Notes under the pieces: generated by a model
What the model saw: only the letters and a program-made list of their open reading frames with translations
Told to the model about the DNA's origin: nothing
Database searches by the model: none
Made by a program: the position numbers and the translations under genes
Part shown: piece after piece, positions 1 through 64,000 of the stretch
How positions within the stretch are numbered: the stretch's first letter is position 1
Layout of the letters: each line of letters opens with the position of its first letter
NCBI GenBank assembly: GCA_963827045.1
Contig: CAWGZH010000002.1
Span: 612,520-676,519 of the forward strand
Source of the DNA: an uncultured Solirubrobacterales bacterium
GTDB taxonomy: Bacteria; Actinomycetota; Thermoleophilia; Solirubrobacterales; Solirubrobacteraceae
Length of the DNA stretch: 64,000 bases
Direction of reading: 5' to 3'

Positions 1-263
1 GCGTCGATCTCGGCGAGCACGGTGAGCTGATCCGCTCTGGCGCGCAGCGCGACCTTGGGGTACTCAGCGGCCTGCCAGGCGGTGAAGTTTGGTGCCCAGC
101 GCGGGCTGTCGCGGAAACGATCGGCGCAAGCGACCGCGCCGGCTCCCCCGAGGGCCATCGCCTGAGCGAAGCTGAGGCGGCGGTCGCTGCGCACGATGTA
201 GTACATCGCCCACGGATCGTCGTCTCGGGCGCCAGCGGATGCCGAGTCATGAGTCGTCGGCAC
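1..263 (-). CDS. Peptidyl-tRNA hydrolase Pth2-like protein, 5' part (runs off window)
   Basis: Manual translation MPTTHD...AMYYIVRSDRRLSFAQAMALGGAGAV...AWQAAEYPKVALRARADQLTVL follows the Pth2 pattern (M-x-I-V-R-x-D...W...KV-x-L-R...L). GTG start just downstream of the 269 stop. Not in the ORF track. Confidence 0.55.
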   Translation of the reverse strand, partial: MPTTHDSASAGARDDDPWAMYYIVRSDRRLSFAQAMALGGAGAVACADRFRDSPRWAPNFTAWQAAEYPKVALRARADQLTVLAEID

Positions 264-268
264 TCGAT

Positions 269-940
269 TCATTCCCCGAAGCACAGGACAGTCTTTTGTC
301 CGGCCTGGTGTACGTGGATCTCGTCCATCGCCAGGTCGAGCGTCGCGCGTTCGAAGCGGCGGCGGGAGAATTCGATGAAGGCGCAGTCGTCCAGCCTCAG
401 ATTCAGTCGCCAGTCGCCGATGTCGTGTTCGCGTTCCTGCTCGATGAAGTCGATCTCTCCGACGGCGGTGATCGGGGATACCGGCGGCCACGTTGTCTTT
501 GGCGGGTCGGTCGAGATGAGCACATCGCGGCCGACGCTCCTCCCGAGCAGCGCGACTAGCTCGCCGAACGTCACGCGTTGCTGGCCGCGCGGCGGGGACA
601 GGGCGGGCGTCGCTGGCGCCCGCAGGCTGTCGGCGAACTCAAACAGCGCTTCGGCTCGCCTGATCGCGTCGAGCGCTCGAAGCCGGCGCTGTCGCGCGTT
701 CTGTCGAAGCAGCGCGAGGCGCCGCCGGTCAATCTCTTTTACCCCGGCCGGTGTCGGATACCACCGTGCCGGTGTCGCTCCGATAGGGCGCACGAGTCCG
801 GCCTGTCGCAGCCACCGCAGGCGCGACGCTATCACGTTAGGCCGACCGTGATCCGCTGCTAGCGCGCCTGGCCAGTTGACGACGGCGCTCAGGACGTTGA
901 CGCAGTGCTCGTTGGGGATCGATCTCGGCCGCTCGGTCAT
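269..940 (-). CDS. Hypothetical protein with N-terminal winged-helix-like segment
   Basis: ATGA overlap with the upstream stop at 937-940; SRLRWLRQAGLV...WYPTPAG resembles a wHTH recognition helix and wing. Confidence 0.55.
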   Translation of the reverse strand: MTERPRSIPNEHCVNVLSAVVNWPGALAADHGRPNVIASRLRWLRQAGLVRPIGATPARWYPTPAGVKEIDRRRLALLRQNARQRRLRALDAIRRAEALFEFADSLRAPATPALSPPRGQQRVTFGELVALLGRSVGRDVLISTDPPKTTWPPVSPITAVGEIDFIEQEREHDIGDWRLNLRLDDCAFIEFSRRRFERATLDLAMDEIHVHQAGQKTVLCFGE

Positions 941-1977
941 GGGGAAGTGGTCGGTGCAGCGTTGAGGATCGCGTCGGTACTCGCGGCAATCTCGTGGAAC
1001 AACGCTCCGTCGTTCGGCTTGCTGCCAAGGTGCCACGCGGCCACAGCGACGTGCAACCACGCGGCCCTCAGCGCCCTGACCATCTCGGGGGCGTTGATTG
1101 CCTCCGCGGAATCGAGCGGCCTCGCGCTGAGGAGGGCCTGTTCGATGAGTCGGTCCTGCTCGGCTGCTCGACGCGCGAGCGCCGCGGTGAGTTCCTGCAG
1201 CGTTCGGTAGCGGCGCGGGTCCTTCGGGCGCAGAAGCTCATCGAGTTCCTCCGGCTGAAGCAGGGTTCGCATTGGGGCCGGGTGCGCGAGCGCGAGCCGC
1301 AGATACTCCCGGCCAGCGGCCCTGACGTGATCCAACGGTGCTCCCGGCTCGGCCATGCCGAGTTCCGCCCACAGCGCCGGGAGCCGGATCGTGGCCATAG
1401 CGTCAGTGGCCCAGCGGAGGCCGCCCTTGCGACCGAACTGCTGGAAGAGCGTCTCCAGGGCGAGGTCGGCTCGCGTGACAATCTGGGGATTCGTAAAGTG
1501 CCCGTCGGGGCTCTCTCGCCGGAGATGTTCGTACGCCTCGATCAGTCGGCTGGCGGTGTCCCGGCGGCTACGCGCGTGCGGGCCGTCCTCCCGGTACTCG
1601 CGGCGGCGATGGCGCCGCTGCGCTGCCGGCGCAGCGAGGCCCCCACGAGCGGCAGGGGCTACGGCGGCGGGTCGAGGGGTTGAGCAGATCACGGACGGAG
1701 GTTCCAGGCAATCGCGGGCAGCGGCGAGGACCGTGCAGCCGACCTGATCCCAGTCCTCGGGCGTTGACGCTTCGATGACATCCATGAACGCGACTCGCAG
1801 CGCATGGCCCAGCTCGGCGGGCGGCTCGCCGTTGGCATCGAGCGCGTCAAAGATGTATTCGTGGACGAAGTCGGCGAGCGCGTCGTGGCGAACGGCTGTC
1901 TTGATGAAGTCTCGGACGACGCTGGTCGGGATCGGTGATCCCCAGGGGCTCGTGCGAATATCAATCGTGCTGGGCAT
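937..1977 (-). CDS. Unknown N-terminal domain fused to a TetR-like HTH and WHG-like C-terminal domain
   Basis: AGGAG RBS before ATG 1977; RLIEAYEHL...IVTRADLALETLFQQFGRKGGL is TetR-HTH-like; GREYLRLALAHPAPMRTLL is WHG-like. Confidence 0.55.
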   Translation of the reverse strand: MPSTIDIRTSPWGSPIPTSVVRDFIKTAVRHDALADFVHEYIFDALDANGEPPAELGHALRVAFMDVIEASTPEDWDQVGCTVLAAARDCLEPPSVICSTPRPAAVAPAARGGLAAPAAQRRHRRREYREDGPHARSRRDTASRLIEAYEHLRRESPDGHFTNPQIVTRADLALETLFQQFGRKGGLRWATDAMATIRLPALWAELGMAEPGAPLDHVRAAGREYLRLALAHPAPMRTLLQPEELDELLRPKDPRRYRTLQELTAALARRAAEQDRLIEQALLSARPLDSAEAINAPEMVRALRAAWLHVAVAAWHLGSKPNDGALFHEIAASTDAILNAAPTTSP

Positions 1978-2143
1978 GCTCGTCTCCTGGGCTCGCAAGC
2001 ATCGGTGCGCGGAACGCCATTTCAGGGAGCAGCCGCGCCTGCGCGAGCACGGCGCCGCAGGTGCGTGACACGAACCCGGCGAACAGCCACACGCCGAGTG
2101 CCATCAGCACGCCGCTCGCCGCAAGGCTCACCACGCTGCTCAC
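1961..2143 (-). CDS. Small membrane protein, probably a truncated paralog of 7111-7437
   Basis: Hydrophobic N-terminus aligns with 7111-7437 (SL.A..VL.AL..W...G...R..G..L); GTGA overlap with the upstream stop. Confidence 0.45.
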   Translation of the reverse strand: MSSVVSLAASGVLMALGVWLFAGFVSRTCGAVLAQARLLPEMAFRAPMLASPGDEHAQHD

Positions 2144-2604
2144 GACTCACCACCACCCGTCGCGAGGGTCAAGCCGAGGCGCCCGGCGAGGTCGACCATC
2201 TCCTCGTAGTCGAAGAACGCGCGGCCATTCGCGGCGATCGTGCCCACCCCGATCTGCCTCATGATCTCTTCCAGCGTCTCGCGACGCCGCTTCGCGTCGG
2301 CGACCTTCCCCGCATGCTTCGCTATGTGCCGCTCGGTGTGCTCGCCCCACTGCCAGCAGTGGCGGGATAGCACCTTGCACTCGCCCTGCTCCGCTGCCTG
2401 CGGGTGCTCTTCGTTGTAACGCCAGCCCAGCCCGTTCAGGCACATCGGGCGCCCGAAGTGGCTCTCGATCACGCGCACATGCAGCCAGCCGCCGCCCATG
2501 TTGGCGATTACCTCGACCTTTGCCACGGAGTTGCCCGTGATGGCGCCCTGGTGTTCTTCGCGGACGCTCAGGATCGTGCCCGGTGGTGCGTGAGCGGCAC
2601 GCAT
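2140..2604 (-). CDS. Hypothetical protein (phage/ICE-like operon)
   Basis: 154-aa ORF with high-GC codon usage, translationally coupled to the next gene. Confidence 0.55.
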   Translation of the reverse strand: MRAAHAPPGTILSVREEHQGAITGNSVAKVEVIANMGGGWLHVRVIESHFGRPMCLNGLGWRYNEEHPQAAEQGECKVLSRHCWQWGEHTERHIAKHAGKVADAKRRRETLEEIMRQIGVGTIAANGRAFFDYEEMVDLAGRLGLTLATGGGES

Positions 2605-2841
2605 CTACCGCCTCCCCTCGCCGAGTGCCGCGTCGAAGGTCATCCTGCGACCGGCGCCGGCTGAGCCGCGGCGCGACGATGCTTCCACAGCTCGCGGCGT
2701 GCGCGATCGCCTGACTGCGATTCGCGGGCTCGAACCCGCACCGCTCGCAGAAGGCTTCCTTCAGGCCGCGCCGCAACGCCTGCGCTGCCGTCAGTCTCCG
2801 TGGGACGCTCATATCGGTGAAAGCGACGGTGGGCATGGCGC

Positions 2842-3066
2842 TTACGCTCCGGCTGAGGCGGTGGCGTCGCGTAGCGCTTGCTGCTTGTCGGCGTATTCCT
2901 CGCCGTGGTTGAAGGTGTCCAGCAGCCAGAGGTACTCGCGCTCGGAGGTGATGGCGTCGCGCAGGACGTTGCCGGTCTCGACTTCCTTTATGCGCCACAG
3001 CTCGTCACCGTATTTTTCGCCGACAGCGATCTCGGCCTCTTGCTCCTCGCTTTGCTCGGTTGTCAT
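2842..3066 (-). CDS. Small acidic hypothetical protein, paralog of 7422-7673
   Basis: AAGGAG RBS; WRIKEVETGNVLRDAITSEREYLWLLDTFNH aligns with WRIKEIATGEIARDGIASDSDYQWLLDCMNH. Confidence 0.7.
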   Translation of the reverse strand: MTTEQSEEQEAEIAVGEKYGDELWRIKEVETGNVLRDAITSEREYLWLLDTFNHGEEYADKQQALRDATASAGA

Positions 3067-3101
3067 TTGCCTGCTCCTTGATTCGCGTTTGTGGGTTGGG
3101 T

Positions 3102-3138
3102 GAACACGTCTAGCTCGACTCGCCAGCACAGTCAAGTT
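3102..3138 (-). promoter_or_regulatory. Promoter/operator motif copy 1 (TTGACT-N17-TAGACG, with GTCGAGCTAGACGT)
   Basis: Motif recurs at 3306-3339 (+), 7714-7750 (-) and partially at 9050-9076 (-). Confidence 0.6.
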
Positions 3139-3305
3139 CGCGGCGCAGGGTTGCGCCGAGGCCGCCGCTGACGTGCTCGGCCGAGCTGCGCGTGAGGGCG
3201 CGTGAGCCGCCGGTAAGGCCCTCAGTCGCCTCGAATCTTTGTTCTGGCCGTGTCCCGCACGGGTGCTAGCCACCCGCGCGAGCAGTCCGAGATTGTGCTC
3301 GCGAA

Positions 3306-3339
3306 GGACTTGAACTTCCTCTGGAGTCGAGCTACACGT
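3306..3339 (+). promoter_or_regulatory. Promoter/operator motif copy 2 (TTGAAC-N17-TACACG)
   Basis: GGACTTGAAC-N11-GTCGAGCTACACGT upstream of 3386, divergent from copy 1. Confidence 0.6.
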
Positions 3340-3385
3340 CCACGTCCCTCGCCTCAACCGAGGCGACCGACAAAGGAGAATCACG

Positions 3386-3883
3386 ATGAGCAAGACCAAG
3401 ACACCGCCCGCCAAGCAGGCGATCCTCGAAGTACTGAAAGTCGAGCCGCAGGCGACCGTCGCGCAGATCGCGGTGAGCGCGGACGTCGGCCGCTCGACGG
3501 CGGGCAAGATGCTCTCCCAGCTAGAGAACGACGGCGAGGTGCGCCGCACCGAGGGCGGGCGAGACGGCAACCGCCGGCTACCCGACCGCTGGACCCTCGC
3601 CTCCGCGCAGCCCGCACCCGACGCCGCGCCCAAGAAGGACGCAGCGCCCGCCACGAGCGCTGCGCCCGCGTCCAACGGGGAGCGCCTGAAGCCCGGACAA
3701 CTGGAGGGGCTGATCCTCACCTACATGCAGGAGCACCTCGCCAAGCCCCTCGGGCCGGGCGACGTGGCCAAGGCCCTGCAACGCTCGTCAGGAGCCGTCG
3801 GGAACGGTCTCGCCCGCCTCACGCGCGCCAAGAAGGTCCGCCAAGTCAACGACAAGCCCCGCCGCTACCAAATCGCGGCCTGA
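3386..3883 (+). CDS. Double winged-helix DNA-binding protein
   Basis: AAAGGAG RBS; two HTH segments (ATVAQIAVSADVGRSTAGKMLSQL; LGPGDVAKALQRSSGAVGNGLARL) joined by an Ala/Pro linker. Confidence 0.75.
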   Translation: MSKTKTPPAKQAILEVLKVEPQATVAQIAVSADVGRSTAGKMLSQLENDGEVRRTEGGRDGNRRLPDRWTLASAQPAPDAAPKKDAAPATSAAPASNGERLKPGQLEGLILTYMQEHLAKPLGPGDVAKALQRSSGAVGNGLARLTRAKKVRQVNDKPRRYQIAA

Positions 3884-3976
3884 GCACCCAAACGCCGTGC
3901 GAGCCCCCGCGCCTCCCGTTCCCGCCAATAACAGGGGCGCAGGGCCGCACCGCGCTACACACACGAGAAGCGAACC

Positions 3977-4010
3977 CTCCTCGCCCCCGGCTCAAAAGGG
4001 GGGCGAGGAG
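3977..4010 (+). terminator. Stem-loop downstream of the wHTH gene
   Basis: CTCCTCGCCCCC...GGGGGCGAGGAG inverted repeat, no U-tract. Confidence 0.45.
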
Positions 4011-4080
4011 TCAACATTCACGATGCCCCATCTGGAGAATGACGACCTGATGCTTGCGGGCACCGCTAAAATCCCAGGGC

Positions 4081-4333
4081 ATGAGCGCATCCGCTACCAC
4101 TACCGTTGAGGTCGAACTCCACGCTGCTGGGGCGTCTGCACGAGCGTAGCCCCGAGAAGAGCGACCGCGAGCTGCTCGAGAGCGTCGCCCGTGTCCAGCT
4201 CGGGCTAGAGGCAAGCGATCGAGCGAGGGATCGCTTCGCGGGCGTCCCCTCGCAGGAGATACAGGACGAGGCCGTGAGCGCCGTGCGTGAAGTACGCCAC
4301 GAGCGGTCAGCCGGGCGACGGCCCGCGCATTGA
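4081..4333 (+). pseudogene. Putative antitoxin, apparently frameshifted near 4115
   Basis: ATG 4081 reads MSASATTTVEVEL; the antitoxin-like LLGRLHERSPEKSDRELLE continues in another frame and overlaps the PIN gene start (TTGA). Confidence 0.4.
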
Positions 4334-4761
4334 GACGCTTCGTAGTCAACGCCAGCACCCTGGTGTCTGGATGCGTCAACCCGCACGGTGAGAGTCCCCC
4401 GTGCTTGATCTACCGCAACCTGTCGGGGTCGCGGTTTGAGTCGATCGTCTGCCCCGAGCTACTCGGCGAGGTCGCCGATGCCCTGCACAAGCCCTACTTC
4501 CTACAGCGCATCGACGACGCGGACATCAACGACATCATCGCCGGCATAGCCGAGGCCAGCACCATCCTGGACGATCCCACCGAGGTGCTACGCGACCCAA
4601 ATGACGACTACCTCGTGACGCTCGCGCGCACCGCCCAAGCCGAGGCGATCATCACCGGCGACCGCGACCTACTCGACCACCACGGGCTGCGGCCACCAGC
4701 GATCGACGCGCGCACCGCCTGCGAGCTGATCGGGCTGACCGCACCCGATCGGCAAGCATGA
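4330..4761 (+). CDS. PIN-domain toxin (PIN_3/VapC-like) with degenerate first acidic site
   Basis: RDPNDDYLV and IITGDRDLL motifs present; VVNAST replaces the usual VLDTN. Confidence 0.75.
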   Translation: MRRFVVNASTLVSGCVNPHGESPPCLIYRNLSGSRFESIVCPELLGEVADALHKPYFLQRIDDADINDIIAGIAEASTILDDPTEVLRDPNDDYLVTLARTAQAEAIITGDRDLLDHHGLRPPAIDARTACELIGLTAPDRQA

Positions 4762-4962
4762 CCGCTCTCAGGCGCGCGGTGCCTCTACCGTCGTTACCCG
4801 CACCTGCCCAGCGCCGCCGCAGCAACGCCGCCCAACAGCCCCAACCACACCACGCGGGATGGCCCTCACTACGCCTGCGCCCTGCGGGCTCCGGCTCCGT
4901 GAGGGCCATCCACACCCACACAACAAGAGGCATTCAGGACGAGGGGAATAACCCAGCTCCGC

Positions 4963-5039
4963 CAGTTGAGCGGCTACGCGAGGCGAAAAAGGTGAAGCGG
5001 GTCACGGACAAGCCCCGCCGCTACAGCCTGCCCGCGTGA
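4963..5039 (+). pseudogene. 3' remnant of a paralog of the 3386-3883 wHTH gene
   Basis: VERLREAKKVKRVTDKPRRYSLPA* versus LARLTRAKKVRQVNDKPRRYQIAA*; shared GACAAGCCCCGCCGCTAC. Confidence 0.65.
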
Positions 5040-5141
5040 CAGCGCCCCGAACCGTGCAAACGCCTCCTCGCTCTCACGACTTGCTGTGGCCGAGCGAGGA
5101 GGCGTGCCGGGCAGCGACCTGCTCGTCCGTCACGCGCGTGC

Positions 5142-5807
5142 TCATTGCCCGGTCGATGCCCGATCTTCAATGCTGGTCCCAGCCGGGGTTTGCGCCGACG
5201 GGGCGCCGCTGGCCAACAGGACGAGTGCCACACTCAACGCCGCGTTCATGCCCGCCGCTTCATCCTTCTCGGATAGCCGCCACCGCCCGTCCAGGTTCAT
5301 AGGTATTCCGGCACGCGCGATCAATGCCGCGGCGACGATCGAGTTGACAGTAACGGTCACCGACTCCTCGCTTGGGGGCTGAGACGCACACCGCGCGAAG
5401 CTCGCGAGCACGCTTCCGTGGCCGGGCACAGTCGCCGAGTCCTCGCTCAGCGCCTTCAACGCGCCGCGCGCAAAACCATTTGCGAGCACGTTCTCGCGGC
5501 GAGGCACCAGTTCAAGTTTCCATCCGGGGCGCTCTCCTAGTAAGCGGGAGACACGTTCGCGAAGGGGTTGGAGTGGCCGGCTGCGGCCCCGATCGGGCCT
5601 GGCTGTCCCCTCACAGTCGGTCCTGAAGACGACACTCCTCAGACGCGCCGTGTCTGCGACCTCCATCGCCAACAGCACCGCCAACAGCTCGGCCTCGCTG
5701 CTGCTCGCGCACGGCACAAGCTGCCGATGGCGGCCGAGCCCGTTGGTGTCATATGCAATGCCCGCCCAGCCGTCCCGATAGGACGCGTCGGTGTTGAAGT
5801 AGATCAT
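5142..5807 (-). CDS. RNase H1-like protein with C-terminal extension
   Basis: NTDASY, SSSEAELLAV, FRTDC and VPRRENVLANGFA motifs of the RNase HI fold. Confidence 0.75.
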   Translation of the reverse strand: MIYFNTDASYRDGWAGIAYDTNGLGRHRQLVPCASSSEAELLAVLLAMEVADTARLRSVVFRTDCEGTARPDRGRSRPLQPLRERVSRLLGERPGWKLELVPRRENVLANGFARGALKALSEDSATVPGHGSVLASFARCASQPPSEESVTVTVNSIVAAALIARAGIPMNLDGRWRLSEKDEAAGMNAALSVALVLLASGAPSAQTPAGTSIEDRASTGQ

Positions 5808-5819
5808 CGACGCCGGCCC

Positions 5820-6209
5820 CTACAGTCCCATCCGCGGATCGATGCGGGCGGCCTCGGCGTAGCGGCCCTGCATGAGCAGTCGGCGTGCTCGCCGACACCG
5901 CGCCATGCGGTTTTCCACGGCCTCGAAGTCGCTGCGATTCGTGGGTCGCCCCAGCCAACTCTCCAGCGCCGCAACGCCGCGCGGCTGAGGGTGCAGCTCG
6001 CCATAGATCGCGTCGTAGTAGCCAACCTCGACACAGCCCTCCGGAATCGCGACGCGGCGTCCCTCTCGCAGCGCTTGGGCGCACAACTCGCCGAACTGCG
6101 CCCCGCCTGACGACACCAAGCCGTACCCGGTGCGGTCAACTTCGAGTAGCGCCGCACCGCGCGGGATCGCGTCAGTCGGCTCTGCTGGCACCAGCACGCG
6201 ATAGCGCAT
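5820..6209 (-). CDS. Hypothetical protein
   Basis: Co-oriented 129-aa ORF ending 12 nt before the RNase H-like start. Confidence 0.5.
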   Translation of the reverse strand: MRYRVLVPAEPTDAIPRGAALLEVDRTGYGLVSSGGAQFGELCAQALREGRRVAIPEGCVEVGYYDAIYGELHPQPRGVAALESWLGRPTNRSDFEAVENRMARCRRARRLLMQGRYAEAARIDPRMGL

Positions 6210-6267
6210 CGCTAGTGCCCGCCTCCGGTCGTGAGGATCGCGGCCGGAATGTGTAGCGCCCGAAGCA

Positions 6268-6792
6268 TCAACTCTGTCCTCGGCCACGCTGGACGGTCAT
6301 GGCGGGCTGGCGCTCGGCGATAGCTGGCAGAAGCACCGCCTGTGGGCGGGCGTATCCCCTCCGGCAGCCCGCCTCCCACGGGAACCTGGACTCGGGGTCG
6401 CAGATAATGATCTGCTTCGCGCTCACTGGCCTGCCGTCGTGATGTTCCTTGCGCCACCAGCGAGCGGCGGCCAGTCGAGCCCCGACAACGTCGTGCGGCA
6501 ACTCTGCGATCCACAGAGGCAGCCCATCCTCTCCGGCGAGGCGCACTCGTCCGTCGAGCGCCGGGCTCGATCGCAACTGCGCCACCACGGCCTTGACGAT
6601 CGCGAGCCCGAAGTGTGGCGAGGTCCCGCAGACAACTAGCTCTGGATGCCCGATGTAAGCGGGCAGGCCCAGCGTATAGGCGTAGGGTTCCGCGCTGATG
6701 ATCTGCTGGAACGCGTAACCGTGCTCCGCGATCCGGGTCAGCATCAACTGGCGGCTACGCTCGGTCCAATCATCGCTCACGGGTGACTCCAT
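6268..6792 (-). CDS. DUF4262-family protein
   Basis: IAEHGYAFQQI...PYAYTLGL...HPELVVCG...QIIICDPESRFPWE pattern. Confidence 0.7.
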   Translation of the reverse strand: MESPVSDDWTERSRQLMLTRIAEHGYAFQQIISAEPYAYTLGLPAYIGHPELVVCGTSPHFGLAIVKAVVAQLRSSPALDGRVRLAGEDGLPLWIAELPHDVVGARLAAARWWRKEHHDGRPVSAKQIIICDPESRFPWEAGCRRGYARPQAVLLPAIAERQPAMTVQRGRGQS

Positions 6793-6960
6793 CGCGAGAC
6801 GGCGATTCCGACTGCCGGCTCGTGTGTCGGCGAGGTCGTGCCGCAGGGCGATGGGAGGCTCCGTAAGTCACGGAACGGGGGTACGCTCCCATCGCCCTGC
6901 GGCACGATCTTGCTGGCCTCGCGGCGGCCTCTAGCCTCACACTGCACCGAGCGGGCTTGG

Positions 6961-7023
6961 CTTGTAGGGCGGCGGTCAGCCCGGTTCGGCTACGGGAGCA
7001 GGCTTTGCCGACCGCCCTACAAG
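6961..7023. repeat. GTAG-type REP-like palindrome
   Basis: CTTGTAGGGCGG (6961-6972) and CCGCCCTACAAG (7012-7023) form a perfect 12-bp inverted repeat in an intergenic gap. Confidence 0.55.
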
Positions 7024-7110
7024 ATCTGTGAGCCACGGCGCTCACCAGTCCGTCAGCGCGACGGCGGTCGTCGTCATCGACGCTCTCCGGCTTGAAGCTC
7101 ACGCTGGTGC

Positions 7111-7437
7111 TCACCGTCGCACTCCGGGCGGGATGTTCGGCACGCCCCATCCCCGCGTGGGATCGAGCTGCGCCGGCAGCACGGTCAGGAATATGCGCCT
7201 AGCGAGCGGCGAGCGGTAGTAGTGATGGCGCAGCGCCCAAAGCCAGTGTCCCGCGAGCCACAGCACCGCGCCGATGAGCGCGGCGAGAGCCATACGAGCC
7301 GAGCCGGTGGACGCGGTGAGGACTAGCCCGCCGATCCCGAGCAGCCCGCCTCCCAGGCGCAGCAGCGCGCCCCCGAGGCGCCAGGCGATGAGCGCCGCGA
7401 GGACCGCGCATGCTGAGAGGCTCAGGATGCCGGCCAC
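7111..7437 (-). CDS. Small membrane protein
   Basis: About 3 hydrophobic helices followed by HHYYRSPLARR. Confidence 0.65.
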   Translation of the reverse strand: MAGILSLSACAVLAALIAWRLGGALLRLGGGLLGIGGLVLTASTGSARMALAALIGAVLWLAGHWLWALRHHYYRSPLARRIFLTVLPAQLDPTRGWGVPNIPPGVRR

Positions 7438-7673
7438 GGCCTCGCTCCGGCGGCTTCGTCGCGCCTGGCCTCTTGGAGGTCGGCGTAGTCACAGTCGTGA
7501 TTCATGCAATCGAGCAACCACTGATAGTCGCTGTCAGAGGCGATGCCATCGCGGGCTATCTCGCCGGTCGCGATCTCCTTGATTCGCCAGACCTCGTTGC
7601 CGGCGTCGTCGCGGTAAAGCTCCCCCGCATATCGGTCTGCGATCTTGTTGGTATCGGTGGCGGTGGCGGTCAT
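7422..7673 (-). CDS. Small acidic hypothetical protein, paralog of 2842-3066
   Basis: AGGAG upstream of ATG 7673; alignment to 2842-3066. Confidence 0.7.
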   Translation of the reverse strand: MTATATDTNKIADRYAGELYRDDAGNEVWRIKEIATGEIARDGIASDSDYQWLLDCMNHDCDYADLQEARRDEAAGARPWPAS

Positions 7674-7713
7674 TCGGGGGACTCCTGGGATTGCGGGCTT
7701 ACTGGTTGCTGAA

Positions 7714-7750
7714 CACACGTCTAGCTCGACCGGCGGGAAAGGTCAAGTCC
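7714..7750 (-). promoter_or_regulatory. Promoter/operator motif copy 3 (TTGACC-N17-TAGACG)
   Basis: GGACTTGACC-N11-GTCGAGCTAGACGT upstream of 7673. Confidence 0.6.
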
Positions 7751-7842
7751 TTCGGCAAGGCGGTCGAGCGCGGGGGTTATACAGAGTGTTCTGTGGTTTA
7801 CTCGATCGGACTAAACTCTGTATAGGTCGGTATACTTCGGCG

Positions 7843-9024
7843 ATCGATCCGATCGGCAACCCCTATACCCCTGGTGCTGGTTCCCGTCCTCCTGCGCTGA
7901 CGGGCCGCGATGAGGAGATCGAGGCGTTCCGGGTGCTGCTTGGTCGTTTGCGTGCTGGGCGTCCGGAGAAGAGCATGCTCGTCACGGGGCTGCGGGGCGT
8001 CGGCAAGACGGTGTTGTTGAACACCTTTGAGGCGATCGCTGAGGAGGCTGGCTTTCGCAGCGCCAAGAGCGAGATCACCCACGAGACGGAGTTTCGTCCG
8101 CTGATCGCACGGCTGGCGCGTCGCGCGCTGCTTTCGATTAGCCCCGCGAGCCGGATGCGGGAGCGTGCCCGCCAGGCGGCTGGCGTGTTCAAGGCGTTTA
8201 CCTTGCGCACCCCGGAGGGGTTTGAGATCGGTGTGGACGTCGAGGCGCTGGTCGGGCGTGGGGACTCCGGTGATCTAGGCGAGGATCTCGCCGACCTTTT
8301 CGTAGCCTTGGGCGAGGCCGCCGTAGAGCATGAGACGGGGGTGGTGTTCTTGCTCGATGAGGTGCAGTTCCTCGCGCGTGGGGAGCTTGAGGCGCTGATC
8401 GCCGCGCTGCATCAGGTCTCCCAGCGCGAGCTACCGTTGACGCTTGCGGGTGCCGGTCTGCCTCAGTTGCCGGCGCTGACCGGTGCCGCAAAGTCCTACT
8501 CGGAGCGGCTGTTTCGCTTTCCCGCCATCGAGCGCCTTCCCGCCCAGGCAGCGCGCGATGCGCTGGAGCTGCCGGCCCGAGCGGCGGGCGTGGAGTACCA
8601 GCGGCCAGCGACGGACAGGATCCTCGACCTGACCGATGGCTACCCCTACTTCTTGCAGGAGTACGGCAAGCATGTCTGGAACGTGGCGGCGGGTCCGGCG
8701 ATCACGCTCACGGATGTCAAGCGCGCGCACGACCTCGTTCAACTGGAGCTTGACGAGAGTTTCTTTCAGGTGCGGATCGGTAGGGCGACCCAGACCGAGC
8801 TTGATTATCTCTCCGCGATGGCGGACCTTGGCGACGGCCCTTATCGCTCGGGTGAGATTGCCGCGAAGCTTGGCCGTCCCGCGGCGGCGAGCGTCGCACC
8901 GACCCGTGGGCGCCTGATTGAGAAGGGCCTGATCTACAGCCCGTCCTACGGTCTGAGCGAGTTCGCGGTCCCCCACTTCCAAGGGTTCATCCGACGGCGC
9001 TTCCCGCTCAGGGATACGACCTGA
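7843..9024 (+). CDS. AAA+/P-loop ATP-binding protein (AAA_16-like) with C-terminal wHTH; start codon uncertain
   Basis: NPYTPGAG N-terminus, Walker A GLRGVGKT, Walker B FLLDEVQ, TDGYPYFLQ, C-terminal RGRLIEKGLIY. The expected start position reads ATC. Confidence 0.8.
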   Translation: MDPIGNPYTPGAGSRPPALTGRDEEIEAFRVLLGRLRAGRPEKSMLVTGLRGVGKTVLLNTFEAIAEEAGFRSAKSEITHETEFRPLIARLARRALLSISPASRMRERARQAAGVFKAFTLRTPEGFEIGVDVEALVGRGDSGDLGEDLADLFVALGEAAVEHETGVVFLLDEVQFLARGELEALIAALHQVSQRELPLTLAGAGLPQLPALTGAAKSYSERLFRFPAIERLPAQAARDALELPARAAGVEYQRPATDRILDLTDGYPYFLQEYGKHVWNVAAGPAITLTDVKRAHDLVQLELDESFFQVRIGRATQTELDYLSAMADLGDGPYRSGEIAAKLGRPAAASVAPTRGRLIEKGLIYSPSYGLSEFAVPHFQGFIRRRFPLRDTT

Positions 9025-9204
9025 CCACTCTCGGGATCGGTATGGGTGACTCGACCGTTGGGGAGAAGTCAAGTCCCTCGCCCAAGACCTCGCAGCTCGC
9101 TCGCCGCGAGGGTGGCCAGCGCCTTTGCCGATGCTGCCCGAGAGCCGAGATTTTTCTGCTCGGCTTCTTCGGGCGCGTGTAGGAGATGCGCGCGATTCGA
9201 GCGG

Positions 9205-10053
9205 CTAGTCCGAGGCGGATGTTCGGTTCCCGAGACGCGCGGATAGTTCCCGCGTTATGGTGAGAAGCGCATCCTGCGCGGTGCCCACAAGCGTCTCAAG
9301 CGAGGCGTTCTGGGCTGAGGCACTGAGCGAGACTGCGGCGACCGTCTCACCCCACTCGTCTCGCACGGGGGCGGCGAGTGAAATGAGTCCTTGGTGGCAC
9401 TCCTGGTCATCGCGACCGATGCCTCGTTCGCCGACGCGAGCGAGTTCTTCTCGCAGCTCGCCGTCGTGGGTGATGGTGTTGCTGGTGCGGGGTGGGAGCA
9501 CAAGGTCGCCGAGGCGCTCGTCTCGCACATAGTGCGGGAGGTGGGCCAACAGCACCTTGCCCGGGGCGGTGCAGTAGGCGGGCAGGCGCCGTCCCTGGGC
9601 CAGCAATCGGCCGAGCATCGTTTTACCGGCCCCTGTGGCGAGGATTGTGCGCTGCATGACGATCTCCTCCCCGTCGAGGATCGCGATGCTCGCGGTGTAT
9701 GACGTCCGTTGCGCAAGCTCCTCCAAGAATGGCTGGGCGTCTTGCGGCAAACCGATCGAGCTGAGTGTCGCGAGGCCAAGGTCGACGACCTTGACTGTGA
9801 TTCGGTCGCGGCGTGTTGGTGTCGCTTCGAGGTAGCCAAGGGCGCGAAGGGTCGCGATCCGGCGATGCACCCTTGCGCGTCCTACTCCGAGGATGGCGCC
9901 GATCTCAGCGGAGCCGAGTTCCGGCTGCGCCGCTGTGAAACATCCGAGGACGTCGAGGCCGACCTTCAGTGAAAGTGATTGGCGGGGATTGGGCTCGTCG
10001 CGATCCGGGTCGGTGTCTTCCCGGTTGCCGTCTTGATCTGAGGGCTCTGTCAT
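9205..10053 (-). CDS. IclR-family regulator (divergent copy)
   Basis: HTH followed by effector domain: PAYCTAPGKVLLA, GLISLAAPVRD. Confidence 0.85.
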   Translation of the reverse strand: MTEPSDQDGNREDTDPDRDEPNPRQSLSLKVGLDVLGCFTAAQPELGSAEIGAILGVGRARVHRRIATLRALGYLEATPTRRDRITVKVVDLGLATLSSIGLPQDAQPFLEELAQRTSYTASIAILDGEEIVMQRTILATGAGKTMLGRLLAQGRRLPAYCTAPGKVLLAHLPHYVRDERLGDLVLPPRTSNTITHDGELREELARVGERGIGRDDQECHQGLISLAAPVRDEWGETVAAVSLSASAQNASLETLVGTAQDALLTITRELSARLGNRTSASD

Positions 10054-10337
10054 AGCCAGTCATCGAGGTGTGCCTCGGCGATTCGATACAGCGCTCGCCG
10101 GCCGCGTTGGAGGTAGCCGAGCCTCAGCAGGTACTCGGCGTCGTCGGTGACAGTGGACTCGCTGACTGCGGTCATCGCCGCTATCTCGCGTGCCGTCAAC
10201 GCCGGGCGCCTCTCGGAGAAGCACCCCATTACCGCGAGTCGTCGCATGATCCCGGCGTCCTCGCCGGTCTTCGCGAGTGCGGCCATGTCAATTTGGTCCG
10301 CCTTCCCCGGAGCCTCCGGATTTGGGGGCTCCGGCAA
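10050..10337 (-). CDS. IclR HTH-only protein
   Basis: LAVMGCFSERRPALTAREIAAMTAVSESTV...LGYLQRG...YRI; no effector domain; ATGA overlap with the downstream IclR. Confidence 0.7.
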   Translation of the reverse strand: MPEPPNPEAPGKADQIDMAALAKTGEDAGIMRRLAVMGCFSERRPALTAREIAAMTAVSESTVTDDAEYLLRLGYLQRGRRALYRIAEAHLDDWL

Positions 10338-10356
10338 GGCGGCGCTCTTTCATGTG

Positions 10357-11211
10357 TCAGACGGCTTGCTCGTCGTCTCGGCGGTAGCCCAGCCGCGCGG
10401 AGATGTTGTCGGCGGTCGCGACGAGGTGCGGGCCAAGTGCGTTGACAAGCTCCTCTAGGGAGATCATCGAGTTGTGCGCGGCGATATTCACGGCCGCGAC
10501 CACCTCGCGGGACTCGGTACGAACAGGCGCGGAGATCGAGACGAGGCCTTGAGCGAGCTCTTCGTCGTTTACCGCCATGCCCTCCTCGAGCACATGCTCC
10601 AGTTCGGTGCGCAACGCCTTCTTGCTCGTTATCGAGTTGGGTCCGCGACGGGTCAGCGTCATGCCCACGAGCACTTCATCCAGCTCGGCCTCGGGCAGGT
10701 TTGCGAGCAGCACCTTCCCCATCGAGGTGCAGTAGGCCGGCAGGCGCGAGCCCGGTCGCAAGTTGAGATCGATTTGGCTCTGCCCGCGCCGGAAGCTGCG
10801 AGCACGATCGACGTAGAGGATTTCCGGGCCGTCAAGCACAGAAAGGTTCACGGTGTAGGAGGTGCGGTGGCGCAACTCTTCCAGGTAGGGTCGGGAATGC
10901 TCGCGCAGACCGGTCGAGTTCAGCGCGGACATTCCCAGGTCGGTCACACGCAGGCCGAGACGATACTTGCGCGACGCGCCCTGCTCAAGAAAACCAAGGG
11001 CGACGAGCGTGATCACGTAGCGATGTGTCGTGGAGCGACTCATGCCGAGATCGTCGGCTATGTCGGCGATTCCGAGGACGGGACGCTCGGGTGTGAAACA
11101 TCCGAGGATCGCGAGTCCGCGCTCTAGTGATTGCGAGTAGCGTGGCTCGCGAAGGCTCGGTATCGACCACTCGCCTGAATCGGCGCCGGTTAACTGTGTT
11201 ACGCGTGGCAT
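10357..11211 (-). CDS. IclR-family transcriptional regulator
   Basis: AGGAGG RBS; SQSLERGLAIL, MSRSTTHRY, PAYCTSMGKVLLA, ISAPVR. Confidence 0.92.
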   Translation of the reverse strand: MPRVTQLTGADSGEWSIPSLREPRYSQSLERGLAILGCFTPERPVLGIADIADDLGMSRSTTHRYVITLVALGFLEQGASRKYRLGLRVTDLGMSALNSTGLREHSRPYLEELRHRTSYTVNLSVLDGPEILYVDRARSFRRGQSQIDLNLRPGSRLPAYCTSMGKVLLANLPEAELDEVLVGMTLTRRGPNSITSKKALRTELEHVLEEGMAVNDEELAQGLVSISAPVRTESREVVAAVNIAAHNSMISLEELVNALGPHLVATADNISARLGYRRDDEQAV

Positions 11212-11261
11212 TGTCTCCTCCTGTTGGTTGGTTCTCCCTCGTTGGCTTTCCAGCGAGCAAG

Positions 11262-11771
11262 TCAGATGCGACCCCTAAGCAGCGCGACCACTTGGCTAGC
11301 GCACCGCGACCCGTTCTCAATTGGGTAAAAGACGCGTTGGATGTTCCCGTTTTGTGTGAGAAGGACGATGCGGCAGTAACGGGTGATCCCGTTGCTATCG
11401 ACTTCGGTAGGCAAGGCGAGCGCGGCACCGACACGCATGTCGGTATCACTGAGGAGGTCGTGTGGAATCCGTCCGGCGGTCCTCCGCTCATCTTGGAGGT
11501 CGTGCGGCTCGTTGCTCACTCCAAGCGCACGTACCCGCAGCGCCGAGAGGTCTTCGTGCTGGTGGCAGAATCCCGCTTGAAGCGCGGCGTCCTCCGCTGA
11601 GCTTGAGCGCTCCTCGGGGGAGCCCGAGTAGAAATACACGACCCACCAACCATGCGCGAAGCGGTCAAGCGTCACCGGGTAGCCACCGGCTGCGGTCAGC
11701 TCGACCGCCGGCAGATCACACCCGACGAGGCTTGCTTGCTCCGAGGCGTTCGTGAGTTCGCCGGAACTCAT
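11262..11771 (-). CDS. Peroxiredoxin/BCP-like redoxin lacking the peroxidatic Cys motif
   Basis: LPAVEL, VVYFY, LGVS, LLSD and RIVLL...I..VF redoxin elements present; no PxxxTxxC. Confidence 0.7.
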   Translation of the reverse strand: MSSGELTNASEQASLVGCDLPAVELTAAGGYPVTLDRFAHGWWVVYFYSGSPEERSSSAEDAALQAGFCHQHEDLSALRVRALGVSNEPHDLQDERRTAGRIPHDLLSDTDMRVGAALALPTEVDSNGITRYCRIVLLTQNGNIQRVFYPIENGSRCASQVVALLRGRI

Positions 11772-12002
11772 CAGACCGCGCCGGCGCTTGGGTCATGTGG
11801 CGCACGGCGGCGGGCCGGGAGCTCCCCATTGCTCCCGACCCGCCGAGGGAGGGACCCGCCAGCCGACCACCGCCCCGAGAAGTTCGTGCGACTGCCTCGG
11901 AGCGTGCGTGGCTGGTTCAGGTCCCAGTGCGCCATGCGGCCATGCATCGTGACGCGCGCACATGACTAGCGCAAGCGAGTTTGTAGTCCCAAATACAAAA
12001 AG

Positions 12003-12058
12003 TGTGTTTGATTAAACAGAAACACGTTTCGGAACACAAAACCGTGTTCTCAAACACA
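12003..12058. promoter_or_regulatory. AT-rich nested inverted-repeat operator region
   Basis: TGTGTTTGA/TCAAACACA outer arms, GAAACACGTTTC and GAACAC-N6-GTGTTC inside; lies between divergent operons. Confidence 0.5.
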
Positions 12059-12113
12059 AAAGTGGGCGGATTACCTTTTACTTGGCTATCCGTCTCGTGC
12101 ATACTCGCCCGCT

Positions 12114-12824
12114 GTGGGCGAGCTTGTGCTGAGGGACCTAGTCAAGCACTACGCGGGCGAGGGCGAGGTCGTCCGCGCGGTCAACGGCGTCTCGTTGACG
12201 GTAGCGGCGGGGCAGCTCGTCGGGCTCTACGGGCCAAGCGGCTCCGGTAAGACGACGCTCCTGATGATGGTCGGGTCGCTGCTCTCGCCCGACAGCGGGA
12301 CGATCACGTTCGACGGCCGTGACATCACACGGATGTCAGCCAAGGAAGCGGCGCTCTACCGTCGCATCGAGGTCGGCTTCGTGCTGCAGTCCTTCACGCT
12401 GAACCTCGCGACATCGGCGTTGAACAACGCCGCGGGCGCGCTGCCCGCTCGTGGCATGACGCCTCGTCAGGCGCGGCGCACTGTCGCCCCGTGGTTCGAT
12501 CAGCTCGGGATCGGCGACCGACTAAAGCAGCGTGCTGGTTCGCTGTCGGGCGGTGAGCGTCAACGAGTCGCGATCATCCGCGCGCTCGCTGGGAAACCGA
12601 AACTGCTGTTGGCTGATGAGCCGACGGCGAGCCTCGACAGCACCCGCTCGCAGGAACTACGCCAGCTTCTCGCGGGCATCTGCCACGAGGAGAGGATTCC
12701 GGGGATCATCGTCACGCATGACCTGGCCGCACGGGAGCACGTCAACAAGGTTTATTCCTTGCACGACGGACATCTCACTGAGGGGCTGCAATCAGACGTG
12801 GGCGCGGCCTCGGACCCTGGATGA
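12114..12824 (+). CDS. ABC exporter ATP-binding subunit (LolD/MacB type)
   Basis: GPSGSGKT, LSGGERQRVAI, LLLADEPT, VTHD. Confidence 0.92.
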   Translation: MGELVLRDLVKHYAGEGEVVRAVNGVSLTVAAGQLVGLYGPSGSGKTTLLMMVGSLLSPDSGTITFDGRDITRMSAKEAALYRRIEVGFVLQSFTLNLATSALNNAAGALPARGMTPRQARRTVAPWFDQLGIGDRLKQRAGSLSGGERQRVAIIRALAGKPKLLLADEPTASLDSTRSQELRQLLAGICHEERIPGIIVTHDLAAREHVNKVYSLHDGHLTEGLQSDVGAASDPG

Positions 12825-15367
12825 CCACGCGTTTGCTAGCCGGCCTTCGACCGAGCGTCCCGTTCTCGCTGTACGCGCAGCAGGTGGGCAAGCGAAAGGG
12901 TCAGGAGCTTCTCGCCGGTGTCGGAATCGCTGTCGGTGTCGCTCTCGTGTTCGGCGTACTTCTCGCAAGCACGAGCGTCACGCGCTCCGCCAGCGAAACG
13001 GTTCGCGGTGTCAGCGGCGGCGCCACGTTGCAGCTCGCGGCACGGTCGCCGACTGGCTTCGACGCGCGGCTCGTTCCCGCCGTGGAACAGCTTGCCGGTG
13101 TGCAGCGCTCGGGCGCCGTGTTGCGGGAGAACACCACGATCGTTGGTCCCACTGGCCGGACCCCGGCGCAGCTGGTGGGCTTCACGGTAGGTGTGATCGG
13201 CCTCGGCGGGTCGAGCACCCGCGCCCTCGCGCAAGGCGCGGTTTCCGAAGCGGGCGGCCTCGTGTTGTCGAGTTCGCTCGCGCGGAGGATCGGGGCGAGG
13301 AGCGGGCAGAGCGTGACGGTCCTCGCGGCCGGTGCCGCCCACAAGATCAGGGTCGTCGAGCTCTTGAGCGAATCGAGATTCGGTGCGCTGGCGGCGAGCC
13401 TGGTCGCTGTCGCTCAAATGTCTGTGGCGCAGACACTCACGGGTCGCGGCGGGCGGGTCACGCAGATCCTCGTAAAGCCGAGCCCAGGCGCAAACGCGGC
13501 CGTCTCCAGAGAGCTTGAGAGGCTCGCAGGCCGCCGCCTTGAAGTGCTCCCCGCGAACAACGAGATCGCGTTGCTGGACGAGGCGTTCAGGCCCAGCGAA
13601 CAGTCAACCGACCTGTTCGCGCTGATAAGCGCGATGGTCGGTTTCCTCCTCGCTTTCAACGCGGTGCTGCTGACAGTCCCAGAGCGTCGTCGCTCAGCCG
13701 CCGAACTGATGATCCTCGGATACGACGCCACTCAGGTCGCGGTGATCGTGATTGTCCAAGCGTTGATCTTGGGGGTCCTCAGCTCGTTCGTTGGGCTCGC
13801 AGTCGGCTATCTCCTCGCGCACACCCTCTTTGGCCAGGCACCTACCTATCTCGCGTTCGCGTTCCCGATCGGTGAACACAAGTCCGCGAGCTTGCTCATC
13901 CTCGTGTTGTCTTTTGCCTGTGGCCTCGGCGCCGCCGTCCTCGCAACGCTCCCGGTCCTCGAACTGTGGCGCAAACGAGCACCCGAGGAGATCCTGCGCG
14001 AGCGCGGCGAGCACGGGCAAAGCATCCGGCCAAGGGTGGTGCTTGTGCTCGCCATCGTCGGCGGCGTGCTGAGTGGGATCGTCGCGCTGCTCGCGCTCGC
14101 CTCCGCGAGCACAACCGTTGCTTGCGGCGTGCTCCTCGCAATCGCGGCGGGCTGCGTGACCCCGATGATTTACCGGCTGGCGATGCGGTCGCTCAGCCCT
14201 ATCGGCGAACGCCGGAAAGGGATGCTCGGCCTCTCGCTCATCGAGCTTGAAACGACGGCTACCCGGTCGATCGCGCTTGCGGCCGTAGGTGCGCTCATCG
14301 TCTATGGCAGCGTCGCGATCGGCGGCGCGCGAGTGGACGTGACACGCGGCCTGGAACACACGATCACCCAATACGAGAGCACAGCGGACGTGTGGGTGAG
14401 CACCGGAAACAACGTGTTCGACACCGACGCGTTCAGGGCGCCCGGTCTCGTGCCGGCACTCACACAGCTCCCAGGGGTCGCTTCCGTGCGCGCCTACCAA
14501 GGCGGGCTGCTCGACGTTGGGAAGCGGCGCCTGTTGATCCGTGCTCACGACCCGCATGTCGGTGTGATGCTCCAGTCGCTCGCGATCGTGCGCGGGAATC
14601 TCGCTCAAGCGAACAAGCGCCTCAGAGAAGGCGGGTGGGCGACAGTCTCGGAAGGTTTCGCCGGGGAACACCACCTCGCTATCGGCGACACTCTTGTGCT
14701 TCCAACGCCATCCGGCCACTTGCGCCTACGTGTCGCGGCCACGACAACGAACCTCGGGTGGCCGCCAGGATTGATCACCCTCTCGAGCACCGACTATCGT
14801 CGGGGTTGGCTCACGAGCGATCCCTCCGCCCTTGAAGTGACGCTCAAGCCCGGCGTCGCCGCATCGAAGGGCAGCCGCGCCGTCCAACACGCGCTTGGGC
14901 GGTTCCCTGGGCTGCAGGCCAGAACAGCCGCACAAGCGAGCGCGGAAGGGATCAGCACCGCGAGGCAGGGCCTGAACAGCCTCGCGCAGATATCGACGCT
15001 GCTGTTGATCGTCGGGGCGGCTGCAATCGCGGCGTCACTCAGCGCCGCGATCTGGCAAGGACGGCTCAGGCTCGCCTCGATGCGGGTCGAGGGCTACGAC
15101 CGCGTTCAGCTTTGGTGCTCGGTTCTGTGGGAGAGCGCGATCCTTCTCACGATCGGGGGCGCGGTCGGTGCGGCGTTTGGACTGTATGGGCACGCGCTCG
15201 CGTCGAGATACCTGCGGGTAACGACAGGCTTCCCCGCCCCGTTCACGGTCGGGGGTAGGCAGTTGCTGCTCACACTGCTCCTGCTCGGCGGAACCTCACT
15301 CGCTGTCGTGGCGCTGCCAGGTATCCGCGCAGTTCAGGTCCCGCTGACGACCGCCTTCGAGGACTAG
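12821..15367 (+). CDS. FtsX/MacB-like ABC permease, 848 aa, two halves
   Basis: TM + large extracellular domain + TM bundle, twice; ATGA overlap with the ATPase stop. Confidence 0.88.
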   Translation: MTTRLLAGLRPSVPFSLYAQQVGKRKGQELLAGVGIAVGVALVFGVLLASTSVTRSASETVRGVSGGATLQLAARSPTGFDARLVPAVEQLAGVQRSGAVLRENTTIVGPTGRTPAQLVGFTVGVIGLGGSSTRALAQGAVSEAGGLVLSSSLARRIGARSGQSVTVLAAGAAHKIRVVELLSESRFGALAASLVAVAQMSVAQTLTGRGGRVTQILVKPSPGANAAVSRELERLAGRRLEVLPANNEIALLDEAFRPSEQSTDLFALISAMVGFLLAFNAVLLTVPERRRSAAELMILGYDATQVAVIVIVQALILGVLSSFVGLAVGYLLAHTLFGQAPTYLAFAFPIGEHKSASLLILVLSFACGLGAAVLATLPVLELWRKRAPEEILRERGEHGQSIRPRVVLVLAIVGGVLSGIVALLALASASTTVACGVLLAIAAGCVTPMIYRLAMRSLSPIGERRKGMLGLSLIELETTATRSIALAAVGALIVYGSVAIGGARVDVTRGLEHTITQYESTADVWVSTGNNVFDTDAFRAPGLVPALTQLPGVASVRAYQGGLLDVGKRRLLIRAHDPHVGVMLQSLAIVRGNLAQANKRLREGGWATVSEGFAGEHHLAIGDTLVLPTPSGHLRLRVAATTTNLGWPPGLITLSSTDYRRGWLTSDPSALEVTLKPGVAASKGSRAVQHALGRFPGLQARTAAQASAEGISTARQGLNSLAQISTLLLIVGAAAIAASLSAAIWQGRLRLASMRVEGYDRVQLWCSVLWESAILLTIGGAVGAAFGLYGHALASRYLRVTTGFPAPFTVGGRQLLLTLLLLGGTSLAVVALPGIRAVQVPLTTAFED

Positions 15368-15407
15368 AAGGGGCCAGGCGGCACGGTGCAATGCCCGACC
15401 CGAACTC

Positions 15408-16052
15408 ATGACCGCTGACCTCGACCGCGACGACTCCCGCGAGGGACCAGTTTCGATTCGGGGAGAAGGGCGCGCTCGCCTAGAAAGCGCTGTGACGGAC
15501 TGTTTCGGCGAGTCTGGTCACCTCACAATTAGCGGCGTCTGTGGCAAGGCTGGCGCAAGCATCGGGACCATGTACCACCACTTCCCGAATGGCCTCGATG
15601 AAATGCTCTCGGGGGTGTATCTCGACCTCAGAATCGAGTCTGATGAACGCGTGCTTGACGAGCTAACCCGCCACGACTCGTTTGAGCAAGGGATCAATGC
15701 TGCGATTCGGGCGCACCTTTCATGGCTGGCTGCCAACCCCTCGCGGGCGCTCTTCCGGCTGTGCTTTAACCCTCTGTGGCTGACGGTTGACGATCGCGAG
15801 GCTCTGGCCTGCGCAGCTGAGCGTGTTGAGCAGACGGCTGATGCCTGGTACGACACTCACGTCAAGAACGGTGAGGCACGGCCGATGCCGCACACCACCT
15901 ATTGGGCGCTGCTGTTGGGGCCGGCTCAATTGCACGTCAAGATGCTGCTCGCAGACGGTGATCGTCCCGGTGTTCGCGCCGCCATCCGGCAAGCTGAGCC
16001 CCCACTCATGCTTGCCGGATCGCGCGCACTATTGGCTGACCCGCGGCTTTAG
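15408..16052 (+). CDS. TetR/AcrR-family regulator
   Basis: LTISGVCGKAGASIGTMYHHF HTH. Confidence 0.8.
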   Translation: MTADLDRDDSREGPVSIRGEGRARLESAVTDCFGESGHLTISGVCGKAGASIGTMYHHFPNGLDEMLSGVYLDLRIESDERVLDELTRHDSFEQGINAAIRAHLSWLAANPSRALFRLCFNPLWLTVDDREALACAAERVEQTADAWYDTHVKNGEARPMPHTTYWALLLGPAQLHVKMLLADGDRPGVRAAIRQAEPPLMLAGSRALLADPRL

Positions 16053-17342
16053 TATCACCCTTGAGCCTGCATGTGGTGTGACAAGCGCGCTGCGCCAGCT
16101 AACCCGCTCGATTGTCAGGCTCGCTCGCTCTATGCGTCGGTTCCTTACGAGGGTCTGTAGCACTGTGCGGAGCTCAAGCTGGGCGAGGTGGCGGCCTGGG
16201 CATATCTTCCGTCCACCGCCCCAGGGAAGCCAAGTCGGGGAGGCGCCGCCGCCGAGGAATCGCTCCGGCTGGAACTGCTGTGGGTTGGTGAATAGCTCCG
16301 GCTCGTGGTGCATCAGATAGGTACAGCCGAGAAGATGCACGGGCGGCTCGTAGGTCCATCCGTTGATTTCGATGGGTTGTGCAACGGCGCGCGGCGCGGT
16401 GAAAAGGAACACTGGGCGATGGCGTAGAACCTCGCTGATCGTGGCTGTCAAATACTCGTTGTTGCCGCTGGCGATCTCTGAAGCGAGGCGGTCTTGCACG
16501 GCCGGGTTGTGTGCCAGGAGCTGCACCGCCCACGCGAGGGTGGAGGCGGTCGTCTCGTGTCCGGCGATGAGGACCGACACGAGGTTGTCGCGAAGTTCTT
16601 GATCGGACATCGGCTGCCCGTCTGGTCGGTGCGCGTCGAGCAGCATTTCGAGCATGTCAGGGTGCTGGCCGCTGTCGTGTCGGCGCTCGCGTATTAGGGT
16701 CGCTATCAGCGCGTCAACTTCCTCGCGATGGCCGATGAATGTGCGCCATGTGTGACACCAGCCCGGGAGAAAGCGCAATCGAGGTTGCTGCAAGACGGGG
16801 CTTGCCGCGACTGAGAGCATTCTGAACATCGCACCGTGCAGAGAGCGCACGGTCGAAGTCCTCTCGCCGAACACACTTTTCAGGATCACTCTCAGCGTGA
16901 TCGCGGCGAACCTGGGGTAGGTCGCGATCACCGTGTCCGTCGGCCAGTGTGACATCTCGCGCTCGGCGAGCTGCGCCACCAGGGCGGTGTGCTCGTCTAC
17001 CAGTCGGCGATGGAATGCGGGGGTGATCGCGTTGCGGACCTGTAGGTACTCCTCGCCCTCTTTCAGCAGGAAGGATGTCTTCCCGAAAAGGGGGGCGGTT
17101 ATCGCGGCGCCGCGGCCCGCGTGCAGCACTGTCAAAGGGGCGGTGATGACAGTGCGTATGTCTTTCGCGTCCGCGAGAAAGATGAGCGGAGGCATCCCTA
17201 TCGGGCGGACGGTGAAGCGCCGCCCGATGTGGGCTCGGCACCATTCGAGGTACTCGAGCGGACGGACACGACAAGCGAGTGTCTGTAGCGCGGAAGGGAT
17301 CGGTGCTGTCGGGGGAAGGGTGGGTGGGTGAACGTGTCGCAT
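16029..17342 (-). CDS. Cytochrome P450
   Basis: AGHETT (I helix), EVLR (ExxR), PERF, heme motif WGGGRKICPG; GAGGAG RBS. Confidence 0.93.
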   Translation of the reverse strand: MRHVHPPTLPPTAPIPSALQTLACRVRPLEYLEWCRAHIGRRFTVRPIGMPPLIFLADAKDIRTVITAPLTVLHAGRGAAITAPLFGKTSFLLKEGEEYLQVRNAITPAFHRRLVDEHTALVAQLAEREMSHWPTDTVIATYPRFAAITLRVILKSVFGERTSTVRSLHGAMFRMLSVAASPVLQQPRLRFLPGWCHTWRTFIGHREEVDALIATLIRERRHDSGQHPDMLEMLLDAHRPDGQPMSDQELRDNLVSVLIAGHETTASTLAWAVQLLAHNPAVQDRLASEIASGNNEYLTATISEVLRHRPVFLFTAPRAVAQPIEINGWTYEPPVHLLGCTYLMHHEPELFTNPQQFQPERFLGGGASPTWLPWGGGRKICPGRHLAQLELRTVLQTLVRNRRIERASLTIERVSWRSALVTPHAGSRVILKPRVSQ

Positions 17343-17360
17343 TTTGTCTCCTCATGGGGT

Positions 17361-18503
17361 TTAGGTTGAGCGCTGGGCGTAGGCGATCCGCCACACGCGC
17401 AGGATGGGAAGTAGAAGCCGGGAGAGCGATCCCCCGTGGGCGAGTAGGAGGCGCGTGCTGTCTCGCAAGGCGGGTGACCACGCGCTGTCCTTTGACAAAT
17501 ACATGGCGGCCATGCAGGCAACGATGAGAACGTGCCGCTCGCTGTCTGCCAGCTCGTGTGCCTCTTGCATGGAGCGGCTCAGGAGCGCCGCTGTGCGTCG
17601 GGTCGCGAACTCCACCGTCGGGTAATGCGCGACGTAGCTGTGATCGCCGTTGATCTCATCCTCGGCCTGATCGACGTAGCTGTCGAGCATCGTCGTGGCC
17701 CCCGAAATCCACGGGAAGTACGCCCGGTGAACACGAGTGATCTCCGTGTCGGCGAGGGAGGACTTCGTGGCGAGCGCGAAAAGCGCATGGACGGTCAGCG
17801 ACGCGCTTGCCGCGCCGGTCAGCTCGAACCACATCGCCTCGTGGCCACCGGGGAACTCCTGGCGTGCCCACCCCCGCAAGGTGGCGTCACGACGCTCGCC
17901 GTCAAGGTCGTGGTTGATCGCGAGGACTTGGGCTCGGGTGGCCTCCTGGATCAGCAGCGGCTGCACAGCCGCAAAGGACGGCAGCCGCCGGCACGCCGAG
18001 CGGCACTCCCTGACAAGACTGTCGAGGTAGCCGCCGTCGTTGCTCCACGGGTGATACCGGTAATAGTCAGAGAGCGGTGTATCCGGTTCCAGCGCGTCGA
18101 TGAGAGCTAAGTGCAACTGGCGGCCGTTTACCACACCCCTCTCGGCGCCGTGCTCATTGACACTGTCCAAAAAGTCCCACATGATCTCGTAGGCAACGAG
18201 AAGGCGCAGGAGGTTCGTGTCGCGCGCCCTCGGCAGGATGCAGAACAGGGCGGCGCCGTCGGTGTGACCCCTCTTGCGGGCGAGAGAGCTGAGCGCGTCC
18301 TGCCGGATCGCGGCGGCCGGTATAGCTGTCGCGCGGGCTCTCCAGTAGTGAACCTCGCGTGCGACTGCCGGGAGAGCCCAAGCCAGCTCTCGCGTCGCCG
18401 CTTGCGCGAGGACGCGCAATTGCCGTGTTTTTAGTGAAGCAGGCTGCGGGTGCCGTGTCCGCCGGGACTCAGCTTGCGGTGCGGGTTTTGGCTGTGGGCA
18501 CAC
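17361..18503 (-). CDS. YtpB/DUF2600-like (tetraprenyl-beta-curcumene synthase family) terpene synthase
   Basis: IP...RQDALSSL..KRGH..GAALF, YEIMWDFLDSVNE and LDSYVDQAED...DHSYVAHY resemble YtpB Asp-rich metal-binding motifs. Start uncertain. Confidence 0.8.
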   Translation of the reverse strand: MCPQPKPAPQAESRRTRHPQPASLKTRQLRVLAQAATRELAWALPAVAREVHYWRARATAIPAAAIRQDALSSLARKRGHTDGAALFCILPRARDTNLLRLLVAYEIMWDFLDSVNEHGAERGVVNGRQLHLALIDALEPDTPLSDYYRYHPWSNDGGYLDSLVRECRSACRRLPSFAAVQPLLIQEATRAQVLAINHDLDGERRDATLRGWARQEFPGGHEAMWFELTGAASASLTVHALFALATKSSLADTEITRVHRAYFPWISGATTMLDSYVDQAEDEINGDHSYVAHYPTVEFATRRTAALLSRSMQEAHELADSERHVLIVACMAAMYLSKDSAWSPALRDSTRLLLAHGGSLSRLLLPILRVWRIAYAQRST

Positions 18504-21018
18504 GCACGATGAGGTATCCCGGTAGGGCTATTAGTATGAGAGCGGTTGCGGTGAGAAATATGAACGTGGTCAGGGCGGTGACTGGTTCGATGTTGAGGCT
18601 TGTGGGGAATCCCGTGACGGTTTGCAGCGCGTGGCTGAGTAGGAGCTGCCCGTAGATCCCGAACACCGCACCGGTGAGGCAACCGACCGTAAGCAGTATC
18701 GCCGTTTCCCAAAGCAGCCAGCGCCAGATGACACCCTTCGGGATGCCTTGCCCTCTCAAGTCCTCCATCAACTTTCGGTGTTCTGAGATGAGTGAGCCGA
18801 GTGCGGCGAGCATTGCGATGATTGCGGCGATGAGGACGAGTACCCGGATTTGTGTGAGGCGGGAGAGTCCTTGGGCGGCGAGCTTGTAGTGCAGTCGCTC
18901 TCGTTCGCTAGCGGTTTGGACTGTGAGGCCGGTGTTGGGGCCGAGGGCGGCTTGTGCCTCGCGGCGGACTGTGCCAGGGGCCACGCCTGGGGTGGTGTGG
19001 ATCTCGTATGCGCTTGGGTCTGTTGAGGCCCAGGCTGTGGCGTAGTCTTGGCTGTTGAGGACGATCGCTCCTGGTGGCCATCCGAGGTTCGTTGTCAGCG
19101 CCGCGACACGGAACGTCTCAGGTCGTGGTGAGGGGAGCGTGAACGCCTCCCCGACACGCAAATGATTTTCGTCGGCGAGGGCTTGGGAGAGCGCCACCCA
19201 TCCGTGTTCTTTCAACCGGCGTGTAGCCACGGTCAGGTTGCCACCGGTGATCTCGCTCGCCGGGATCGGCGCACTGCTTTCCGCTGGTGGGGCGAGGACC
19301 CACACCCTGCGCGGGCCCCAATCAAGAAAGCTCCCGCGGTAAACACCGACCCCATTCACACCGGGCAGAGCCGCGAGCCGGTGGGCGGCCGTAGGGTCGG
19401 TGAAGGGTGTCGTCGCGAACGCGTTCGTTTCACCACGCGTACTGACCCAAACATCAGCCGTCGAGTCAATGTCATGTGCTGAACTGTCAAGGCCGTGCTG
19501 AAGATTGCGCTGCGCACCACTACTCGCCACGACCGCGAACACAGCCACACCCCCGATCGCCACAACCGCAAGCGAGAGCACACGGGTCTTGGGGCTACGC
19601 AAAATTGTGGCCGCTATGTCAGGAGACGCACGATTGAGAACGGGCTGCAGGAGCTCAAACGCGTTGACCGCCGCGCTGAATACAAACGGCAGCCCACACA
19701 GAAGGGCGATCACCAAAGTGAAGCTGCCCAGCGTTGATGCTGCGGGCGCGAGAAACAAGATGACAGTTGTGGCCGCGAGGCTCACGATTCCCGCGATGAG
19801 CCGGGCGGCGGTCCAAGAGCTTTGAGGCGCTCGGCGTTGGCGGTCGGTCCTGAACACGTCACGCAACGGCCAGAGGACTCCGACAAACGCGGCGATTGTC
19901 CCGGCCAGGACAGCGACCACAACGCTCTGCCAATCGATAATCCTGGCATCGCCGACCGGAAACGCGAAGGACAGATAGCCGGGCGTGGAGTGAAGGACCG
20001 CGACGGACACGATGTCGCCGAGCACCAGGCCGATCGCGCACGCAAGGACGCTCAATACCACTGCGTCGAAGGAGAGGCTTTGCAGCAGCATCTTTGAATT
20101 CGCGGACTCTAGTTGCAGGATCGCGAGTACCCGTCGTCGTCGTGGGACGGTGATGAGGATGGCGCAGAGGGCGAGCATGAAGCCGACGATTGCGCTGATG
20201 ACGGAGAACAGTGTCTCGCTCTGGTTCTCCGGTGACTCCGCGACAGCGAACAGGCGGGCGTCGAAGCTCGCTGGCTCCAAGTTCACATTCCACACCCGTG
20301 CCTGCTCGCGGAGCCCTTCAAGCACTTGATGCGTATGTCCTGGCTCGGCTTGAACGAACACGCGGGTCACACGGTGGCGCATGCTGGTGAGCTGTTGGGC
20401 GTAGAGGATGGGTGCGATCAGCACCGGGCTGTTCACGAGGCTCCCGATATCACGCCTGGCGAGCACGGTCCCGAACAGGGTGGGGATGATCCTCGCCCCG
20501 ACCTGCACGCTCACAGTTTCAAGGGGTCCCGCCCCGATCCCTGCTGCTACGGGTTCGGGGAGCGCGATCGTTTCGAACTTCGCGAGCGTTGAGGGCTTGA
20601 ACCTTTTCAACGACGGGCTGCTGAAATGCTCAAACCTTGGGTCCACACCAACAAGATCAACAGCACGCCTCCGCCCCGTAGGACCGATCACTGCTGCCGG
20701 GTACTCCAAGATCGGCAACGCCACCCTCACACCCCGAACACGCCGCGCATCGAGCAGCAGGTCTTCGCTGACACCATTCGGGCCGCGCGCCATCAACTGA
20801 AACTGAGCACGCCCCACGACCTGGCTACTCAACGCCCGCACCGACCCCGACAGGCTCGTGCTCGCTACCTGGGAGGCGAACAACAAACCCACCCCAATCG
20901 CAATCCCAGCCACCGCAAACAAATCCAACAACACCACACGCCGCGACCCAAACCGCAAACGAAACAACCCCAACACACCACCCACACCCAGCGACCACGA
21001 CCGGCGACGCTGTGTCAT
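18469..21018 (-). CDS. FtsX/MacB-like ABC permease, 849 aa
   Basis: Same architecture as 12821-15367; close paralog at 53769-56318. Confidence 0.88.
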   Translation of the reverse strand: MTQRRRSWSLGVGGVLGLFRLRFGSRRVVLLDLFAVAGIAIGVGLLFASQVASTSLSGSVRALSSQVVGRAQFQLMARGPNGVSEDLLLDARRVRGVRVALPILEYPAAVIGPTGRRRAVDLVGVDPRFEHFSSPSLKRFKPSTLAKFETIALPEPVAAGIGAGPLETVSVQVGARIIPTLFGTVLARRDIGSLVNSPVLIAPILYAQQLTSMRHRVTRVFVQAEPGHTHQVLEGLREQARVWNVNLEPASFDARLFAVAESPENQSETLFSVISAIVGFMLALCAILITVPRRRRVLAILQLESANSKMLLQSLSFDAVVLSVLACAIGLVLGDIVSVAVLHSTPGYLSFAFPVGDARIIDWQSVVVAVLAGTIAAFVGVLWPLRDVFRTDRQRRAPQSSWTAARLIAGIVSLAATTVILFLAPAASTLGSFTLVIALLCGLPFVFSAAVNAFELLQPVLNRASPDIAATILRSPKTRVLSLAVVAIGGVAVFAVVASSGAQRNLQHGLDSSAHDIDSTADVWVSTRGETNAFATTPFTDPTAAHRLAALPGVNGVGVYRGSFLDWGPRRVWVLAPPAESSAPIPASEITGGNLTVATRRLKEHGWVALSQALADENHLRVGEAFTLPSPRPETFRVAALTTNLGWPPGAIVLNSQDYATAWASTDPSAYEIHTTPGVAPGTVRREAQAALGPNTGLTVQTASERERLHYKLAAQGLSRLTQIRVLVLIAAIIAMLAALGSLISEHRKLMEDLRGQGIPKGVIWRWLLWETAILLTVGCLTGAVFGIYGQLLLSHALQTVTGFPTSLNIEPVTALTTFIFLTATALILIALPGYLIVRVPTAKTRTAS

Positions 21019-21731
21019 GCGTGCTGCCTGTCGGTGTCTGCGATGGGGACGAGGGAGTAGCGGGGTTGATACTCCTGAAGTCGTCCGTCACACAGTTCGT
21101 GGATGCGATCGGCAAAGCTCGCGACCATTAGATCGTGCGTGGTGAGCAGCACTGTCACGCCTCGCTCCGCGCAGCTCTCGCGGAGCATTTGGAGAACTTC
21201 GACAGTGCGGTCGGTGTCAAGGCTCCCCGTCGGCTCGTCCGCCAGCACGAGTCGCGGTTCGGTTGATAGAGCGCGCGCGATCATGACCCGTTGCCGCTCG
21301 CCCATTGAGAGCTCCTCGGTGCGATGGTCGAGGCGGTCCCCGAGACCGAGTTGGATCATCAGCGGTTCGATCGTGGCGCTCGCCTCCCGCGCTTTGCTGA
21401 GCAGCAGTCGGATCGAGGCGGTCTTGATCGCCTTTATGCCTGGGAGCATCATCTCGGGCGACGCGACGACACCGATCTGCTTTAGCCGGTATTCGTCCAG
21501 GTCTCCTCCGGAGAGCCCGCCGATGTCCTGTCCGTTCACGAGCACCGTGCCGCTGTCAGCCCGTTCCTTCGCGGCGATGATTTCGGTGAGTGTCGTCTTG
21601 CCGGAGCCGCTTGGCCCATACAACGCGACGAACTCGCCGTCGGCGACGGTCATCGACACGCCGTCGAGCGCGCGGATCGGGTCGCCCTTCCCGACTTGGT
21701 AGTGCTTGACAAGGTTTCGCAGCTCGAGCAC
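21015..21731 (-). CDS. ABC exporter ATP-binding subunit
   Basis: GPSGSGKT, LSMGERQRV, VLADEPT, TTHD; ATGA overlap with the permease. Confidence 0.92.
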   Translation of the reverse strand: MLELRNLVKHYQVGKGDPIRALDGVSMTVADGEFVALYGPSGSGKTTLTEIIAAKERADSGTVLVNGQDIGGLSGGDLDEYRLKQIGVVASPEMMLPGIKAIKTASIRLLLSKAREASATIEPLMIQLGLGDRLDHRTEELSMGERQRVMIARALSTEPRLVLADEPTGSLDTDRTVEVLQMLRESCAERGVTVLLTTHDLMVASFADRIHELCDGRLQEYQPRYSLVPIADTDRQHA

Positions 21732-21733
21732 GG

Positions 21734-22465
21734 TTATCCGTGCCCACGTCTAGCGTGGAGGCGAGTCTCGTTCAGTCGAAGGACGGTTTTGTCTTTGGGG
21801 GTGATGGTGGCTGCGTCGAGGGAGAGGACGCGGTTGGCGATGAGGAGTGCGTCGTGCTCGGAGGAGGCAGCGAGGACGGCTGAGCCGCACTCCTCCGCCA
21901 GTTCAAGCAGCAGCTCTCCGGCGTGGCGTGTGCCTGTCGGTCCGAGCCTGTCGAGTAGGTCATCGACGATCATCAGGCGCGGGCGGCGGACGAATCCTTT
22001 CGCGTAGGCGACCAACACCTGCTCCCAGTCGGAGAGCTGCCCCCATTGCTGTTTTGCGCAGTGGGCGATACCGACGCGCTCCAGCGCTTCGACCGCGAGA
22101 TCGGTCGCCTCGCGCATCCCGCGACCCGCCGACACCGGGAGCGCCACATATTTCGCGACTTCGAACTCCTCCACCCCGCCACGGTGCATCCAAGCGACGC
22201 GGTCTTTGCGCAAGTCCACACGCTGATCGCCCGAAAGCGACGCGAGGCTCTGACCCTCGATGAACACTTGCCCCTCAGCAGGCTCAAGCAATCCCGCCGC
22301 GACTTCCAACAACGTCGTCTTACCGGTGCCCGGCGCGGCGTGCACGCCGACGACCTCACCGGGCGCGACCGTCAACCCGACATCCTCCAACACCCGCCAA
22401 CGGCGTTTGCCACGCCGAACAAACACCCCAACACCGTCCAACACTAGGGACGGTTCAACGTGCAT
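21734..22465 (-). CDS. Degenerate ABC ATPase-like protein, copy 1
   Basis: Walker A HAAPGTGKT, signature LSDWE, Walker B MIVDD, no H-loop His (AASSE). Confidence 0.75.
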   Translation of the reverse strand: MHVEPSLVLDGVGVFVRRGKRRWRVLEDVGLTVAPGEVVGVHAAPGTGKTTLLEVAAGLLEPAEGQVFIEGQSLASLSGDQRVDLRKDRVAWMHRGGVEEFEVAKYVALPVSAGRGMREATDLAVEALERVGIAHCAKQQWGQLSDWEQVLVAYAKGFVRRPRLMIVDDLLDRLGPTGTRHAGELLLELAEECGSAVLAASSEHDALLIANRVLSLDAATITPKDKTVLRLNETRLHARRGHG

Positions 22466-23060
22466 CCGGCTCCTCAGGCTCCTCAAGCAGCAGCCCGGGG
22501 CCGCGTTTTTCGAGCATCTGCCTCGTCTTTTTGAGTTCGTCCACGCGGGCGCTTCTCGACGCCACAGCCTGCCTGTGGACGACGTAGCGCATGAGACCAC
22601 GGAACTCCGAGCTGTCGGCCGAACCGAACGCGCCGCGTCTTCGTTCCTTGTTGAGTTTCTGCCGCGCGGCGTCTCGTGCCTCGCAGGCGTCCTCCTCCTT
22701 CTCTTTGAGCACTTCAAGGATCTTCGGGATTTCGCTCTCGTCCGCGTGTTCAATCCAGAGCAGCATTCCGTCGCGATCCGGTGGGGGCTCACGGGCGATT
22801 TCCTCGGCCCAGCGACGAAGCTCAACCAGGCCCGCGTCGGTCAGCTCATAGATGTCTTCGGATTTCTGGGAGCCCTCCTCGATGAGATGAATCAGGCCCT
22901 GCCGGGCGAGGCGGACTGTGTTTTTGTAGGCCACCGACCGCGACCATTCTTCCTCCGGGTGCTCGACCTCGAGGCGGGCCCTGATGTGCACGGGGCTCCC
23001 CGGTCGATCGACCAATAGCCTGAGAACCGCCAGGTCTGCGTGTGGTCTTCGCTTAGCCAT
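22455..23060 (-). CDS. PadR-family regulator with C-terminal coiled coil
   Basis: LAVLRLL, AYKNTVRLARQGLI, IYELTDAG..EL.RW. Confidence 0.8.
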   Translation of the reverse strand: MAKRRPHADLAVLRLLVDRPGSPVHIRARLEVEHPEEEWSRSVAYKNTVRLARQGLIHLIEEGSQKSEDIYELTDAGLVELRRWAEEIAREPPPDRDGMLLWIEHADESEIPKILEVLKEKEEDACEARDAARQKLNKERRRGAFGSADSSEFRGLMRYVVHRQAVASRSARVDELKKTRQMLEKRGPGLLLEEPEEPDAR

Positions 23061-23270
23061 CCGAGCCGTCGATCGTAGCCCAAAACGGGGCGATTGTACG
23101 CCCATACAGAATTGTTCGTTCTGCCCGACAGGCGAGTGCTGACGGGCGCAACCGCGCGCCACCAAGCAGCACCAGTCAGAAACACCGGCCACGAACCTCA
23201 CGCCCAAGCAAGCGGAGAAGCCCCATGCCAACACACGCCCCAGGTTGGGCAGGCGCCCCGGTGAGCCCAC

Positions 23271-23975
23271 TCAAGCCGAAGCGGAGAAGCTCACCACTTT
23301 CCTTGCCTTCGGGGTGATGGTGCCCGCGTCGAGAGAGAGGACGCGGTTGGCGATGAGGAGTGCGTCGTGCTCGGATGAGGCAGCGAGGACGGCTGAGCCG
23401 CACTCCTCCGCCAACTCAAGCAGCAGCTCCCCGGCTAGGCGTGTGCCTGTCGGCCCGAGCCTGTCCAGCAGATCATCGACCACCATCAAGCTGGGGCGGC
23501 GGACAAAGCCTTTCGCGAACGCGACCAACACCCGCTCCCAATCTGAGAGCTGCCCCCACTGCTGTTTTGCGCAATGGGCGATACCCACACGCTCCAACGC
23601 CTCGACCGCGAGATCGGTCGCCTCCCGCATCCCCCGACCCGCCGACACCGGGAGCGCCACAAACCTCGCGACTTCGAACTCCTCCACCCCACCACGATGC
23701 ATCCAAGCGACGCGATCTTTGCGCAAGTCCACACGCTGATCCCCCGACAGCGACGCGAGACTCTGACCCTCGATGAACACTTGCCCCTCAGCAGGCTCAA
23801 GCAATCCCGCCGCGACTTCCAACAACGTCGTCTTACCGGTGCCCGGCGCGGCGTGCACGCCGACGACCTCACCGGGCGCGACCGTCAACCCGACATCCTC
23901 CAACACCCGCCAACGGCGTTTGCCACGCCGAACAAACACCCCAACACCGTCCAACACCAACACGGGTTCACCCAC
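23271..23975 (-). CDS. Degenerate ABC ATPase-like protein, copy 2
   Basis: Near-identical to 21734-22465; GGAGG RBS before the GTG start. Confidence 0.75.
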   Translation of the reverse strand: MGEPVLVLDGVGVFVRRGKRRWRVLEDVGLTVAPGEVVGVHAAPGTGKTTLLEVAAGLLEPAEGQVFIEGQSLASLSGDQRVDLRKDRVAWMHRGGVEEFEVARFVALPVSAGRGMREATDLAVEALERVGIAHCAKQQWGQLSDWERVLVAFAKGFVRRPSLMVVDDLLDRLGPTGTRLAGELLLELAEECGSAVLAASSEHDALLIANRVLSLDAGTITPKARKVVSFSASA

Positions 23976-24107
23976 CACAAACCTCCGATATGGATAGGCA
24001 CAGCTATACCGCATACCGGTTAGAGAGCGACGGCTCGGGTTTGTGTAAATCCCGATGCTGCTGGTTATAGGTTGCTTATCTGTGCGCGGGAGGCCGCGCG
24101 ATCCTGC

Positions 24108-24584
24108 TTACTTCGCAGCCGGTGCTGGTGCCTTTGGATGCCAGCCACGGCCTCGCTTGACCACCGAGCCTGCCTCCACCAACACGGGGAGCACCCTGTA
24201 GAAGTAGGTGGGCTTGATCCCCAATCGCGGAGCCATCTCGGGGATCGTGATGCCCGGCTTCTCGGTGATGAGAGCAAGCGTTTCAGCGGCACGCTTACCG
24301 CTGCCCTTCGGCCGTCCCGTCCGACCCTTGCGCGCGGCCTTCGCCGGCCTGCCGGGCTTCGCGGTCGCTGTCCGCTTAGCCGAAGACTTCCCACCTCGCG
24401 GACGGCCCGGCCCGCGGCGAGCTGGCGCAGGCGAAGAAGCGGTAGCGGCTGCGCCGTTGGCTGACGGGATACCGGCCAGCGCCTTCGCAGCGGCTTGCAG
24501 ATAGCTGTACTCATCGACAAGCGGCTTCAGCTCGGCAAGCCTCTTGGCGATCTCGTCGCGCTTGGTCTCTAGGAAATCGGGCAC
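24108..24584 (-). CDS. Putative nucleoid-associated protein (coiled coil, AT-hook-like GRP motifs, wHTH)
   Basis: GGGAG RBS + GTG; KRDEIAKRLAELKPLVDEY helix; GRPRG, PGRPAK, TGRPKG; PGITIPEMAPRLGIKPTYFYRVL HTH. Confidence 0.7.
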   Translation of the reverse strand: MPDFLETKRDEIAKRLAELKPLVDEYSYLQAAAKALAGIPSANGAAATASSPAPARRGPGRPRGGKSSAKRTATAKPGRPAKAARKGRTGRPKGSGKRAAETLALITEKPGITIPEMAPRLGIKPTYFYRVLPVLVEAGSVVKRGRGWHPKAPAPAAK

Positions 24585-24682
24585 GGTGTTCGCTCCCTTC
24601 CGCGTTCGGGTGTAGCGCGAGCCTATACAGGATGCGCGAACCCGTCCACTGCCTACGCCGCTACCCGTCGGTGAGCGCGCAA

Positions 24683-24726
24683 CCGCTCGTATTCGGCCGG
24701 GCTGACAAGCACCGCGAGGGCCTCGC
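24683..24726. repeat. 44-bp exact direct repeat, second copy at 30759-30802 inside the antitoxin gene
   Basis: CCGCTCGTATTCGGCCGGGCTGACAAGCACCGCGAGGGCCTCGC is identical at both sites. Confidence 0.9.
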
Positions 24727-24965
24727 ATTTGGCGTCGAAGGCTAGATGTCTGGACACGGATGATCCACAACGCGCTGCTCGTCAACCCGCTCGTCACGCG
24801 CAACGGACCGACACGCACCGGCAGACGACGCTCGAGCGGCGCGAGACAGGGCTAGTGGTCTGGGCTTCTGCGATTGATGAGCGAAGCAGGAGCATGGCGC
24901 GTGCGTTGGGATCGTGTTTGGACGCCTTTGTGGCTTTCTGCATCGGTGTAGACTTGCTGGACGAC

Positions 24966-27900
24966 ATGCGATGGTCGGCCTTGTTCGGAGGGAACATGTG
25001 GGGGGCTGCAGCGGTGGCCGTCGTGCTCGCGGCCGGCGTGCCGATGGCGTTCGGAGAGGCCCCGGCCTCGGCCGCGGGAACCGGCACGGTCGTGGCCTGG
25101 GGCTTGAACTACGATGGCGAGCTGGGCAACGGCACCACGACAAAGAGCGACGTGCCGGTGGCAGTGAGTGGACTGAGTGGGGTTACGGCGATCTCAGCCG
25201 GCGAGGAAGACAGCCTGGCCTTGCTGAGCAACAGCACGGTCATGGCCTGGGGCGATAACCAACAAGGGGAACTTGGTATCGGCACGACGACCGACAGCGA
25301 TGTGCCGCTGGCGGTTTGCGCGGAGGCAGCGACGCCGCCTTGCTCAGAAGGCACAGGGAACGTGTTGAAAGAAGTCACGGCAATCTCAGCCAACGGGTCC
25401 CACGGTCTGGCCTTGCTGAAAGACGGCACGGTCGTGGCTTGGGGTACGGACGGGTACGGAGAGCTGGGCGACGGCGACACGACCAACAGCGACGTGCCAG
25501 TGGCGGTCAGCCTGCCGCTCGGGGTCAAGGCCACCGCCGTCTCAGCCGGCGTGGAGTACAGCATGGCTCTCGTGGAAAACGAAACAACCAGAGAAAAAAC
25601 GGTCATGACCTGGGGCGATAACCAACATGGGCAGTTGGGCAACGACACGATGACCAACAGCGACGTGCCGGTTGAGGTGAGCGGACTGAGCGGCGTCACA
25701 GCAATCTCAGCCGGTGGGTCCCACGGCCTGGCGCTACTTGAAAACGGCACGGTCATGGCCTGGGGCGAAAACTACGAAGGCCAGCTGGGCAACGCCACCG
25801 ACACCGAAAGCGACGTGCCGGAAGCGGTTTGTGCGTTGGGGGCAACAGTTCCGTGCGCTCAACATCTGAGTGGCGGGACGGGCGTCGCAGCCGGCTTGTT
25901 CCACAGCCTAGCCCTACTTGAACACGGCACGGTCATGGCCTGGGGCGAAAACAGTCACGGGGAGTTGGGTGATGCCACCGTCAGTGGTCCTGAAAGATGT
26001 TTCTTTGGTCCCTGCAGCGAGACGCCGGTGGCGGTTGGCGGACTGAGCGGGGTCACGGCGCTCTCGGCGGGCAACGCTCACAGCCTGGCGCTGCTTGAAA
26101 ACGAAACGGTCGTCGCCTGGGGCGACGCCCCAGGCGACGGCAGCGAAAGCCCGAGCGACGTGCCCGTAGCCGTTTGTGCGGTGGGGGAAACAGCCCCGTG
26201 CGCTCAGCGTCTTGGTGGGGTCTCGGCTGTCTCGGCCGGCGCGTCCCACAGCCTGGCTCTGGTGAGCGGCGCAGCGCCCACGGTGACGTGCAGCGCGGCC
26301 GGCTCGACGCTTTCAATCGCGACTAAGGGTTCGGCTACCCCCACTGAACCCGTGATTGTGACGGCGAGTGAGGGCAACTATGTAGTGTCTCTCGGTGGCG
26401 TCGCGCAGTGCACGGGCACGTCTTATTCCGTAAGCACCTACACGACCGTCGATGGCCCGAGCAGCGGGTCGGTGACCTTCGAGCCTGGTACGGTCACCGG
26501 GTTGACGTTCACGGGCGCGAGCGGCGCCGCGAACACGCTTGATCTGGTGGGCGCACCGACGGGACTATCTGTGGTTGCGATGAACGGTGACACGTCCGGG
26601 AGCCCGGGGCAGCTCACGATCACGCCCGCCGGCGGCTCGCCGGGCAGTGACGGTTTCTCCAATATCACGATCGTCGATGGAGCGCCCAGCGGCTCGACGA
26701 CCTTCGAGCCTGGGGCTGCGCCCGGGGTTGCCTTCAACGGCTCAGAGGGCGTCGCAAACTTGGTTGATTTGAGGGGTGAGCCCTCGGGTATGTTTACGGT
26801 TTCGGTGAACGGCGACACGCCCGGTAGCCCGGGAGACCTGACGATTACGCCCGCTGGCGGCTCACCCGGCACCGATAGCTTCTCCAACGTCACGATCGTC
26901 GATGGCGCATCCAACGGGCCGACGACCTTCCAGTCCGGTACTGCGCCCGCGGTCCTCTTCAACGGCTCAGATGGTGTCGCGAACACGCTCGACCTGACGG
27001 GCGAGCCGCCAGGTTCGTTTATGATTTCGGTGAACAGCGACACGCCCGGGAGTCCGGGGGATCTAACGATCACGCCCAACGGTGGGTCGCCAAGCGACGA
27101 TAGCTTCGTCAACATCACGGCTATTGACGGCCCGAGTAGCGGGACGGCGACCTTTCAGCCAGGAGCCGCGTCCGGGTTGACCTTCATCGGCGGGGCTGGC
27201 GCCACGAACTTGGTTGATTTGAGGGGTGAGCCCTCGGGTATGTTTACGGTTTCGGTGAACGGCGACACGCCCGGTAGCCCGGGAGACCTGACGATTACGC
27301 CCGCTGGCGGCTCACCCGGCACCGATAGCTTCTCCAACGTCACGATCGTCGATGGCGCATCCAACGGGCCGACGACCTTCCAGCCGGACCCGAACCTGCT
27401 GCCGAGTTCGCTGGTGGGTGCACCGTCACCGTTGGTGTTGTTCGTCGGCAACGACCCGGCCAGCGGCGGCAGCGTCATCGACCTCGGGTCGTTCGCAAGC
27501 CCCGACTCGATGGATGAGCAGGTAACGGGGCTGACCGTTGCGCTCAACGGCGACAACGTTGGGGGTCCGGGACAGGTGCAGGCCGACGTCATGGGAACCC
27601 CAGTCAGCTTCGCCGACTTCTCTGGTGTCAATACGGTTATCGGGTCGAGCTCGCTGCCGACCACCTTGCAGCCCGGGAGCGCTACCGGTGTCACGCTGAT
27701 CAACGTCACACCCGCGGGGCAGGCGATCACGTTTACCTCGACGCCGCCCTCACCGGCGGCGGTCGGCGGCAGCTACGCGGTGTCGGCGACCGGCGGCGGT
27801 TCGGGTAACTTGGTGATGTTCAGCATCGACACCTCGAAGACCACCGCGGGGGCGTGCTCAAGCTCGGGCGCCAACATCTCCTTCACCGGGGCGGGCACAT

Positions 27901-28463
27901 GCGTGATCGACGCCAACCAGGCTGGAAGCAGCGAGTACCAGCCAGCACCACAAGTACAGCAGACGATCACAGTCACCAACCCATTGCAGGGCACCCTGCC
28001 TTCGGCTCCCACGATCACGAGCGTTACCTCGGGTGGTGGCAGTTCCAGTACCGGGAGCACCGCGAGCGTCCTCACGCCGGCCCAGATCGCGGCGCTAACG
28101 AAGCTAATTGAGGGCGAGATCACACCGTCTGGCAAGAATGTGACGATTACGGTGCTGCTAAAAGGCGGCGTGGTCTCGATCACCTTCAGGGCACTCCAGG
28201 CCGGAACCGCTGTGATCGACTGGTATGAGATTCCGCCCGGAGCGCATCTTGCGAAGAAGACGAAGCCCAAACCGGTGCTCGTCGCGTCCGGTCAGCAGAG
28301 CTTCTCGACAGCCGGAACAGCGACAATCAAGATCAAACTGACCGCCACCGGCAAACGGCAGCTCAAGCACTCCAAGCGACTCAAGCTGACGGCCAAGGGC
28401 ACCTTCACCCCCACCGGCGAGACGCCGGTCAGCGCCACGAAGGCATTCGTCCTCGAGCGATAG
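24966..28463 (+). CDS. Secreted RCC1/BLIP-II-repeat protein with 75-aa tandem repeats, Ig-like domain and basic C-terminal domain
   Basis: Signal peptide ending APASA; repeated VxAWG.N..GELG / AISAG..HSLAL; four 75-aa repeats; C-terminus KLTATGKRQLK...AFVLER. Confidence 0.85.
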   Translation: MRWSALFGGNMWGAAAVAVVLAAGVPMAFGEAPASAAGTGTVVAWGLNYDGELGNGTTTKSDVPVAVSGLSGVTAISAGEEDSLALLSNSTVMAWGDNQQGELGIGTTTDSDVPLAVCAEAATPPCSEGTGNVLKEVTAISANGSHGLALLKDGTVVAWGTDGYGELGDGDTTNSDVPVAVSLPLGVKATAVSAGVEYSMALVENETTREKTVMTWGDNQHGQLGNDTMTNSDVPVEVSGLSGVTAISAGGSHGLALLENGTVMAWGENYEGQLGNATDTESDVPEAVCALGATVPCAQHLSGGTGVAAGLFHSLALLEHGTVMAWGENSHGELGDATVSGPERCFFGPCSETPVAVGGLSGVTALSAGNAHSLALLENETVVAWGDAPGDGSESPSDVPVAVCAVGETAPCAQRLGGVSAVSAGASHSLALVSGAAPTVTCSAAGSTLSIATKGSATPTEPVIVTASEGNYVVSLGGVAQCTGTSYSVSTYTTVDGPSSGSVTFEPGTVTGLTFTGASGAANTLDLVGAPTGLSVVAMNGDTSGSPGQLTITPAGGSPGSDGFSNITIVDGAPSGSTTFEPGAAPGVAFNGSEGVANLVDLRGEPSGMFTVSVNGDTPGSPGDLTITPAGGSPGTDSFSNVTIVDGASNGPTTFQSGTAPAVLFNGSDGVANTLDLTGEPPGSFMISVNSDTPGSPGDLTITPNGGSPSDDSFVNITAIDGPSSGTATFQPGAASGLTFIGGAGATNLVDLRGEPSGMFTVSVNGDTPGSPGDLTITPAGGSPGTDSFSNVTIVDGASNGPTTFQPDPNLLPSSLVGAPSPLVLFVGNDPASGGSVIDLGSFASPDSMDEQVTGLTVALNGDNVGGPGQVQADVMGTPVSFADFSGVNTVIGSSSLPTTLQPGSATGVTLINVTPAGQAITFTSTPPSPAAVGGSYAVSATGGGSGNLVMFSIDTSKTTAGACSSSGANISFTGAGTCVIDANQAGSSEYQPAPQVQQTITVTNPLQGTLPSAPTITSVTSGGGSSSTGSTASVLTPAQIAALTKLIEGEITPSGKNVTITVLLKGGVVSITFRALQAGTAVIDWYEIPPGAHLAKKTKPKPVLVASGQQSFSTAGTATIKIKLTATGKRQLKHSKRLKLTAKGTFTPTGETPVSATKAFVLER
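26757..27383 (+). repeat. 177-bp exact intragenic repeat (26757-26933 and 27207-27383)
   Basis: Identical stretches offset by 450 bp, equal to two 75-aa units. Confidence 0.85.
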
Positions 28464-28653
28464 ACGCGCTCTTCGTTACCGTAGTCCTGATCCCGCCCGA
28501 CGCCGGCAAGAGCGGCACCTCGCCGCGGTGCACGAAACGCGCCGCCCGCCGGCAAGAGCGCGCGATCGTGCCGCGGTTCTCGGTACCGAGCCTCCGGCAC
28601 ACCTCAAGCGACTCGGATGGTACGGGTCGGTCGCCTTCAGCTCGATGTTTCTC

Positions 28654-28840
28654 TGTGGCAGCGACCTGCACATCCTCAAGGGCGACATACCCGAGACGAC
28701 GCCAGGCACGGTGCTCGGGCACGAGGCCGTCGGCACCGTGCAGGAGATCGGCTCCAGCGTTAGCACCCTGGCGGTCGGCGACCGCGTGCTGATGTCCTGC
28801 ATAAGCTCCTGCGGGCGCTGCCGCTACTGCAAGGAAGCCC
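28654..28840 (+). pseudogene. Fragment of a zinc-dependent alcohol dehydrogenase
   Basis: CGSDLHILKG...LGHEAVG...GDRV...CGRCRYC, with no N-terminal start or NAD-binding domain. Confidence 0.8.
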
Positions 28841-28950
28841 GCAGTGTTCGTACAGCCACACATTGCTTCTCCGAGGATAGTCAGTGGATCACAACAGACC
28901 ACCTCAGCTGCATGGGGTCAACCGGAGCGCATGGTTGTACGCTGCGTTCG

Positions 28951-29304
28951 ATGAAGCGCGCGGCCGTTCTCGTGATCTTCGTGGTGTTGGTCCTCCTCCC
29001 CGCATGTGGGAACGCCAGCGCATCGCCGCACGGCGCTCGCATTGACGGGTCGATCCGCCTTTGCGGCGGTCCCGCTCCCGGCCGCTGCTTCTCCCAGGAA
29101 GGCACCGTGGCGCTCTACGACGCCCAGCACCATCTTCTATCGACCCAGCACACCAGGCACGGTGGACGCTTCTCCTTCGCCGTAAGCCCAGGCACCTACA
29201 CGCTCCAGGCAGGCATTGCCGGCGCGGCCCGTGTTGGTAAGCAGACTGTCGTCGCCCGCGCTCACAAGACGACCAAAATGAACGTCGTCATCCCCATCCC
29301 GTAG
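28951..29304 (+). CDS. Small secreted/lipoprotein with carboxypeptidase-regulatory-like (transthyretin) fold
   Basis: MKRAAVLVIFVVLVLLPAC signal/lipobox-like start; GRFSFAVSPGTYTL. Confidence 0.65.
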   Translation: MKRAAVLVIFVVLVLLPACGNASASPHGARIDGSIRLCGGPAPGRCFSQEGTVALYDAQHHLLSTQHTRHGGRFSFAVSPGTYTLQAGIAGAARVGKQTVVARAHKTTKMNVVIPIP

Positions 29305-29306
29305 TT

Positions 29307-30161
29307 GTGCGACGAGGCTGGCTGACAGTTGGAGCCCTCGGCACGCTCGCATTCCTGGCCTCTGCCGTGCCCGCGAGCGGCTACACACCCCCGGAACTGC
29401 CGTGGGCGAACTGTAGCGGCGCTATCGGTGCAAACAGCACCGTGATCGAAGCCCGAGACCTCCCAGAAGAAGGCGCTTCGGTTATGGCCGGCACTCAGGT
29501 CACGTTCTCTACCGCGTCGGTCGCTCCCGTTACGTTCTCCGTCGCGTCCTCGCCCGCGCTGCTCGCGACGCCCGACATCGACCGGGGGCTCGCGCAGCCT
29601 CGGCCAGAAGAAGGCATCCACATGCAGGCGTTCACCTCATCGAGAGCTGCCTTGACGCCTGGGACCGTCTACTGGCAAGCCTCGTTCTCAGCCGAAGAAG
29701 TTCCAGGATGTGCTGGAGTCCTCTCGGGTTTCATCACAAGCCCGGTTCGCACTCTGACAGTAGAGCCTGCGCCGCAGCTGCCACCGCCCCCTCCCGTAGA
29801 AGCCCCTCCGGCACCGGCGTTCAGTGCCGCGATTAGCTCGGCTTCTATGGATCGTCCACAGATCGCGTTCAAGGTTCACTGCAACACGAGCTGCGTCGGG
29901 ACGGCCGCCTACGTTGTGACCGTCACGCATCGCCACAGGAAGAGCCCAGAGCCCGCCTTGGATCGCGGTCCGTGGACGGTCGCCATAGACAGTTCGTCAG
30001 GCGGGGTCCAGCAATTCACTCATCGCTATACGGGAGCTTCGCTGCGGAAGCTCAAGCACCTGATCCACGACGGCGATGCCGTAGAAGTACATATCGCTTC
30101 GACCGTCAGAGACCCCGGCGGGAACACGGTAGTCGCGCATACCACGGCGCGACTGGACTGA
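29307..30161 (+). CDS. Secreted protein with Pro-rich linker
   Basis: Signal peptide to VPASG; PQLPPPPP linker; beta-rich basic C-terminal domain. Confidence 0.7.
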   Translation: MRRGWLTVGALGTLAFLASAVPASGYTPPELPWANCSGAIGANSTVIEARDLPEEGASVMAGTQVTFSTASVAPVTFSVASSPALLATPDIDRGLAQPRPEEGIHMQAFTSSRAALTPGTVYWQASFSAEEVPGCAGVLSGFITSPVRTLTVEPAPQLPPPPPVEAPPAPAFSAAISSASMDRPQIAFKVHCNTSCVGTAAYVVTVTHRHRKSPEPALDRGPWTVAIDSSSGGVQQFTHRYTGASLRKLKHLIHDGDAVEVHIASTVRDPGGNTVVAHTTARLD

Positions 30162-30210
30162 TACGCGGTGCTGGCTGTAGGTGAAGTGCCCGAGGACGAG
30201 ATCCTGACTT

Positions 30211-30624
30211 TTACCCGTCGGTGAGCTCTGTGTCGATAAAGCTGGTGGGCGTTAGGATGGGGATACCTTCTACGGTGTCGAGGTCAAGGAGATGACGGTC
30301 CCCGGACACTATGTAGTGGGCGTTGCCCTCTACCGCGGCCTCTAGGATCCGATTGTCGGTCTCATCGTCAACGAGAGCGAATACGCGGCTCGGCATAACG
30401 ACAAGACTGCTGTCTTGGAGGAGATCAACTAGCTGCTCCGCATCGTGGATCACCTTCGCGAGCTTGGGATAGCGAAGGACTCGACGCAACTCCGCGAGGA
30501 GCGGTGGGCTAGTCACAAGCACGAGACGACCATCCAGGGCCGCGTCGATGATCGTCGTCGGTGGGCCATGCCAGCCGAGTCCAGACACGATGACGTTCGT
30601 GTCGAGAACCGCCCGCGGAGTCAC
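30211..30624 (-). CDS. PIN-domain toxin (PIN_3/VapC-like)
   Basis: VLDTNVIVSG, DETDNRILEAA, IVSGDRHLL. Confidence 0.88.
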   Translation of the reverse strand: MTPRAVLDTNVIVSGLGWHGPPTTIIDAALDGRLVLVTSPPLLAELRRVLRYPKLAKVIHDAEQLVDLLQDSSLVVMPSRVFALVDDETDNRILEAAVEGNAHYIVSGDRHLLDLDTVEGIPILTPTSFIDTELTDG

Positions 30625-30902
30625 CCAGCTATCCGTGCGGCTGAGATCGCCTCATCCACCACGGACACGTCAAGACCAGCGTCCGCGACGGTCTCACGGA
30701 TCTTGGCAAGCCGAGTCCGCAACTCCTCCTGGGCTACTCGACGTTGAGACTCGCGTAGCCGCTCGTATTCGGCCGGGCTGACAAGCACCGCGAGGGCCTC
30801 GCCCCGGCGCGTGAGGACCACCGCGTCGTCATCCGCTGCGATCTCCTCGGCGATCTGACCGAGCCTGCTCCTCGCCTTATCTACTCCAATCGTGCGCTCC
30901 AC
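30621..30902 (-). CDS. Phd/YefM-family antitoxin
   Basis: AAGGAG RBS + GTG; KARSRLGQI...VVLTRRGEALAVLVSPAEY; GTGA overlap with the toxin. Confidence 0.88.
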   Translation of the reverse strand: MERTIGVDKARSRLGQIAEEIAADDDAVVLTRRGEALAVLVSPAEYERLRESQRRVAQEELRTRLAKIRETVADAGLDVSVVDEAISAARIAG

Positions 30903-30910
30903 AAGATACT

Positions 30911-30940
30911 CCTTACCGTAAACCTTACTGACAACCTTAC
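30911..30940. promoter_or_regulatory. Three CCTTAC boxes at 12-bp period upstream of the TA operon
   Basis: Boxes start at 30911, 30923 and 30935. Confidence 0.55.
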
Positions 30941-31218
30941 GGCATACAGCACGGCTCGTCAACGGCGACGTGGCTGCTCTTAGCTGATACTTGCTCCCGC
31001 GCCCTGTCCCGCCTAAAGCGGCCCACCGTCCCCACGATTGCTCCACGGAAAGAGGCGGGCAAGATGGCCAGGCACGAACGGCACCTAGCGGCGTATATCG
31101 GTGCTTCAGCTCGGGCCTTCTGAGAGACGGACGTTGTTCACTGCCTGGCTCGCGAGGGCGTCGGAAAGTCGTGTCTCACGGTTGGCCATTCCGGCTCGTC
31201 CGCAGCTGGGTTGATGTT

Positions 31219-31911
31219 TCAGCTCATGTGCTCTGAGCTTCCCCGGCGAGCGTGAGCGAGTTGCAGGGCGAGCGGGCCGCCCTCGCTCTCTACGCTCACG
31301 TCGCTGAAAGCTGCCTGGATGAGCATGGTGTGCATTTGCTCGTCGGTGTGGACGTTCAGAGCTGGTCCCATCGGCGGGTAGAGCCACCAATTGCGAAGCG
31401 ACGGGCGCGGGAGCGGGCCGGCGATGCTAGCGATCACCAGCCGGCCACCTGGGACCAGGATGCGGTGAAGCTCCTTGAGCACCGCCATCGGGTCGGTGAG
31501 GAAGAAGAACATATTGGCCGAGATCGCGGCGGTGAAGCTCTCATCGGGCCAGGGAATCTGCGCGGCGTCCCCGAGCTTGAGCCGCAACGCATCGTTGGCG
31601 ATCGCGTCTTGGTTGCGGGCCATGCACAGCGCGAGCATGTCGGCGCTGTGATCTAGGCCGGCCGCGGCCGTGGCGCTGTCGAGCACGCGCTGGAGCAGCA
31701 CTCCGGGGCCGCAGCCGATCTCGAGCACGCGCTCGTCCTGCAGCGAGCCGAACGCGTCGAGGACGGCCTGAAAGGACGGCTCGTGTGCCTTGGGTCCGTC
31801 GCGGTAGGCCCGCCGGCCGATCACGCCTGTCGGTCGTCGTGCGATCACGTCGACGAGCCGTTGCCCAAGGTGTCCGTTCAACAGTGAGACGGGAGTGCGT
31901 TGTGGGGTCAT
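31219..31911 (-). CDS. Class I SAM-dependent methyltransferase
   Basis: VLEIGCGPG, GLDHSADML, GDAAQIPWPDESF, RILVPGG. Confidence 0.9.
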   Translation of the reverse strand: MTPQRTPVSLLNGHLGQRLVDVIARRPTGVIGRRAYRDGPKAHEPSFQAVLDAFGSLQDERVLEIGCGPGVLLQRVLDSATAAAGLDHSADMLALCMARNQDAIANDALRLKLGDAAQIPWPDESFTAAISANMFFFLTDPMAVLKELHRILVPGGRLVIASIAGPLPRPSLRNWWLYPPMGPALNVHTDEQMHTMLIQAAFSDVSVESEGGPLALQLAHARRGSSEHMS

Positions 31912-31932
31912 GGCAGTAGACCAACACAGTTA

Positions 31933-31946
31933 GCGTACACGTACGC
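31933..31946. promoter_or_regulatory. Palindromic TetR-type operator GCGTAC-AC-GTACGC
   Basis: Perfect 6-bp arms between the TetR stop and the methyltransferase start. Confidence 0.6.
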
Positions 31947-31965
31947 AAATATACACGGTCCTGGT

Positions 31966-32628
31966 CTAGGAGTCTCCCAGCAGACCGTCGAGAATTCTTG
32001 CCATGCGCGCCTGGTAGCCCTTACGAGTACGAGCCTTCGGCCAGTAGTCCGCTAGCGCCGCGAGCATCGGCAGCTCCCCCGACTGCACGGCCGCGAGCAA
32101 CTCGAGCTGGAACGGACGACGATCAAGCTCGGCGCTCTGCCGTGCCGTCGAATGACTCACGATCAATTCCCCGACCGTGAATCGCCAGGCCGTCAGGTAC
32201 GCGTCCGCTGCCTGCTCGGCGGTCTGCCCGGCGGCGACGAACGCGGCCAGGATCTCCTCGATCAGCCACAACACCGACGGCGCCATCAGATCACCACGCA
32301 CCAACACCTGCACAACCCAGGGGCTCTGATCCAACCCCTCATACAGCACCCTGAACAACACGAGCAGCCGCTTGCGGGGGTCTCGCGGCAACCGCGGGCG
32401 CGGCATCTCGGCGGCGAGGCGATCGAGCAACGCCACCAGCAGCTCATCCCGATCGTGCACATGTCTGTAGAGCGCCATCGGGGAGCAGCCAAGCTCCCTC
32501 GCCACCCGGCGCATACTCAGCGCATCGACACCCTCAAGGCTGACGACCCGCTCAGCGGCATCCACTACCGCCTCACGCGAGAACCGCGCCGGGCGGCCCG
32601 CACCTCGCGGCGACTTATTCTCAGACAC
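31966..32628 (-). CDS. TetR-family regulator (TetR_C type)
   Basis: FSREAVVDAA...LSMRRVARELGCSPMALYRHV. Confidence 0.9.
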   Translation of the reverse strand: MSENKSPRGAGRPARFSREAVVDAAERVVSLEGVDALSMRRVARELGCSPMALYRHVHDRDELLVALLDRLAAEMPRPRLPRDPRKRLLVLFRVLYEGLDQSPWVVQVLVRGDLMAPSVLWLIEEILAAFVAAGQTAEQAADAYLTAWRFTVGELIVSHSTARQSAELDRRPFQLELLAAVQSGELPMLAALADYWPKARTRKGYQARMARILDGLLGDS

Positions 32629-32659
32629 CACGAAAGTGTCGCGCGCCACGGTCGAGCAT

Positions 32660-32809
32660 GTCCTCGGAGAAGTCAAGACCCACGCCAACGATCCCAGGGC
32701 GATCGCGTTGGCGCGGGAGCCGGTCCGCCCGGTCGAGATAGCGCAGGACACGCTCAGGGGTCATCCACGCGTTGGCGGGCACACTTGGATTATCGGCTAT
32801 CGTCGGCAA
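32660..32809 (-). pseudogene. Internally deleted methyltransferase remnant
   Basis: WMTPERVLRYLDRADRLP joined directly to GVGLDFSEDMLDR; SAM-binding motif I is missing. Confidence 0.45.
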
Positions 32810-32824
32810 TCAGCAGCCTGGCGC

Positions 32825-33091
32825 CGAGGTGCCCGGACGGCGTGGCATACCCATCCCTTCGGGCAGACGATCTATGTCACCGAAGGCATCGGGTTCTGCC
32901 AGCGCCAAGGCGGCTCGATCGAGGTCATCCGTGCTGGAGACCGTGTGTTCTTCGAGCCCGCAGAGAATCACTGGCACGGCGCCGCACCCGACCGCTTCAT
33001 GACGCACCTCGCGATACAGCAAGTCGATGAGGAGGGCAACGCCGTCACATGGGGCGAGCATGTCACCGAGGCCGAATACACGAAAGGATAG
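32825..33091 (+). pseudogene. 5'-truncated cupin-domain gene
   Basis: GARTAWHTHPFGQ...HWHGAAPDRFMTHLAI...WGEHV; the sequence upstream of GART is not cupin-like. Confidence 0.7.
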
Positions 33092-33121
33092 ATGCATAGT
33101 GCAATAATCGCACTATGCATC
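33091..33121. promoter_or_regulatory. 12-bp perfect palindrome overlapping the MarR start codon
   Basis: GATGCATAGTGC-AATAATC-GCACTATGCATC; the loop carries a -10-like AATAAT 6 nt before ATG. Confidence 0.7.
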
Positions 33122-33624
33122 AGACGTCCGCGAGCGGGAAGACCCTTGAACAGCCCGAGGATCGCGACGAGCTCGTGGACGCGGTGTTGGGCGCTAGCCG
33201 CGCACTGGTGGCGGTCGCCGCGCGTTCATTGGCGGATCTGGCGGAGGATGTGACGCTGGCTCAGTACCGCGCGCTTGTAGAACTGGCGGCCCGTGGCCCG
33301 CAGCGCGTGGCTGATCTGGCGAGCGCACTGGGGGTGGATCGATCGACGGCCACACGGATGTGTGACCGCCTCGTGCGCAAGCAGCTCGTGCAGCGGCGGA
33401 GGATCAACGAGGACCGACGCGGGGTGCGCGTCTCGCTGACCCCTGCGGGGCGTGCCCTGGTGCAGGAGGTGACCCGTCGTCGCCGGGCCGAGATCGCAAA
33501 GATCCTGCGACGGATGCCCAGCCCTGACCGAGCCTCGGCGCTCAGGGCGTTGCGGGTCTTCGCCGATGCCGCCGGCGAGGTCCCCGAGCAGGACTGGTCG
33601 CTGGGCTGGGGCCAGGACCAATGA
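33115..33624 (+). CDS. MarR-family regulator
   Basis: VTLAQYRAL, DRSTATRMCDRL, DRRGVRVSLTPAG. Confidence 0.9.
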   Translation: MHQTSASGKTLEQPEDRDELVDAVLGASRALVAVAARSLADLAEDVTLAQYRALVELAARGPQRVADLASALGVDRSTATRMCDRLVRKQLVQRRRINEDRRGVRVSLTPAGRALVQEVTRRRRAEIAKILRRMPSPDRASALRALRVFADAAGEVPEQDWSLGWGQDQ

Positions 33625-35618
33625 TGCGAGGGCGCACGGTATCGGCGTGGCTCGGCGGCTCGCGGCTGGGGCTGGTCGTGATGGCGCTACTGGTCGGTGG
33701 GGGAGCGGGCTTGGGGGCGGTCGTCTTTCGAGAGCTCGTGTATGCCGTGACGTGGATTGTGACCGGGCACGAGCAGTTTGGGCAGCAAGGCCGCGAGGCG
33801 AGCCTGCACCTGGCGTGGCTTGGTATCGGTTTCTTCCTGGTGATCCCGGTGCTCGGCGGTCTGCTCTACGGGCCGCTGATCCAGCGCTTCGCTCGCGAGG
33901 CTCGCGGCCACGGGGTGCCGGAGGTGATGCTCTCGGTCGCCGAGAACGGCGGGCGGATTCGCCCGCAGGTGACGGTCGTAAAGGCGCTCGCCTCGGCACT
34001 CTGCATCGGCACGGGCGGCTCGGTGGGCCGCGAGGGGCCGATCGTCCAGATCGGTTCGGCGTTCGCCTCGACGGTCGGCCAGCGCGTGCGTATGTCCGAG
34101 CGCAACCTGCGGATCATCGTCGCGTGCGGCGCCGCAGGTGGGATCGCGGGCACGTTCAACGCGCCGCTCACGGGCCTGTTCTTCGGGTTTGAGATCGTGC
34201 TGCGCGAATTCTCACTAGACGCACTGTTTGCCACAGCTCTCTCGGCGGTCACCGCCGACTTGATCGGCCGTGCGTTCTTCGGCTCCGCGCCGTTCTTCTC
34301 CAGTTTCCCGCACAACCTGCTCGCGCCGCCAGACGCCACCTACCTGCTGATCGCCGCTCTCGGGCTCACCGCCGGCCTGATCGGCGTGGGCTTCAAGACA
34401 GTGCTTTACGGGATGGAGGACTATCTCGATCGTCTGTGGAAGGGTCGCCCGGAGTGGGCACGCCCCGCAGTGGGCGGCATCGTGCTCGGCGTGCTGCTGC
34501 TCGCGCTGCCACAGATGTACGGCGTCGGCTACCCGGTTATGGACAACATCGTCGCCGGCCACGAAGCGCTCTGGCTGATCGTGATCCTGATGGTCGGCAA
34601 GGTGGTCGCCTCGAGCCTCACCCTCTCGATCGGCGGCTCCGGTGGCGTGTTCGCGCCATCGCTGTTCACCGGAGCAGCCGGTGGCATGGCCTTCGGTGTC
34701 GTCGCCCGTCACATCTTCGGAGCAGACATCGGCCCGGCGGCGATGTACGCCGTGATCGCAATGGGAGGCGTCTTCGCAGGCGCCACCCAAGCACCGCTGA
34801 CCGCAATCGCGAGCGTGCTTGAGATGACCGGCAACTTCACTCTGACGCTCCCCGTGATGCTCGCCTGCGGGATCGCCGCAGCGGTCTCCAAGCGGCTCAC
34901 CTACGGCTCCATCTACACCACCAAGCTGCTACGCCGCGGCATCGACATCGAGCAACCCAAGCCCACCAGCGCACTGACGGCACTCACCATCGCCGAAGTG
35001 ATGCAGCCCATCACAAAAGACGACGGGCGAACTCGCCTGCTCGCGCCGCGAGAACTGAATGCAGAGTCCGCTACGGTCTCGCGCGAGCTGTGGGCCAGGC
35101 TCGCCGGTCCCGTTAACGAGATACGCGATCCGCAGGTACTTTTCGGCGAGGAGGATCTGGAGCACGCTCTGCGCCAGCTCGTGCTCTACGGCCACGACGG
35201 GCTGCCCGTCCTCTCCCACGACGAGCACACCCTGCAGGGATGGGTCACACGCGAGGACGTCATGCACGCGCTCATAGGACGCGTTCAAGCATCAGCGCGT
35301 GAGATCGAGCTAGGCGCCGAAGCCGCCGAGTTCGCCGTCAACGAACCACACAAGCAAGTTCACATCCCCACAATGCCACTTGACGGCTACGAGATCCTCG
35401 ACATCACGATCAGCCCACAGGCGACCGCCTGCGGACGCCGCCTCGGCGAGATGCACTGGCCAGCAGGCACCAACGTGCTCGCCACCAGCGAAGGAAACAA
35501 ACTCATCGCGCCCCGCGCAGACATCCAGCTACGCCCCGGCCAGCGACTCGTACTGCTCGCCCCCGCCGCAGCCTCACCGGACAATGCGCAGCAGACAACG
35601 GTTGTGACGCCGATCTAA
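33621..35618 (+). CDS. ClC chloride channel/antiporter with CBS and TrkA_C-like domains
   Basis: GHGVPEV, GGSVGREGP, FGFEIV, GGVFAPS, IYT; CBS-like HDGLPV..GWVTREDV. Confidence 0.9.
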   Translation: MMRGRTVSAWLGGSRLGLVVMALLVGGGAGLGAVVFRELVYAVTWIVTGHEQFGQQGREASLHLAWLGIGFFLVIPVLGGLLYGPLIQRFAREARGHGVPEVMLSVAENGGRIRPQVTVVKALASALCIGTGGSVGREGPIVQIGSAFASTVGQRVRMSERNLRIIVACGAAGGIAGTFNAPLTGLFFGFEIVLREFSLDALFATALSAVTADLIGRAFFGSAPFFSSFPHNLLAPPDATYLLIAALGLTAGLIGVGFKTVLYGMEDYLDRLWKGRPEWARPAVGGIVLGVLLLALPQMYGVGYPVMDNIVAGHEALWLIVILMVGKVVASSLTLSIGGSGGVFAPSLFTGAAGGMAFGVVARHIFGADIGPAAMYAVIAMGGVFAGATQAPLTAIASVLEMTGNFTLTLPVMLACGIAAAVSKRLTYGSIYTTKLLRRGIDIEQPKPTSALTALTIAEVMQPITKDDGRTRLLAPRELNAESATVSRELWARLAGPVNEIRDPQVLFGEEDLEHALRQLVLYGHDGLPVLSHDEHTLQGWVTREDVMHALIGRVQASAREIELGAEAAEFAVNEPHKQVHIPTMPLDGYEILDITISPQATACGRRLGEMHWPAGTNVLATSEGNKLIAPRADIQLRPGQRLVLLAPAAASPDNAQQTTVVTPI

Positions 35619-36297
35619 ATCCCATCCGGGCAGCGCGGGATGCTGGACGTGATCGTTCCCGCCGGGTTGTATGAGAAGTACAAGCTGCTGATCCGAGGGA
35701 GCCGTGCGTGGTTGACTGGTTATAGGGCAGGATGATCGGCCTGAGCCCGCAGCGGCTCAGTCGAACCGGCGGTGGTCTCCCGGCCCAGGGCCGTAATGTC
35801 ATACCCGCGCTTCTTCGCTGCCGCCACGAGCACGTCGTGCGCCGTGAGGAACCCGCGCGCCGCATCGAAGATGGCACCAGATCGAGACTCAAACAGCGCC
35901 GCACGTTCCCGGATCGCCCTCGGCTTCCCATCCAACGACACCCACGAACCGCTTATCGGTGTCCCTCTCGGTGTAGAACGCCTCTAGCGCCTCACGTTCT
36001 TGGAAAGCCCCTGCCGCCTTATATAGGTCGCGACGAGGAGGCTCAATCGCCGGGTCGCTGAAGCAGTGCTCCCGGTCGCCGTAGCGCTCGATGAACTCCG
36101 ACACCGGATCAAGCATTGTCAACGGCCAGGCGTGTGTGAAATCGTGAGCCCTGGATGCGTCGCATGGCTTGGCGTGACAGGAGCCCGAGAACTTCGTCAA
36201 GGAGCTGCTGGTCGGCGTCGGTTACACGGCGCCGTTGACGGAGGAGTGCTACGACCAGGCCCGCAATCACGAGCGACTCCCCGACAAACTAGTCGAA

Positions 36298-36627
36298 GCT
36301 ACCTGGGAGGCGAACAACAACCCCACCCCAATCGCAATCCCAGCCACCGCAAACAAATCCAACAACACCACACGCCGCGACCCAAACCGCAAACGAAACA
36401 ACCCCAACACACCACCCACACCCATGAGCCGCATCGAGAGCCGCCGAGTCACGATAGGACGCCTCGCGAGCAGGCTGCCGCCGCTGACCGATTGAATCGG
36501 GACTGTGCGCGAGCCGCGGGCACCTTGCCCAGAGCGTACGGCCTACGCCCCGGGGGAGCCGGCGCGGAGCCTCGCGCACGCTGATCGGTTGCCGCGCCAC
36601 CCATCACGAGCTTCGGACGAGGACGAC
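36298..36627 (-). repeat. 330-bp inverted copy of 53594-53923 (permease upstream region plus first 155 nt of its CDS)
   Basis: Paired coordinates sum to 90221 at both ends; mismatch GAGAGCCG vs GAGGTCCG seen; identical translations in the ORF track. Confidence 0.9.
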
Positions 36628-36779
36628 CCCCTTTGGTGCGCGTGTAAGTCTCGTTCAGAGAGAAAAGGGGTTAGTTCAACCCTCTCTTGCGCGAGCCGCG
36701 AAGTCACCGGATGTGGCTCCGACCGTCGGATGGCGCCACGCCAACTGACCTGATCTGCGCTCTACTTGACCATCTGCGG

Positions 36780-37160
36780 TCAGGCGACAGCGGCTTCGAG
36801 GCACCGGCCCATGTAACGCTCCACAAAGTCGCTGTAGCCAGGTGACTCGGCCCCTAGCCCCTCACGCATGGCGGCAGCGTCGGCGCGAGCCTGTAGCTCC
36901 TCAGCGATACTCGGCGTGAAAGACACGGAAACCATCGTGAGAGGCTCGGTGTCGCTCGCATCGGACGGCGGGTCCTCCTCGTGTGCCCGATACCCAGCCT
37001 CGAGCATCGCACTGAAGTGATCGCTCGCAAAGAACCCGTACTTGAGATCCCTTGCGGTAAACCCCGCGGCTTGAGCCGCCCGAGCGGCCTCTGTGCGGAG
37101 ACGATCGTGTGTCGCCGTGCTCACCACCACCACAAGTGGCGTCCTGTCCGGCTGTATCAT
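36780..37160 (-). CDS. Hypothetical protein, possibly tandem ribbon-helix-helix
   Basis: Two strand-helix-helix-like units: VVVVSTATHDRLRTEA and VSVSFTPSIAEELQARA...YSDFVERY. Confidence 0.5.
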   Translation of the reverse strand: MIQPDRTPLVVVVSTATHDRLRTEAARAAQAAGFTARDLKYGFFASDHFSAMLEAGYRAHEEDPPSDASDTEPLTMVSVSFTPSIAEELQARADAAAMREGLGAESPGYSDFVERYMGRCLEAAVA

Positions 37161-37265
37161 CGCGATGCAAAATAACGGCACGTTCGGCTGGCACGGCGGA
37201 TTCGCGCCTGTCAACTCAGCGCAGCCTGTGACGAGTTCACTGTACGACCGCTTGGGAGCGGGGGC

Positions 37266-38555
37266 TCAGGTGTGCGGCGAGGCGAGTATCCGATTCATTG
37301 CAGCCTCACCGCCGATGATCGGGGCCAGGACAAGGTAGGCGGCATGGTGGGCAAGTTGAGGTAGCTGCTGTGTGGCATTACGGGCGACGTACTGATGTGC
37401 GACGTGCCATACGGCGCCGACGATCGCTTCGGCGACGATCTCGGGCGGGCGAGCGTCGCTGGGTACGCGGCTCATCAGGAGTGCAGCGAACTTGTCCATG
37501 AGTCGCGACCGGCGCTCGATGCCGATGCATCCGGCCGCGAAGACCTCAATGAAGGCGCAGCGTGCGAACACTGGATCGTGGCCGACCCGGCTCATAAGTG
37601 CTGTCACTCCGCGCTGGATGGAGTCGATCCAGTCCGTACCTTCGAGCGCGGCCTCGGCTGCGGTAGCCACAACTTCTGCGCCCATCAGATCGTAGCTGTC
37701 CATGAAGCATTGCTCTCTCGACTCGTACAGGGCGAAGAATGCGTTGTCGGGGACCTTCGCTATTTGGACGATCCGGCTGATTGTCAGACTGGGATATCCA
37801 GAAGTGGCGGCGATCCATGCGGCGCTTTGGAGAATCCGAGACGAGTCTGGGTGCCCATCGGGGCTGGGGGCAGGTGGAAGCTGCTGCGATGTCGGTGTGG
37901 GCGGGTGCGGTAGCGCGAGCGCGTCTGCGCAATGGTATGACAGTGCCCAGTTGACCAGGATCGCCGCGAGGGCGGGGAGCTCGTTCTCGCGTCGTTCGAG
38001 GAGAAGCTGGCGTGTGACGCGGGATATCCCGCCGACGATCCCTCGTGCGACGAGCGGCGGAAGTGTTACGCCGTCTGGTGCTTTGATGAAGCTCGATTCG
38101 ATCAAGCTCTCGAACGCTCGGCTGACGCGTTCCATCGGCTCGAGCATCGTCGGTCCTGCGCCAAGGGCCTCGACTGTGGCGAGTCGGGCCGCCTTGGGCT
38201 CGTGGACGACCAACTGGGCGAAGGCGTCGAAGGCGCTGCGTAGTTGTGCTGTGCGGTCCTGCTCGGCGCGGTAGGCGCGGCTCACAGTGACAATCGCGAG
38301 ACGCGCGATGAATTCGTAGGTCGCGGCGAAGTACGCGTCCTTGGTCGGAAACTCGCGATAAATGGCTTCGCTTGAGACGTGCGCCGACTTGCGTAACGCG
38401 AGCATCGTGGTCCCTGAATAGCCGCGCTCGGCCACTACGTCGGTCATCGCCGCGAACATCCGGGCTCGCTGATGATGAATTATCTCCTGCCTTGTGAGTG
38501 CGGTGCCCTTTGGAGTCAACTTGCGGTAGGTAGTCGATTTCACACTCGCCGTCAT
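37266..38555 (-). CDS. Tandem (double) TetR-family regulator
   Basis: Two TetR HTHs: RMFAAM..VVAERGY...IYREF and RILQSA...SGY..LTI...FFALY. Confidence 0.85.
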   Translation of the reverse strand: MTASVKSTTYRKLTPKGTALTRQEIIHHQRARMFAAMTDVVAERGYSGTTMLALRKSAHVSSEAIYREFPTKDAYFAATYEFIARLAIVTVSRAYRAEQDRTAQLRSAFDAFAQLVVHEPKAARLATVEALGAGPTMLEPMERVSRAFESLIESSFIKAPDGVTLPPLVARGIVGGISRVTRQLLLERRENELPALAAILVNWALSYHCADALALPHPPTPTSQQLPPAPSPDGHPDSSRILQSAAWIAATSGYPSLTISRIVQIAKVPDNAFFALYESREQCFMDSYDLMGAEVVATAAEAALEGTDWIDSIQRGVTALMSRVGHDPVFARCAFIEVFAAGCIGIERRSRLMDKFAALLMSRVPSDARPPEIVAEAIVGAVWHVAHQYVARNATQQLPQLAHHAAYLVLAPIIGGEAAMNRILASPHT

Positions 38556-38719
38556 ACAGCGACCTTCCATGTGTTATCGACCGTCGACCCGCTCATGGCA
38601 TTTCTCCGTCAGTGTAAGGAACTGTCTCTAATAACTCAAGTCGGAGAGAGGCACCATTTCGACCCCTAGCCCTCATTAGGCATGACCCCGCGCCCCATGA
38701 CGCCCACACAAATCATCGA

Positions 38720-38799
38720 CTATCAGGAATAATTGATAGCAGATATCAGAGATAATGGCTAGCCGTCGCACAATTAACCGCTAATACAGGGGAATTAGC
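38720..38799. promoter_or_regulatory. Two 20-bp palindromes in an AT-rich divergent promoter region
   Basis: CTATCA-N8-TGATAG (38720-38739) and GCTAAT-N8-ATTAGC (38780-38799). Confidence 0.55.
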
Positions 38800-38849
38800 A
38801 GCTTTACTGGCTAGCGCGCGGGTCCTCCGTACTCAAGGGTTCGGGGCGC

Positions 38850-39137
38850 ATGGAAATAAGCCCAAATCCGCAGGTCGCGATCGGCCGCGCCGTCCGCACG
38901 CGTCGCGAAGAAATCGGCATGTCCCAAACGGCGCTCGGACTCGAGGTCGATTTGAAGCAATCGTGGATATCTCATATTGAGTTAGGCCGAGGAAACCCCT
39001 CCTACGGCACCCTTGATCGAATTGCTCGCGCTCTCGGCTGGTCTATGCCGCAGCTGTCTGCGCTTGCGGATGAGTTGGAGACCCAAGAGAGGCGACCAAC
39101 CAACAAGCCGCTCCCGAAGCCAGCCGCCCGCAGCTGA
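38850..39137 (+). CDS. XRE-family HTH regulator
   Basis: GRAVRTRREEIGMSQTALG...ISHIELGRGNPS...IARALG. Confidence 0.9.
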   Translation: MEISPNPQVAIGRAVRTRREEIGMSQTALGLEVDLKQSWISHIELGRGNPSYGTLDRIARALGWSMPQLSALADELETQERRPTNKPLPKPAARS

Positions 39138-39467
39138 TCGACCTAGCTCATGCGTTGTAATCTCCCGCGCCCTCTCGTTGACGGTCTCGACAATGCCTTC
39201 ATATCTCGGCTTTGCAGCCTGGCAGCGCTACCAACTCTGCCGCAACCTCGTTTCTTTAAAGTGTTGCGACGGTGGTCGTTCAACCACTTGCGTGCGGCTC
39301 GCTGACGCGGGCGCCGCCAACCGCGCGAGGACAGCCGCAAGCTGCGGGCTCCCAAGAGCATCCGCCCAGGCGAGCTATCGTGGATTCCGATAGCTGGACA
39401 CCCGCGCCAGTCGCTCCGACGGCGCGCGAAGACCCCGCAGCCAGCGAAAGGAGCAAAGCCAGGAGCG

Positions 39468-40385
39468 ATGGTCCCAAGGCCCCAGCACGTCGCGCACGCA
39501 ACCCTCGACCTCCTTGTCGAGGACTGGACCGTGCCCATCCTGCGGGCGTTGATGGTGGCGCCACGACGCCCCAGCGAGCTTGAGTCGCGCCTGCCAGGGG
39601 TAACCCACTCGGCCCTCATGCGACGCCTTGGCGAGCTCGTGAGCAAGAGACTCGCGAGCCGGAGCCGGGCATCGGTCCTAAACCCGACCGTCGTGTACGC
39701 GCTGACGAGCCCCGGTCGTTTGATCCTTGACGTCATGGGCGCTGCCGAGCGCTGGGAGCGCCGCTGGACCGACGAAACCACGGACGGCATCTCGGCACTC
39801 CACCTGATCGCCGACGAACCCACCCGCGAAATCCTGCTGGCGCTCGCTGAGGGGCCTCTCGCGCCCGCCCAGCTCGGGCGGCAGATATCCCTCTCCCGAT
39901 CACCGCTCCGCAGGCGGCTCGCCGGCCTCACAGCTCGCGACGTCCTCGAGCGGCGCGGGTCAGGGGGACATATCAGCTACGCCCTCACCGAGAGCGCCCG
40001 AGATCTCATGCTCGTGTCAATTGCCGCCGCCCGCTGGCAGTGGGAGGTCGAAGCGCCGGACCATCCGCCGCCAGCACTGAACGTCGTCCACATGGTGCAG
40101 ATGTTCGCCGAGCGAGCCGAGCTGCCCGCCGACCTCGAAGGCGTCTGCCATCTGCACGTCGAAGACGGCGCTGAGAAGCCAGTGGTGCTCCTTGCCGCCC
40201 AAGGGCGCCGCCTCACCGCGCTTCCCGCGCACACCGGCACACCACACGCTGTCTGCCACGCAACGCCCCACGAATGGTGCGACGCCCTCCTCCTACGCCG
40301 ATGGGGCAGCATCACAACCACCTATGGCGACCGTGCCCTGATGGCGGCGCTCATCGCCTGCATCAGTTCATCGCTTCTGACGTGA
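39468..40385 (+). CDS. Tandem HxlR-like wHTH regulator with C-terminal SCP2-like domain
   Basis: WTVPILRAL...SEL..RLPGVTHSAL..RL.EL...YALT, repeated in the second half. Confidence 0.75.
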   Translation: MVPRPQHVAHATLDLLVEDWTVPILRALMVAPRRPSELESRLPGVTHSALMRRLGELVSKRLASRSRASVLNPTVVYALTSPGRLILDVMGAAERWERRWTDETTDGISALHLIADEPTREILLALAEGPLAPAQLGRQISLSRSPLRRRLAGLTARDVLERRGSGGHISYALTESARDLMLVSIAAARWQWEVEAPDHPPPALNVVHMVQMFAERAELPADLEGVCHLHVEDGAEKPVVLLAAQGRRLTALPAHTGTPHAVCHATPHEWCDALLLRRWGSITTTYGDRALMAALIACISSSLLT

Positions 40386-40619
40386 GGCGTGGGCACTACG
40401 CGAGACATTTGCGTTAAGACTTCCTAAACATTTCGGATGGCAACTGGGCACCACATAGGTGACTTAATGGAGTCCTGATTCTTGGACTTTCGGCACCTGC
40501 TGGGCCAACGGACCAGCGCCTTCCGCTATGTGGCGCGGTCCCACCCAGGCGTCCCAACCACTAGCGCCTAAGCACTTTCACACAAACGGCGATTCTGTGC
40601 TAGACCATTCTCTCGTCCC

Positions 40620-40790
40620 GTTGTCGGGGCCAACCAACCCCGCACCGGGATCGCCCATGAAGTCGATCCAGGGAGGTGCGAATCGAGATCAGGTCACTAC
40701 TCGGGCAGACCTGCGACGACCAACGTCGCTTGTCCCGCAGCTGACCCGGCTGACTGCTTGCCAAACCACGGAGCAGCCGAAGTAAAGGGT
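40620..40790 (+). ncRNA. Divergent ydaO/c-di-AMP riboswitch-like leader (tentative)
   Basis: Colinear blocks ACCGGGA, GGTGCGAATCG, GGCAGACC, CCCGCAGCTGACCCGG resemble remembered actinobacterial ydaO blocks; not covariance-tested. Confidence 0.4.
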
Positions 40791-40873
40791 ACTAGTAGAA
40801 GTCAGCCCCGAGGCGGCGTCGCCTATCAACGAGAGCCGCCACGGAGCCAACCACTACAAGAAGGAGTATAGCC

Positions 40874-41437
40874 ATGCGTAGGAATCTCCTACTCAGCCTG
40901 GTGTCGGCGCTCGTGCTCGGTGCAATGGGCACCGCCGCACCCGCGTTTGCAAACTGGACCCCGAACGAAACCAAGGTGACGTTTGCCAGCAGCAATGTCG
41001 CGTTCGAAATCGAAAACGAAGGAAAAACCATCACTACACTGGGCTGCGCGGGAACGTCGGCGTTCGGCGAAACCGGCAAAAACACGGCGTCGTTCACATT
41101 CATGCCGGAATTCGCGAATTGTACGTTTACCGCCACGGCCACCGCTGGTTGGAAAGCCATCGCGGTAACCGCGACCGAAGCCAACATCGAAATACCGATA
41201 AAAGGCGCCACTATCACCGACGGTGCCTGCAAAATCGAACTGGCGCCAACGAAAGCGGAAACGATCAAAGGAACATACAAAGCCGGAAAACCCTCCACGT
41301 GGACCTTCGCACCGACAAGCATAGGAATAGCGGAAAACGCCATCAATTGCTTCAACAAAATAACCGCACAGACCAAAGCCACGATCAAAGCGACGATCAT
41401 TGTGATCGGCGCAGGCGGCGCCATGATTGAACCTTGA
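40874..41437 (+). CDS. Small secreted beta-rich protein with 4 Cys (possible fibre subunit)
   Basis: AAGGAG RBS, signal peptide to APAFA, Thr/Ala-rich beta strands, no anchor. Confidence 0.75.
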   Translation: MRRNLLLSLVSALVLGAMGTAAPAFANWTPNETKVTFASSNVAFEIENEGKTITTLGCAGTSAFGETGKNTASFTFMPEFANCTFTATATAGWKAIAVTATEANIEIPIKGATITDGACKIELAPTKAETIKGTYKAGKPSTWTFAPTSIGIAENAINCFNKITAQTKATIKATIIVIGAGGAMIEP

Positions 41438-41491
41438 CGCCTGACGACGGCGTGCTAAGGACTGTGCCGACAGCCGAATGAAGCAATTACC

Positions 41492-41520
41492 GCGCCCGGG
41501 GCCTCGACCGTCCCGGGCGC
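41492..41520 (+). terminator. Stem-loop after the small secreted gene
   Basis: GCGCCCGGG...CCCGGGCGC. Confidence 0.45.
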
Positions 41521-41910
41521 ACGGCGTTACCGGTATTACCCCATGCTGGCGCCTCACGGCACGCACCCGCACGGCCGAAGAGCGACGCGCCTCGACTGAG
41601 CGACCGAGGCCGAGCGAGTTCAGCTCTAGCCCCGCGCGCTGAAGAAGCGTCTTAGTGACCGCGCGCCCGATTGCATCCGAGTCCTCTCACGATCACGGCC
41701 AGCGAGCTTCAGGCTGCCGTCATCCTCCATCTCCAAGGCGCGATACCTCGGCTTGCTCGGGCGACAAGCTGATCACCGCTGGGCGAGCGCCTTTAAGAAA
41801 CGTCGTTGATCCCGAGACTAGCAAACGTCATCGTGGCTGAATCGAGGGAGATCCCTCTTGTGCCCGAACTCGAGAGAGTCGGGTAGGGACGAGGACCAAG
41901 GGAGCACCAA

Positions 41911-44646
41911 ATGGGGTCAGCAGGAGTAACTGCCCGCGATTGCGGCGCTGGTTGGGCTAGCGGTGGGCGCTTCGCGAGAGAAGGCGACACGCAGCAGCAC
42001 GAGCCCATCGGGCGCAGGCTCCGGCGATTTTTCCTGGTAGTGATGGCAGTGTCCCTCGTGGGACCAAACGCTGCGATGGCGTCTAATCCCCTAGTTCTCG
42101 CGGCGAGATTTGGCGACGACGTCAATGAAACGACCCACGGCACGATCTGTACCGCGTCGGAAGTCGAAAGTGAAGGCGTGACATGCGGGCTGGGCATCGA
42201 AGGGTCAGAGGGCGGGGACTTCAAGGAACCTGGGCATGTCGCGGTAGACGAAACGTCTGGAAATGTATTCATCGCGGACGAAAGCAACAATCGCGTACAG
42301 GAGTTCACACCCAACGGGGTGTTTGTCTTGACCTTCGGGCTCGAAGTTAACGAGACCAAGGACGACACTGCCGGCGCTGCCGGCGCCGAAAGGGATATCT
42401 GCACGGCGGCTTCGGGCAACACATGCACAAGTGGCGCTGCCGGATCAGGGCTGGGCGAGTTCGATCGGCCTACGGGTGTCGCCGTAGACAACTCATCAGG
42501 GCCGTTGGCGGGCTCTGTCTACGTGACGGACTTCAACAATAATCGAGTTCAGGTGTTCTCGACGGCCGGGGCGTACATCGGCCAATTCGCGGGTACGAAC
42601 GCCCCGAAAGCGTTCCAAGGACCCAGAGCGATCGCGGTGAGTTCGGCGACGGGCGATGTCTACGTAGCCGATCAGGGCAACGAAGTGGTGGATAGTTTCG
42701 AACCGAAGTCGAGCGCCGGGAGCCCCGAATGGTCGTATCTGGCGCAGATTGCGTCGAGTCACATTGAACAGCCGACGAGTGTCGCGGTTGACAGTGCGGG
42801 CACCGTGTATGTCGATAACCGTCGCACGACGGTCTTTGCGTTTAGCGCCAGCGGCGCGTACGAAGGCGAACTTGCCGTGGGAAGCAACGCGCGGGACGTC
42901 GCGGTGAACAGCGCAGGGCAGATCTTTGTACTTGCCCAGCAAGGCAGCGCTGGTGCCAAGATCCTCCAGGAGTACGCCGAGTCCGGCGCGGTCGTAGCCG
43001 AAAGCGGCGCAGCGGCCATTCAAGCGCCTGAAGGGGAAGAATTTTGGCTGGCAGTCAACTCCGCTACCGAAGCCGTGTATGTGGTCGAAGGCTACGGCGG
43101 AAATGCGGTGGACATATTCGCGCCCCAGAACACGGAACCAAGCCCTGGCGTGGTGAGCGGAGCAGCGACCGGCGTGACGGAAGTTGCTGCGACGCTCAAC
43201 GGCGAAGTGGAACCGCGTGGCACGAGCGTGATGGACTACTTCGAATACGGAACCAGCCCTTGCGGCCCCGCGGCGTGCGGAGGCGCAACAGATGCAACGG
43301 GGCCGCTGACCGGCGACACCGTCCAACACGTCTCGGCGACGCTCGGTGGCCTCACGCCCGGGACTACGTATCACTATTGGCTTATAGCACGGAACGGGCA
43401 AGGTGCTGTGCACGGTGAACCGCGGGAATTCACGAGTGCAGTGCCCGCACCTAGGGTGACGACGACCCAGGCAACGAGCGTGACTCAGGGTTCGGCCACG
43501 CTTGGCGGCAACGTCGATCCTCGCGGATCCGCGACGACCTACCGCTTCACCTATGCGAGTGCCTCCGACTGCATGGGAGGCCCTGGTCAGTACGGAGGGC
43601 TGCAATGCACGGTGACCACTGTGCCGGGCTCCACCGCGAGCGCCGAAGCTGGGAGCGCTGGCTCGGCGGTGAGTATCCCCTTGACGGGACTCGCTCCGCA
43701 TACGACTTACTACTACGACATCACGGCTACGAGTAGCGGTGGGACGGTGCAAGGTGTGCCGGCGACGTTCACGACGTTGCCTCTCCCTCCTGAAGCGCAG
43801 ACGCTAGGTACCGGCGACCCGGACGGCACCATGCGGGCAATTTACGGCGCGGTGGACCCGAACGGCTCTGAGACGAAGTACACCTTTCAATACGGCCTAA
43901 CGACGATGTACGGCAACGAAGCGCCCACGCCCGACGGTGATGCAGGGTCGGGAAGCACCGTCGAGGATGTCCAGGCCGAGGCCGTCGATCTCACGCCAGG
44001 TACCACTTACCACTACAGAATCGTCGCCACCAACATTGCTGCAGGAATACCACAAACCGCCTACGGGGCAGACGAGACGTTTGCGGCCACGACGAGCGAA
44101 CCGTACGCTGCGATGCCGGGGGCCAGCACAGGAGCCGTGACAGGTATGTCACAAACGCAGGCCACCTTGACGGGCACAGTCACTCCCGGCGGGTTTCCGA
44201 CGAGCTACTTCTTCGATTACGGGAAGACTCTCTACTACGGGAATGAGGCGCCACTCGGCGGTAGAACCGCGGGGGTCGGGTCCGAGGTGGTTGTTTCGGA
44301 AGCTGTGGCAGGGCTGGAGCCTGGTACGACCTACCACTACCGGCTCGTTGTTAGTAGTCCCGGTGGGACCGCGTACGGCGAAGACGAGACCTTCACCACG
44401 CCCCCGGCTCCGGTAGTCAGCCACCTCAGCACCGCGTCTGCAGGGTCGTCATCGCCGCCGCCGAAGAAAGCGAGGCCCGTGACACGCGCCCAGAAGCTCG
44501 CCAAAGCCCTGGCGACGTGCCACAAGCTGAAGGGAAGCACACGCGAGGCGTGCGAAGCGGGCGCTCGCAAGCGCTACGGCGCCAAGCCCAAGCCGAAAGC
44601 GAAGAAGCCCACCAAGACCACGACAACGACCAAGGGGAGCAGGTAA
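41911..44646 (+). CDS. Secreted NHL-repeat propeller plus four FN3-like domains and Lys-rich Cys-pair tail
   Basis: VAVD...FIADESNNRVQEF NHL repeats; ATL.G.V.P.G...Y.F.YG...L.PGTTYHYR repeats; tail RAQKLAKALATC...CEAGARKRYG. Confidence 0.85.
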   Translation: MGSAGVTARDCGAGWASGGRFAREGDTQQHEPIGRRLRRFFLVVMAVSLVGPNAAMASNPLVLAARFGDDVNETTHGTICTASEVESEGVTCGLGIEGSEGGDFKEPGHVAVDETSGNVFIADESNNRVQEFTPNGVFVLTFGLEVNETKDDTAGAAGAERDICTAASGNTCTSGAAGSGLGEFDRPTGVAVDNSSGPLAGSVYVTDFNNNRVQVFSTAGAYIGQFAGTNAPKAFQGPRAIAVSSATGDVYVADQGNEVVDSFEPKSSAGSPEWSYLAQIASSHIEQPTSVAVDSAGTVYVDNRRTTVFAFSASGAYEGELAVGSNARDVAVNSAGQIFVLAQQGSAGAKILQEYAESGAVVAESGAAAIQAPEGEEFWLAVNSATEAVYVVEGYGGNAVDIFAPQNTEPSPGVVSGAATGVTEVAATLNGEVEPRGTSVMDYFEYGTSPCGPAACGGATDATGPLTGDTVQHVSATLGGLTPGTTYHYWLIARNGQGAVHGEPREFTSAVPAPRVTTTQATSVTQGSATLGGNVDPRGSATTYRFTYASASDCMGGPGQYGGLQCTVTTVPGSTASAEAGSAGSAVSIPLTGLAPHTTYYYDITATSSGGTVQGVPATFTTLPLPPEAQTLGTGDPDGTMRAIYGAVDPNGSETKYTFQYGLTTMYGNEAPTPDGDAGSGSTVEDVQAEAVDLTPGTTYHYRIVATNIAAGIPQTAYGADETFAATTSEPYAAMPGASTGAVTGMSQTQATLTGTVTPGGFPTSYFFDYGKTLYYGNEAPLGGRTAGVGSEVVVSEAVAGLEPGTTYHYRLVVSSPGGTAYGEDETFTTPPAPVVSHLSTASAGSSSPPPKKARPVTRAQKLAKALATCHKLKGSTREACEAGARKRYGAKPKPKAKKPTKTTTTTKGSR

Positions 44647-44706
44647 GCATGGAAGCCTCACACAAACGCCCCCCTCGGACCACCCTAACTACGTTCAAGT
44701 GGCTCT

Positions 44707-44749
44707 GGAGACCGGCATCCAGCCTCCACGCCTTTCGCGGCTCTGTTCC
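44707..44749 (-). repeat. 43-bp inverted repeat, partner at 48198-48240
   Basis: 36/43 identity by manual alignment, mismatches mostly transitions. Confidence 0.7.
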
Positions 44750-45176
44750 CGTCCTAACCGTCTCGCGCGGAGCGCTCACTCCATCATTCGGTCACGACAC
44801 CGAGGGAACGACGCCGTGTGAGGCAGCTAGCACGGGCCTCCGTCCAGTAGGCCCAGTTAGGTGTGGGCACCTGGAGTCCATAGTTTCAGCACCTGCGCGT
44901 CACCCGCTCCCCTCTACCGCCTCTGAGGCGTGCTGGATGAAGCGCCGTGGTAGCAGCGTGACAGCGCGTAGTGAGCGCGCGAGGTTGAAGTCATCAACCC
45001 CTTCTGTATCTTCCGCGACCCGGATGGTCGCGCCCCATGTGACTGCCTGCGATGCCGTAGGTGTCGGCCTGCCGCAAAGCGAGAGCGGTACTTATCGCAG
45101 TCTCCTGTTCCATCCACTCCGAGTTGTGATGTATCTGCGCGACACGACATCGTTCTCGTGGCCTCGTCTTCGAGGA

Positions 45177-48099
45177 ATGGAGCGAGCGCCTCGCGCGAGG
45201 CGGTCTCAAAGAGAACAGAGTCGTGGAGCGGCTAGAGGGAGGCACTGCCTCCCGGTCTCAATATCAATGGTGGCTCTCATCCTCGCTCTCGCCCTACCGG
45301 CTTCCGCCCTCGCCGCCTTCGGCGTCACATCGTTTACTGCCGAAGCGATCAACCAGAACGGCACCCTCGATACCCAAGCTGGATCGCATCCCTTTGAGGC
45401 CACGACATCGTTCATATTCAATCAGGCAGCCGGCGCTAAGTACGACGGCGACGGCGCCGGGAACGTAAAGGATGTCGAATTGGAATTGCCTCCAGGCTTT
45501 ATCGGAAATCCGGACGCTACCCCACAATGTTCTGAGAGCCAGCTCATGAGCGAGAACTGCCCCGCCGATACACAGGTCGGGGTCGTAACGGTGACCTTCG
45601 GCGGGCACCTCGCCGGTCCTGATCGGCAACCCGTATACAACCTCGTGCCGCCGAGCGGGCACCCGGCGGCGTTCGGGTTCCGAGCCGCGCCAACAGGCGC
45701 GGTCGCGTCGCAGCTGCTGGCTAGCGTGAACCCAGCCACCGGAGACCGCCTCGTAGTACGGGCGAGCGATATTCCGACTGGCACGGGCAACGACGGCGTC
45801 CTCCCCACCGTGGCCGTTAACTTCACGTTTTGGGGTATGCCAGCTGACCCGGCGCACAACGCCGAACGCGGGCGGCAATGCGATGAAGAGGCAACCGTTG
45901 GGTACGAACCAGGCTGCGAAGCTGGCAACTCCGGCAGCGACGCGCCGCTGACACCCTTCTTGACCAATCCCACAAGCTGTGCGTCGGGTCCACTGACCAC
46001 GACGCTCCGCGTCGATTCCTGGCAGAACCCGGGCCGGTACCTGACCTATGCCGCCGAATCGCCGCAGCCGACTGGTTGTGGCGCGCTGTCGTTTCACCCG
46101 AGTCTCGTGGTCGAACCCGACGCGACGCAGGCCGACACGCCAACGGGTATGACCTTCCGGGTCAAGGTGCCGCAGGACCCGAACGTTTATGGTCTTGGCA
46201 CGTCGGCACTCGAGGCCGCTTTGGTCACCCTTCCTCGCGGGGTCTCTATTGATCCGAGCGCCGCGAGCGGTCTTGCGGGCTGCACCAACGAAGAGATCGG
46301 CATAGGTACTGAACAGCCAGTGACCTGCCCGGCCGCTTCGAAGCTCGGCACAGTGGAAGTCTTCACTCCGCTGCTGGCAAATGAACCTGACGGCTCGGCG
46401 CCCCTGAAGGGCTCGATCTATCTGGGCACACCTATCCCAGGCGAGGAGTACCGTATTTTTCTCGCGATTGAAGGGCACGGCGTTTCGATCCGCCTGGACG
46501 GACGCGTGTCCGCCGACCCGACGACAGGGCAGCTTGCCGCGACGTTCGCGGAAAATCCGCCGCTGCCGTTCAGCGAACTTGTCCTGCGGTTCTTTAGTGG
46601 CGCTCGCGCGGCGCTCGCTAGCCCTGTCTCCTGCGGCCCCGCGACAACGACGAGTGACCTGACGCCTTATGGTGCGCCGGAAATCCCCGACGCGACTCCT
46701 GCCAGTTCGTTCTCTCCGACGGGGTGCGCGAGCCCGGCGCCGTTCAGTCCGAATATGTCGGCGGGCACGACCAGCAGGCAAGCAGGCTCCTACAGCAGCT
46801 TCACGCTCCAGCTGAGCCGTAGCGACGGCCAGCAATACCTCTCGCAGCTCGCGCCGGTGTCGCTTCCGCCCGGTCTCGTCGGCAACATCTCATCGGCCCC
46901 GCTCTGCGGGGCCGGAGAAGCAGCAGCCGACACCTGCGGTCCCCTCAGTGAGATCGGAACCGTCACCGTGGGGGCAGGGCCAGGACCGGAACCCTTCTAT
47001 CTCGGCGGGCGCGTGTACCTCACCGAAGGCTATGACGGAGACCCCTTTGGGCTCTCGATAGTCGTGCCCGCGATCGCGGGGCCCTACAACCTCGGCACGG
47101 TTGTCGTGCGCGCTGGCGTCAAGGTGAACAACAACGGCTCGGTGACGGTCCACGCAGATCCGGTTCCGACGATCCTAGAAGGCATCCCGCTACGCCTGCG
47201 CTACATCGGGGTCACGCTCGACCGGCCGAGCTTCATGGTCAACCCCACTAACTGCGGTCAGCAGACAATCACCGCCACGGCGCTCGCCCAGCAAGGAGCA
47301 AGCGCGAGCTTGACGAGCGGCTACTTCGCCACCGGCTGCGCCCGACTGCCCTTCAATCCCGTTCTCCTTGCCACCACCGAGGGCAACGCAAGCGCAGCAG
47401 AGAACGGCCACGGAGCGTCCCTGGCGGTGCGGATCATGCAGAGCTCGGGTGAAGCGGACATACGCGCTGTTCACGTTGACCTGCCAAAGGCTCTGCCAGC
47501 CCGGCTCAAGACGCTCAATAAGGCATGCACCGAAGCACAGTTCGCCAGCGATCCCGCCGGTTGCCCGGCCGCGTCGAAGGTAGGCACCGCAGTCGCTCAT
47601 ACACCGTTTCTCCCCGTGCCGCTGCAAGGGCCCGCGATCTTTGTGTCACACGGAGGCGCCGCGTTCCCTGACCTCGTTCTTGTTCTCCAGGGCGACGGGG
47701 TGACGATCAATCTGACGGGGGAGACGTTCATCGCAGAGAAGACCGGCATAACGTCCTCAACGTTCAAGTCGGTCCCCGACGTGCCGATCGGGGGCTTTGA
47801 ACTTGACCTGCCGGAGGCGAGTAACTCTGCATTGGCTGCGGCGCACGGGAGCCTCTGCGACTCGCGGCTGAACATGCCGACCACCATCGAAGCGCAGAAC
47901 GGCAGGCTCATCAAGCAAACCACGAACATCGACGTGACGGGCTGCAAAGCCAAGCCGCCGTCGCGCCCGCAAAAACTCGCCTCAGCCGTTAAGGCGTGCA
48001 AGAAAAACGAGACGGGTGACAGGCGATCCGCCTGCGACGCAGGCGAAGAAGAACTACGGAACGAAAGCCAATGCCACCAGGAACAGGAGGGGCAACTGA
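45177..48099 (+). CDS. Large secreted protein with four LPxG...C-x(n)-CPxxSxxG domains; native stop reached only via a frameshift near 48039
   Basis: Signal peptide to PASALA; the tail QKLASAVKAC...ACD continues as QAKKNYG...RRGN* (TGA 48097-48099) in the +1 frame. Confidence 0.75.
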
Positions 48100-48101
48100 T
48101 C

Positions 48102-50528
48102 ATGCGGACTGCACAGAAATTTGTCCGCCCCTTCGCGGGCTGGACGAAGCGCGATGCTGACAGCCTGAGGTGGCGGAGCGGTCACAAGTTGTACTCAGGA
48201 GCGGAGCTGCGGAAGGCTCGGAGGCTGGACGCCGGTCTCCGTGGCGTGAAGTTCACCGTCGGCCTCGCGCTCGGTGTAGCGATGCTCGGTTGGGCTCGGG
48301 CGAACCCAGCCCTAGGCATGCAAGCGCCCGCCTGTCCCAACGAACAAGTACGCCATGAAAGCAGCATCAACCCTGCAACAGGTCAGCCATATTCAACTGA
48401 ACTACCGGAATGCCGCGCTTATGAGCTGGTGACTCCAGGTAGCCACAACGCCCAAGGCAACACTTTGGGCCTAACTGGGCAAGCGGTAGCGCCGGACGGC
48501 AGTGTTGCCGTCATTCAGTCCATGACCGAGCTGCCTGGGTCTCCCGTCGGGGGCGAGGGCTGGGATATCGCGACACGCGGACCCGATGGATGGGAAATGA
48601 CACCCCTCGAGCCTCCAACTGACGATCCAGACAATGTCCGCACGCAGGCCACGGGTGCCGTGGGCGAAGGCTTTGCGACCGTTTTTCTTGGCGACGATAA
48701 CGACCTGCTGGCAGGTGACGCCGACGCGAACATTGACGATGTGTTCGCCGTGAGCACCGGAGGACTACAAGCCTGGATATCGCAGGGGCCGAGTGGTGGC
48801 GTCGGCGTAGCGCCGGCCCCAAATGTCGGCAACAACGAAGAGTTGGTGGATATCGTTGGTGGAGCCACGCCGGGCCTAAGCCGAGTTGTGTTCCAGACAC
48901 CCTTCGGGGCGCTGATCCCTAGGGACACTCACGCTTACGGCGGGGAGATTTACGACCGGCTTGGCGAGAACCGCACCGAACTGGTCGGGATCCTGCCAGA
49001 CGAATCGGTGCCGATGTGTGGTGCATCGTTGGGAGAGCAGACGAACGGGGGCGTCGGCTACGGCGGCTCGGTCTCGCAAGCCGGCACTACCGTGTTCTTC
49101 GAGAGTCCCGACCCAATCTCGAAGACAACGAGCGTCCAGCGCCCCGGGCTGGAAGCCTGCCCAGTTGGCGCGTGGATGCCACCGCAACTCTACGCGCGGG
49201 TGAACGACACGGAAACAGTGAAGGCGTCGGCCCCCGCGGCTGGCGTCGCCGACCCAAACGGAGAACAGGAATCCCGTTACCAGGCCGCGACACCAGAAGG
49301 CGGTGACGTGCTGTTCACCAGTAAGGGCGAGTTGACGCAGAACGCGAATACCGACGGCGACACCGCCGAAGACTTGTACGAGTACGAAGTCGGTACACAC
49401 CGTTTGACCGACGTGTCTTCCGAGGGCCTGACTGACTCACACGGATCGGCGGTGCAGGGTGTTCTTGGCGCCTCGGAAAACGGACGCGTGGTCTATTTCG
49501 TAGCCCAAGGCAAGCTAACCACTGACGCCACTAGCGGGAACGACAACGTGTACGTATCGGATGCTGGTCAGCTCTCCTACATCGCCGACCTGAGTTCATC
49601 CGATCGTGCCGATTGGGAAGGCGTCAGTCAGGGCCGCACCACTCGGCTCACGCCCGACGGATCGGACCTGCTGTTCTCATCGACCGAGAGCCTTACTGGA
49701 TACGACAACGCCGGTAGGGCCGAGCTCTTTGTCTACGCACTGGGCGTCCCAGGCCTCGCCTGCGTGTCCTGTGGTGCCCCGGGCACCGCAGCGACCGGCG
49801 CCGCCACACTCGGCGGCGCCGGTAACCCTGCCTTTGCGCCTTCCGCAAACATCACTCCGGATGGCAGTTTCGTCCTCTTCGATTCCGAAGACGCACTCAC
49901 CCCAGACACTACGGCCGGGGTCGACGCCGTATACGAGTGGCAAGACGGCATACTTTCCCTCATTGCCCCAGGTGGCCCAACGGGTGCGAGCCTGGTAGGA
50001 GCGAGCACCGACGGCAGTAACGTTTTTTTCAAGACGAGCCAAGCGCTCACGGCACAAGACCAAACTGGAGGCGAAGTCGAGATATATGACGCGAGAGTCA
50101 ACGGTGGCTTCCCATCTCCTCCCACCCCCCCAAAGCAATGTGAATCAATCGCAGAATGCAGAAGTGAAACTACTACCCTTTCTGCTCCGACGATCGCCTC
50201 GCTGACGCCAGGCGCAGTCGGCAACGTGGCGCCGCCTAAGGCGGCGCCACCTGACGCCAAGGTGGCGATCACAAAGCACACCACGAAGTCGGTTTCTGTA
50301 AAAGTGAGCGGAAAGGGTATGGTGAGCCTGGCGGGAGCGGGATTGCGAGCCGTCAGGTTGTCGGTGCGAACAGCCGGCACCTACAACCTCAAACTGTCTC
50401 TGACCGCTCACGAGAAGGCGTTGTTGATAAAGCGGAAGCGTGTGGCAATACGCGTTCGGGTGGAGTTCGTACCGGCCTCTGGGAAGTCCGCCGTCGCGTC
50501 GGTCGCCTTCACTTTGGAGGGCCCTTAG
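48102..50528 (+). CDS. Secreted TolB/WD40-like beta-propeller protein with basic C-terminal domain (currently fused in frame to the upstream gene)
   Basis: AGGAGG before ATG 48102; hydrophobic signal; LPECRAYELVTP and repeated TPDGSxVLF blades. Confidence 0.75.
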   Translation: MRTAQKFVRPFAGWTKRDADSLRWRSGHKLYSGAELRKARRLDAGLRGVKFTVGLALGVAMLGWARANPALGMQAPACPNEQVRHESSINPATGQPYSTELPECRAYELVTPGSHNAQGNTLGLTGQAVAPDGSVAVIQSMTELPGSPVGGEGWDIATRGPDGWEMTPLEPPTDDPDNVRTQATGAVGEGFATVFLGDDNDLLAGDADANIDDVFAVSTGGLQAWISQGPSGGVGVAPAPNVGNNEELVDIVGGATPGLSRVVFQTPFGALIPRDTHAYGGEIYDRLGENRTELVGILPDESVPMCGASLGEQTNGGVGYGGSVSQAGTTVFFESPDPISKTTSVQRPGLEACPVGAWMPPQLYARVNDTETVKASAPAAGVADPNGEQESRYQAATPEGGDVLFTSKGELTQNANTDGDTAEDLYEYEVGTHRLTDVSSEGLTDSHGSAVQGVLGASENGRVVYFVAQGKLTTDATSGNDNVYVSDAGQLSYIADLSSSDRADWEGVSQGRTTRLTPDGSDLLFSSTESLTGYDNAGRAELFVYALGVPGLACVSCGAPGTAATGAATLGGAGNPAFAPSANITPDGSFVLFDSEDALTPDTTAGVDAVYEWQDGILSLIAPGGPTGASLVGASTDGSNVFFKTSQALTAQDQTGGEVEIYDARVNGGFPSPPTPPKQCESIAECRSETTTLSAPTIASLTPGAVGNVAPPKAAPPDAKVAITKHTTKSVSVKVSGKGMVSLAGAGLRAVRLSVRTAGTYNLKLSLTAHEKALLIKRKRVAIRVRVEFVPASGKSAVASVAFTLEGP

Positions 50529-50633
50529 CGTGAGGGCGTAATGCCGCTAAACCGCAGGCTCATCGGGGCGTTGCTTGCTGCGATGTAGCGGCGCTGTGAC
50601 TCGGGTTCGCGCGGTAGTACGTGCTCGAGTACC

Positions 50634-50796
50634 GGGGCGCCACGGCCACTGACCCCGCCGTGGCGCCCCCATTCAGCTTGAGCGTCGCCCTCAACCTCTC
50701 CGGTGACGCTCAGGGTTGGGTGCAGGTGAAGGTCGTCGTGATTCTCGCCTGTTCCCGAATGGGTGCCGTGGCTCGACACCCTCGGCCACGGCACCC
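50634..50796. other. Three consecutive strong hairpins
   Basis: Arms 50634-46/50657-69, 50679-89/50702-12 and 50761-72/50785-96. Confidence 0.6.
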
Positions 50797-51225
50797 AGCT
50801 TTGCCCCCACCAACACCTTCAGCCAGCGCTATGAGCCACAGGAGAGCCGACCGTCCCGCTGGAGACCGTCAAGAGCCGTCTGTGACGGAGGTCATCCAGT
50901 TGGTTGTGTACTACTGGGATATCTCCGATTGGGAGATGCTGGAGATGTCCGCGTGGCTCCTGTGGTCGCTTGCGGATCGCGAACTCAGGCGCTCGCGTGA
51001 GAAACACGCCTGAAACGCGGTGCGACGGCCGATACGTTCGGTGCGTCAGGAGGAAGGGTCTCCAGAGGCCCCGGGATAGTAGTTCCGGGGCCTCGCTTTT
51101 TAGCCCGCAGCGACGTGCACCGCCTAGCACCCTGATAGTGGGTGGCTGGCACAACTAACGCGCGTTAGGCGACACCAACGCCACACGAGCGCGAGGGCGG
51201 GATCACAGACCACTAGGCTGCGGGA

Positions 51226-51930
51226 ATTCGACCGCCACTGACCGTTGCCGTTGCTCAGCCACGATGCCGACCGAAAGACGTGGCCTCAAACGCGCGAGCG
51301 CACGCGAGCCTGATCCGCTCGGTACGCGCGCGTGTGATCGTGTTCCCAGAGCTGTCGTTGACCGGTTACGAGCTTGACGCTGAGCCCGTCTCGCCGGGCG
51401 AGCAGGCGCTGATGAGCGTCGTCGAGGCGTGCGCCGAGGCAAACAGCGTCGCGCTCGTCGGCGCCCCAGTGGCGGGCATCGACGGCCGCCTCCACATCGG
51501 CACGCTGCAGATCGGGCCGGACGGCATCGACGTCGCGTACCGCAAGTGCTACCTCGGTGGCGAGGAGCCGGTCCGCTTCGCGCCCGGCGACGAGCCGGTC
51601 ACGTTCGAGCTCGACGGCTGGCGCATTGGACTGGGAATCTGCAAGGACACCGGCGTCGAGGAGCACATTCTCGCCACCGCAGACCTGGACATTGACCTCT
51701 ACGCTGCCGGTCTCGTCCACCTTCCAAGCGAGCTCGACATGCAAGAGAGGCGTGCTATTCGGATCGCACGCGCGTGCGCTGCATACGTGGCCTTTGCGAG
51801 CTTCGCCGGCCCCACCGGCGGTGGCTTCGATCACACGGCCGGCGTCTCATCGATCTGGTCGCCTCACGGAGCCGCGATCACGCGAGCCGGTTCCCAGCCC
51901 GGGGAGATGGTCCGCGCGACCCTCAGCTAG
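51226..51930 (+). CDS. Carbon-nitrogen hydrolase (nitrilase superfamily); start codon uncertain
   Basis: RPPLTVAVAQP N-terminus, FPELSLTGY (E), YRK (K), GICKD (C). The expected start position reads ATT. Confidence 0.88.
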   Translation: MRPPLTVAVAQPRCRPKDVASNARAHASLIRSVRARVIVFPELSLTGYELDAEPVSPGEQALMSVVEACAEANSVALVGAPVAGIDGRLHIGTLQIGPDGIDVAYRKCYLGGEEPVRFAPGDEPVTFELDGWRIGLGICKDTGVEEHILATADLDIDLYAAGLVHLPSELDMQERRAIRIARACAAYVAFASFAGPTGGGFDHTAGVSSIWSPHGAAITRAGSQPGEMVRATLS

Positions 51931-52055
51931 ATCGGTTGCCGCAGCACGGACAGTCCGGGCAAGCAACTGACGAGAACGGCGTCCTCGACGTTGTTGTACT
52001 CCGAGGTAGCGGCGGATAGGCTCACGGTAGTGACGAACAGGGGGCTCTCGGAGTA

Positions 52056-52808
52056 GTGGCGACAGCATCTGCTTATGACCGCATCGGAGTTGGCTACCAC
52101 GGAACGCGATGCACCGATCCTGAGCTTGCGAGGGCGATCTGGACCGCGCTCGGTGATGTGCGAACCGTTCTGAATGTAGGCGCGGGCTCCGGCTCCTACG
52201 AGCCGCAGGACGGGCGATGGGTGCTGGCGGTCGAGCCCTCCCAGGTGATGATCGCCCAACGACCAGCCAGTGCCGCACCCGTCATTCAAGCGTCGGTCGA
52301 GAGCCTGCCGCTTGCCGACCAAAGTGTCAACGCCGCGATGGCGATCCTCACCGTCCAGCACTGGAGTGATCTCGAGGCCGGAGTGCGGGAACTGGTCAGA
52401 GTCGTGCGGGACCGGATCGTGATCGTGACGATGGATGTCGGGGTCATCGCGCAACTATGGATCGTGCGCGACTACCTACCAGAGCTGCTCGGCCAGCATG
52501 CCAGTTTCCCATCGATTAACCGTCTGCGGCAACTGCTGCCCAACCTGAGATCCGAGGTGCTGCCTGTCCCGCGCGACTGCGAGGACGGCTTCATGGCAGC
52601 CTTCTGGGCTCGTCCCGAGGCGTACCTTGACCCGGCCGTGCGAGCTGCAACCTCTCCCTGGCATGACCTGCCCACGGCGATTATCGATCGTGCCATGACC
52701 CGATTGCGCGCAGACCTCGACAGCGGCGAGTGGTCACGCCGCTACAGCAGCATCCTGGCAAAGGACGAGTTGGACGTAGGGCTGCGTCTGATCACCGCAA
52801 CCTCCTAG
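52056..52808 (+). CDS. Class I SAM-dependent methyltransferase
   Basis: YDRIG..Y, VLNVGAGSGSYEP, AVEPSQVM, LPLADQS; GGAG RBS. Confidence 0.88.
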   Translation: MATASAYDRIGVGYHGTRCTDPELARAIWTALGDVRTVLNVGAGSGSYEPQDGRWVLAVEPSQVMIAQRPASAAPVIQASVESLPLADQSVNAAMAILTVQHWSDLEAGVRELVRVVRDRIVIVTMDVGVIAQLWIVRDYLPELLGQHASFPSINRLRQLLPNLRSEVLPVPRDCEDGFMAAFWARPEAYLDPAVRAATSPWHDLPTAIIDRAMTRLRADLDSGEWSRRYSSILAKDELDVGLRLITATS

Positions 52809-52846
52809 CGTCGTCCTCGGCCGAAGCTCGTGACAGCGGGCGCGGC
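52809..52846 (+). repeat. About 25-38-bp direct repeat with 53593-53630, flanking the NUDIX gene
   Basis: CGTCGTCCTCG(G/T)CCGAAGCTCGTGA-N5-GGCGCGGC. Confidence 0.8.
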
Positions 52847-52908
52847 GGTCTTGAAGTCCTCGGGTCGCTGCTGGCGTTGGTGATCGGCTCAAGGTGCCCA
52901 ACCGCGTC

Positions 52909-53457
52909 TCACCCCGTTCGTTTCGCATCATCGAGCAACAGCAGTCCATAAGCTGCAACTGAGGGCGCATCCTTCACCTGGCCAGCGCGAAGCATCGCCT
53001 CCCAGTCGTCCCTGCTGACTCTTCGCACTTGCATGTCCTGCTCTTCGACTTGGCGTTGAATCGGCGTCTGTTCGAGGTTGGTGGCTAGCCATATGTCAAA
53101 GCCCTGGGTGCTGTATCCGTAAGCCTCGTACAGGTGCCCGATATGGCGTAGTGATCCGGCACTAAGCCCGGTCTCCTCTTGCAACTCTCCGCGGGCTAGT
53201 GTCGCGGCGTCGGCGTCCGGTTGTTGCTCCCATGATCCCTGAGGAAACTCCAGGTAGCGCCGCGAGACCGGGTAACGGTACTGCTTCACCAACCACAGAC
53301 TGCCGTCGGTATCGCGGGGAACGATCAGCGCAAAATCCTCCTTCTCGACGACCCCAAAGACGCCCTTGCTGCCATCGGCACGCTCGATCGCGTCCTCACG
53401 GACACGCATCCACCTGTTTTCGTAGACGAGCCGGCTAGAGACCTGACGAATGCTCAT
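52909..53457 (-). CDS. NUDIX hydrolase (ADP-ribose pyrophosphatase-like)
   Basis: KQYRYP, EFPQG...ARGELQEETGL, VKDAPS. Confidence 0.9.
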   Translation of the reverse strand: MSIRQVSSRLVYENRWMRVREDAIERADGSKGVFGVVEKEDFALIVPRDTDGSLWLVKQYRYPVSRRYLEFPQGSWEQQPDADAATLARGELQEETGLSAGSLRHIGHLYEAYGYSTQGFDIWLATNLEQTPIQRQVEEQDMQVRRVSRDDWEAMLRAGQVKDAPSVAAYGLLLLDDAKRTG

Positions 53458-53768
53458 GTCGTCCTCAGATGATCGAGGGTTAGACAAGAGAACCTTCTGG
53501 ACGCATCGCCATAACCTAACGCCCAAGGGTCAGTGCCACGCCACGGCTGTTCCCTCAGCACGGGCAGTCCAGGCCAGCCGATCAAAGCTGATCGTCGTCC
53601 TCGTCCGAAGCTCGTGATGGGTGGCGCGGCAACCGATCAGCGTGCGCGAGGCTCCGCGCCGGCTCCCCCGGGGCGTAGGCCGTACGCTCTGGGCAAGGTG
53701 CCCGCGGCTCGCGCACAGTCCCGATTCAATCGGTCAGCGGCGGCAGCCTGCTCGCGAGGCGTCCTATC

Positions 53769-56318
53769 GTGACTCGGCGGACCTCGATGCGGCTCATGGG
53801 TGTGGGTGGTGTGTTGGGGTTGTTTCGTTTGCGGTTTGGGTCGCGGCGTGTGGTGTTGTTGGATTTGTTTGCGGTGGCTGGGATTGCGATTGGGGTGGGG
53901 TTGTTGTTCGCCTCCCAGGTAGCGAGCACGAGCCTGTCGGGGTCGGTGCGGGCGTTGAGTAGCCAGGTCGTGGGGCGTGCTCAGTATCAGTTGATGGCGC
54001 GCGGCCCGAATGGTGTCAGCGAAGACCTGCTGCTCGATGCGCGGCGTGTTCGGGGTGTGAGGGTGGCGTTGCCGATCTTGGAGTACCCGGCAGCGGTGAT
54101 CGGTCCTACGGGGCGGAGGCGTGCTGTTGATCTTGTTGGTGTGGACCCAAGGTTTGAGCATTTCAGTAGCCCGTCGTTGAAAAGGTTCAAGCCCTCGACG
54201 CTCGCGAAGTTCGAAACGATCGCGCTCCCCGAACCCGTAGCAGCCGGGATCGGGGCGGGACCCCTTGAAACTGTGAGCGTGCAGGTCGGGGCGAGGATCA
54301 TCCCCACCCTGTTCGGGACCGTGCTCGCCAGGCGGGATATCGGGAGCCTCGTGAACAGTCCGGTGCTGATCGCACCCATCCTCTACGCCCAACAGCTCAC
54401 CAGCATGAAGAACCGTGTGACACGAGTGTTCGTTCAGGCCGACCCCGGCCATGAGCATGAAGTGCTTGAAGGGCTCCGCGAGCAGGCACGGGTGTGGAAT
54501 GTGAACTTGGAGCCCGCGAGCTTCGACGCGCGCCTGTTCGCGACCGCGGAGTCACCGGAGAACCAGAGCGAGACACTGTTCTCCGTCATCAGCGCAATCG
54601 TCGGCTTCATGCTCGCCCTCTGCGCCATCCTCATCACCGTCCCACGACGACGACGGGTACTGAAGATCATCGAGCTGGATGGTCTGAACCCGGCGATGCT
54701 GTTTGAGGGTCTCGTTTTCGATGCGTTGGTGTTGAGTCTCCTTGCGTGTGTCATTGGGATTGTGCTCGGTGACGTGCTGTCGATCGCTGTGCTTCGTTCC
54801 ACGCCTGGGTATCTGGCGTTTGCGTTTCCTGTTGGAGATGCACGGATCATTCACTGGCAGAGCGCGGCGCTTGCGGTGAGCGCCGGAACACTTGCCGCCT
54901 TCGTGGGTGTCCTCTGGCCATTGCGCGACGTGTTCCGCACGACTGGCGAGCGTCATGCACCCCTGCGCTCGTGGAGTGGTCTGCGGATCGTCGCCGGGGC
55001 CGTGTGCCTGACAGTCACGACGGCGGTCCTGTTCTTTGCGCCGGCAGCGTCACAGCTTGGGAGTTTCACTTTGGTGATCGCGCTGTTGTGCGTCTTGCCG
55101 TTCGTGCTTAACGTCGCCGTGGATCTTTTCACGACGGTCCAACGCATTCTGAATCGTGCGTCTCCTGATATTGCGGCGACGTTTTTGCGTAGTCCGAAGA
55201 CTCGCGTGTTGTCGCTTGCGGTTGTGGCGATCGGGGGTGTGGCTGTGTTCGCGGTCGTGGCAAGTAGCGGTGCGCAGCGCAATCTTCAGCACGGCCTGGA
55301 CAGCTCAGCACATGACATCGACTCGACGGCTGATGTGTGGGTCAGCACGCGAGGTGAAACAAATGCGTTCGCGACGACACCCTTCACCGACCCTACGGCC
55401 GCCCACCGGCTCGCGGCTCTGCCGGGCGTGAGCGGGGTTGGTGTTTATCGGGGGAGCTTTCTTGATTGGGGCTCGCGCAGGGTGTGGGTCCTTGCCCCAC
55501 CAGCGGAAAGCAGTGCGCCGATCCCGGCGAGCGAGATCACCGGTGGCAACCTGGCCGTGGCGACCCGTCGGTTGAAAGAACACGGTTGGGTGGCGCTCTC
55601 CCAAGCCCTCGCCGACGAAAATCATTTGCGTGTCGGGGAGGCGTTCACGCTCCCCTCACCACAACCTGAGACGTTCCGTGTCGCGGCGCTGACAACGAAC
55701 CTCGGATGGCCACCAGGCGCGATCGTCCTCAACAGCCAAGACTACGCCACAGCCTGGGCCTCAACAGACCCAAGCGCATACGAGATCCACACCACCCCCG
55801 GAACCTCACCACAAGCAGTGCGGCATGAGGCACAACAACTTCTCGGCCCCAACACCGGCCTCACAGTCCAAACCGCTAGCGAACGAGAGCGGCTGCATTA
55901 CAAGCTCGCCGCACAAGGACTCTCCCGCCTCACACAAATACGGGTACTCGTCCTCATCGCCGCAGTCATCGCAATGCTCGCCGCACTCGGCTCACTCATC
56001 TCCCAGCACCGAAACGACATACGAGAGTTCAGGGGTGAAGGGATACCCAAGGGCGTGTTGTGGCGTTGGCTCTTGTGGGAAACGACAATCCTGCTCACCG
56101 TCGGTTGCCTCACCGGTGCGGTGTTCGGGATCTACGGGCAATTGTTGCTCAGCCACGCACTACAAACCGTCACAGGCTTCCCCACAAGCCTCAACATCGA
56201 ACCCGTCACAGCACTGACCACGTTCATACTCCTCACCGCGATTGCGCTCGCGGTAATTGCCCTACCCGGTTACCTCTCGGTACGGGCGCCGCACGCCAAA
56301 GTCCGCACCGCCAACTGA
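53769..56318 (+). CDS. FtsX/MacB-like ABC permease, orphan paralog of 18469-21018
   Basis: Same length (849 aa) with long near-identical blocks; no adjacent ATPase. Confidence 0.88.
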   Translation: MTRRTSMRLMGVGGVLGLFRLRFGSRRVVLLDLFAVAGIAIGVGLLFASQVASTSLSGSVRALSSQVVGRAQYQLMARGPNGVSEDLLLDARRVRGVRVALPILEYPAAVIGPTGRRRAVDLVGVDPRFEHFSSPSLKRFKPSTLAKFETIALPEPVAAGIGAGPLETVSVQVGARIIPTLFGTVLARRDIGSLVNSPVLIAPILYAQQLTSMKNRVTRVFVQADPGHEHEVLEGLREQARVWNVNLEPASFDARLFATAESPENQSETLFSVISAIVGFMLALCAILITVPRRRRVLKIIELDGLNPAMLFEGLVFDALVLSLLACVIGIVLGDVLSIAVLRSTPGYLAFAFPVGDARIIHWQSAALAVSAGTLAAFVGVLWPLRDVFRTTGERHAPLRSWSGLRIVAGAVCLTVTTAVLFFAPAASQLGSFTLVIALLCVLPFVLNVAVDLFTTVQRILNRASPDIAATFLRSPKTRVLSLAVVAIGGVAVFAVVASSGAQRNLQHGLDSSAHDIDSTADVWVSTRGETNAFATTPFTDPTAAHRLAALPGVSGVGVYRGSFLDWGSRRVWVLAPPAESSAPIPASEITGGNLAVATRRLKEHGWVALSQALADENHLRVGEAFTLPSPQPETFRVAALTTNLGWPPGAIVLNSQDYATAWASTDPSAYEIHTTPGTSPQAVRHEAQQLLGPNTGLTVQTASERERLHYKLAAQGLSRLTQIRVLVLIAAVIAMLAALGSLISQHRNDIREFRGEGIPKGVLWRWLLWETTILLTVGCLTGAVFGIYGQLLLSHALQTVTGFPTSLNIEPVTALTTFILLTAIALAVIALPGYLSVRAPHAKVRTAN

Positions 56319-57434
56319 CCGGGGCTCCGGTTGCCTGTCCTCGCTGGCTAGCGGCGCTGCCGCGCCCACGGGAATCGACGGTTGAGCGTCGCTTGGTGTT
56401 GGCGGGCTCTGGGGGGCGGTGCTCACTCGGTTGCGGCCTCGCTGCTTGGCGTCGTAGAGAGCGCGGTCTGCCGCCTCGAGAACGTGTGTGAAGCGGACGG
56501 CCTTGCCAGGGTCCGAGGCGGCTACTCCGAAGCTCATCGTGACGCGCTCCCCGCTATCCAGGGGCTCGCCTGCAACGGCGAGCCGGAGGCTCTCGGCAAC
56601 GGCTGCGGCGTCGCCGAGTCCGCCTCCGAGAACGAGCACGATCTCCTCGCCGCCGTATCGGTAGAGGTGGTCAAGCGCCCGCACCTGGCCGCGCAGGCGC
56701 GCGGCGATCTGTCTGAGCGCCGCGTCTCCTCCCTGGTGTCCGATCCGTTCGTTGAGCTCCCCGAAGTGGTCGATGTCGCCGAACACGATCGCGAGTGGCC
56801 CGCCTGTGGCTTCGGCTTGCTCGGCGAGCCCGTCAACCTGGATGTCGAAAGCGCGACGGTTGAGCAGCCCCGTGAGGCCGTCGATCACGGTCGCCCCTCG
56901 GTGCTCTAGGTCGGACTGCATCAGTGGGGTTGAGAGCTTCGCTGTCGCGAGGATGAGAGCGGCGGGCGCGACGAAGAGCGGCGGCTCGGCGAGTACCGCG
57001 TGAAAGTCGGTGGCGAAGCACACGGCCGCAAGGAGCAGGAGCGAGATCCCCGAGCCGACTGCGACGACTCGCCCGTTGAACCGGGCCGCGAGCGTGACGA
57101 TCGGCAGGGCGAGCCATGTGATCGTCGCGACGCGCGGCCCGCCGGTGAGTGCCACGCAGAAGGCGATGATCGTCTCGGCGCTGAGCCATGCGCCAAGGAG
57201 AACGTATTCACGGTGTTTGGATGTGCGGGCGCGGATGTGCGCGATCCGGAACGTCACCATCGCGAGCGCGAGCGGGGGGAGCGTCCACGGTCCAAGCCAC
57301 GGCACGCAGATCAGCAGCGCGACCGCGAGAATGCCCATCGCCTGCCGCGAGACTGATTGGAGCCGCTCGTCCATGTCGAGCAGTCGCGCCGTGTCGAGAT
57401 CCCCGAACAGCCATTGATGCACGCGCGATCTCAT
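56262..57434 (-). CDS. Membrane-bound GGDEF diguanylate cyclase
   Basis: About 6 TM helices; LTGLLNRRAF, DIDHF..LN...GH..GD, RxxD I-site (RALD), GGEEI. Confidence 0.88.
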   Translation of the reverse strand: MRSRVHQWLFGDLDTARLLDMDERLQSVSRQAMGILAVALLICVPWLGPWTLPPLALAMVTFRIAHIRARTSKHREYVLLGAWLSAETIIAFCVALTGGPRVATITWLALPIVTLAARFNGRVVAVGSGISLLLLAAVCFATDFHAVLAEPPLFVAPAALILATAKLSTPLMQSDLEHRGATVIDGLTGLLNRRAFDIQVDGLAEQAEATGGPLAIVFGDIDHFGELNERIGHQGGDAALRQIAARLRGQVRALDHLYRYGGEEIVLVLGGGLGDAAAVAESLRLAVAGEPLDSGERVTMSFGVAASDPGKAVRFTHVLEAADRALYDAKQRGRNRVSTAPQSPPTPSDAQPSIPVGAAAPLASEDRQPEPRSVGGADFGVRRPYREVTG

Positions 57435-57796
57435 TGCTCTGCAATCGGCATGACGCGCTCGGCTCATTACTCGAATGGGCGCGACGTGGGCCGAACGTCT
57501 GGGCGGCGTTGCCGCTCGTCACGCCAGCCGGAATTGCGGCCTGGTTTCGTGTCGGCGGCTCTCCGCTCGTCACGCCTATCGGAACCTGCGCCCCGTATTT
57601 TGCAGGGTGCGTTGCGTTGCCTCGACGGGCCTGCGGAGGGCACCGGTTGGACCTAGAGTTCCCGGCGCTGAGAACGGCTCGGGCCACCGACCAAAAGTGG
57701 CGGCGGTGGCCCAAGATCCGGACTCGGTGATCAAAGCAAAGAGGCATCCATCAAGTACAACTGTGCCTCGCCGCCTGTAGTTCCAGTTCGTAGTGC

Positions 57797-57834
57797 GGGG
57801 ACCCGGAGGTATCGACTTCGGGTCCCCTTTCTTC
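57797..57834 (+). terminator. Intrinsic terminator 1 in the long intergenic leader
   Basis: GGGGACCCGGA...TTCGGGTCCCC followed by TTTTCTT. Confidence 0.7.
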
Positions 57835-58164
57835 TCGGCACCTCGGCGGGCTCGCTTTAGCCGCAAACGTTTCTGACCACCTCTTAGTGTTGCTCGTCGC
57901 GCCAGTCCGAACTCGCGCCCCGGTTGGTCACGGCAATCGGAATTATGGGCGGTCGGGTGTTCGCTGTTCGGACTGTGCGAGCGGTTCACCTCACTTGGTG
58001 ATGGCGGCCCGCGCGGAGCTGGTGCACGGCTTGTGGGGCGGGGCTACGCTGATTTCACGGCTTGGACTTCGCTCGCCTCCGGGGTTGGCAGGATGAAGGC
58101 GACGGGCGGCGTCCGAGCGCGCAACGGAGCCGCGGCGTCCCTCGTTTTGAGCTGTGGCTGCGAG

Positions 58165-58207
58165 TGAGGACCCGGAGCAATCCCCATTGTCCGGGTCCTC
58201 ATTTTTT
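58165..58207 (+). terminator. Intrinsic terminator 2 in the long intergenic leader
   Basis: TGAGGACCCGGA...TCCGGGTCCTCA followed by TTTTTT. Confidence 0.75.
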
Positions 58208-58430
58208 GACATTTACTAGACACTCAAGCGGTTTGGAGATAACCGCTATGCGGGATACGGGGAGAATCTGGACTTGTATGCTGGACCGGCAGGACGAGCG
58301 AGAGCTGCGCCGGTTGAGCGTTCGATCTCGCTGGAGCATCACCGCGAATGGGCACCAATCGAACACAAAGACACGCCGGCCTAAGGACTCCCGGCGTGCA
58401 CGAATGGGCATCTCGTGAATGGGAGGGCAT

Positions 58431-58934
58431 ATGACACGCAGCTCGGGGGCAAAGACGCGCAGCCTGACTCTCTTGGTCTGTCTCGCCGTGACACTCGGCG
58501 CGGCGATCGCAGTGGCCGCGCAGGCATCCGGCAGCACACGCGACCCGGTGGCGAGGGCCGCCAAACGCGTGCACTTCGTTGAGGTCGCGAAGCTGAAATA
58601 CAGCCACGAAAAAGGCACGGCGATCGTGGAGACCGGCAACGCGACCGGCACCTACGATGCGCCGCTCATCTGCGAATTCATTCTGCACGCCTCCTCGGTG
58701 TCAGCGGTCGTCACGATCTCCCCGAAGGGGGGCACGATCACGGGTACCGCGACCGCGAAATTCAAGGACGTGGGTCACCTGGACTACTTCGGCGGCGAAT
58801 TCAGGTTCGGTCACGGCACCGGCAAGTTCCGGCACATCTCCCTCGTCAACGGGAAGCCGCTCGGATTCAGCGGCGTCCTGAACCACGAAACGGACGCAGG
58901 GGAAGTCAAAACCAGCGGGGAAGCAAACGACTAG
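58431..58934 (+). CDS. Small secreted beta-rich protein
   Basis: GGGAGG RBS, signal peptide, GGTITG and GHGTGKF turns suggestive of a small beta-barrel. Confidence 0.7.
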   Translation: MTRSSGAKTRSLTLLVCLAVTLGAAIAVAAQASGSTRDPVARAAKRVHFVEVAKLKYSHEKGTAIVETGNATGTYDAPLICEFILHASSVSAVVTISPKGGTITGTATAKFKDVGHLDYFGGEFRFGHGTGKFRHISLVNGKPLGFSGVLNHETDAGEVKTSGEAND

Positions 58935-58960
58935 CCGCCATCGTCAAGACGGACACTTCG

Positions 58961-59725
58961 GTGCTCCTTCCCAGGGCGATGGTGGCGGCGTTGATCGGCT
59001 GCTTCTGCTTCGCCTCCACAGCAACCGCAGCCGACACGACGAAGCTGAACATCTCCTTCGTCCCTGACCGCGCGGGCGCACGCACAACGATCGACCTTGC
59101 GCTGCGGGTCATCGGGCCACACGGCACGCCACCGCAACCTGTCACCTCGTTTGATCTGCGGCTGCCCGCGAGCATGGGTCTCGCCAGCACCTCTCTAGGG
59201 GAGGCGAACTGCGAGCCGGCCGCGCTGTTCAGCGGCGGCTTGACGGGCTGCTCCCCAAACGCCCGGCTTGGCTTCGGCACCGCCACGGCGGTTGTGCCAG
59301 TCGGCGCTCAGACGATCACCGAGCACGCGACCCTAGACGCCCTGCTCGGGCAACCGGGCGAAGACCGAATCGAAGTGCTGTTCTACATCCAGGCTGGCGA
59401 TCCCGTCTTCGCTCAACTGGTCCTTCCGAGCATCGTCGAAGAAGCCGCACCCCCCTATGGCGAACAGCTCGCCACGTCCGTTCCACTGGTCGAAGCGTGG
59501 CCCGAAGGACCCGACCTCGCCCTTGAGACTTTCGTGTCGTCCATCGGTCCTCGCGGCCTGACCTACTACCGGCACATCAACGGACGCACGGTCGCGCACA
59601 AGCCGCGCGGATTCAGGATCCCCAAGAGCTGCCCGGCGGGCGGCTACCCGTTCGAGGTCGAGCTGACATTCGCCGACGGCACGCAAAGCGCCGCCACCCA
59701 CCGAGTCCCGTGCCCGCCCCGATAG
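58961..59725 (+). CDS. Secreted single-domain member of the LPxG/Cys-pair domain family
   Basis: Signal peptide; LRLPASM...CEPAALFSGGLTGCSPNARLG. Confidence 0.7.
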   Translation: MLLPRAMVAALIGCFCFASTATAADTTKLNISFVPDRAGARTTIDLALRVIGPHGTPPQPVTSFDLRLPASMGLASTSLGEANCEPAALFSGGLTGCSPNARLGFGTATAVVPVGAQTITEHATLDALLGQPGEDRIEVLFYIQAGDPVFAQLVLPSIVEEAAPPYGEQLATSVPLVEAWPEGPDLALETFVSSIGPRGLTYYRHINGRTVAHKPRGFRIPKSCPAGGYPFEVELTFADGTQSAATHRVPCPPR

Positions 59726-59770
59726 CCCCAGAAGCCGGGGTACGCCCGCCGCGCATCATCCGCGTGCGTC

Positions 59771-62700
59771 TTGCCCGTGCGGCAGACCCTCGCCGCGTGC
59801 CTGCTCTGCCTGGCGGTTGGCGCGGCTCCCGCCGCCGCCAGCGAAGCACCGTTTGCTGTCTCGGCGTTCACGACGCAGGCGACCGAAGTGCCCCCGAGCG
59901 GCGGAAGCGAACCCGTGCCCTTCGATCAGGCAGGCGGACATCCCTTCGCGCTCACAACAACCGTCAACTTCGCGGCTGGCGATGACCCCAAGGATCTTCG
60001 GATCGAGTTGCCGCCCGGTCTGCTCGCGAACCCGCGAGCGGTCGCTCAGTGCTCGCCCCAGGCCGCACAGTGCCCCACCGACTCGCAGGTCGGCGTCTTC
60101 TCGCTGCACTTCACAGGCGACGAACAGCAGCTCGAAGTCGAGGGCTCGATCTACAACCTCACCCCCTACACAGGTGTCCCCGCAGAGCTCGGCCTCGAAG
60201 TGCCGATCCTTGACCGGATCATCCTCACCGCCCACCTCATCAGAAGCCCCGCCGGGTACACCCTCGCGCTCGTGGGGAGCGGCCTGCCGACCCTGAACCT
60301 CGGCGAACTGCTGAGCGGAGCGCCGCCGCTTCACCTGTCGGGCATGGAAACAACCCTGTGGGGTGTCCCGGCCGCCGCCGCACACGACGCGCAGCGAGGC
60401 ATCTCATGCTTCGGCGGGATCGTCGCCGGGCTCGGCTGCCAAGGCGGCGGCCTGTCTGACGGCGAACCGGCCGTGCCGTTCATCACGATGCCAAGCGGCT
60501 GCTCCACAACACCCGTGAGCACCGTGTGGGCCGACTCGTGGCAGGAACCGGGACGCTACGTCCAAGCACAATACGCGCTGCCCACGATGTCCTCCTGCGA
60601 CCGCTCAGTGTTCTGGCCAGAACTGTCTTTGCGCCCTGAAACGCTTCGACCGGAAGCGGCTGACGGGGTCAGCCTCGCGATCAACGTCCACGAGTTTGAA
60701 GGCAGCACGGTCGCGGCCCCGGAGCTGCGAGCCGCGAGGGTCACCCTCCCGCAGGGCATGGCAATCAACCCGGCTGTAGCGGACGGCCTCAAGGCTTGCC
60801 CGGCGAGCGGACCAGAAGGCGTCAACATCCCCACCGGTGTGAACTCGAGCGGCGAACCGCTGGCACCCGGGGAACCTGGACCCGGCGAAGAAATCCCGCC
60901 AGAGGGCCTCGGCCCACAGGAACCCGAACTCTCACCTGGCCACTGCCCCAACGCCTCGATCCTCGGGACAGCCGAAGCGATCACGCCGCTGCTTGCGCAT
61001 CCGATCGAAGGGCGCGTCTACATCGCGACGCCCGGATGCGGCGGCGACGGCGAACCGGCGTGCACCGAGGAGGACGCCGCCGACGGCAACCTCTACAAGC
61101 TGTGGATCGAACTCGGGGCCGGCCCGAACACGAAACGAAACGAAGGGGTGTTGCTGAAGCTGGCCGCGAGCGTGGAGGCGAACCCGGCCACCGGGCAGCT
61201 CACCGTCCATCTCACGGAAAGCCCTCAACTCCCCTTGAGCGAACTGACCCTTCACTTGTTCGGCGGCGAACGAGCATTGCTTGTGAACCCGTCGAGCTGC
61301 GGGGCGGCAACCACCACCTCCGACCTTCAGTCGTGGAGCGCCCCGTTCGCCGCTGACGCCTCACCCTCCTCGTACTTCAACGTGACTGGCTGCACCAGCC
61401 GCCCCCTCGCCCCACGATTCCTCGCCGGTGTCGTGAACCCGGACGCGGCGGCGTCAAGCCCTTTCATCCTCACACTCAGTCGCGGCGCTGGCGAACCGTA
61501 TCTCTCCGCCCTACAGGCCCAAACGCCGCCCGGCGTCTCGGCGATGCTCTCAAGCGTGCCGCCCTGCACCGAACCGCAGGCCAGCAGCGGCGGCTGCCCC
61601 GAAGCCTCTCGTGTCGGGAGCGCCGAAGTATCAGCAGGCGGCGGATCCCTGCCGTTGCGACTGCCGGGAGCGATCTACCTCACCACCGGCTTTCACGGCG
61701 CCCCGTTCGGCCTGTCGATCGTCACCAACGCCGACGCTGGACCCTTGCACCTCGGAGCGATCGTGACCCGCGCCACCGTCACCATCGACCCTGTCACGGC
61801 GGCGCTCACGATCACGACCAACCCGCTGCCGCAGATCGTGCTCGGCGTCCCCCTGCGGGTGCAGCGCGTGAGCCTGAACATCGACCGGCCAGGCTTCATC
61901 CTCAACCCAACCGACTGCCACGCAGAGCACGTCACAGCGACGATCGCGAGCACGGAAGGCGCAAGCACGAACGTGTCTGACCCCTTCGCGGTCGGAGATT
62001 GCGCGAGCCTGCCGTTCAAACCGAAGCTGACCGCGTCAACGAGCGCACACAACACCTTCGCGAGCGGCGCGAGCCTCGACATGCGGCTCACCTTCCCACC
62101 CGCCACGGCCGGAGCGCCCGCGAACATCAAGCGCATTCGAGTCGCGCTGCCCATCCATCTCCCCTCCCGCCTCACAACCCTCCAGGGCGCTTGCCCGGCA
62201 GCTACCTTCGCTCACAACCCCGCGGCTTGCCCTCCCTCCTCGACGGTCGGGATCGCGACAGCCCACACCCCGCTCCTGTCCGGCGCCCTGACCGGACCCG
62301 TCGTGTTCGTCACCCGTGGCCGCGATCAAGTTCCGGCACCCAGCGTGATCCTCCAAGGCAACGATGTGACGCTCATCCTCCAGGGCTCAACCGCGATCAA
62401 CACCCAAGGCGTCGCGACAGTCGCTTTCAACTCGATCCCCGACGTGCCTTTGCAGAGCCTCGAGCTGTACCTCCCACAGGGCGCGCACTCGCTCGTGACC
62501 GCCAACACGAACCTGTGCGCACTCACCCGAACAGTGCTCGTGACCCGCCACGTCAAGGTCCGCGAGCACGGCCGCACAGTGCGCCGCTCGAAGCGCGTGC
62601 GCAAGCGACTGCCCGCCACCCTGCGAATGCCAACAGAACTCGCCGGCCAGAACGGGGCGGTCATCCACGACACGACGCCGGTCACGGTGAGCGGCTGCGC

Positions 62701-62824
62701 CCAGGGCCAACTTGGGGGCCGTCCCCCGCACACGGGCACACAGGCCCAGAAGACCCAAAAAGACGTAGCACTCGACCTGCGAAAGGGCGCCCGGTCGCTG
62801 GCAGCCGGCCACCCATTGACTTAG
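59771..62824 (+). CDS. Large secreted four-domain LPxG/Cys-pair protein, paralog of 45177-48099
   Basis: Signal peptide to APAAA; QAGGHPF; four Cys-pair units; Arg/Lys-rich C-terminal insert. Confidence 0.8.
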   Translation: MPVRQTLAACLLCLAVGAAPAAASEAPFAVSAFTTQATEVPPSGGSEPVPFDQAGGHPFALTTTVNFAAGDDPKDLRIELPPGLLANPRAVAQCSPQAAQCPTDSQVGVFSLHFTGDEQQLEVEGSIYNLTPYTGVPAELGLEVPILDRIILTAHLIRSPAGYTLALVGSGLPTLNLGELLSGAPPLHLSGMETTLWGVPAAAAHDAQRGISCFGGIVAGLGCQGGGLSDGEPAVPFITMPSGCSTTPVSTVWADSWQEPGRYVQAQYALPTMSSCDRSVFWPELSLRPETLRPEAADGVSLAINVHEFEGSTVAAPELRAARVTLPQGMAINPAVADGLKACPASGPEGVNIPTGVNSSGEPLAPGEPGPGEEIPPEGLGPQEPELSPGHCPNASILGTAEAITPLLAHPIEGRVYIATPGCGGDGEPACTEEDAADGNLYKLWIELGAGPNTKRNEGVLLKLAASVEANPATGQLTVHLTESPQLPLSELTLHLFGGERALLVNPSSCGAATTTSDLQSWSAPFAADASPSSYFNVTGCTSRPLAPRFLAGVVNPDAAASSPFILTLSRGAGEPYLSALQAQTPPGVSAMLSSVPPCTEPQASSGGCPEASRVGSAEVSAGGGSLPLRLPGAIYLTTGFHGAPFGLSIVTNADAGPLHLGAIVTRATVTIDPVTAALTITTNPLPQIVLGVPLRVQRVSLNIDRPGFILNPTDCHAEHVTATIASTEGASTNVSDPFAVGDCASLPFKPKLTASTSAHNTFASGASLDMRLTFPPATAGAPANIKRIRVALPIHLPSRLTTLQGACPAATFAHNPAACPPSSTVGIATAHTPLLSGALTGPVVFVTRGRDQVPAPSVILQGNDVTLILQGSTAINTQGVATVAFNSIPDVPLQSLELYLPQGAHSLVTANTNLCALTRTVLVTRHVKVREHGRTVRRSKRVRKRLPATLRMPTELAGQNGAVIHDTTPVTVSGCAQGQLGGRPPHTGTQAQKTQKDVALDLRKGARSLAAGHPLT

Positions 62825-62993
62825 GCCGGAAGTCCAACCTGCCGAAAAGGACTAAATAGACAAGGGGACGTCTATGGAGCCTTTACACCTGGACACAGAT
62901 CAGCCAGATAGTGCCGCGCCGATTGCGGAGCGCGGGCCGGCGGCTTGGGAAATTAGCTGTCTCCCAGAGGGCGCTGCTCGCATAAACCGATTG

Positions 62994-64000
62994 ATGGCGA
63001 GTTCAGCCGAAACGATCCCAAAGCCCCGACCGATGGGGCCGCCCTTGGTCTCGCGCACGAGCACGCGATGGATCGTGCGGGCACCTGGGCGCGGCGGGTC
63101 GCTTTCCCCAGACGAGTCCGCCCGCGCCCTCCAAGCCCGTCGCGTCGAGCTGCGCACGGCGGTCGACCGGCGCAAGGACGTTCGCTTCCTGAGCGCAGGA
63201 GTACGCGATGAAGTCGTGGACGAAGCGATCGCGGTCGTGGTGATGTCCCACAAGCCGATCCAGAACGAAGAGCACCTCCAGGGCGCTTTCTGGACCTCCG
63301 TCGGGTATCTCGTAGCTGAGCGCAGGGCTGGCCGACACGACCTTCGCGTCGGCTCGCAGCGACGGGTCGCATACGAGCCCCTGGAGGGCGAGCTTGCCGG
63401 GGAGGACGACCCATCGTTTGACTTCGTAGAAGCTCGCGATCGTGTCCTGCGCGCCCTGGATTTGATCTCCCAACTGGACCCACTGGAGCGCCAGGTACTC
63501 GCAATCATGGGCGGCTACGGCGTCGGCGTCAAGCGCGCCGCGAAGGCGCTCGAGCTGCCAGTGAAGAAGGTGCTCGCGGCGTCGCGCAGCGCAAACCGCA
63601 AGCTCGACCAAGTCACCGCGATCGTCGCCGCCGGACGGATGTGCGAGTACCGCTCCGACGCACTCCGGGCACTCGCCCACGGCACGGCGCTCGAGGAAGA
63701 GGCCAAGATCGCGCACGCGCACCTGGACGCCTGCAGCGCGTGCCGGACCGAGCACGTCCTGCTAGCCCGAGAAATGGCCAGCGCTCAATACAAGCGCGCC
63801 GCCAGCGCCGCACTATTGCCCGCGCCCGCCGCCTCGCCGCACGCTCACAGTTGGCTGGAGCGGCTGCTCAGCCTCGCGCACATCCGTATGCCAGGCGGTA
63901 GCGGCGCCAGCGCCGAGCGGGCCGGACTGATGCTCGGAGGCGGCGCAGGCACAAAGGTCGCCGTCGCGGCCGGTGTCGGCCTGGTCGCCGCCGCTGGTGC
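62994..64000 (+). CDS. ECF-sigma-like protein fused to a ZAS (HxxxCxxC) anti-sigma domain and TM segment, 3'-partial
   Basis: Manual translation: DEVVDEAIAVV, QLDPLERQVLAI...AAKALELPVKKV (region 4 HTH), HAHLDACSAC, hydrophobic KVAVAAGVGLVAAAG. Absent from the ORF track because there is no stop in the window. Confidence 0.7.
   Translation, partial: MASSAETIPKPRPMGPPLVSRTSTRWIVRAPGRGGSLSPDESARALQARRVELRTAVDRRKDVRFLSAGVRDEVVDEAIAVVVMSHKPIQNEEHLQGAFWTSVGYLVAERRAGRHDLRVGSQRRVAYEPLEGELAGEDDPSFDFVEARDRVLRALDLISQLDPLERQVLAIMGGYGVGVKRAAKALELPVKKVLAASRSANRKLDQVTAIVAAGRMCEYRSDALRALAHGTALEEEAKIAHAHLDACSACRTEHVLLAREMASAQYKRAASAALLPAPAASPHAHSWLERLLSLAHIRMPGGSGASAERAGLMLGGGAGTKVAVAAGVGLVAAAG

Follow-up and report, generated by a model that had tools for sequence, protein, structure and literature searches.

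A DUF2600 terpene synthase homologue in a conserved operon with a type VII ABC transporter, a PadR regulator and a degenerate ATPase in Solirubrobacterales

Tetraprenyl-beta-curcumene synthase (YtpB, or BsuTS) of Bacillus subtilis and BalTS of B. alcalophilus (PDB 5yo8) belong to the Pfam family DUF2600. The YtpB product is found in the outer layers of the B. subtilis spore, where it sets hydrophobicity, and becomes surface-exposed once the covering polysaccharide or crust is missing. A member of the same family is encoded in a window of 64,000 nucleotides from an uncultured Solirubrobacterales bacterium, the whole stretch of DNA analysed here. This protein aligns with 5yo8 over 321 residues (E 5.6e-46), is likewise predicted to be soluble and has both Asp-rich motifs recognisable with every acidic position kept; the likely substrate pool, heptaprenyl diphosphate (C35-PP) for MK-7, is also present in Solirubrobacterales. 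However, it is ~29% identical to BalTS, and in the window clade Glu stands in for the last Asp of motif 1 and Ser for the Tyr of motif 2. In Bacillaceae the gene lies after a ytpA-like gene and no transporter accompanies it, whereas the window gene lies in an ABC-transporter operon that lacks a SqhC partner and, in its sub-clade, has a cytochrome P450 instead. The best solved-structure match of this P450 is CYP170A1 (PDB 3dbg, E 1e-24), the albaflavenone monooxygenase of Streptomyces coelicolor, which is also encoded beside a terpene synthase and acts on the synthase product, but the relation is distant and the CYP170A1 substrate is a C15 sesquiterpene.

On the transporter side, one of the closest counterparts is YbbAP-TesA of Escherichia coli, a type VII ABC transporter genetically paired with a lipid-active enzyme and proposed to pull hydrophobic molecules from the membrane (PMC12646458). 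Both systems have a single-chain permease of ~800-850 aa with 10 transmembrane (TM) helices, the MacB-type (Porter/Sabre) domains being inserted at TM1-2 and TM7-8, together with a LolD/YbbA-like ATPase. They differ in that the window's partner enzyme is cytoplasmic and biosynthetic, whereas TesA is a lipid hydrolase on the periplasmic side, and in that the window module adds a degenerate ATPase and PadR in a presumed monoderm host. The antimicrobial-peptide resistance transporters of the BceAB type in Firmicutes are also multi-copy type VII systems with a 10-TM permease, and the YtpB substrate has a documented physiological link to bacitracin and BceAB. In contrast to the two MacB-type domains, one-component PadR and pseudo-ATPase of the window module, BceB carries a single large extracellular domain, and its signalling runs via the BceRS two-component system. 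LolCDE and MacAB share the FtsX-fold TM domains, MacB_PCD domains and LolD-like ATPases, and extraction of a lipid-anchored substrate from the outer leaflet by LolCDE offers a mechanistic template; their permeases, however, are two-chain or homodimeric and work with LolA or MacA-TolC, partners in the periplasm or outer membrane. We know of no LolCDE or MacAB system linked to a terpene synthase.

A recurrent five-gene module

Pfam and NCBIfam profiles confirmed every gene of the window locus in the order given in a preliminary description of this DNA (Table 1), and an independent soil metagenome assembly agreed with it: contigs from run X1 (depth ~10) covered 14665-18676, including the Perm1/TetR/P450/DUF2600 junctions, and 22424-23364, corresponding to ATPase-PadR-ATPase. 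The tight packing described for the minus-strand genes was borne out (overlaps of 11, 4 and 35 nt, gaps of 2 and 18 nt), as was the lack of SqhC or a prenyltransferase, since neither a prenyltransferase nor a squalene-hopene-type cyclase was found among the 41 window ORFs scanned. None of the RNA runs searched contained the window sequence.

Table 1 Features of the window discussed in the text
Feature	Position	Strand	Evidence or remark
Second IclR	9205-10053	-	Usual downstream neighbour of the module
HTH fragment	10050-10337	-	Usual downstream neighbour of the module
IclR regulator	10357-11211	-	Usual downstream neighbour of the module
AhpC/TSA-like redoxin	11262-11771	-	Usual downstream neighbour of the module
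Second ABC ATPase	12114-12824	+	Pfam/NCBIfam
Double-FtsX permease Perm1, 848 aa	12821-15367	+	Pfam/NCBIfam FtsX
TetR-like ORF	15408-16052	+	TetR_N 16.2 bits, below the cut-off of 24
Cytochrome P450, E-class	16029-17342	-	Pfam/NCBIfam 180 bits
DUF2600 / class IB large-terpene synthase homologue (YtpB/BalTS family)	17361-18503	-	Pfam 318 bits, E 6e-95
Type VII ABC permease Perm2, 849 aa	18469-21018	-	Pfam FtsX x2 and MacB_PCD x2
Canonical LolD/MacB-type ABC ATPase	21015-21731	-	Pfam/NCBIfam 106 bits
Degenerate ABC ATPase dNBD-B	21734-22465	-	ABC-like ATPase, Pfam/NCBIfam 60 bits
PadR family regulator	22455-23060	-	Pfam PadR 22.9 bits (single sequence)
Degenerate ABC ATPase dNBD-A, upstream copy	23271-24014	-	ABC-like ATPase, Pfam/NCBIfam 61 bits
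5' fragment of module permease paralogue	36279-36627
Perm3, intact inverted paralogue of module permease	53769-56318	+	88% aa, 83-96% nt identity

A neighbourhood survey showed that the conserved core consists of PadR, a degenerate ATPase, an ATPase, a 10-TM double-FtsX permease and DUF2600. This five-gene module recurs in ~150 Solirubrobacterales loci, often in several copies per genome; two modules (L007, L098) lie on chromosome OY970161.1 and three (L008, L022, L119) on contig CAVXBL010000008.1. The loci split into two deep paralogous clades with a common architecture, between which the synthases are 30-35% identical. With the synthase as anchor, the permease adjoined DUF2600 in 74 of the 75 loci whose upstream sequence was long enough: in 71 it immediately preceded DUF2600 on the same strand, and in three it was divergent within 4 kb. 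Such an arrangement is far beyond chance. With the same anchor, a nucleotide-binding ATPase was present in 76 of 80 loci. The association was reciprocal, as DUF2600 lay directly downstream in 68-70 of the 77 loci found from the permease. Degenerate ATPases were present in 73/80 (synthase-anchored set) and 76/80 survey loci. The module is translationally coupled: the DUF2600 start overlaps the permease stop in 48 of 71 loci, and one locus (L075) has 4-nt overlaps throughout.

This synteny supports a functional tie between the DUF2600 synthase and its module partners PadR, the degenerate ATPase and the MacB-type transporter of the minus strand. Compared with the first proposal, the real unit is narrower in one respect and larger in another. 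The MacB-type transporter keeps its place in it through the minus-strand copy. The term "export" does not stand, as ordinary export out of the cytoplasm is not what MacB-type transporters carry out. None of 12 BalTS-type loci in Bacillaceae had an adjacent transporter, which marks the coupling as a specific feature of the Solirubrobacterales lineage, and a linkage of terpene synthase, ABC transporter and PadR was absent from the literature searched.

Predicted properties of the module proteins

The Pfam match, the homology to 5yo8 and the metal-binding motifs (DFLDSVNE and DSYVDQAED) identify the DUF2600 protein, at the level of sequence, as a clear class IB (BalTS/YtpB-type) terpene synthase homologue, in support of the YtpB-like identity first assigned to it. 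In 90 of 90 homologues, the two class IB motifs, as defined in PMC5939612, retained all six of their acidic positions. Equally invariant across the 90 were the change of the third Asp of motif 1 to Glu and that of Tyr to Ser in motif 2.

The P450 gene starts 18 nt after the synthase gene, and its product contains the heme-Cys, EXXR and I-helix motifs. A P450 was adjacent in 48 of 78 type-1 loci versus 2 of 80 type-2 loci. It is probably an accessory tailoring enzyme, optional rather than core; where present (48 loci), it lies immediately 3' of the synthase, and it is almost absent from type 2. In the window's sub-clade, the module is extended by the P450 and, normally, by the AhpC/TSA redoxin and IclR; by tblastn, IclR was within the locus in 32/80 and 29/80 survey loci and the redoxin in 14/80.

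Hydropathy plots of Perm2 predicted 10 TM helices with two MacB-type extracytoplasmic domains at TM1-2 and TM7-8, the same topology as that of YbbP (PMC12646458). The Perm2 sequence itself matched only the MacB structure, while a profile of the paralogous type-2/Perm1 permeases (alignment A1, which excludes Perm2 and whose members are 33-35% identical to it) matched LolF, LolC, LolE and MacB structures; a sequence match to YbbP was undetectable with either. Conservation was 0.68-0.69 in the extracytoplasmic domains and 0.70-0.74 in the TM core. The catalytic ATPase has the signature LSMGERQ, and in the window's sub-lineage its Q-loop Gln is replaced by Ser.

The label "degenerate" for the extra ATPases proved correct. 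A motif census of 228 homologues accompanied the comparison, in which dNBD-A and dNBD-B kept GKTT with the Walker A Lys but lacked the Q-loop Gln, the catalytic Glu (VDD instead) and the H-loop His, and carried LSDWE in place of the LSGGQ signature. As both the active site and the signature are degenerate, they do not fit the usual heterodimer with one dead site. PadR, the first conserved gene of the module, encodes a protein of subfamily-1 size (~200 aa). A profile of its orthologues (A2) matched PadR/AphA structures (E 2e-9 to 6e-8), and its homology to the type-2 module regulator is full-length (hhalign probability 99.1%).

Possible functions of the module

With somewhat less than even confidence, we favour a reading in which a long-chain terpene is made by the DUF2600 enzyme and then pulled from the membrane by the type VII ABC transporter. 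What the enzyme does and on which substrate, which way and why the transporter works, and what the pseudo-ATPase contributes are inferred as follows. The soluble enzyme would ionise a long all-trans prenyl diphosphate, most likely the C35-PP already made for MK-7, so that no dedicated prenyltransferase would be needed; C35-PP should be available because Conexibacter and Solirubrobacter have MK-7(H4) as their main quinone. The product, an acyclic or monocyclic C25-C35 hydrocarbon, would partition into the membrane and, where a P450 is present, be oxygenated. By outer-face mechanotransmission, the transporter would extract the terpenoid towards the wall or cell surface, with expression set by PadR and possibly also by the pseudo-ATPase. 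For these soil actinobacteria, the operon points to an inbuilt means of both making and extracting membrane terpenes of high hydrophobicity. Extracytoplasmic domains as conserved as the TM core fit one endogenous substrate better than an arms race. Several points count against this reading: the Glu in motif 1 of every member, the missing Q-loop Gln in the window's catalytic ATPase, a degenerate ATPase that departs from the one-dead-site heterodimer and the failure to identify an extracytoplasmic acceptor protein. Furthermore, no type VII transporter is known to us to receive substrate from a cytoplasmic enzyme, and the hand-over must therefore cross via the bilayer. The occurrence of several paralogous modules in one genome, with PadR inside the operon, is also more typical of stress or detoxification efflux.

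It is unlikely, though worth weighing, that the locus is an envelope-stress or antibiotic-resistance module, in which a BceAB-like transporter shields a target or clears away a drug at the lipid-carrier cycle, stress lifts the repression of the operon by PadR, and DUF2600 drains the heptaprenyl-PP pool, a decoy or competitor for undecaprenyl-PP-binding drugs and phosphatases, without a useful product. BceAB-type modules are multi-copy in Bacillus, like the modules described above, and PadR regulators are common controllers of efflux and detoxification operons; the redoxin neighbour and the 10-TM topology common to BceB also suit this theme. Moreover, B. subtilis ytpB lies within the sigma-M cell-envelope stress operon ytpAB, and its loss causes bacitracin sensitivity through C35-PP accumulation; a functional link to BceAB has been discussed. 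In a later study, however, accumulation of heptaprenyl-PP did not inhibit BceAB. The permease has two MacB-type domains rather than a single BceB-type domain, without elevated variability, and no sensor kinase or response regulator was found among the annotated recurrent neighbours, part of which were scanned. In 48 loci a dedicated P450 comes right after the synthase, an indication that the product is important.

Rather improbable is a role of DUF2600 other than terpene synthesis in vivo, either as a regulator or adaptor that binds prenyl diphosphate and serves the transporter or as an enzyme on another diphosphate lipid (Z-polyprenyl-PP or a decaprenyl-type carrier), the transporter handling the lipid or carrier. 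The invariant motif changes would suit such a role, as would the obligate coupling to a transporter and pseudo-ATPase, which to our knowledge is unlike any characterised terpene synthase. A type-2 locus (L037) with genes for a cis-prenyltransferase and a patatin-like lipase after DUF2600 points the same way, but a cis-prenyltransferase neighbour occurred in just 1 of the 86 type-1/early type-2 loci tested. Full-length homology to BalTS and the strict conservation of the metal-binding acidic residues argue for diphosphate ionisation chemistry.

Plus-strand cassette and paralogous copies

The plus-strand ATPase and permease occupied the same position only in the two closest relatives (L167 and L168; synthase identity 86% and 96%), and at this P450-side position the cassette occurred in 0 of 80 wider DUF2600-anchored loci. 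It splits the otherwise conserved order P450-(AhpC/TSA)-IclR; the IclR of the window shares 72% identity with the representative IclR (L068) and 63-81% with IclR in its best-matching loci. The cassette is a lineage-specific insertion outside the conserved unit. Perm1 shares 46% identity with type-2 permeases and 35% with Perm2, and its closest relative (L087, 68%) also lacks DUF2600, so the cassette looks like a type-2 module minus PadR, degenerate ATPase and DUF2600. None of the 160 survey loci had the TetR-like ORF; in its slot L168 carries an unrelated RVT_3-like gene of 192 aa and L167 nothing. The ORF fills a hypervariable slot between two convergent genes and is not a conserved component. 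In the full model of the preliminary description, a single pathway yields a product that the P450 oxidises, that leaves through both MacB-type exporters and that PadR and TetR sense as a lipid signal. This model is favoured by the adjacency of all genes in the window and the exporter's retained position in the two relatives, but is largely refuted by this comparative genomics, with a broken P450-redoxin-IclR order, a sub-threshold, strain-specific and replaceable TetR-like ORF and nothing that indicates signalling, and we consider it very improbable.

Elsewhere in the window, Perm3 has no ATPase or DUF2600 alongside. The two degenerate ATPases are 91% identical in aa and 93.5% in nt over 647 nt, and dNBD-A is a recent paralogue of dNBD-B. 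Such duplicated copies flanked PadR at 27 of 82 loci; their nt identity within a genome was 98.7-100% for at least 14 species.

Gene content of the locus and its DUF2600 synthase

All ten genes named in the preliminary description were recovered at their positions with Pfam and NCBIfam models, and the assignment of the synthase to DUF2600 was confirmed well above the cut-off (Table). The translated P450 contained the heme-thiolate (WGGGRKICPG), EXXR (EVLR) and I-helix (AGHETT) motifs. The G+C content of the window was ~64%. Contigs from an independent soil metagenome run covered the region at even depth, with single contigs bridging positions 14665-18676 and 22424-23364. This excludes assembly artefacts as the source of the unusual junctions, and a chimeric assembly behind the odd arrangement was ruled out for the main junctions spanned in this way. 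RNA evidence was sought, and the sequence was present only in soil DNA metagenomes. Scans for promoter and terminator consensus sequences returned fewer sites than in shuffled controls and were uninformative.

Table. Features of the window discussed in the text (window coordinates).
Feature	Position	Strand	Evidence
RVT_3 gene	5142-5807		
Second IclR	9205-10053	-	
IclR	10357-11211	-	
Redoxin	11262-11771	-	
ABC ATPase	12114-12824	+	Pfam/NCBIfam
Double-FtsX permease (Perm1)	12821-15367	+	Pfam/NCBIfam
TetR-like ORF	15408-16052	+	TetR_N 16.2 bits, under cut-off 24; no single stretch passes alone
P450	16029-17342	-	PF00067, 180 bits
DUF2600 synthase	17361-18503	-	PF10776, 318 bits, E 6e-95, cut-off 25
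Permease, 849 aa (Perm2)	18469-21018	-	FtsX x2 (50 bits), MacB_PCD x2 (37 bits)
LolD-like ATPase (catalytic)	21015-21731	-	Pfam/NCBIfam
Weak ABC domain (degenerate ATPase)	21734-22465	-	Pfam/NCBIfam
PadR-like protein	22455-23060	-	Pfam 22.9 bits, under cut-off 27
Second weak ABC domain (degenerate ATPase)	23271-24014	-	Pfam/NCBIfam
RCC1-repeat protein, 1244 aa	24729-28463	+	
5' permease fragment, 349 nt	36279-36627		
NHL/fibronectin-III repeat protein, 911 aa, then 2003-aa ORF	41911-50528	+	Second ORF without Pfam match
Inverted Perm2 paralogue (Perm3)	53769-56318	+	

The RCC1-repeat (beta-propeller) gene was divergent from the module and contained several internal DNA tandem-repeat families with periods of 225 nt and ~180 nt. 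The NHL/fibronectin-III repeat protein and the ORF behind it both showed atypical codon-position GC and were removed by the GC3 filter.

To our knowledge, the class IB terpene synthases characterised so far come from a few Bacillaceae only. The DUF2600 protein of the window had no hydrophobic segment and matched the crystal structure of B. alcalophilus BalTS (5yo8) with an E-value of 5.6e-46 (residues 43-363, 321 residues). Class IB enzymes turn all-trans prenyl diphosphates of C25-C35 into beta-prenes or curcumene in a Mg2+-dependent reaction. They carry motif 1, DYLDNLxD, in which three Asp are essential, and motif 2, DY(F,L,W)IDxxED, and the activity of BalTS needs all six Asp together with Mg2+ (PMC5939612). 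To examine the motifs, the window protein was aligned with BalTS and with 89 homologues taken from the surveyed loci (clade n = 90). Motif 1 read DFLDSVNE in the window; its first two Asp were invariant and its third position was Glu in 90/90 clade members. The exchange of Asp for Glu is conservative, but what the mutagenesis of BalTS established is only the need for each Asp (PMC5939612). Motif 2 read DSYVDQAED in the window, its acidic positions occurring in the clade as D (90/90), D (88/90), E (75/90) and D (90/90), with the Tyr replaced by Ser in every member (90/90). The clade consensus sequences, D[FY]LDxxxE and DS[Y]VDxxED, keep the acidic positions throughout, a pattern expected from purifying selection to preserve a functional diphosphate-ionising site, in which the Glu variant may be active. 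The C-terminus was intermediate in length between those of BalTS, which forms an acyclic product, and the cyclising BsuTS, so the product is not predictable from it. In the sporulene/baciterpenol pathway (HepST, YtpB and SqhC), the synthase step precedes that of a squalene-hopene-type cyclase, SqhC. The preliminary description was right that the window holds no SqhC-type squalene-hopene cyclase: none was present among its 41 ORFs, nor among the annotated recurrent neighbours of related loci.

Conservation of the synthase-transporter module

A survey anchored on the window synthase (type 1) yielded 80 loci with synthase identities of 48-71%, all from Solirubrobacterales/Thermoleophilia MAGs, and the window proteins were mapped onto each of them. 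Among the 75 loci with enough upstream sequence to place the permease, a Perm2-type permease was located directly upstream of the synthase on the same strand in 71, with the synthase start overlapping the permease stop in 48 of these, and was divergent in three more. The canonical ATPase was found in 76 of the 80 loci, the degenerate ATPase in 73 and a tblastn-detectable PadR in 47. A second synthase clade (type 2), 30-35% identical, displayed the same order of PadR-like gene, degenerate ATPase, ATPase, permease and DUF2600, with 4-nt overlaps. A reciprocal survey of 80 further loci was anchored on the permease family instead; here a DUF2600 gene came immediately after the permease in 68-70 of 77 loci, the degenerate ATPase was present in 76 of the 80, and a PadR-like gene in 69. 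Because the two surveys agree, the synthase-permease association holds in both directions, and it extends across deep divergence. Some chromosomes carried several modules, as in OY970161.1 (surveyed loci L007 and L098) and CAVXBL010000008.1 (L008, L022 and L119). At three loci (L046, L052 and L057; Conexibacter-like, Thermoleophilaceae) the transporter operon was divergent from the DUF2600 gene, the linkage outliving the rearrangement.

Taxonomic comparison beyond Solirubrobacterales/Thermoleophilia covered 12 Bacillaceae loci with BalTS-type genes, which served as a control. No ABC ATPase or FtsX permease was adjacent in these 12 loci, and a 260-aa ORF was located upstream of the BalTS gene. 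The published B. subtilis operon is ytpAB.

The P450 came after the synthase in 48 of 78 loci, and a sub-clade without P450 adjoined housekeeping genes (ArsA-like, trpE, trpD and HtrA). In the wider family, genes encoding a small IclR-HTH protein, a redoxin of the AhpC/TSA type and an IclR regulator came after the synthase or P450 on the same strand; IclR also counts among the common neighbours of the module. Counterparts of this set were present on the minus strand of the window, where the IclR was 72% identical to the family representative. They were parted from the P450 by the plus-strand block of ATPase, permease and TetR-like ORF, and since this block cuts the conserved downstream genes off from the P450, it represents an insertion into the module. 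Perm1, the permease of the block, was 46% identical to the type-2 permeases, and its nearest relative, in L087 (68%), was also part of a bare ATPase-permease pair; a single-sequence scan gave no close relatives of Perm1, and an alignment-based scan succeeded. The inserted transporter was also present in the two closest relatives of the window locus, L167 and L168, with synthases 86% and 96% identical to that of the window.

The short slot that separates Perm1 from the convergent P450 gene (window 15368-16028) was hypervariable within well-aligned flanks. It contained the TetR-like ORF in the window and an unrelated RVT_3 (RNase H-like) ORF in L168 (2513-3091), and it was empty in L167 (2603-2656). 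Another RVT_3 gene was present elsewhere in the window. The TetR-like ORF was also considered as a conserved companion of Perm1 and rejected, being unlike both the ORF after the L087 permease and the slot gene of L168. The preliminary description had placed the synthase and P450 between two exporters and had the product sensed by PadR and TetR. The order of its minus-strand module was conserved in the Thermoleophilia survey; the plus-strand half was the inserted block, and TetR-like homologues occurred in 0/160 survey loci, which reduces the model to one transporter and one PadR. Half of that system falls away, and the function of the module is inferred.

Transporter, degenerate ATPases and repeated copies

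Hydropathy analysis of Perm2 predicted 10 transmembrane (TM) helices (28-46, 273-291, 319-337, 360-385, 407-425, 433-451, 480-498, 726-744, 768-792 and 820-838) with external domains of ~225 residues between TM1-2 and TM7-8, and this hydropathy-predicted topology is the one described for YbbP. E. coli YbbP binds two YbbA ATPases; working with TesA, it has been proposed to pull hydrophobic compounds out of the membrane through mechanotransmission (PMC12646458). Against the PDB, Perm2 alone matched MacB only (E 0.048), and a profile of the paralogous type-2/Perm1 permeases matched LolF, LolC, LolE and MacB (E 3e-6 to 2e-4); YbbP chains were not among the matches of the Perm2 sequence or of this profile at E<=1. 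BceAB combines a single large extracellular domain (TM7-8) with the BceRS two-component system, whereas the module has two MacB_PCD domains and an in-operon PadR. No kinase or response regulator was found among the annotated recurrent neighbour clusters, which represent part of all neighbours. The external domains of the permease were as conserved as the TM core; hypervariability of these extracytoplasmic domains, as the mark of an antibiotic arms race, was looked for and not seen. No conserved secreted partner was found among the neighbours, a signal-peptide protein being present in ~9 loci only. This protein of ~265 aa was encoded between the degenerate-ATPase copies in L002 (3892-4698, minus strand) and ~8 other loci, and might act outside the cytoplasm as a partner of the transporter, but it is not conserved family-wide.

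The label "degenerate" previously given to two of the ATPases was apt: Walker A (GKTT) was kept, and the Q-loop Gln, signature (LSDWE), catalytic Glu (VDD) and H-loop His were lost. Among 228 degenerate ATPases, GK[ST]T was found in 94-98%, and the Q-loop, the signature, the H-loop His and usually the catalytic Glu were missing. All motifs were kept in the catalytic ATPases (n=155), with the family-typical signature LSMGERQ. The catalytic ATPase of the window lacked the Q-loop Gln, a loss of a sub-lineage (L002, L005, L008, L009 and L018) with Ser, His, Pro or Ala in its place; most orthologues retain the Gln. Since both the active site and the signature of the pseudo-ATPase are degenerate, it departs from the common arrangement of a heterodimer in which one site is dead. 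A regulatory or scaffolding role, perhaps with PadR, would be as likely as that of a transporter subunit.

The degenerate ATPase gene was doubled in 27 of 82 loci, mostly with padR between the copies (among them L002, L003, L007, L008, L011, L012, L014, L018, L029, L033, L062, L073 and L079, the copies being inverted in L033). Copies within a genome (670-805 nt) were 98.7-100% identical in nucleotide sequence in at least 14 species, and orthologues from different species had only 40-60% of residues in common. Such near-identity suggests concerted evolution, with gene conversion still under way or the gene duplicated time and again. The two window copies were 93.5% identical in nucleotide and 91% in amino acid sequence. 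As direct repeats, the copies could be a recombination substrate able to loop out the repressor gene padR.

A profile of type-1 PadR orthologues matched PadR/AphA structures (E 2e-9 to 6e-8). The type-2 regulator had no single-sequence Pfam match; its profile matched AphA/PadR structures (7e-15), and hhalign showed full-length homology with the type-1 PadR (probability 99.1%). The PadR operator ATGT-N8-ACAT was detected upstream of the PadR gene in 1/108 loci, with no palindrome shared among them.

Repeated sequence in the window also included the permease. Perm3, an intact inverted paralogue of Perm2 at a distance of 33 kb, showed 88% amino acid and up to 96% nucleotide identity to it, differed over its first ~31 residues and had no ATPase or synthase alongside. 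The 5' permease fragment was 97% identical to the Perm3 5' region, and metagenome contigs branched at 20990, a repeat boundary (window 20108-20990).

Possible function of the module

Type VII ABC systems are known to act in cell division, lipoprotein release, efflux and, with TesA, lipid hydrolysis. Roles suggested for class IB synthases are bacitracin sensitivity via substrate build-up, spore hydrophobicity and protection against oxidative stress. We tentatively favour, with slightly less than even confidence, a model of biosynthesis and extraction. From C35-PP (or C25/C30-PP) the synthase would make a hydrocarbon that moves into the bilayer, the P450, if present, would oxygenate it, and the type VII transporter would pull the product out towards the cell surface. 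The main quinone of Conexibacter and Solirubrobacter is MK-7(H4), so heptaprenyl-PP would already be available, which would account for a window without a prenyltransferase gene. The YtpB product is found in the outer layers of B. subtilis spores, where it controls hydrophobicity, and is surface-exposed once the covering polysaccharide or crust is missing; B. subtilis YtpB belongs to an envelope-stress operon. The link between ytpB, bacitracin and BceAB, the multiple copies of the module and the PadR nature of its regulator speak for the main rival model, which we consider unlikely: a module for stress or resistance whose enzyme would serve to drain heptaprenyl-PP.

The model of biosynthesis and extraction might be elaborated into a dedicated synthase-extractor machine, which would be a type VII ABC system of a new functional class, a proposal that we regard as doubtful as a whole. 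A cytoplasmic class IB synthase would feed C25-C35 polyprenes to the bilayer, and a YbbP-like transporter would extract them, so that a hydrophobic, antioxidant layer at the surface or associated with the wall is built or renewed in soil actinobacteria exposed to desiccation and UV. The conserved pseudo-ATPase and PadR would form a one-component "flux sensor" that signals transporter load to the promoter, a soluble analogue of BceAB-BceS signalling, and the copies flanking padR could permit recombinational loss of the repressor.

In the literature searched on DUF2600, on YtpB and other class IB synthases and on type VII ABC systems, the work found was on Bacillus enzymology and physiology and on YbbAP-TesA, and no synthase-transporter module was described. 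The parts of the module belong to known families; as far as we can tell, what is new is that they are combined in a conserved way, together with the pseudo-ATPase and how it behaves. Coupling of the synthase with a type VII ABC transporter, pseudo-ATPase and regulator offers a testable handle on the purpose and movement of large, insoluble terpenes, and would put a biosynthetic partner on the short list of tasks known for type VII ABC systems. Solirubrobacterales abound in soils and deserts, with several module copies per genome, so the product could be quantitatively important, possibly as an envelope lipid or biomarker that has so far gone unnoticed.

In the surveyed locus L037 (15569-18549, minus strand), a type-2 DUF2600 gene was followed by genes for a cis-prenyltransferase (PF01255, 241 bits), a patatin-like phospholipase and a GGDEF-EAL protein, an arrangement seen in this one locus that recalls the B. 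subtilis pair of ytpA (lipase) and ytpB.

Follow-up and report, generated by a model that had tools for sequence, protein, structure and literature searches.

Secreted Cys-Pair Repeat Proteins in Two Gene Clusters of a Solirubrobacterales Bacterium: an Unnamed Domain Family with a Possible Role at the Cell Surface

Gene Content of the Two Clusters

The window, i.e., the whole stretch of DNA analysed here (64 kb), belongs to a Gram-positive soil actinobacterium of the order Solirubrobacterales and contains two gene clusters (hereafter A and B) that encode Cys-pair repeat proteins. All seven genes announced by the first-pass annotation are present at the coordinates it gave, on the + strand, and they are listed below with their domains and with a regulator gene.

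TetR-type regulator, 37266-38570, - strand: Pfam TetR_N match
A1, 40874-41437, + strand: small secreted protein of 187 aa with 4 Cys (ORF and signal peptide)
A2, 41911-44646, + strand: signal peptide, NHL propeller, FN3-like domains and basic tail (Pfam and repeat strands)
A2 NHL beta-propeller, ~42208-43110, + strand: Pfam NHL, E 1.4e-20
A2 four FN3-like domains, ~43138-44415, + strand: Pur_ac_phosph_N and fn3
A2 Lys/Arg-rich C-terminal tail with Cys pair, ~44458-44646, + strand
A3, 45177 to ~48099, + strand: four-unit protein (reading frames, motif, unit HMM)
A3 units, ~45318-46010, ~46053-46670, ~46686-47312 and ~47322-47948, + strand: followed by a basic Cys tail
A4, 48102-50528, + strand: probable PD40/TolB-type beta-propeller protein (blade motifs)
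A4 C-terminal beta module, 50304-50528, + strand: ~70 aa
B1, 58419-58934, + strand: small secreted beta-rich protein of 171 aa (homologues in B loci)
B2, 58961-59725, + strand: single divergent unit, 254 aa (motif, unit HMM)
B3, 59771-62824, + strand: four-unit protein of 1017 aa (unit HMM, AF2 model)
B3 units, ~59846-60532, ~60581-61342, ~61349-61975 and ~61970-62608, + strand

A signal peptide is predicted at the start of all seven products (A1–A4 and B1–B3), in agreement with the earlier view of them as secreted proteins. The true start of A2 probably lies downstream of 41911, and A3 begins at either ATG 45177 or ATG 45267. Since ~0.5 kb separates A1 from A2 and again A2 from A3, the region 40874-50528 is not necessarily a single operon. 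An Rfam search of the 64 kb window returned no match, and the signal of promoter and terminator scans was no higher than in shuffled controls.

At the end of A3, an extra G at ~48042-48043 makes the reading frame leave the usual tail, of which the stop would be the TGA at 48097-48099 in frame +1. The A3 ORF as written therefore continues into A4, and A3 and A4 are read in a single frame that no stop codon interrupts. We rejected an assembly error as the cause of this fusion, the contigs of three independent runs being identical in sequence across the frameshift site, and the read-through from A3 into A4 by +1 frameshift is real. A4 also has its own AGGAGG at 48085-48090, 11 nt ahead of ATG 48102.

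The Repeat Unit Defines a Family without a Name

The unit spans ~205–250 residues, is all-beta and carries the motif LPxG / Cys-loop / CPxxSxxG. The first-pass annotation had counted four units in each large protein and one in B2, with 6–20 residues between the two Cys of the loop. A motif regular expression run over the six frames of the window recovers four units in A3, three in B3, one in B2 and none in the rest of the window; the fourth unit of B3 is missed for having Q-T-P instead of x-L-P, and the spacing in B3 unit 2 reaches 48 residues, outside the proposed range. When 250 units taken from family members are built into an HMM, A3 and B3 each show exactly four domains (E 1e-34 to 1e-53) and every member of the B2 family shows one. 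Against A1, A2, A4, B1 and shuffled sequences, the same HMM yields noise-level scores only. Profile–profile comparison ties unit 1 to unit 3, unit 2 to unit 3 and unit 2 to unit 4 (probability 94–98%), and the homology between A3 and B3 extends over their full length (987 residues at 35% identity, E 5e-164).

In the four-unit family, 18 Cys are invariant and two nearly so, which points to ~10 disulfides and bears out the earlier idea of disulfide-stabilised proteins. Unit 1 further has three invariant residues (H57, W197, R209) and two nearly invariant ones (E193, H205). The family amounts to 9311 clusters at 50% identity, and its named members are all from Solirubrobacterales or Actinomycetota. 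The unit behaves as a module: the family includes giants of at least 14–18 tandem units with a period of ~205 aa, as well as fusions such as P0299, in which NHL, FN3 and units are joined in a single chain.

That the domain is unnamed was confirmed by every resource consulted, and no mapping to a well-described family was seen. Neither Pfam-A 2025 nor NCBIfam 20.0 matches A3, B3 or B2; none of 46 B3-family members has a Pfam match at E <= 0.01, and Pfam matches in family representatives are confined to NHL/FN3-like parts. Sequence searches of the PDB, with single sequences and with profiles of the A4, B3, B1 and B2 families, returned only noise. PADLOC and PHROG, run on all seven proteins, gave weak generic matches to the NHL propeller of A2 only and none for the unit proteins. 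No match to a family of enzymes, toxins, or defence or phage proteins came from the profiles searched, and a literature search found nothing relevant.

Two Cassette Types and Their Conservation

The gene sets are found again in >100 loci, some genomes having at least six cassettes. The two clusters had been described as parallel operons; they are in fact cassettes of two types, with the four-unit protein as their sole common member. The supposed conservation of gene order holds for one of them: the order B1-B2-B3 is kept in 23 loci, whereas the A set recurs elsewhere (55 type-A loci) as regulator, A4, A3, A2, against A2, A3, A4 in the window. In these 55 loci and in further ones, an A4-type gene immediately precedes the A3-type gene, and 4-nt overlaps are frequent between genes of type-A cassettes. 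The A cluster of the window is thus atypical in its gene order, its 0.5 kb gaps and its A3 reading into A4.

A regulator family, present in 47 loci, sits directly upstream of most type-A cassettes. The TetR-type regulator of the window is weakly related to this family (24–25% identity, tblastn E 5e-12), and it may possibly regulate the A genes. Elsewhere, type-A loci also contain collagen-like genes and tandem genes for small Cys-rich secreted proteins. There is no sortase among the recurrent neighbours, nor any usher or periplasmic chaperone gene among the conserved ones, and type-A cassettes show no consistent linkage to transporter or catabolic genes.

The Companion Proteins and the Basic Tails

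A1 has a single homologue (46% identical) among 5.8 billion proteins, none in 82 related loci and no match in Pfam or NCBIfam; we therefore rejected it as a conserved subunit, and it is an orphan outside the conserved system. Its profile links neither to B1 nor to the small Cys-rich family nor to the unit, and we likewise rejected the grouping of A1, B1 and the small Cys-rich proteins into one family.

A2 is a true NHL-repeat protein (PF01436, 72.7 bits for a cut-off of 20, in three stretches) that also belongs to the FN3 superfamily (PF16656, Pur_ac_phosph_N, 59.7 bits for a cut-off of 30, E 4e-16; PF00041, fn3, 51.4 bits for a cut-off of 25, E 1e-13), with repeated 'GTTYHY' strands. Eight PD40-type blades with the pattern '[ST]PDGSxVxF' can be seen in the A4 sequence (~48489-50141). 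The window copy has no Pfam match; PD40 matches three homologues weakly, at 16.9–23.6 bits for a cut-off of 20.9, one of them above it. The C-terminal module of A4 occurs again in the protein at 24729-28463. The first-pass annotation had called A4 TolB-like; being exported by a Gram-positive host without Tol-Pal partners, it is not TolB.

Almost all A2, A3 and A4 homologues end in a K/R-rich tail, in many cases with a Cys pair, as do 109 of 150 family representatives; the tail common to A2 and A3 is 47% identical over 36 aa. It is missing from the B proteins, frameshifted in the A3 of the window and replaced by a different module at the end of the window A4. Paralogues of A3 share 60% identity on average, those of A4 43% and those of A2 40%, and within A3 identity climbs from unit 1 (48%) to unit 4 (71%).

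In the B cassette, B1 has homologues in 22 loci, adjoining B2, and its profile links neither to the unit nor to A1. In 2 of 19 members, an AOC_like match (E 0.05) provides the only lead, and a weak one, towards an allene-oxide-cyclase-like barrel. B2, with 263 homologues of constant length (~254 aa), has a loop pair (Cys84-Cys97) and a C-terminal hairpin pair (Cys224-Cys251). All 21 B2-family sequences match the unit HMM (E 1e-9 to 2.5e-4), including the window copy, of which the match is weak (12 bits); direct profile comparison of the B2 and B3 families is not significant, and in the models the order of secondary-structure elements of B2 parallels that of a B3 unit. In B3, a Cys-bridged C-terminal hairpin extends to ~62698 and no basic tail follows.

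Fold and Assembly Motifs

The AF2 model of B3 is all-beta (pLDDT 82.9, pTM 0.75), and Foldseek matches it in PDB and BFVD to generic tandem Ig-like arrays only: complement and alpha2-macroglobulin MG arrays, integrin alpha legs, AgI/II C123 and Bap-B, then Saf pilus, mastigoneme, and phage FN3, Big or DUF11 proteins. The B2 model has nothing in the PDB at E < 1e-3. The chaperone-usher match, SafDAA-dsc, arose from a generic tandem-Ig alignment, and the fold search that had been proposed for TasA-like or donor-strand folds gave no specific match.

None of the seven proteins has an LPXTG-type tail, the six frames of the window contain no sortase TLxTC signature, and we found neither a pilin YPKN motif nor an SLH or other S-layer Pfam match. 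Together with the survey of neighbours, these searches uphold the earlier remark that no sortase, LPXTG or usher is visible. The notion of a small major subunit fails, since A1 is an orphan and B1, although conserved, is unrelated both to A1 and to the unit. Nothing in the sequences, the models or the neighbourhood indicates polymerisation.

Discussion

A surface location of these proteins is plausible, and we tentatively favour, at somewhat less than even chances, a reading in which they form non-covalently held stalk or adhesin complexes; we infer all three components of this reading, i.e., retention at the surface, complex formation and a binding function. After Sec export and oxidative folding, the products would become cell-surface proteins of a Gram-positive actinobacterium. 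The module would be a lineage-specific beta-sandwich of ~205–250 residues locked by two disulfides, and the rigid stalk or scaffold would be A3 or B3. Within the multi-copy type-A cassettes, A3 would act with the propeller proteins A4 (PD40), which appears translationally coupled to it in other genomes, and A2 (an NHL head and four FN3 domains), the propellers being the parts presumed to diverge fast and to bind ligands. In A3, the variable N-terminal unit would point outward; the conserved C-terminal units and the Lys/Arg-rich Cys-pair tail may hold the proteins non-covalently on the anionic envelope. Cassettes would multiply and diverge, each with its own TetR-type regulator, which we propose would generate a range of binding specificities. 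The single-copy B1-B2-B3 set might be the conserved core version, in which the one-unit B2 would pair with B3. A bolder version, which we consider possible but rather unlikely, sees a new lineage-specific class of surface appendage in one of the most abundant actinobacterial orders of soil: a disulfide-locked heteromeric A4-A3-A2 fibre, anchored by a novel type of polybasic Cys-pair tail instead of sortase, SLH or lipid, and diversified by cassette duplication, to which other genomes would add membrane-anchored collagen-like and small Cys-rich proteins as well as the 14–18-unit giants.

Propellers include enzymes as well as binders, and the cassettes might instead encode an inducible extracellular enzyme or nutrient-capture complex, with catalytic or substrate-binding propellers (or the His/Glu/Trp/Arg cluster of unit 1), a four-unit scaffold and TetR-type regulators that each sense a different substrate. 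One such regulator beside most type-A cassettes, the many paralogous cassettes per genome, the conserved residues of unit 1 and the occurrence of enzymes among NHL and PD40 propellers (with a very weak SGL/lactonase-like match of A2, E 0.012) would all fit. We nevertheless hold this complex to be unlikely, as searches of all the proteins revealed neither a catalytic family nor a catalytic motif, consistent transporter or catabolic neighbours are lacking in type-A cassettes, and basic tails with FN3 stalks suit display better than catalysis. The first-pass annotation had proposed a self-assembling, disulfide-stabilised fimbria or S-layer-like array, with a small major subunit and large minor or adhesin subunits. 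The proteins are indeed all secreted, all-beta and Cys-rich, giant tandem arrays look fibre-like, B1-B2-B3 is a tight conserved trio with a small first gene, and type-A loci elsewhere have their small Cys-rich secreted and collagen-like genes. Yet A1 is an orphan, none of the candidate small subunits (A1, B1, small Cys-rich family) is related to another or to the unit, the sortase, LPXTG, YPKN, usher and SLH hallmarks are missing, and the weak fold matches (SafDAA and mastigoneme; BslA for B2) are generic Ig stacks with TM <=0.3. Moreover, six or more divergent cassettes in a genome, all under regulators of their own, do not resemble a single abundant structural layer. Such an array is improbable in our view, a fimbria or an S-layer being one among several possibilities that the sequences do not specifically single out.

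Two further explanations concern the B cassette or its fold. B1-B2-B3 could be substrates or extracellular partners of a neighbouring MacB/FtsX-type ABC permease (with a MacB periplasmic core domain), e.g., in envelope remodelling or export: FtsX or ABC genes lie at <=8 kb from the cassette in 6–9 of 23 B loci versus 1–2 of 55 A loci, immediately upstream and co-oriented in L007 and L008, divergent and adjacent in L084, and at 53769-56318 in the window. Most B loci are devoid of this linkage, which may partly reflect inherited synteny of close relatives; unrelated genes intervene in some loci (GGDEF in the window, IclR and P450 in L001), and two of the three such permeases of the window are far from the cassette, all of which leaves the partnership with quite a low probability. 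At face value, the best PDB matches of B3 (MG arrays of C3, C4, C5 and alpha2-macroglobulins, E ~1e-7 to 1e-5) suggest a protease trap like alpha2-macroglobulin or complement, or some other defence protein. However, TM-scores do not exceed 0.16 at 6–10% identity, there is no A2M Pfam match, PADLOC yields nothing for unit proteins, and both the thioester CxEQ motif and the helical thioester domain are absent (the model being all-beta), so that we rejected the alpha2-macroglobulin identity and regard any such trap or defence role as barely credible.

The cassettes and their products can be compared with several known systems. Like the tandem Ig-fold stalk adhesins of Gram-positive bacteria (MSCRAMM B-repeats/Cna_B, SasG, the Bap B domain, antigen I/II C123), the unit proteins are secreted strings of beta-sandwiches (here from 1 to at least 14 modules) in which the presumed distal N-terminus varies and the presumed cell-proximal C-terminus is conserved, and Foldseek retrieves Bap-B and C123 among them. 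They differ in having no sequence match to these adhesins, a larger unit (~205–250 aa, two sub-domains), disulfides rather than isopeptide bonds or Ca2+, and a K/R-rich tail in place of LPXTG/sortase. The WxL/Csc clusters of Lactobacillales, of which a genome has several paralogous copies, consist only of small and large secreted proteins held non-covalently on the wall. They resemble our cassettes in being paralogous and all-exported, devoid of assembly machinery and presumably attached non-covalently, but the WxL, DUF916 and DUF3324 domains are absent here, the phylum is another one and the WxLIP structural match is noise (rank 15, E 0.12, probability 0.07). In structure, B3 comes closest to the 'propeller head on Ig-like legs' of integrin alpha and to the MG-domain proteins; here, propeller and beta-sandwich legs are encoded by adjoining genes, and in P0299 they share one chain, though without any sequence relation to those proteins, without thioester domain or motif, and with TM <=0.16. 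As for sortase pili, chaperone-usher pili and TasA/BslA fibres, their subunits are Ig-like too and SafDAA, FimA and BslA give weak Foldseek matches, which are non-specific, the defining machinery and motifs of these systems being absent.

Soils are rich in Solirubrobacterales, which are difficult to culture. To our knowledge, almost nothing has been established about their cell surface, and we found no paper bearing on it. Tandem beta-sandwich surface proteins with propeller heads being familiar, what we describe is a new family and a new organisation rather than a new principle. As the family is unnamed in Pfam and NCBIfam, many large genes of these genomes are annotated only as "hypothetical". 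One could now define the unit as a domain family, recognise both cassette types and test the polybasic Cys-pair tail as an anchor. This would provide an annotation for thousands of proteins and would make the attachment of these bacteria to particles, polymers or other cells accessible to experiment.

Genes and Repeat Units

The window (61–68% G+C; no match in an Rfam search) carries two gene clusters, A and B, whose products all start with a Sec-type signal peptide:

40874-41437, + strand, A1, 187 aa, signal peptide
41911-44646, + strand, A2, NHL repeats and FN3/Pur_ac_phosph_N-like domains
44517-50528, + strand, long ORF holding both A3 and A4
45177 or 45267, + strand, ATG start of A3, inside ORF 44517-50528
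48102, + strand, ATG start of A4 (PD40-type propeller protein), inside ORF 44517-50528
58419-58934, + strand, B1
58961-59725, + strand, B2
59771-62824, + strand, B3

The Cys-pair repeat described in the first-pass annotation was confirmed and extended. A3 and B3 are homologous over their full length (35% identity across 987 residues, E 5e-164), while a six-frame regular-expression search of the 64 kb with the annotated motif matched A3 four times, B3 three times (missing a fourth, Q-T-P variant copy), B2 once and nothing outside these genes. When the 46-sequence alignment of the B3 family was cut into its four units (U1 to U4) and the resulting profiles compared, U1 matched U3 (94% probability, E 1e-7), U2 matched U3 (97%, E 3.5e-11) and U2 matched U4 (97.6%, E 3.9e-12). 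Finally, an HMM trained on 250 units from a diverse set of family proteins found exactly four domains in each of the two large proteins (E 1e-34 to 1e-53):

A3, residues 48-278, 293-498, 504-712, 716-924
B3, residues 26-254, 271-524, 527-735, 734-946

Run on 21 B2-family sequences, with that of the window among them, the same HMM recovered a single domain per sequence (E 1e-9 to 2.5e-4); A1, A2, A4, B1 and shuffled controls gave only E >= 0.2. This HMM was seeded via the motif, which is a caveat for the B2 link; moreover, the window's own B2 reaches only 12 bits and a direct profile comparison of the B2 and B3 families is not significant. Despite these caveats, B2 is accepted as a single, divergent unit, as its predicted secondary-structure elements follow the order of those in a B3 unit: three strands lead to LPxx, then come a loop that is closed by a Cys bridge and contains a short helix, long hairpins, and finally a terminal hairpin with a Cys bridge of its own. 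The B3 family has 18 invariant and two nearly invariant cysteines, always paired inside one unit, and B2 has two pairs, a pattern consistent with roughly two disulfides in each unit.

AF2 confidently predicts B3 as an all-beta protein (pLDDT 82.9, pTM 0.75), and its model of B2 (pLDDT 76) shows two beta-sandwich parts. Against PDB and BFVD, Foldseek retrieved for B3 only generic tandem Ig-like arrays (TM <= 0.16, identity 6–10%), among them complement and alpha2-macroglobulin MG domains, integrin alpha legs, mastigoneme, SafDAA, AgI/II C123 and Bap-B, as well as viral DUF11, FN3, Big-1 and minor tail proteins; the B2 model returned nothing at E < 1e-3. Since, in addition, Pfam, NCBIfam, PDB sequences, PADLOC and PHROGs gave no match for the unit proteins, and the named-family search was likewise empty for 46/46 aligned B3-family members, the unit belongs to an unnamed family of a familiar structural class.

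U1 has residues of its own (B3 numbering): H57, W197 and R209 are invariant, E193 and H205 nearly so. They form a cluster at B3 57 and 193-210 (window about 59939-59941 and 60347-60400; consensus ‘ETTLWGVPA..HD..RG’), with ‘QAGSHPFE’ and ‘FWGMPADPAHNAERG’ as A3 counterparts. This cluster is possibly a ligand or metal site at a variable distal end. Identity along A3 rises from 48% in U1 to 71% in U4, and along B3 it is flat; among type-A paralogues (see below), mean identity is highest for A3 (60%), followed by A4 (43%) and A2 (40%).

Two Cassette Types

The first-pass annotation took the clusters for parallel operons. ORF maps of 82 loci and 45 further metagenome loci show that they are instead two different cassette types. 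Type B, found in 23 loci, comprises, as in the window, B1 (~165 aa), B2 (~255 aa) and B3 (~1000 aa); it looks single-copy, with identity around 46–52%. Its order varies to B3, B1, B2 in L010 and L013, and L017 likewise has B3 before B1 and B2. One locus (L085, 9467-10765) has a B1–B2 pair with no B3 gene after it, so these two may work as a stand-alone pair.

Type A usually opens with a TetR_N plus winged-helix regulator (47 loci), which is followed by A4, A3 and A2, in many cases with overlaps of 4 nt. Further downstream there is frequently a collagen-repeat protein with a membrane anchor (36 loci), a tandem set of small Cys-rich secreted proteins (26 loci), or both; examples of the two kinds lie at L082:2673-3476, L035:13550-14371 and L050:14415-17039. 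Tandem cassettes and A3 triplets occur in L072, L077, L111, L113 and L118. The window's cluster has the type-A gene set in the order A2, A3, A4, with gaps of ~0.5 kb, and neither a collagen-like nor a small Cys-rich gene was found in it. The surroundings of both clusters are as follows:

37266-38570, - strand, TetR-type gene, upstream of A1
38850-39137, + strand, XRE HTH protein, upstream of A1
39468-40385, + strand, double HxlR/MarR-type protein, upstream of A1
53769-56318, + strand, FtsX/MacB_PCD permease (Pfam), ~848 aa
12821-15367 (+ strand) and 18469-21018 (- strand), other ~848-aa ORFs matching the same FtsX-type locus proteins
56262-57467, - strand, GGDEF diguanylate cyclase with N-terminal membrane segments, between the permease and B1

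The TetR-type gene matches the cassette regulators weakly (24–25% identity, E 5e-12, two tblastn segments). The 3' end of the GGDEF gene overlaps that of the permease by ~57 nt, and no such cyclase lies near the B cassettes elsewhere (0/23).

The small major subunit postulated earlier is refuted. Among 5.8 billion proteins A1 finds only one homologue, at 46% identity, and the related loci contain none; by this sequence evidence it lies outside both cassette types. Profile comparison likewise connects none of A1, B1, the small Cys-rich family and the unit with one another. B1 is conserved and beta-rich, its sole lead being a weak AOC_like match.

C-Terminal Tails and the A3/A4 Junction

The homologues of A2, A3 and A4 almost all have a Lys/Arg-rich C-terminal tail, often with a Cys pair, as do 109/150 of the best family representatives; the B proteins are without it. 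In the window, A4 carries in its place a beta module of about 55–70 aa (50304-50528), also present at the end of an RCC1-repeat protein (24729-28463, 1244 aa; module 28293-28457, 36% identity), of an A3 in L086 and of the giant family protein P0243. This module seems to stand in for the basic Cys tail at the C-terminus, possibly with an anchoring role.

A3 homologues and the window's A2 end in ‘...QKLAKAL..C........C...A+K+YG..KK’ and a stop. In the window, the A3 tail runs on in frame +1 (‘...AKKNYGTKANATRNRRGN’, stop TGA 48097-48099). One additional G, at about 48042-48043, takes the translated frame out of this tail, and that frame passes into A4 with no A3 stop before it (48030-48104). Because long-read MAG contigs (L003, L008 and L070) have B2 and B3 genes split into several ORFs, taken to be indel errors, the frameshift was compared with independent data: three independent soil runs gave contigs with the same sequence over this site, which rules out an assembly error and makes the frameshift real in the population. 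A3 may thus be produced as a tail-less A3–A4 fusion, and, as A4 retains AGGAGG (48085-48090), 11 nt before ATG 48102, its separate synthesis is probably still possible.

Family Size and Distribution

In a 90% clustered collection, the relatives of B3 number more than 1300, all “hypothetical” and none with a Pfam domain, the named ones coming from Solirubrobacteraceae MAGs. A HMMER scan of 1.84 billion representatives gave 9311 clusters at E <= 1e-3, of which 3517 reach E <= 1e-30. The longest proteins reach 7161 aa; P0243 has at least 14 units (period ~205 aa), P0247 has 18, and fusions such as P0299 carry NHL and FN3-like parts N-terminal to the units. A search of a single genome for each GTDB species confirmed 577 stretches, of which the best 80 come from Solirubrobacterales or Solirubrobacteraceae MAGs, except one bin labelled Mycobacterium and taken to be mis-binned. 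Copy number reaches six or more in some genomes, and one giant protein is labelled Actinomycetota.

Functional Interpretation

We tentatively favour a joint reading, in which the four-unit proteins would be exported, disulfide-stabilised stalks or scaffolds, and the variable propeller-headed proteins their partners at the cell surface. Basic C-terminal modules would hold the proteins there non-covalently, and cassette duplication, each copy with its individual regulator, would allow diversification; surface retention, complexes and binding are what we infer. An inducible enzyme or nutrient-capture complex, with which such regulators would also accord, seems rather unlikely. As for the polymerising fimbria or S-layer proposed in the first-pass annotation, a new, secreted and probably surface-located family stands, while the small major subunit, the cluster-A order and the parallel clusters do not; with nothing specific in favour of polymerisation, and LPXTG tail, sortase signature and YPKN all absent when looked for, we regard it as improbable.

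A partnership of the B trio with a MacB transporter would accord with the MacB/FtsX-type ABC transporters near type B in 6–9/23 loci, vs. 1–2/55 type-A loci, directly upstream on the same strand in L007 and L008 and divergently adjacent in L084; given how many type-B loci show none, it has perhaps a slender chance. An alpha2-macroglobulin-like trap, evoked by the MG-domain neighbours, is very improbable, a search for the thioester motif having found none.

The stalk and scaffold reading has the same logic as Gram-positive stalk adhesins and WxL/Csc surface-complex clusters, which are built from different parts. What is new here is thus an unnamed domain family and its cassette organisation, inside a known kind of system.
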